26,214 nucleotides of DNA. Source: Macrostomum lignano. Lineage: Eukaryota. The DNA is taken from contig NIVC01005106.1 of the NCBI GenBank assembly GCA_002269645.1, forward strand, positions 1 to 26,214, read 5' to 3'. A model generated the notes under the pieces. The model worked only from the letters and a program-made list of their open reading frames with translations. It searched no databases and had not been told where the DNA came from. The translations under genes and the position numbers were made by a program. The stretch's first letter is position 1. Each line of letters starts with the position of its first letter. Of this stretch, positions 1-26,214 are shown one piece after another.

Positions 1-1630
1 TATCTCAGAAAGTTGAATAATGAATATCCCAATGATCTTACTGACGTTCCAACATGCTGATGCTGTAGTGTTGATTGTGGAGCATAACAGTTTAATTCAT
101 AATACCTGCGTCCTTCATTCGAACGCGGAAAAAGATTTCACGACCTATCTCTGAAGAGTTTAGAGTTGGTTGGTGGCTTCGATCCATCTCTGAAGAGATA
201 GAATGCAATACGGACCGGCTCATTATTGTATTTTAAAAGTAATTGGCTATAATTAACTCCTGTTTAGCTTAATGCACATAGTTTGTGTCTGTCCATAGTC
301 AATAGTTCTGTCATTGTAAGGCGCTAGGGACAGGCATTGCTTTTTGCCAGGGAGCAAGAGTCTCAGTTCCCAGTCATTGAAATATTTTAGCGCCAATTTG
401 ATTAAAAAAAAGTCAGCTATACTCGGCAACATTGAATTGAAAACTGCCACTTTAAATGGCAGGATTGGGCAGATCGATAGACATCAGCCAACTTAAACTT
501 TAAATTGACGCAAGTTTATCCAACTCCTGCTCAGGTGCGCTGGCGGTTTTCAGTTTTGTCGAGTATCAAGCGTATTCTTAATTTTGGCATGAATCGTAAT
601 TTATTCGTATTGTTGCTAGCTAGACATAATAGAGATATTTAAGGAATAATTATTAGAGCATAAAACCACGTTAGTCGGCTTATTCAATAGGAATATAGTG
701 AACAGCAATGAGCAATAATGACTATTCTATAAGAAGTAAATGCGATATAAAGTAACTTTGATAAGAAATCGCCCTGTATACTAGCAGCTATTTAATAATA
801 CCATGTCCATACCCTATAGCTATTGAGGGCGGGCCAGGGCGGCATCTCCAGATTTTGAGCTTTGACTGCATCGCTAAACTACGCTGATAAACTGATACTA
901 TGTAATAATAGGAGTGGGGTGGGTCAGTGTTTTTAGTGTTATCCGTACCCGAAGCTTTTTCACGCGCAGTGTACATTTAGAAAGGGATTGGGTGACGGAT
1001 CGATTGATAATTTCAAGTAGAGCCAAATAAACTGAACCCACACACGCACAAGCTATCTCTACCCCACCCCCCCCCGCCAATCGATAATTCAGGCGTAGAC
1101 AGACCTTAGTTGTACTTGTAAATACACGATATACGAATAAACGGTGTCTCATTGGCCAACGAGTTTAATCCAGATTCCAGACAGAAAAACACCCCATTTC
1201 GAGGAGGGAGGGGCCGGGTTCGGTTTATTATTGGTCATGGTCAGTTGTCCATGTTAGGTCTAGCCCCCAATTTCTTACAGCCTGCTTTACGCCCTAGGCA
1301 TTTGTGAAGCGAGAACAAAATCGTTTCTTAAAAGCTTAGCTTCTACTCTTAATAAGGACATAGCGCTTCCAAAATACCATATCCAATTCAGTACCCTTAA
1401 ACTATCACTATGCAGTATCAGCATCGGGTGAGTCCCCTTGGGTTGGATTTATTCAATATTGCAGACATTTAGGTTAGGACGAGGTCAAGAGACGCGATCT
1501 GACTTCATATGAATTAAAAATGTTATAGGTCTATTGAGTTATGTATAGTATAGTAGGCCTAATTGTTATAGTTTGTCCATAACTGTTATTTGTATATCGT
1601 TAGTGACTTTGTAAAGGTATTGTTGAAGAG

Positions 1631-1778
1631 AGACGCGTAGCTAGGATTTACGTCAGGGGGGACAGAAACATAAATCCATCTCCGATGGAAGTGATGGAAG
1701 CAAAATACAAAGGCAGTAAAAGTTTTTCCCCTTCAGGGAGGACATGTCCCCAGTGTCCCCCCCTTGGTTACGCCCCTG
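1631..1778. mobile_element. Possible degenerate MITE (GC-rich imperfect terminal inverted repeats)
   Basis: Left end gcgtagctagg..tcagggggg imperfectly matches the reverse complement of the right end cccccccttggttacgcccctgg; no clean TSD seen. Confidence 0.3.
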
Positions 1779-2499
1779 GCTAAAGACTTAGTTTTGTAGC
1801 ATATACAAGCATGGAAAGTAAGTCAGCGATGTACGATTAATTTATTACTGCTTTAAACAAAGCATCTCTTAATTTATGGATTTATGTCGTGTAATTAGTG
1901 TTCGGTCGTGATCACGATTTCAAATTTGTAAAATCTGCATCAGTATTTTTTTCTTGTCATTTTTATTGACGAGTCCATACTTTATTAATTTAAAAGAGAT
2001 TTTCGCAAGTCGAAAGTTTCGACTCGAAACATTGGTGACATGACTAATTGTAAATTCAATGAAAAGCTCCTGAATTTGCAATATTGACTTTCCTAGTGCT
2101 TTGCACAGAACAGAAGAATACAAAGAAATGGATTCTGGGGATTCATGACTTAAAGCTAAGAATCGTGCAGATGTCATTCCCGCACTCTTGACCATGCAGG
2201 AATAAGACTTGTGGAATGTGGACTCAATCAAAAATAGCAGCCAATCAATTAATTCAGAATCAGAAGACGGAAGAGTTAAATGGAAGAATTGTTTCTTTTA
2301 ATGAGCATCGCGGAAATTTAGGAGTTAAACCCGAATTTATCTACTGCGGTTAGTAGCGCACAAAGATTTTTCAGTAGTAGTGATCCAAATAGGCAATCCC
2401 AAATTTAGTAATTTACTAGCAATCAGCGCTTCCCATTGAGGAGCCAAAAAATGCAGTACAAGTTTTTTTTAATAACATCATGTAGCGTCTATGTAGCGC

Positions 2500-2529
2500 T
2501 TACCCATAGACATGTAGGTCTATGGGTAA
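2500..2529. repeat. Perfect 12-bp inverted repeat (hairpin)
   Basis: TTACCCATAGAC-atgtag-GTCTATGGGTAA. Confidence 0.85.
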
Positions 2530-2880
2530 AATAACTCTTAAAACAGCCAATTGAAGCATGATAAAAAATTGTGGAATAATGACAGCGACAAAGGTGTGGA
2601 ATAATGACTGCGCGCTGAGTGAAAGTATAAGTACAATGCACTTGTATAGTATACAACTTCGTTGAATACTATACAATCTACCATTACCGAATAATATGCA
2701 ATATACAAGCGTAGTAACACTAGTGTGTAAAACTATAGTACAGAGGATACTAAATTAAATAAGTTACGATGAATATGCTTTCATGTCTTATTTTCTTAAA
2801 GTTCATGACAACTTTACTTATTATTTTTGCAAAAAAACTCTGGTGGCTGTTGATATTAACCGCGTGTTGTCCCCACTTAC

Positions 2881-3274
2881 GTTAAAAGAGCTGCCAACCG
2901 CGCCTTCCGACAACGGAGTGGCCAAATTAAAACATTGAAACTCATTAAAACTGTCTCGCTCTGTTAGCACTCGTGTGCCACTCTTTTAAAGTCTTAACCT
3001 CGGTGTCGTCCAAGTTGAGCCGAACGTCAGAGACAGTAACATCCAAGTACGACAGCGCTGGCGTACTCCTGTACTTTTGCTCGTCATATTGACAAAATGT
3101 CGCCAATATCTAATTGACAGCTTAATTCGGAGGACGTACTCCAAAACTTACAGGAGACAGAACCACAGGACTGGTCAACCAAAGTCACCGTTACGTTTAG
3201 TCACTTCCCAGCCTTCGTAATGACTTCTTCAGGCCACTGCAGTTCGTCGATTTATTCCAATAAAATCGACCATT
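2881..3274 (-). pseudogene. Decayed RPA70 DBD-B-like exon (exon 2 of paralog A)
   Basis: Acceptor ttttattAG|a atg gtc gat has the same phase as ctatcAG|a atc gtc gat at 19683. Manual translation MVDFIGI/IDELQWPEEVITKAGK*LNVTVTLVDQSCGSVSCKFWSTSS..IGDILSI*RAKVQEYASAVVLGC/SDVRLNLDDTEVKTLKEW aligns with IVDVLGVIDARQPSEEVRTRAGKK..VTLVDRTFGSVSCTFWGSSS..IGDVLSIRRAKVQEYSGSVTLGC..SDVKCNSDDGEARVLADW at 19684-19981. It has stops and frameshifts. A candidate GTAAGT donor begins at 2880. Confidence 0.85.
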
Positions 3275-3330
3275 CTAATAAAAGGCAAACGAAGAGCAGG
3301 CAATTTTAAAAGGTTTTTTAAAGTTGAAGA

Positions 3331-3340
3331 CGTAAGATTA
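3331..3340. repeat. Target-site duplication of the LINE (left copy)
   Basis: CGTAAGATTA at 3331-3340 is identical to 9241-9250 and directly abuts the (CTTA)3 tail. Confidence 0.9.
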
Positions 3341-3432
3341 CTTACTTACTTAGCTGCAGGGCTGTCCCGGAGGGGACACAGCGGGAAGGCGCGGGCGCCC
3401 ATTCCGCTAGTCCCTGAACGGCCGACGCGTCG

Positions 3433-6400
3433 CTATGGACGGAGGGTTGGCGCCGCCCAGGGAGGTCCCCCAGTGTCGCCAACAGCTATGGTGCTCTCTG
3501 GAAAGGAGAGTTCAGCCCTGCGGGTGGCCCGAAGGTAGCGCATGAGCTGATTAAAGTTTTCGGGTTTGCACGCTTCAGTAATAGATGTGTGTGGCCCGAG
3601 GTAAGTGAGTCTGGCCCGCGTGAAGGCGGGACAGATGCTGACGAAATGCTCAGCGGTTTCGTCACCTGAGTTGCAGAAACTACAGGTGGCGTTGGTGGCG
3701 TTGCCCTGCAGGTACTGGTGCCTGGAGAAGCAGCCGTGACCAGAGAGGGTCATGGTGGCAGCCCGGATGTCTCTGCGCGAGAGGCGCAAGAGGAGCTTCC
3801 GGAGCTGGTGAGAGGGCTGAGGGACAGCGCCTCTGGATTTCCTGCAGTTCGTGCGGTTCGCCCAAGTCGAGCGGTGCTGAGTCCTGATCCACGCTTTGAT
3901 GCGCGAGTCGATGACACAGCCAGGAATCGGGACAAGAGGTTCGGGCCGAGAGAGGAGCCGGAGGCACCAACTTTTGCAAGGGTGTCAGCCAACTCATTTC
4001 CTCGGATCCCCACATGCCCCGGAACCCACTTAAGGGTAATTTTGTTGGCGGAACCCAACACATTGAGGAGTTTAATACAGTCAAGGACTGTAGCAGAGTT
4101 GGTGCTGCAGCCACTGATGGCGTGCAAGGCAGCTTGGCTGTCCGAATGGAAAATGATGTTCTTACCAGTAACGCCAGTGGCGAGAAGCTCTGCAGTGCAG
4201 GAGCTGATGGCCAGAACTTCATTTTGGAAAACACTGGAGTTGACCCCAGTGTATTGAGCGTGGGTAGCGATGACCCTCCCGTTCAGAAAGATTCCAACAC
4301 CAAAGCCGGTGTTGGCTGACTGCTTAGAACCGTCGGTGTAGCAATGAAGCTCACCAGGGTTCCAATGGTCATTGATGTTATCGCGCGAGTCGATAGCTAC
4401 GGAGTAGCGCTGTCTCAGGTTGAGCGTTGAGGCAATGCCATCGGTGAAGACGCGATTGGCCTGACACTCATTGAGAAAGTTGAGGCACAGATCGCTATGC
4501 GGGACAAGGTTCCGCTTAGCAGGTGCTCTCATGTAAATGAATTTGACGCCGGCATCAATTAGACGCCGCGTCGTTCTAGCCGCCTCACCCCTGATGAAGA
4601 GGTCAAGAGGCGGAAGATTAAGGAAGGCCCCCATGCCAGCAAAGGGCGTGGACCTGGTGGCGTTGCAGATGAGCCTACACGCTCTGCCTTGGATCGTGTT
4701 GAGCAGGTCTGCATGGCTTTTGACCTGGGTAGCGCTAACCCAGACAACAGAGGCGTACGTAATGGCAGGTCTAACTACGGAAGTATAGATCCACCAAAGC
4801 CGCTTTGGGATAGACCCCAAGAAGTGCCAAGTGCTCGTCGGAGCTGGGCCAGGATGGCTGAGGCACGCTTGGCTTTTGCTTTCACGTGGGAGGACCAGTT
4901 GAGCCGGTGGTCAAGTATGACCCCGAGACATCTGGTCTGGTGCGCGAAGGCAATATCTCTGCCGTAGAGCTGCAGAGGACGTATGTTCCAGCGTAGTCTG
5001 CTGGTAAACATAATGGCAACGGTTTTGGGCTCAGAGAGTTCCAGACCATTGTCATTGGCCCAGGATTCTGCTTTGTGGATAAAGCTCTGCCTCAGATCCC
5101 TGAGCGTGCTGGGAGACGGTCCTGCCACAATGGCCGTGACGTCATCAGCATACCCGACTTTGAAGACGGGTCGGGTCGGGAGTCACTCAAAAGAGCGTCC
5201 ATGACCAGGTTCCAGAGCATCGGGGTGAGGACTCCGCCTTGGGGTCCACCCTTACAGACTCTGGTGGAGGCAGTTTGCCCAAGAAGTTGGGCAGTGACCG
5301 TACGGTTGGAGATCATGTACATGATCCACCGTATGAGGGTAGCATGAGCTTTGCGATTTTGAAGGGCTCTCTGAAACGCTTCAAAGATAACGTTGTCGAA
5401 GGCGCCAACAATGTCAAGAAAGAGAACCAGAGCGTAACCGTCACCCAGTACCGCCCTTTCAATCTTCTCGACAATCGCATGCAGGGCGCTGTCAGTCGAC
5501 CTCCCGGTACGGAAGGCGTGCTGATTATTGCTGAGGGGCATCGCTGTCAGCTCGCAGGACAGCAGCCGCCAGAGAATAAGCCTCTCAGTGAGCTTAAGCA
5601 TTGCTGACGTTAAGCTAATAGGCCGGAAGGCTTTGACGCTTTGGTAGTCACCCTTCCCAGGTTTGGGAATAAAGACTACCCGAGCTTCAGTCCAGCATTT
5701 GGGAACGTATCCCAGCTGGATAGAGGCCCACATAAGATTGCGGGTGAGTCTCAGGAACGAGGGTATCTTGGCTGCTTCACGAAGGAGAACAGGGTAGATA
5801 CCATCAGGTCCAGGAGATTTGAAGGGTTTGAAGGTTCTGACCGCACGAGCGATTAGGTCTTCAGTGACAATGCCCGCCGCTAGGGTGGCTCCATCCATCG
5901 AATGGTTGGGCTCCGGTCTAGCAGTAGGTACCCTCGGGAAGAATGTGCTAAGCATATGCTGAAGCACTTCTTCAGGGTCTTTAGTAAGAGAGCCATCATC
6001 TTTTTTGATCATGGCTAATTTGGACATTTTGTCCATTGTAAGGGCCTTGACAAGCCTAGAAGTAGGTCTGTCTTGATCCAATTCATTGCAGAATTGGCGC
6101 CACTTACATTCCTTGACCTTGCGCACTTCAGATTTGAAATTGCGGGAGGCTTGCCGGAAAAGCTCCATGTCCTCCGGGTTTCCGGTCTTCATGGCATGGC
6201 GATGAAGGCTTTTGGCCTTCCGCCTGAGTTTCCCCAGCTCCGGGTTCCACCACGGCGCCGAGGTCTTGCCTTTGTAGGCGCGAGCAGGACAAGCCGCTTC
6301 GTAGGCTTCAATAATGCAACCTGTCAGCGTCTCAGCCATATGATCCACATCCTCGCAGGTCTCAATCGGACGTAAGTCCGTGAGTTCCTGCAGGTGCAGA

Positions 6401-7168
6401 TCAAGGGCAGCCTTGTAGGCCGCCCAATCAGTGTTGCGGATATTGCGTCTCCAAGTGATCGGAGACTGGGTTTTAGTGTCCGCGATGTTAAAGGCGATAA
6501 AGCAGTGGTCAGACAGGGAGGGCTCCTCAGACCAGACTCTCCACTCCTCAACTCTGTCAAAGAGTCTTGGGGTAACGAGTGTGGCGTCGAGGACCTCGGT
6601 CCATCTGCCATTATTAAAGGTAGGAGTGCTGCCGCGGTTGCAGAGCATGAGGTTTGTGTTAGAGATGAGGGCCAGAAGCTTCTCTCCTCTAGTGTTGGTA
6701 TCTTTGCTGCCCCAGTGCTTGTGGTGCGCGTTGAGGTCGCCCCCTAAGCACAGCTCAGCGTTCTGGGACTCGCAGTACTGCGCGAGGCGCAGTAAACTCT
6801 CAGGAGCAGGGTCTCTGTCGCCTGGGATATAAACCGAGGCAACAAGACACGTACGCGGAGAGAAATGATTAGATTGGATGACACAAAGGTCTCCATCAGA
6901 GAGATCAGTCCTCAGCCAAGCCTGGAGATGGCTAGCAGCGAGGATAGCCGCTCTAGGGCGGCTGTTCCCCGGGCCACACACAAAAATCAGAGTAGCCAGA
7001 GGGAATGTTGGGCAACTTACCGTTGCGCATCCAGGGTTCCTGGATCAGGATGAGGCCTGGCCTGTACAGCTCAGCAATCTTCATCAGATTTACTGACGCA
7101 GATACGCAATGCTGTAAATTAATTTGCAGACAGAATGTCGCTCCTTTGGCAGCGTGGAGCTTAGTCAT
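3433..7168 (-). CDS. LINE ORF2 polyprotein (APE endonuclease, reverse transcriptase, RNase H, C-terminal CCHC finger), interrupted by 4 frameshifts
   Basis: APE: QINLQH, LIQEPW, GGDLNAHH..WGS, SDH. RT: KSPGPDGI, FRPISLTS, FLDIVGAFDNV, GPQGGVLTPMLWNL, YADD (about 5140-5151, in the frame of ORF 4775-5128), LGVILD. RNase H: YTDGSK, NEVLAI, SDSQAAL, WVPGHVGIRGNELAD. Finger: CSFCNSGDETAEHFVSIC. Frameshifts lie near 6975, 5170, 4815 and 3942. Confidence 0.93.
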
Positions 7169-7207
7169 ACTGTATTAAATGCAATTTCTGGCTAGAGCCC
7201 AGGGCCA

Positions 7208-8723
7208 TCAAGGAGACTTGGACAACAGATCGTCCTCGTCCCAGGCCGCTGGGGCTTGACTGGGAGATGGGAGTTGGTCGACGTCCATGGCCTCCTCACC
7301 CCCACCGCCCCCCCCCCCAGCAGAGTCCTCAGGCTCCGATGACAGGATGGAGGAAGCTTCCTCACCTGCATCTTTACCTTCAGACCCCACCAGGGTGGCC
7401 GAGGAGAGCTCGGATTCCGAAGACCCGGCCTCGTCCTCAACTCCTTCTCCCTTCTCCGACTGGCAGGTTTGGTTCCCGGGGCTTGGCCGGAGCCGTTACC
7501 GCGGTCGCCGAACTGCTGCTAGCAGAGGGGCGAGATGCAGCTTTGGCTTTGGGATCGGCTTGCGCCTTTCCTTGGGCCTTAGACTGCGCCCCGCTCTTGC
7601 CGGAGATGCCGGGGTTGGCAGTAGCCTTCCCTTTGGCAGACTTTCCTCGGCGCATCTTGAGCTTGAGGGCACCCAGCTGGAAAGAGGATCCATTAGGGTA
7701 CCGACTCGCCCAAGTGCTGGAAAGGCCGAGGACAATTGAGTTGCCCGTCTCCCCCCTGCGGACTTTGCGGTGATACACCAGTCCACTAGCAGGGAGGTCG
7801 GGGTTCAGACGCAGTAGGACCCGGCGAATAACGTCTGGTCCAGCTGCGGTGCTCTTAGCAGGGACGAAAACCACATAGGGTATCGTCTTTGGACGCTGGC
7901 CCTCGCGAAGAAAAAGAGCTCCGCCAAGGTCAGCATCTAAGGAGACCGTCGGTAGCCGCTGGAGCAGCTGCCGAGCGTCCTCCTCGCTGCTAGGAGCAAT
8001 AAGAACGAATGTGCTTCGCAGCACCATCCGCTCAATGCCGATGGAGATTCCCTCCTCGACAGTCAGCTCAATCAGATAGGAGTCAACAGCTCTCCACACT
8101 TTTTGAAGCTGATCAGTGGTCCAGTCCTGGTCGCGACCTTGGATGATCACTCCCGGGATTTTGGCCTTGGCCTTCGCCGCAAAGGTAGCTCCCGAAGGAA
8201 CCTCCTTGTTGGCAGTGGCCATTTGTTGCGCCGTGGTTTCGGCCTCAGCAGCCGCAGCAGCATCTCCAGGGAGCGCCGCCGCTGAACTACCGGAGCTTCC
8301 ACCGGCCGGCCCGTCTGGTTGCCTTGGGACGCCAGTCGCTTCAGCATCCATGGTGGACGCCGCCGCTTTGGCCCCCGCAGCTCCCTTCTTGGCCTGCCTT
8401 TTGGCGCGTTGTTTAGCGCGTTTGCGCTCAAGCCGAGCCCGCTGAGCTTCATCGGATCTGCCAGATTTGGCCGGTCCTTTAGGCTCAGAGCTCGCGGTTC
8501 CCTTAGATCCACCAGCGGAGCTGGCAGGTCTTTGGGTATTATGAGTTTGGTAGCTCTGGTCGGATCTGCCAGCAGAGCCAGCCGGTCCTTCCTTTGCCAC
8601 AGTTGAATCAGTCGGTTGGGATCTGCCAGCAGGGCCGGCCGGTCCTTCGGACTGAGGTTGGGGTTTAGAAGGGTCCCCGTCCCTAGAATTAGTTTGGTTA
8701 TCCATAGGCGGCTCGAAGGCCAT
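7208..8723 (-). CDS. LINE ORF1 (gag-like, cysteine-free, resembles DUF4780-type ORF1), one frameshift near 7450
   Basis: First ATG at 8723 (the track start 8780 is GTG). It has a basic/low-complexity N-terminus and a core PKTIPYVVFVP..VLLRLNPDLP. Removing one G near 7450 (gaagggagaa) joins it to the acidic tail GEGEGVEDEAGSSES..WDEDDLLSKSP*, ending at 7208, 40 bp before the ORF2 ATG. DUF4780 resemblance is from memory and unverified. Confidence 0.8.
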
Positions 8724-9240
8724 GATAAAAGGTTGGTGGGCTACCCTCAAAGGGGCGCGGTACCCACCCGGCCGCTCCACCTGACCGGGCAGTAGGCCAA
8801 TAGCACCCTCAAGGCTGGCCCGACACCAGGAGGGGACCGCTTGCGACCGGACTACTCCCCGGCCTTCCAGCCCATCGGCACGGTCAACACCTTAGGCATT
8901 AGAGAGTACGTTGAGCAGTACCACGGCCTGCAGGTTGGCGAGCCAGACCCGCATACCCAAATTCGGCCGAAGCCACTGGATAGGGTCGCCAGCGCCGGAG
9001 CCCAGTCTGTCCAGCAGCCCTAGGGACTGCCTTGAACACACGCGGGGACGAGTACCCTGGGTCGACTTGCGAGACAGCGTGGGGGGTCTGCGGCTGCCAG
9101 AGGCAAATAGAGGGTGCAGACCTCCCACCAGCCTTGACCTGCTGAAGATAGGGGCAGGCGTGAAGCATCGCAGACCTTAGCCCATGGGCCTAGTCTGTCT
9201 CATACTTCACTGGCATGCTGAATACGCCTTCGCGTGCTCG

Positions 9241-9250
9241 CGTAAGATTA
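9241..9250. repeat. Target-site duplication of the LINE (right copy)
   Basis: CGTAAGATTA, identical to 3331-3340. Confidence 0.9.
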
Positions 9251-9380
9251 GTAGATAGAAGTTGGTTCGTTGATATGGAGGTATAAGGTTAGTAGATAGA
9301 GGTGGGATAGTGGATGAAGAAGTAGAGTAGCAGATAGATCCAATGCAACCCACCCTTGCAGTCGCATGTTTTCAGGTTAC

Positions 9381-9785
9381 TTATAATTGCATGTAGTTGC
9401 ACGCACATTCTTTAACAATTGAAATGTCATTGATTTGACATATTGATATCTTGTAGTCGACAGAGTCATCTCCAATTGATAATTCGTGTTGTTGAATCTT
9501 GGATCGGCGTCTTATAATTATTCTGCTGGCTATGCGAACAGCATCGGAAGTACTGTAAATTTCCCAGACAGACCGCATGTCTTTGCCAAAAACGCTGAGT
9601 CGTCATCTCTGCCCAGTCGTCTACCCAGACGAATGCAAAAACTTGGCCTGGACCACTGCTTATCGTGTAGGACTTGACATCCTTCAACTCGGTTACAAGA
9701 CCAGTAACCACTGCAATTATATGGCCCAGTGTCAGGGAGCAATTGTATTCTTCGCCTTCTTGTAGGTGTTGATTGCAGACTACAT
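9381..9785 (-). pseudogene. Decayed RPA70 DBD-A-like exon (exon 1 of paralog A)
   Basis: VTGLVTELKDVKSYTISSGPGQVFAFVWVDDWAEM/VFGKDMRSVWEIYSTSDAVRI..LEMTLS/SVDYKISICQINDISIVKE aligns with VTGLVTNLKDVHTYNNNKGQGQVFSFILVDDSSEMRVSVFGKDLQAVWEVCNDAEAVRI..LEMTVSVDSKGFI at 18992-19428. It has several frameshifts, and a GT donor begins at 9380. Confidence 0.85.
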
Positions 9786-9984
9786 TGAGATCAGTTGCAA
9801 ATTTTCAAAGAAGCGACAACAAAATACGTCTTAGAAAGCTTACGTGTAAGTCGAAATATCTGGTTAAGAATACAAGCCCACAGGAATCAATCCATCCGAC
9901 TAAATGCAGGCACCCCTCCCGATCCCTCTGAAATTTCATCGCTTCCCGCCTGCATCGGCATCGGGTTTGTAGGGTCTGGAAATC

Positions 9985-10320
9985 GCAAACTAAATGGCTA
10001 AGAGGACAGAACAAACTTCTTGTGTTCCTTTGTGTTCATGCTTATTAGGACTTTACTTTTTACACTAATATTTTATATCCGCATAAAATGTTCCTACATA
10101 TTAGATCCATACGTAGCGGAATGGGCGCCCGCGCCTTCCCGCTGTGTCCCCTCCGGGACAGCCCTGCAGCTAAGTCAAGTAGATCCATACGAGTGTTGAC
10201 AGGGGATTACCGGAGTCAGTTGCTCTGCAGCAAAGATGATGATCAATGATCGTCAAGCGGAATGTCGTTGGGTGATCACGGCGCGAAAAAGCACTTCGTT
10301 TATGTGCTAAGTTGCACAAA
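9985..10320 (+). pseudogene. Fragment homologous to the last intron and last exon of the RPA70-like gene
   Basis: aatcgcaaa..ttcatgctta(t/a)taggacttt..tatatcc..AG|at, then gagtgt.gac.gg.gat.accggagtcagtt..gaatgtcgtt.g.tgatcac.gcg..agcacttcgt, matches about 20258-20510. It is interrupted by the 66-bp LINE fragment. Confidence 0.8.
10114..10179 (+). mobile_element. 66-bp 5'-truncated copy of the same LINE (3' terminus only)
   Basis: tagcggaatggg..ccctgcagctaag is the exact reverse complement of 3349-3409 and is followed by a variant tail, tcaag. It is flanked by the 12-bp TSD TAGATCCATACG (10102-10113 and 10180-10191). Confidence 0.95.
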
Positions 10321-10699
10321 ATTTGTAAATTTCAAAAAGATTAAATCTATGGCCGTGCAAATGCAGCAGTAGCTATATCAATTTGTTTTTAGCTCTTAGC
10401 TTTTAGCTGTATATTTCCTTGAAAGTGCATTGGAAAATATTTTTAAAAAGAGTTCGTATAAATGCCTATATACAAAAAGTGTATATTTACTAGACATTGC
10501 AGTAAAACATATAAGGTGACATGGAGGACTATTTGTTATGGGTGAATAGTGAATACCGAACAGACAAACGAAAAAAGTTAACACAGCAGATGTGGGCTTT
10601 AAAAAAGTGAATTTTAAACAGATATGATCATTGCACAGATGTGAAAAATAAAAAGATGCGAAAAAAGATTCAACAGATTTTAAAAGTAAGAATGTGAAC

Positions 10700-11950
10700 G
10701 CCATCAGAAAACGGACTCCTGTGAGGGAATTCTGCCAATCCAGGGCTTGTTGTAAAGGTTGTCCCGAAAATGAGAAAAACACTTTCGATTCCACGCCGTG
10801 ACTTAGCTGATGTCGAAGAAAGTCCGCAGCCACAAGAAAAATGGACAATATTCGGATGACAAACGGCTTTCCACCAAAAAGAGGCTTTACCATGATGGCT
10901 AGAACTGTTCGTGCAGCCTGACTGGCATCGTCGCTAGCACGTCTCATCGTGCACCGGTTACGTACGAACATCAAACATCAGAACACAATTTCGCTGAGGA
11001 CCAGAAATCTTGGAAAAACCTATCGCGTAATTTTGATTGCATCATACTCTATGCCCAGCTCCCCATTTCTTCGAGTTGATGTCGTTGCATGCTCTGATGG
11101 GGCAATGGAATGAGTGTTCTAATGTATGAATAGGCGGAGTTACTGATCAGGTTAAGTAAGGCCGACTGCCGAATGATAGAGTGCTATATCTGCGAGCAGT
11201 CGGTGAGCCCAGTGTTAGCTTTAACTAGCAAGAGTTTTATAGTTGGATCCGAAATCTCTAACGCTGCGCTTTCAATAGCGAATATGTTGCTTTTCGTGAA
11301 ATACAAAATCTCGTTCTCAACTGAAACTCAAAGTTTTGCATCGTACGATAATTGCATCTAGTTGCGACCAATATATCAGCGTGGGTTGAAAACCATAAGT
11401 AGGTCACGAACAGTAAGCGGCGTATGCATTTTGTAGGCGCGAATAGCAAAATTTGACGAAATAGACAATCGAACAAGCGTATCTTCGTTGGAGTCCAATA
11501 AAACAAATATAAATCCTACAGAAAAATGTAACCACTTAGGAGTGGCGCTTGAATGTTTCAGAGTCCTGTACGGAATCACACACACTATTCCACGAAGATA
11601 TGATGTCGTGTCGCGCAGCTGAAACTCCTCCAATTCATCGCATCATCGCCACTTCGTACGTCAAAGACTCCAAAGAGAACACTTCTCGCCTTCACATCTC
11701 TATTTCGTTCTAAAATGTAAAAAATCGTTTCCTGGGCGCTTCGAGGAAGTCTAGATTTTATCAACCAAATACTAAAGTCTTAAGTACAAATAGGTATCCA
11801 AAGCAACCATATCTTGGTTGTGGATAAGACAAGACGAAGGAACTCCATCGAAAATAGAAGGTGGATCCTCTAGGACCTCGAATCGTCGCTTTTCACCATA
11901 GCTGTGTCCGGTGGCCAGTGTTTGGCGCAGATTCCCATGTGATCTGTCTT
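10700..11950 (-). pseudogene. Possible highly decayed Ty3/gypsy remnant
   Basis: Broken motifs in plausible order on the minus strand: DPPSIFDG (gag-like), MQNFEFQL (RNase H end-like), AGHR..QDFWSSAKLCSDV..FVRN.C (integrase zinc-binding-like), FLVAAD..LSHGVESK (integrase core-like). All are weak and frameshifted. Confidence 0.25.
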
Positions 11951-12061
11951 CCACCTATACTAAATGACTAAGATTTGTCTGTCCAGATTTAACGCTCTAG
12001 TCCTTCCTTCCTATTCATCCAACTATACTAAATCTCTAAAGTCTGTCTGTCTGTCTGTGGA

Positions 12062-12096
12062 ATCATCATCATCATCATTCATCATCATCATCATCA
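12062..12096. repeat. (ATC)n microsatellite
   Basis: atcatcatc.. about 11 units with one interruption. Confidence 0.9.
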
Positions 12097-12666
12097 CAAT
12101 ATACTATACTTTATTTTACTATACTAAATCTCTAAGATCTGTCTGTCTGACCGGTATTCCAGTCTACAGCCTGAATGCCTGAACCGATTTTTTTCAAACT
12201 TGCTTTATTCAATTCCAAATTCTTGTGAGATTGTGTGGGTGTAATTGCATTGAAAAATTCGAATGGGAAGATGGTTAAATATTCGAAAAACGAGTTTTCC
12301 CAATGCTTTTAATGGGAGGCTAGAAAAGGTCAAAATCTTGACTAACTGAATAGCAATTCCAATTAAGATTGCGCCACAACTTTTCTCTCTTCATTGTGTA
12401 GTAGGCCTCAGTACTGGATGCAGTAAGGGAGAGGAAAATAATGCTCAGTGCTGCGTGTGTACATTCTGACTCTGGCTGACTGGCGGACTACATAGACAAT
12501 TGCTATTAATAGATTTCACTCAACATGTGCATTGGCTCTGCCTGCATACAACATGTGCACACTGAGCAGCCTATCCCTGCTATGTATTTGACTGCGGTGC
12601 CAAAGCATATATGTCTGATTTTTGCGCCCTCCGATCAGTAGGCGGAATAGCCGCAGTGTAGACATT

Positions 12667-12781
12667 GGGGTCGTACTATAAAGCTGTCGTAGCGTAAGTT
12701 CGAACGTACGTCGGAACTTTTACACTGCGGAGATAAGAGCTAAGAACGATCTTATCTTACGATGGCTTTATAGAACGGGCC
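12667..12781. mobile_element. Small TIR element (possible PIF/Harbinger-type MITE) nested in the Helitron
   Basis: Left gggtcgtactataaagctgtcgta versus reverse-complemented right ggcccgttctataaagccatcgta (about 24-bp imperfect TIR); ATT on both flanks. Confidence 0.45.
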
Positions 12782-13449
12782 ATTAGGACTAGGTTTAGGC
12801 TAGGCGTAAGGTCCAAGGTTCGAGTCTGCCTCCCCAGCGGTGAATTAAAATTAAATAAATTCATTCATTGGTAGCTTGTGCCTCGACTATTTTGAACATT
12901 TTTTTGAATAATAGTAATTTAAAAATATTTTTTAATTACAATAATTTATTTTTGCTACTCACACAAGCCACTAAGCAAATTTGATTTGATTTGTAAAATC
13001 CTAAGATCCCATTAATTGTTATTATCTAGGTCTATGGAAGTATTAAATTACTAAACTGCAGACGATGCTGCTAAACTGCTGAGGTATTGCTAAATGCTGA
13101 GTGATGCAAAAGATTGCCGATATGTATCGAAAATCGATTAGTGAGCCATACAATGCTGAGCTAATTTCTACATTATTGAAAGGATCATTGCAGTTTGCTG
13201 AGGATACTGATGCTGATACTGATTTCTGAGGTAGTTCCTCCAGACCTATGAGTGTATAGCTGCAAACTGCTGAGGGGATAACTATCTAAAGAGTTTTAAG
13301 TGGATAATAACGGTGAAGTATTAAGTGCAAGTTGTTGAGGCGATAACTGCGGACTGCTGAGTGAATTATTGTAGTTTGCTGATGTTAATGAAAGTTGTAG
13401 ACGGCAAAGTGGATAACTGCAGGCTGCTAAGAGTACTACTGCAGTCTGT

Positions 13450-14035
13450 TTTGCGGGATTAAAAGGATTAAAAGGATATGGATGGGTGGGGGATTCTTTG
13501 GATATGGATGGGTGGGGGATTCTTTGGATATGAATGGGTGGGGATTCTTTCGATGGGGACTCTGTGAATGAGGGACTCTTTTAATAGGGATTCTTTTGAA
13601 GGGGATTCTTTGCATATGAGATGTTATGGATGGGCAATGCATTGGATGGGAAATTCTTCAGATAGGAGAATTCCTTGAATGGGGAATTCTTTGGATCCGG
13701 GATTCTATTAATAGGGGTTCTTTGGATGGGAGATTTTTTGATATGGATGGAGGTCGAGGATTTTTTGGATAGGGATGGATAGGGGGATTCTTCGGATCGG
13801 GGATTCTATCGATGGGGGTTCTTTGGATGGGGATTCTCTGCATGTAAGATTCTATGGATGGGCAATTCTTCAGATAGGAGAATTCCTTGAATGGGGAATT
13901 CTTCGGATCGGTGATTCTATCGATGGGAGGTTTTTTGGATGGCGGATTCTTTTCATGTGAGATTCTTTGCATCGTGGATTTTATGGGTGGTGTATTCTTT
14001 GGATGAGGGATTCTTTGTATGGGAGATTCAGTTGG
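13450..14035. repeat. Degenerate G-rich minisatellite (ggattctttggatggg-type)
   Basis: Recurrent ggggattctttggat(a/g)(t/g)ggatggg units with internal block duplications. Confidence 0.85.
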
Positions 14036-14229
14036 GTGAAATTTTATTGCGTGGGAAAACTGTGGCTGGAGTTTGGACGGAAAGCCCCAACGGGAGTTGG
14101 AATTGGCTAGCTGAGGAAATTGATCCCTAATCTTGCTGGGGTACTTTCTATCAGGGGATGCTTGCTATCGGAAGGACGCTTGCTCTTGGGGTATGCTTGC
14201 TCGGAAGAGAATTTTAAGATGTCAAGATT

Positions 14230-14625
14230 TACAAGGGGAATTATTGAGATACATGTATAAAATCTTACCTTGGGGAATTAATGACATGTGAAGGCTTAAA
14301 TGGGACTTGCTGAGATGCCAAGGCTTGTGGGGGAATTGCTGAGGTGTGAAGGCTTAAAAAGGAATTGCTGAGGTCTTAAGTCTCGGGGAGGGGAATCGCT
14401 AAGATGTCAAGACTTACTGGAGGAATTACTGAGATATGAAGGCTTACTGGGAGAATTACTGAGATATCAAGGCTTGGGGAGGGGAATTACTGAGATGTCA
14501 AGGCTTTGGACGGGGAGAAATTGGTAACATGTCAAGGCTTGCGCCGGAATTGCTTAGATGTCAATGCTTGGGGAAAATTTCTGAGGTGTCGAGGCTTGGG
14601 GAAATTGCTGAAATGTTAAGTCTTG
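14230..14625. repeat. Degenerate ~28-30-bp minisatellite (gggaattgctgagatgtcaaggcttg)
   Basis: More than 10 variant copies of gaatt(g/a)ctgagatgtcaaggctt. Confidence 0.85.
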
Positions 14626-14629
14626 GGGG

Positions 14630-15235
14630 AATTCTATGGATTGATGATTCTTTGGATGAGGGATGCTTCTAATGGATAAATTTGGATAGGTGATTCATTG
14701 GGCAATTTCTTCGGTGGGGCATTGTTTCGATTGAGGGTTTTTTGAATGGGGGATTCTTTAGATGAATGATTCTTTAGATGGGGGTTATTTGACGGGGGTT
14801 TTTTAGATGAGAGGATTCTGGATTCTTTGGCCAATTATGCTTTTGATGGGGGATTATTTAAGGATGTGAATTATTTAGAGGGGGGATTTTTTGGAGAAGT
14901 AATTTTTTGGATATGGATGGTTAAGGTGATTATTTAGATAGGAATGGATGGGGAAATTCTTTGGATAGGGATGAATAGGAGGATTCTTGGGATAGGGATG
15001 GATGGGGGATTGTTTAGATAGGGATGGATGGGCGATTCATTAAATAGGGAATTCTACAGATAGAGGATTCCTTGAATGGGCAATTCTTCGGATCGGGGAT
15101 TCTGTCGATGGGGGGTTCTTTGTATGGGATTCTTTGGATGAGGGTTTTTTGCATGTGAGATTATTTGCATCAGGGACTTTATGGATTAGAGATTCTTTGG
15201 ATGGGGGGGGTTCAGTTGGGTGAATTTCTTTTGCG
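14630..15235. repeat. Second block of the G-rich ggattctttggatggg minisatellite
   Basis: Same motif family as 13450-14035; 15125-15294 parallels about 13945-14110. Confidence 0.8.
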
Positions 15236-15828
15236 TGGAAAAACTTTGGTAGGAGTTCTGACGGAAAGCCCCAACGGGGGTTGGAATTGGCTAGTCAAAT
15301 ATACTAAAAATCAAAACTATATGTATATATGTCAATTGGTGCCATGTAAAATAGCCGTCTTCTCGTCGTTTACGCGAATGCGTTGTCCGATTTTCTTCAA
15401 ATTTGCACCATTCGATCACAAATTTTTGCGTCTCGGTACATGCATTTTGGCTAAGAAATTGCTCGATGCTGAAGGCATTAAATATTCGAAAAACATGCTT
15501 TTTTGCAAAGGTCAAGCAAACTTTTCGACTTGAAATGCATAAGAATGCTAAGAGAAAAAATTGACTGGTTGAATTCTGATTCTGAAATAGATTGCATCAT
15601 TACTGAATTGTAACTCCGACTTGAATTGCGTCACAGTATTTAAAATGCAGTGTGGAAGCGTAGCACCAGACTTGATTTAGATTGCGTAGCACCAGACTTG
15701 ATTCAGTCAACTTTAATTTAATTGAGACTGATACTGACTTGCCTGGGAAATTGATTATGTCATAACTGCTTCGTGAGTGAGTGTTGAATTATATAGGTGC
15801 TACAATTTCATTTATAAATTCGATAAGA

Positions 15829-15890
15829 GCTAGCCTAGATGTGAACAGACTGGACTGCCAATGTCGCGACCTGGGTTCGAATCTTAGTAG
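15829..15890 (+). mobile_element. Decayed tRNA-derived (SINE-head-like) sequence
   Basis: A-box-like tagcctagatg and B-box ggttcgaatc at tRNA-like spacing; no intact cloverleaf. Confidence 0.3.
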
Positions 15891-15990
15891 AGAAATGTTT
15901 TTTTATTGAAAGCTTTTATTAAAGGACTAATTAAAGGACTAAAGGTGTCATAGTATAGAGTATAGTATAGAGTATAGTATAGTACAGGTA

Positions 15991-16377
15991 TAAACAATCA
16001 TAGAAGCGTCATGTAAAAATCATAGAAGCGTCATGAAAAATCATAGAAGCGTCATGTAAAAAATCATAGAAGCGTCATGTAAACAATCATAGAAGTGTCA
16101 TGTAAAAATCATAAAAGCGTCATGAAAAATCATAGAAGCGTCATGTAAACAATCGTAAAAGCGTCATGTAAACAATCATAGAAGCGTCATGTAAAAAATC
16201 ATAGAAGCGTCATGTAAAAATCAGAAGCATCATGTAAAAATCATAGAAGCGTCATGTAAAAATCATAGAAGCGTCATGTAAAAAATCATAGAAGCGTCAT
16301 GTAAAAAATCATAGAAGCGTCATGTAAACAATCATAGAAGCGTCAGGTAAAAATCATAGAAGCGTCATGTAAAAATC
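15991..16377. repeat. 21-22-bp tandem minisatellite (aaaaatcatagaagcgtcatgt)
   Basis: About 18 near-identical head-to-tail units with no spacers. Confidence 0.97.
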
Positions 16378-16440
16378 AATTTTCAATCAATAATTTTTGT
16401 CATTGTGATTTTTTTGTGTTTGTGATTTCAGAGCTCTACA

Positions 16441-16690
16441 GTCAGTAAACAGACAATAAAGTCTCTAAACAGACAATACAGCCTCTAAACAGACAATGCA
16501 GTCTCTAAAAAGACAATACAGCCTCTAAACACACAATACAGCCTTTAAACAGACAATACAGTCGTTTAACAGACAATACAGCCTCTAAACAGACAATACA
16601 GTCGTTTAACAGACAATACAGCCTCTAAACAGACAATAATACAGTCACTAATACAGCCTCTAAACAGACCATAAAATACAGTCAGTAAAC
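16441..16690. repeat. 20-bp satellite, short array (taaacagacaatacagcctc)
   Basis: About 12 units of the same monomer as 20755-22320. Confidence 0.95.
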
Positions 16691-17644
16691 AGATATAGTA
16701 CAGGTATAAGCAGGTCAAACCTGTATGTATAATTGGAATTTATGAAGCAGCCCTCATTGAGAGTAGGTTGACTGCATCTTAACTGGGCTAAAAGAGTTTG
16801 TGAATGGTGTATAGGAGCTGCTCTATATACCCTGTGGTTCCAGACTCTAAAAGGAGCATTTGCAGTCAAGCTCTGTAGCAGCCTTAAGCAGAGCTGAGCG
16901 ACTTAATGTTTGGTTTGAGAATGAATGTCTCTACATTTGCTTACACCGAATGCATGCAATTGAGCAGTGACGCGAGTCGGCAGGTAGTCAGGATGGCATA
17001 TACATGTGCATTTTTGTACCGCTAAAGCTATACTGGCTGCTTGTCGATGGCATCATCTGCTGAAGCGACAGTCGATCCTTTTGTAATAAATTATTACATT
17101 TTTCAATATCTGTACGAAATATTAAACTTGCTCAGCGTTAGTAGTCAGAAGCAGATCATACATATATCGTTGGAATAAATACAAGTGTTTGTTTAACTTT
17201 TGTTTCAATTTTTAAACTTCAATTTGTGGTTGTTAATAGTTTAAAATTTAATTTGCCGTTTGCTTCTTTGTTAGTTATAGCAGTTAAAGATGGATAAAAC
17301 AGTTTTTTGTACTGTGTATAATAATCGAAAAACTTATAAATGTTTAATAGTTCGGCGAATTCATTCATGCAGTTTCGTATTGTTCTACTTTCAAAGTAAG
17401 CCAGTATGAAATGGTAAGTGTGTATGTACGGTCATTCTTTGTCATGACATGCTATGGTGAGAATGAATTATACTTTGAATATTTCATGGCATTAGAATAT
17501 TCTGTTCACAAAACTTTGTACTGGTGCGCCATTCTTTCAAAAGTCCAAAAAAATAAATAAGTCTATCGCGGATTTTAATCAAAAGTCAAAAAAGTAATAT
17601 AGTTTACTAAGATATAGTTTATTTATATATATTAAAATAAATAT

Positions 17645-18218
17645 TCATTGGAAATTCATTGGCTGCGGCTGCTGTTGCTGCGGCTGCTGTTGCTGCTGCT
17701 GCGGCTGCTGCTGCTGCTGTTGCTGCTGCTGCGGCTGCTGCTGCTGCTGTTGCTGCGGCTGCTGTTGCTGCTGCTGCGGCTGCTGCTGCTGCTGTTGCTG
17801 CGGCTGCTGATGCTGCTGCTGTTGCTGCGGCTGCTCCTGTTGCTGCGGCTGCTGCGGCTGCTGCTGCTGCTGTTGCTGCTGCTGTTGCTGCTGCAGAAGG
17901 CGGGCGGCGGCCTTCATCGCGTTGCAGCTGGCTACGCGGTGGCGGCCTCCGCAGAAGAAACAAACGACTGGCAATTAAAAGAAGGGAAATTTTTGCAAAA
18001 TTTATCAGTAATAATACGAGTAGCATGAAAGTCGGTAACAGGCTACAATTAGATTAAATTTAGGACTATACTCGAATGTACTCAAAGCTGAAGATTTACA
18101 GTGTCTTAGGAAGGTACTCACTACTCTTTCCGCGTGGGCCGCTGCCGCGCTGCCAGCCGCCTCGCCTACCGCTGCCGCCTCGCCTTCTACCGCCGCCGAA
18201 TATTTGTGTAATATGCAT
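17645..18218 (-). CDS. Two-exon gene: RGG-rich N-terminus + CCHC zinc knuckle + polyQ/P tail (139 aa), copy 1
   Basis: Exon 1 (18218-18122) encodes MHITQIFGGGRRRGGSGRRGGWQRGSGPRGKS. Then comes a GTGAGT donor, a 154-bp intron and the acceptor tttcccttcttttaattgccAG. Exon 2 (17967-17645) encodes (I)VCFFCGGRHRVASCNAMKAAARLL-polyQ-PMNFQ*. Splice phases match (1/1). No expression evidence. Confidence 0.7.
17661..17895 (-). repeat. CAG/CAA/CCG trinucleotide repeat (polyQ interrupted by P)
   Basis: (gct/gtt/gcg)n on the plus strand; about 78 codons. Confidence 0.97.
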
Positions 18219-18991
18219 CTTATCTTTTTATTATTATGACTCTAAAAACGAATCAGACTATATAGGCACTGAAACTGAGGTGTAGGGGCGAATAAAATAG
18301 GGGTTATGGGTTGTGCGTCGTCGCTTCGCTGAGCCTTAGGGTGGTTTTCTGTACAAGTCTGAGGCTTCCTATTGGTCGGTTGTGCAAGCGAGGGTGTGCA
18401 GGTCGGGGCTTTAGAGCGGCGATTGGTCTACAAATTGTCTAGCGTACTGGTGGCCATGCAGCCTGACTTGAGGGTCGCCTGTTTTTCTTTCCCGGCTTAG
18501 AAGGTGCGAAAATGGCTGAACCAGTCAGCCGCGCCATACAAGTTTTGTTTGTACAGTGAAGTACATGCGACCGCGAACTCTTAAAGTATTGCCTACACTT
18601 GCTGAGTCAGTCGGTGAGAATTGTGTCACCATAAAACGAGATAGCAAACAAACAAAAGTATCAGGTGAGAAAAGTGAGGAGACCTTAGCTTACAGCAGAG
18701 GGTGCAGTGTGTGCTTTAATGCTGGGCACGGGAGTGATTGGGGTGGGTTGTGTGTCCAGCCAATTAGATTGTGTAATAAAAATAAAAATGAATGCAAAAT
18801 TGAGTACAATGTACTGGGCTGGAGGGGAGGTGGTGTTTTTTCGTGGCTACTTTTATTTCAACATATATACTTTGTGATTTGTTGAGCCTATTTTGTTGTC
18901 TTAAAGTTAAAGCTTATCATTGCTTAGAAAAAGTTTGATTGATACTTTTTATCAGTTCCTTTTTCGACTGTTGGATAATTCTTTGTGCAAA
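18219..18991. promoter_or_regulatory. Putative bidirectional promoter between the divergent genes
   Basis: 773-bp interval between the two ATGs. It has a locally GC-richer core, ATTGG at 18371, 18422 and 18737, CCAAT at 18760 and GGGGCG at 18285. Confidence 0.4.
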
Positions 18992-20563
18992 ATGGCCTCT
19001 TATTCACAGTCACCTTTGAAAAAGAAGTCGAAGAAGGATGGGATTGCAGGTCTGACAGCTGGTCAAATGCCTACGCCTGTCACTGGCCTTGTGACGAACC
19101 TGAAAGACGTTCACACGTATAATAACAACAAAGGTCAGGGCCAAGTGTTTTCGTTCATCTTGGTGGACGACTCATCTGAGATGCGAGTCAGCGTCTTCGG
19201 TAAGGACCTGCAAGCTGTCTGGGAAGTTTGCAACGATGCTGAAGCCGTTCGCATATCCGGCGGGATGGTGAAGACTGCCAAGCCAGAGTACAAGTGTACG
19301 GACAATCCACTTGAGATGACCGTTTCCGTGGATTCCAAGGGCTTCATCTAAAGAAGCAACGAAGTGCCGGTTGCTCGAGATCCAGTAATTAATTACACTA
19401 GTCAACTGCAACAGACTGGATTGGACAGGTGAGTGACTAATTGATTTAGTAGTTTTCGTCATGTATTAGTGCTCAAATATCGTGGAGTGAAAGTACATGT
19501 AATCGTGTTTTTGGGTGACAGTTAGTTTGCCTTGTGTTTGAAAATATTTATCATCGCAACACTGTACGAAGCCTGGGTTATTAGCTTCATGATGCTACTG
19601 TTAGTGTACAAATAGAAATCTAATGTGATGCTTAAGTTAGTGTGTAAATAGTTAAAAAAAGTATTGCTCCCTTTCACTATCAGAATCGTCGATGTGCTGG
19701 GAGTGATCGACGCCAGGCAACCGTCTGAAGAAGTCCGAACGCGTGCTGGGAAGAAGGTTAACGTAGCCAAAGTGACTTTGGTTGACCGAACCTTCGGCTC
19801 TGTAAGCTGCACGTTTTGGGGTTCGTCGTCAGCTCAAGTGGACAGGTGGAACATCGGCGATGTTTTGTCCATAAGAAGAGCAAAGGTGCAGGAGTATTCG
19901 GGCTCCGTCACGTTGGGATGCTCGAACTCTGACGTAAAATGCAACAGTGACGATGGTGAAGCCAGAGTCTTGGCTGACTGGTATAGGAATGCAAAGGAAG
20001 GCGATACCCGGTTTGAACCTGTGCCCGCTCCAGTGCCTACTCCAGGACTGATGAGATTGGAGACGAAAGTGTGACCACCATTCGGGAGCCTGCTGCCTTG
20101 TTTGAGTTTTATGACAAACACTCAAAGGAAATTGTGAGGGACTTCGGAAATGCCAAAAGGTGAGTGATTTTCTACAAATTTAGTTGATTATTAAATATAA
20201 TAAAGTTTGTTAGGTTACAAGGTTAGACAGGTGTTCAGTTAAGCCATTTATTTTGATAATCGCAAATTGAATAGCAAAGAGAACAGTACTTATTGTGTTG
20301 CTTTTATGTATTCATGCTTAATAGGACTTTCTTGTCACACATATTCTATATCCTTATAAATTTTTTCTTCTCGCAGATTCGATACAGACGAGTGTCGACG
20401 GGTGATGACCGGAGTCAGTTTCACCGCAGTGGAGGTGTCGACAGTCAGGATGAGTCGAGCAGAATGTCGTTCGATGATCACAGCGTACAGAACAGCACTT
20501 CGTATCAGTGAGTTGCCACAGTTGGCGCGTGCCACTTTTTTGACCCGAGCGTCTGATGGCTGA
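18992..20563 (+). pseudogene. RPA70 (RPA1)-like tandem OB-fold gene B1 with an in-frame premature TAA
   Basis: Exon 18992-19428 is DBD-A-like (KGQGQVFSFILVDDSSEMRVSVFG..LEMT) with TAA at 19349-19351 and donor ag|GTGAGT. The exon from 19684 is DBD-B-like (IVDVLGV..VTLVDRT..CTFWG..AKVQEYSG..ARVLADWY). A second donor follows 20159 and the last exon is 20377-20563. Both junctions are phase 2 and in frame. A frame change near 19981-20046 needs either a 65-bp GT-AG intron or a frameshift. Confidence 0.85.
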
Positions 20564-20754
20564 GAGTGAAATCAAAGTCGCGTAGAGTCTCAATGAACTG
20601 ATAGCCCTGAGAGAGTGCATTGAGTAAATCCTATTTACGAGGAATGTTTCATAAGTTCCTCCTTATACTCATAGGACATAAATATAACAGTACTTAAAGT
20701 AGACATTACACAATAAATACAGTCGTCTAACATAAAATGATGCAGTCCCTAAAC

Positions 20755-22320
20755 AGGAAAATACAGCCTCTAAACAGAAAATGCAGTCTCTAAACAGACA
20801 ATGCAGCCTCTAAATAGACAATACAGTCTCTAAACAGACAATGCAGCCTCTAAACAGAGAATGCAGCCTCTAAATAGACAATGCAGCCTCTAAACAGACA
20901 ATACAGCCTCTAAACAGACAATACAGCCTCTAAACAGACAATACAGCCTCTAAACAGAGAATGCAGCCTCTAAACAGACAATACAGCCTCTAAACAGACA
21001 ATACAGCCTCTAAACAGACAATACAGCCTCTAAACAGACAATACAGCCTCTAAACAGACAATACAGCCTCTAAACAGACAATACAGCCTCTAAACAGACA
21101 ATGCAGCCTCTAAACAGAGAATGCAGCCTCTAAATAGACAATACAGTCTCTAAACAGACAATACAGCCTCTAAACAGAGAATGCAGCTTCTAAATAGACA
21201 ATGCAGCCTCTAAACAGAGAATGCAGCCTCTAAATAGACAATACAGTCTCTAAACAGACAATACAGCCTCTAAACAGAGAATGCAGCCTCTAAATAGACA
21301 ATACAGTCTCTAAACAGAGAATGCAGTCTCTAAACAGACAATACAGCCTCTAAACAGACAATGCAGCCTCTAAACAGAGAATGCAGCCTCTAAATAGACA
21401 ATGCAGCCTCTAAACAGAGAATGCAGCCTCTAAATAGACAATACAGTCTCTAAACAGACAATACAGCCTCTAAACAGAGAATGCAGCTTCTAAATAGACA
21501 ATGCAGCCTCTAAACAGAGAATGCAGCCTCTAAATAGACAATACAGTCTCTAAACAGACAATACAGCCTCTAAACAGAGAATGCAGCCTCTAAATAGACA
21601 ATACAGTCTCTAAACAGACAATGCAGCCTCTAAACAGAGAATGCAGCCTCTAAATAGACAATACAGTCTCTAAACAGACAATACAGCCTCTAAACAGAGA
21701 ATGCAGCCTCTAAATAGACAATACAGTCTCTAAACAGACAATGCAGCCTCTAAACAGAGAATGCAGCCTCTAAATAGACAATGCAGCCTCTAAACAGACA
21801 ATACAGCCTCTAAACAGAGAATGCAGCCTCTAAACAGACAATACAGTCTCTAAACAGACAATACGGCCTCTAAACAGACAATACAGCCTTTAAACAGACA
21901 ATTCAGTCTCTAAACAGACAATTCAGTCTCTAAACAGACAATACAGTCTCTAAACAGAGAATGCAGCCTCTAAACAGAGAATGCAGCCTCTAAATAGACA
22001 ATACAGTCTCTAAACAGACAATGCAGCCTCTAAACAGAGAATGCAGCCTCTAAATAGACAATGCAGCCTCTAAACAGACAATACGGCCTCTAAACAGACA
22101 ATACAGCCTTTAAACAGACAATTCAGTCTCTAAACAGACAATTCAGTCTCTAAACAGACAATACAGTCTCTAAATAGGCAATACAGTCTCTAAACAGGCA
22201 ATACAGTCTCTAAATAGGCAATACAGTCTCTAAACAGACAATACAGCCTCTAAACAGACAATAAAGCCTCTAAACAGACAATACAGCCTCTAAACAGACC
22301 ATAAAGTACAGTCAGTAAAC
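20755..22320. repeat. 20-bp satellite, long array
   Basis: About 78 units of taaa(c/t)aga(c/g)aat(a/g)cag(c/t)ctc with no spacers. Confidence 0.98.
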
Positions 22321-23667
22321 AGACAATAAAGCCTCTAATACGTCAGTTTGAGGCAGGTATCTGACTTTAACTGGTTTTAAACCCCCCCCCGCGCCGGCCT
22401 GGCCTCGCTTTGGTGGGTTGGTGGGGTGCTGGTGCACTGCGTGCGTGCAGGGCTTAGCGCAGCCTCCCCCCCGCTCTGTGCTATTTAGTCACGCGTCGCG
22501 GCCGCTGAGTCGGCGTAATTTTGGCAAAATATTTTTTTCTCTTTTAAATTACAAAATCAATATATTTCGTCGCTTAAGGGGTTCGTTTTCCCTTTCTGGG
22601 CCGCGTCTGCCGGTCTTTTGTGCCACTTGCTTTTATTCTGCGTTAGTCTTTTGGGGTTTAAACAGACCATAAAATACAGCCTCTAAACAGACCATAAAAT
22701 ACAGTCAGTAAACAGAAATAGTACAGGTATAAGCAGGTCAAACATGTATGTATAATTGGAATTTATGAAGCAGCCCTCATTGAGAGTAGGTTGACTGCAT
22801 CTTAACTGGGCTAAAAGAGTTTGTGAATGGTGTATAGGAGCTGCTCTATATACCCTGTGGTTCCAGACTCTAAAAGGAGCATTTGCAGTCAAGCTCTGTA
22901 GCAGCCTTAAGCAGAGCTGAGCGACTCAATGTTTGGTTTGAGAATGAGTGTCTCTACATTTGCTTACACCGAATGCATGCAATTGAGCAGTGACGCGAGT
23001 CGGCAGGTAGTCAGGATGGCATATACATGTAAATTTTTGTACCGCTAAAGCTATACTGGCTGCTTGTCGATGGCATCATCTGCTGAAGCGACAGTCGATC
23101 CTTTTGTAATAAATTATTACATTTTTCAATATCTGTACGAAATATTAAACTTGCTCAGCGTTAGTAGTCAGAAGCAGATCATACATATATCGTTGGAATA
23201 AATACAAGTGTTTGTTTAACTTTTGTTTCAATTTTTAAACTTCAATTTGTGGTTGTTAATAGTTTAAAATTTAATTTGCCGTTTGCTTCTTTGTTAGTTA
23301 TAGCAGTTAAAGATGGATCAAACAGTTTTTTGTACTGTGTATAATAATCGAAAAACTTATAAATGTTTAATAGTTCGGCGAATTCATTCATGCAGTTTCG
23401 TATTGTTCTACTTTCAAAGTAAGCCAGTATGAAATGGTAAGTGTGTATGTACGGTCATTCTTTGTCATGACATGCTATGGTGAGAATGAATTATACTTTG
23501 AATATTTCATGGCATTAGAATATTCTGTTCACAAAACTTTGTACTGGTGCGCCATTCTTTCAAAAGTCCAAAAAAATAAATAAGTCTATCGCGGATTTTA
23601 ATCAAAAGTCAAAAAAGTAATATAGTTTACTAAGATATAGTTTATTTATATATATTAAAATAAATAT

Positions 23668-23879
23668 TCATTGGAAATTCATTGGCTGCGGCTGCTGTTG
23701 CTGCGGCTGCTGTTGCTGCTGCTGCGGCTGCTGCTGCTGCTGTTGCTGCTGCTGCGGCTGCTGCTGCTGCTGTTGCTGCGGCTGCTGTTGCTGCTGCTGC
23801 GGCTGCTGCTGCTGCTGTTGCTGCGGCTGCTGATGCTGCTGCTGTTGCTGCGGCTGCTCCTGTTGCTGCGGCTGCTGCG

Positions 23880-23916
<37 letters not shown>

Positions 23917-24241
23917 CAGAAGGCGGGCGGCGGCCTTCATCGCGTTGCAGCTGGCTACGCGGTGGCGGCCTCCGCAGAAGAAACAAACGACTGGCAATTA
24001 AAAGAAGGGAAATTTTTGCAAAATTTATCAGTAATAATACGAGTAGCATGAAAGTCGGTAACAGGCTACAATTAGATTAAATTTAGGACTATACTCGAAT
24101 GTACTCAAAGCTGAAGATTTACAGTGTCTTAGGAAGGTACTCACTACTCTTTCCGCGTGGGCCGCTGCCGCGCTGCCAGCCGCCTCGCCTACCGCTGCCG
24201 CCTCGCCTTCTACCGCCGCCGAATATTTGTGTAATATGCAT
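23668..24241 (-). CDS. RGG + zinc knuckle + polyQ gene, copy 2
   Basis: Exons 24241-24145 and 23990-23668; same predicted protein as copy 1, with one synonymous CAA/CAG change noticed. Confidence 0.7.
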
Positions 24242-25014
24242 CTTATCTTTTTATTATTATGACTCTAAAAACGAATCAGACTATATAGGCACTGAAACTG
24301 AGGTGTAGGGGCGAATAAAATAGGGGTTATGGGTTGTGCGTCGTCGCTTCGCTGAGCCTTAGGGTGGTTTTCTGTACAAGTCTGAGGCTTCCTATTGGTC
24401 GGTTGTGCAAGCGAGGGTGTGCAGGTCGGGGCTTTAGAGCGGCGATTGGTCTACAAATTGTCTAGCGTACTGGTGGCCATGCAGCCTGACTTGAGGGTCG
24501 CCTGTTTTCTTTCCCGGCTTAGAAGGTGCGAAAATGGCTGAACCAGTCAGCCGCGCCATACAAGTTTTGTTTGTACAGTGAAGTACATGCGACCGCGAAC
24601 TCTTAAAGTATTGCCTACACTTGCTGAGTCAGTCGGTGAGAATTGTGTCACCATAAAACGAGATAGCAAACAAACAAAAGTATCAGGTGAGAAAAGTGAG
24701 GAGACCTTAGCTTACAGCAGAGGGTGCAGTGTGTGCTTTAATGCTGGGCACGGGAGTGATTGGGGTGGGTTGTGTGTCCAGCCAATTAGATTGTGTAATA
24801 AAAATAAAAATGAATGCAAAATTGAGTACAATGTACTGGGCTGGAGGGAGGTGGTGTTTTTTTTTCGTGCTACTTTTATTTCAACATATATACTTTGTGA
24901 TTTGTTGAGCCTATTTTGTTGTCTTAAAGTTAAAGCTTATCATTGCTTAGAAAAAGTTTGATTGATACTTTTTATCAGTTCTTTTTCGACTGTTGGATAA
25001 TTCTTTGTGGCAAA

Positions 25015-26214
25015 ATGGCCTCTTATTCACAGTCACCTTTGAAAAAGAAGTCGAAGAAGGATGGGATTGCAGGTCTGACAGCTGGTCAAATGCCTACGCC
25101 TGTCACTGGCCTTGGTGACGAACCTGAAAGACGTTCACACGTATAATAACAACAAAGGTCAGGGCCAAGTGTTTTCGTTCATCTTGGTGGACGACTCATC
25201 TGAGATGCGAGTCAGCGTCTTCGGTAAGGACCTGCAAGCTGTCTGGGAAGTTTGCAACGATGCTGAAGCCGTTCGCATATCCGGCGGGATGGTGAAGACT
25301 GCCAAGCCAGAGTAGCAAGTGTACGGACAATCCACTTGAGATGACCGTTTCCGTGGATTCCAAGGGCTTCATCTAAAGAAGCAACGAAGTGCCGGTTGCT
25401 CGAGATCCAGTAATTAATTACACTAGTCAACTGCAACAGACTGGATTGGACAGGTGAGTGACTAATTGATTTAGTAGTTTTCGTCATGTATTAGTGCTCA
25501 AATATCGTGGAGTGAAAGTACATGTAATCGTGTTTTTGGGTGACAGTAGTTTGCCTTGTGTTTGAAAATATTTATCATCGCAACACTGTACGAAGCCTGG
25601 GTTATACTTCATGATGCTACTGTTAGTGTACAAATAGAAATCTAATGTGATGCTTAAGTTAGTGTGTAAATAGTTAAAAAAGTATTGCTCCTTTCACTAT
25701 CAGAATCGTCGATGTGCTGGGAGTGATCGACGCCAGGCAACCGTCTGAAGAAGTCCGAACGCGTGCTGGAAGAAGGTTAACGTAGCCAAAGTGACTTTGG
25801 TTGACCGAACCTTCGGCTCTGTAAGCTGCACGTTTTGGGGTTCGTCGTCAGCTCAAGTGGACAGGTGCATCGGCGATGTTTTGTCCATAAGAAGAGCAAA
25901 GGTGCAGGAGTATTCGGGCTCCGTCACGTTGGGATGCTCGAACTCTGACGTAAAAATGCAACAGTGACGATGGTGAAGCCAGAGTCTTGGCTGACTGGTA
26001 TAGGAATGCAAAGGAAGGCGATACCCGGTTTGAACCTGTGCCCGCTCCAGTGCCTACTCCAGGACTGATGAGATTGGAGACGAAAGTGTGACCACCATTC
26101 GGGAGCCTGCTGCCTTGTTTGAGTTTTATGACAAACACTCAAAGGAAATTGTGAGGACTTCGGAATGCCAAAGGTGAGTGATTTTCTACAATTTAGTTGA
26201 TTATTAAATATAAT
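25015..26214 (+). pseudogene. RPA70-like gene B2 (partial)
   Basis: ATG at 25015, the same TAA (25374-25376), donors after 25453 and 26173, acceptor at 25703. Additional small indels may be sequence errors. Confidence 0.8.

Follow-up and report, generated by a model that had tools for sequence, protein, structure and literature searches.

RPA-like proteins are a recurrent accessory domain of Helitrons, which are also known as capturers of genes; in HLE1 elements the RPA-like gene lies downstream of RepHel (PMC11417382). The recurrent accessory domains named in the main text of the same paper include no zinc knuckle. A rice Helitron with RPA only, which contains blocks of tandem repeats, has also been described (PMC4683698).

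The window analysed here, a stretch of 26,214 nucleotides of Macrostomum lignano DNA (contig NIVC01005106.1), most probably contains, from 15295 to at least its end, a non-autonomous canonical Helitron that has lost Rep/Hel and carries two accessory genes head-to-head, in a cassette duplicated in tandem. It is classed as non-autonomous because Rep/Hel is absent from the window and present in its relatives L002/L007 and L001; the assignment to the Helitrons is based on sequence features, namely the 5' end, the 5' region R that follows it and colinearity with the related locus L006. The Macrostomum elements share several traits with HLE1: the 5' TC, the 3' hairpin and CTAG, insertion between A and T (in L002) and termini in common with non-autonomous relatives. 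The HLE1 gene order is matched by L002/L007, where the RPA-like gene follows Rep/Hel on the same strand. Unlike HLE1, the window element is without Rep/Hel and has a second conserved gene (RGG/CCHC-like/polyQ), divergent from the RPA-like gene. The DHH_Mothra "mother element" of rice (PMC4683698) likewise kept its RPA-like gene, lost RepHel and contains tandem-repeat blocks, and both it and the window element are presumed to rely on an autonomous sister family. However, it belongs to a plant and not a flatworm, has no zinc-knuckle partner, and its coding cassette is not duplicated. The literature and supplements searched contain neither a description of the M. lignano family nor expression data, only Mlig-rpa3 and canonical RPA1/RPA2; the pairing of RPA-like and small zinc-knuckle proteins in Helitrons seems to constitute an accessory module that has not been described before.

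Two Helitron 3'-terminal segments precede the cassette-bearing element. The first (13474-14110, +) consists of a G-rich 16-bp minisatellite, the hairpin CCCCAACGGGAG and CTAG at 14107-14110; the second (14685-15294, +) has a G-rich minisatellite, the hairpin CCCCAACGGGGG at 15269-15280 and CTAG at 15291-15294. The former is 72.6% similar to 14749-15294, and the 3'-end motif of the latter recurs at 3' ends in L001, L002, L003/L004 and L006, so that a short GC-rich hairpin with CTRR is seen at both neighbouring ends (14110 and 15294) and at these four places. The 5' end of the cassette-bearing element, TCAAATATACTAAAAAT, and its region R (15295-15990, +) follow directly and are shared with M. 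lignano Helitrons: the TC at 15295-15296, continued by AAATATACTAAAAAT, aligns with the Helitron 5' ends of L002 and L001, and R has counterparts of 75-88% identity on the 5' side of Rep/Hel, two in L001 and one in L002, and on the 5' side of the L006 cassette. At 15294/15295 the 3' end of one Helitron thus adjoins the 5' end of the next (CTAG/TC), which masks the host insertion site in the window; CTAG/TC junctions are also found in L001 and L003/L004. Beyond R lies a 23-bp satellite (15991-16378, 17 copies), which follows R in Helitron B of L001 too. No Helitron 3'-end motif is present between 15295 and the window end, the 3' end of the element being located past it. Scans for Rfam families and tRNAs over the window gave no match.

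Further upstream are older relatives of the RPA-like gene, as the first-pass annotation had recognized. A relic with frameshifts (2957-9741, -; OB1 at 9741-9384, OB2 at 3251-2957) is interrupted by a full-length LINE (about 3338-9350, with endonuclease, RT and RNase H), and a last-exon fragment at 10182-10299 (+) is 74% identical to 20381-20503. The fragment is probably a remnant of the Helitron with 3' ends at 14110 and 15294.

The related M. lignano loci place RPA-like genes in Helitrons. In L002/L007, Helitron_like_N, PIF1 and Pif1_2B domains are followed on the same strand by the RPA-like protein P0006; the L002 Helitron is 11.3 kb long, runs from A/TC (436) to a hairpin and CTAG/T (11713), and holds both Rep/Hel and the RPA-like paralogue. 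L003/L004 retains a helicase C-terminal remnant directly upstream of its RPA-like gene, with a 3' end about 560 bp downstream. The L001 element (about 20797 to 6417, -) contains Rep/Hel, the RPA-like P0004 and a zinc-knuckle gene. Here the gene pair lies inverted with respect to Rep/Hel, which means that the loci differ in arrangement; a candidate OTU protease upstream of Rep/Hel (GDGNCFFH motif) was unconfirmed by Pfam at E<=0.001. L006 is a 14-kb element with both ends mapped, which contains the gene pair and no Rep/Hel. Besides the window, the zinc-knuckle partner stands head-to-head with the RPA-like gene at three further loci (L001, L005 and L006), two of them (L001, L006) within mapped Helitron ends and one (L001) together with Rep/Hel. 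The L002 Helitron, which is autonomous, lacks a zinc-knuckle gene; the partner is therefore not needed by every Helitron family.

Co-location of both genes in other copies, on which the first-pass annotation had staked its proposal, thus holds at four loci, while the adjacent Rep/Hel ORF for which it proposed a search is found in relatives (L002/L007 and L001) and nowhere in the 26-kb window. Of its three readings of the cassette, the one supported is that of a Helitron accessory cassette: related termini bracket the gene pair, an RPA-like paralogue lies directly behind Rep/Hel in a complete Helitron, and a Helitron 5' end is located 1.35 kb upstream of unit 1. A germline or telomere gene family fares poorly, as the window contains no telomere repeat and every locus with mappable ends (L001, L002 and L006) has the genes inside Helitron termini.

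The first copy of the RPA70 DBD-A/B-like gene occupies 18992-20511 (+), with exons at 18992-19428, 19684-20159 and 20388-20511. The initial RPA70-like OB-fold assignment was correct: the protein matches Pfam REPA_OB_2 (E=1.3e-16) and tRNA_anti-codon (E=7.7e-11), as well as human RPA70 DBD-A/B (1jmc, E=1.3e-21). In alignments to 1jmc/8rk2, the four aromatic residues by which human RPA70 stacks on ssDNA correspond to F69, Y100, W191 and Y217, which are invariant across the RPA-like family, making predicted ssDNA binding plausible. Like RPA70/RPA1 (PDB 1JMC and 4GNX; E 1e-21 to 2e-23), the protein has two tandem OB folds and all four stacking residues, but DBD-F and the zinc-ribbon DBD-C trimerisation core are absent, a short acidic Ser-rich tail being present instead; it is therefore not a canonical RPA subunit. 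Neither the window protein nor family members match Rep-A_N or Rep_fac-A_C, whereas canonical matches have both. With DBD-A/B only, it is the usual "RPA-like" gene of Helitrons. Both window copies share two lesions, a TAA in frame at 19349-19351, at a position that encodes F or Y in relatives, and a frameshift of 1 nt that lies between 20017 and 20072; for this reason, the RPA-like gene is probably dead and the element decaying. The first-pass annotation had missed the stop codon and the frameshift. An exact-ORF look-up of the window exons in public assemblies gave no match. Close homologues of the gene are all M. lignano proteins, and a profile search identifies canonical RPA70s from many eukaryotes as the nearest relatives beyond Macrostomum.

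The annotated M. lignano proteins include four or five paralogue groups of the RPA-like family, a low copy number that would fit host genes too. It is nevertheless unlikely that the pair is a lineage-specific, possibly domesticated host gene family, serving for instance in the germline or in DNA repair, that happens to lie in Helitron-rich DNA or whose RPA-like gene was captured by Helitrons. Such a family would fit the age of the paralogue groups (33-60% identity), the conservation of intron positions and of the four aromatic residues that contact ssDNA, the absence of Rep/Hel over 10-26 kb in both the window and L006, and the gene-capturing habit of Helitrons. However, the genes are inside Helitron termini wherever the ends can be mapped, a Helitron 5' region lies upstream in the same orientation in both the window and L006, the window copies carry inactivating lesions, and a canonical RPA1 exists separately in M. 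lignano (supplement of PMC5173321). A simpler version, in which a Helitron happened to lie next to one member of a host gene family, was dropped after L007 and the Helitron termini came to light.

Within the presumed Helitron, the cassette is present twice. Self-BLAST aligns 16650-20201 with 22673-26214 at 99.07% identity over 3559 columns, at an offset of 6023 bp. Unit 1 spans 16650-20748, its identity to unit 2 being demonstrated as far as 20201, the position that corresponds to the last base of unit 2 within the window; unit 2 (22673-26214), truncated at the window end, contains the partner gene at 24241-23668 (-) and the RPA-like gene from 25015 (+). Two arrays of a 20-bp minisatellite with the repeat unit CTAAACAGACAATACAGCCT accompany the units, a short one at the left edge of unit 1 (about 16446-16693, with 9.6 copies at 16446-16638) and a long one of 79 copies separating the units (20749-22338). 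A 334-bp non-satellite insert within the satellite (22339-22672) precedes unit 2 only and has no match among the sequences fetched for comparison. The self-BLAST, satellite arrays and gene models bear out the 6023-bp repeated unit with a divergent spliced gene pair and 20-bp satellite proposed at first reading; its tandem copies are real, but "amplified" was an overstatement, only two copies being visible in the window.

The units have no transposon ends at their borders, so the earlier idea of an independently mobile module gives way to an internal tandem duplication. A TIR transposon was rejected because the unit edges have no terminal inverted repeats. CTAG is absent throughout 20512-22700, between the cassette units, which consequently are not joined by the CTAG/TC junction of a head-to-tail Helitron array. 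Because no Helitron 3' end occurs before the window end and no CTAG lies between the copies, the duplication is internal to one element and was probably mediated by the minisatellite arrays. The duplicated segment would comprise the 20-bp minisatellite and 4 kb with both genes, inside the Helitron, and unequal exchange or slippage between the flanking arrays would be the most likely cause; rolling-circle read-through is unlikely, since no Helitron end lies between the units.

Fifteen single-base indels and two multi-base indels separate the units. As 13 of the 15 are homopolymer-length changes, the idea that unit 2 is the more decayed copy was rejected. Changes of this kind, clustered in the last 1.7 kb, are typical of long-read consensus error, Macrostomum genomes are polyploid and rich in repeats, and unit 2 is 99% identical to unit 1 and extends to the window end, all of which would fit an assembly artefact, either an uncollapsed haplotype or homeologue placed tandemly or an assembly path looping through the satellite. 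We consider such an artefact quite improbable, as the left contexts of the units differ: the satellite array measures 193 bp at unit 1 and 1590 bp at unit 2, the 334-bp insert is private to unit 2, and the 23-bp satellite lies upstream of unit 1 only. Eight substitutions within 16694-17885 also distinguish the units.

In each unit, the partner gene stands head-to-head with the RPA-like gene. Its first copy (17645-18218, -) encodes 139 amino acids in an RGG-rich exon 1 (18218-18122) and an exon 2 (17967-17645) containing the knuckle CFFCGGRHRVASC followed by polyQ; the 154-nt, phase-1 intron has GT/AG splice sites. A TATATAG lies ~45 nt upstream of the ATG and an AATAAA after the stop. The divergent intergenic region (18219-18991, 773 bp), with four CCAAT/ATTGG boxes, is presumed to be a bidirectional promoter. 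The RGG/CCHC-like/polyQ ORF reported at first reading is thus present, but its zinc knuckle is non-canonical: in the window, L005 and L006 the spacing is CX2CX3HX4C, one residue short of CX2CX4HX4C, and Pfam has no match for the proteins of the window and L005. The L001 partner has canonical spacing, yet its score for zf-CCHC (PF00098), 15.1 bits, is below the cut-off of 20.8, so the partner departs from that family by its spacing at three of the four loci and by its score in the window, L005 and L001. Word-index protein searches with the partner N-terminus and the L001 partner found no homologue.

A CCHC-motif scan covering 114 kb, with a chance expectation of 0.27 matches, found four, all at most 1.5 kb upstream of an RPA-like gene and on the opposite strand; a fifth motif, in L006, found after the scan, is at the same place relative to the RPA-like gene. 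The phase-1 intron, 2-3 codons ahead of the first Cys at three modelled loci and, by eye, in L006, is present at all four pair loci, and the partner proteins of the window, L006 and L005 align over the knuckle. Judged on these recurring sequence features, the partner ORF is very probably a real gene. That it is a chance ORF over low-complexity DNA (a CAG-type minisatellite) is very improbable: all frames are open over 17662-17894 and the partner has no Pfam match, database homologue or M. lignano annotation, but its architecture, intron phase and odd knuckle spacing recur beside RPA-like genes only 45-60% identical to one another.

The partner resembles CNBP-type proteins and retroelement nucleocapsid-like domains in being small, with a CCHC knuckle beside Arg/Gly- or Arg/Ser-rich low complexity, and shares with nucleocapsid-like chaperones its encoding by a mobile element. 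It differs from both in its single knuckle, with CX2CX3HX4C at three of four loci and below Pfam thresholds, and in its long polyQ, and a chaperone role is putative. Both proteins may coat or chaperone the ssDNA intermediate of rolling-circle transposition, acting in trans while autonomous relatives supply Rep/Hel, and both genes may be co-expressed from a shared promoter of about 0.8-0.9 kb. We propose only tentatively, and with more doubt than confidence, that the RPA-like and RGG/zinc-knuckle/polyQ proteins form a dedicated two-protein ssDNA-handling module of Macrostomum Helitrons, which boosts rolling-circle transposition or is required for it.

If true, such a module would explain why the pair is retained in elements without Rep/Hel, which would be semi-autonomous, and the partner would, for Helitrons, be the first accessory gene described that is both conserved and nucleic-acid-chaperone-like. 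To our knowledge, the role of Helitron RPA-like genes has never been tested by experiment. Here a second accessory gene is retained over deep divergence, elements without Rep/Hel included. For the annotation of M. lignano, the loci imply that entries named "REPA_OB_2 domain-containing protein" include transposon genes whose Rep/Hel neighbour is uncalled. The genus Macrostomum has a model species amenable to transgenesis, which makes it approachable to ask whether the two proteins bind ssDNA, bind each other and raise the rate of transposition.

The gene models bear out the first-pass description of each unit as a divergent pair, an RPA70-like gene and a small gene with RGG, zinc-knuckle and polyQ segments. 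In unit 1, the RPA-like gene has three exons on the forward strand (18992-19428, 19684-20159 and 20388-20511), and its product matches the Pfam families REPA_OB_2 (E = 1.3e-16) and tRNA_anti-codon (E = 7.7e-11), as well as the crystal construct of human RPA70 DBD-A/B, 1jmc (E = 1.3e-21). The family contains DBD-A and DBD-B only; DBD-F and the zinc-ribbon DBD-C are absent from it. F69, Y100, W191 and Y217, which align with the four ssDNA-stacking aromatic residues of human RPA70, are invariant in the family. An in-frame TAA at 19349-19351, where relatives have F or Y, interrupts the gene, as does a one-nucleotide frameshift between 20017 and 20072, a region read in one frame in an M. lignano relative. 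Both units have the stop and the frameshift in common, so the RPA-like gene of the window element is probably inactive.

Close homologues are all M. lignano entries named 'REPA_OB_2 domain-containing protein', the best being 61% identical, and identity between M. lignano contigs and non-coding segments of the window is 75-92%, which identifies M. lignano or a near relation as the origin of the window. A separate canonical RPA1 is present in this species (PMC5173321, supplement). Among 1.8 billion representative proteins searched with a profile, about a dozen matched very strongly: the Macrostomum family itself, one trematode protein and short contigs of public read sets. The next tier consists of ordinary 600-residue RPA70 from many eukaryotes. 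The gene model of the trematode protein (P0011, Calicophoron daubneyi, 4022 residues) contains 26 tandem REPA_OB_2 domains and represents either one giant poly-OB protein or RPA-like genes fused in an array.

Older RPA-like relatives were also correctly placed upstream of the cassette. The window contains a relic that a LINE divides in two, together with a fragment of a last exon. The LINE is full-length (3338-9350, reverse strand) and encodes endonuclease, reverse transcriptase and RNase H in frameshifted ORFs. A 62-nt copy of its 3' end, 100% identical and inverted, lies at 10114-10175, which explains the perfect 62-nt inverted repeat returned by the repeat finder. Downstream of the relic, a short repeat at 2400-2490 is 84% identical to positions 10706-10796 of L001 (M. 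lignano contig NIVC01004209), in the intron region of the gene for the RPA-like protein P0004; a small dispersed element is a possible explanation. Overall, the region has the look of a graveyard of transposons and not of a functioning locus.

Helitron termini were exposed by aligning the repeat R (15295-15990) from upstream of the cassette. The 5' terminus reads TC(C/A)(T/A)ATATACTAAAAAT, and the 3' terminus is a hairpin, CCCC(G/A)A(A/C)(G)GGGG, followed by 10-14 nt and CTAG. Two 3' ends are present in the window, at 14085-14110 and at 15269-15294; a G-rich 16-bp minisatellite precedes each, and after both comes a CTAG|TC junction at 15294/15295. From this junction onwards R comes first, then a 23-bp satellite (found behind R in L001 as well), then the 20-bp satellite and finally the cassette, an order colinear with L006, a locus of the closest paralogue group (M. 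lignano NIVC01000254). The L006 element is 14 kb long with both ends present and contains R, the knuckle gene, the RPA-like gene and 25-bp satellites, without the transposase gene Rep/Hel. Exact head-to-tail CTAG/TC junctions are also seen in L001 (~6417 and ~20798), L003 (~11769) and L004 (~11756); together with the two successive 3' ends in the window (14110 and 15294), they suggest that Helitrons of this family insert in tandem or bypass their terminator.

Rep/Hel does adjoin RPA-like genes elsewhere. In the 7.2-kb contig L007, ORFs matching Helitron_like_N, PIF1 and Pif1_2B precede an RPA-like gene on the same strand; L007 is 99% identical to L002, so the RPA-like protein P0006 in L002 is also encoded directly behind a full Rep/Hel. 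The L002 Helitron, a clean insertion with A|TC at 436 and CTAG|T at 11713, spans 11.28 kb and carries Rep/Hel and the RPA-like gene. Its complete Rep/Hel coding region (4200-9453) is missing from the called genes of M. lignano, and P0006 therefore appears as an isolated host gene in protein databases. On the reverse strand of L001, an element running from ~20797 to 6417 contains Rep/Hel, a 21-bp satellite, the RPA-like gene and the knuckle gene, and meets a second Helitron at the 5' end of the latter. In L003 and L004, a helicase C-terminal remnant lies immediately upstream of the RPA-like gene, with a 3' end ~560 bp downstream. Minisatellite arrays of 20-25-bp units, unrelated in sequence, lie ~0.2-1.2 kb after the RPA-like gene at four of five loci (window 20749-22338, L001 12815-13441, L003 12067-13359, L006 14022-14861).

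These observations support the window cassette being cargo of a non-autonomous Helitron that keeps an RPA-like gene and its knuckle partner. Among the three readings first proposed, the termini and the Rep/Hel-bearing relatives favour the Helitron accessory cassette, while the selfish module and the germline or telomere gene family are left without support. A host or domesticated gene family would fit the low copy number and the conserved introns and DNA-contact residues, but the genes lie within Helitron termini at every locus with mappable ends; this explanation is much less likely than Helitron cargo.

Self-comparison of the window gives 99.07% identity between 16650-20201 and 22673-26214, at an offset of 6023 bp. 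The cassette is thus duplicated as first claimed; amplification goes beyond what is seen, as unit 2 is cut by the window end and two units only are visible. Arrays of the 20-bp minisatellite CTAAACAGACAATACAGCCT lie at 16446-16638 (short) and 20749-22338 (79 copies); a 334-bp non-satellite, GC-rich insert inside this satellite (22339-22672), in front of unit 2 only, has no Rfam or tRNA match and no BLAST match among all fetched sequences. The unit edges have no terminal inverted repeats. A head-to-tail array of Helitrons is ruled out, as no 3' end separates the units. No further 3'-end motif occurs from 15294/15295 to 26214, and no CTAG in 20512-22700; the units are therefore a minisatellite-bounded tandem duplication within one element. 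The flanking arrays of the same minisatellite would be an obvious substrate for unequal exchange or slippage. Unit 2 could possibly be an assembly artefact, but the satellite contexts differ between the units, as do eight bases in 16694-17885. About 15 more single-base indels are found in unit 2; 13 of the 15 are homopolymer-length changes, and they look like long-read consensus error, not decay. Indels between the units in 24504-26189 are nearly all of this type and denser towards the window end, suggesting lower consensus quality there.

The partner ORF encodes 139 residues in two exons on the reverse strand (18218-18122 and 17967-17645), with an RGG-rich N-terminus, the motif CFFCGGRHRVASC and a long polyQ tract. 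The Cys/His motif of the proposed zinc knuckle is present, but its spacing, CX2CX3HX4C, is one residue short of the canonical CCHC, and it has no Pfam match. No homologue was detectable in a word-index protein search, and the gene is absent from the M. lignano annotation. Scanning six-frame translations of the fetched loci (114 kb at that stage) for C..C.{3,4}H.{4}C gave four matches against 0.27 expected by chance, all of them on the strand opposite to an RPA-like gene and no more than 1.5 kb upstream of it; a fifth, in the same position, was later found in L006. The linkage thus holds beyond the window, in L001, L005 (a contig from read set SRR24204725) and L006, and recurrence at four loci rules out a chance ORF. 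In the window, L005 and L006, the partner has a basic exon 1, a phase-1 intron that lies two codons ahead of the first Cys, a CX2CX3HX4C knuckle and polyQ. The L001 partner is rearranged: a PY-rich/polyQ segment precedes the same phase-1 intron, a canonical knuckle and an RS tail. At the three modelled loci, the two ATGs are 773-920 bp apart and each divergent spacer contains three to five CCAAT boxes. With only 45-60% identity among the RPA-like genes of paired loci, the pair is an old one. Just outside the Helitron 5' end of L006 (2700-3650, reverse strand), a Gly-rich ORF with GGGGR repeats is followed by an apparent intron and the canonical knuckle CYRCKVLGHVAREC; this ORF may be what the Helitron knuckle gene was derived from, or a relative of it in the host.

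RPA-like genes are recurrent Helitron accessory genes, located downstream of RepHel in canonical Helitrons; the main text of the same report, in naming the recurrent accessory domains, mentions no zinc knuckle (PMC11417382). A rice Helitron with an RPA-like gene and tandem-repeat blocks, without RepHel, has been described as semi-autonomous (PMC4683698). The window element fits the same pattern, the conserved and previously undescribed zinc-knuckle partner being its new feature. In a mechanism extrapolated from these sequences, to which we give about an even chance, the DBD-A/B protein would bind the displaced single strand of rolling-circle transposition and the Arg-rich knuckle protein, as a second such factor, would bind or chaperone single-stranded nucleic acid; a shared divergent promoter would drive both genes, and their products would work in trans, with autonomous relatives supplying Rep/Hel. 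The finding is of moderate interest for transposon biologists and of use in annotating Macrostomum genomes.
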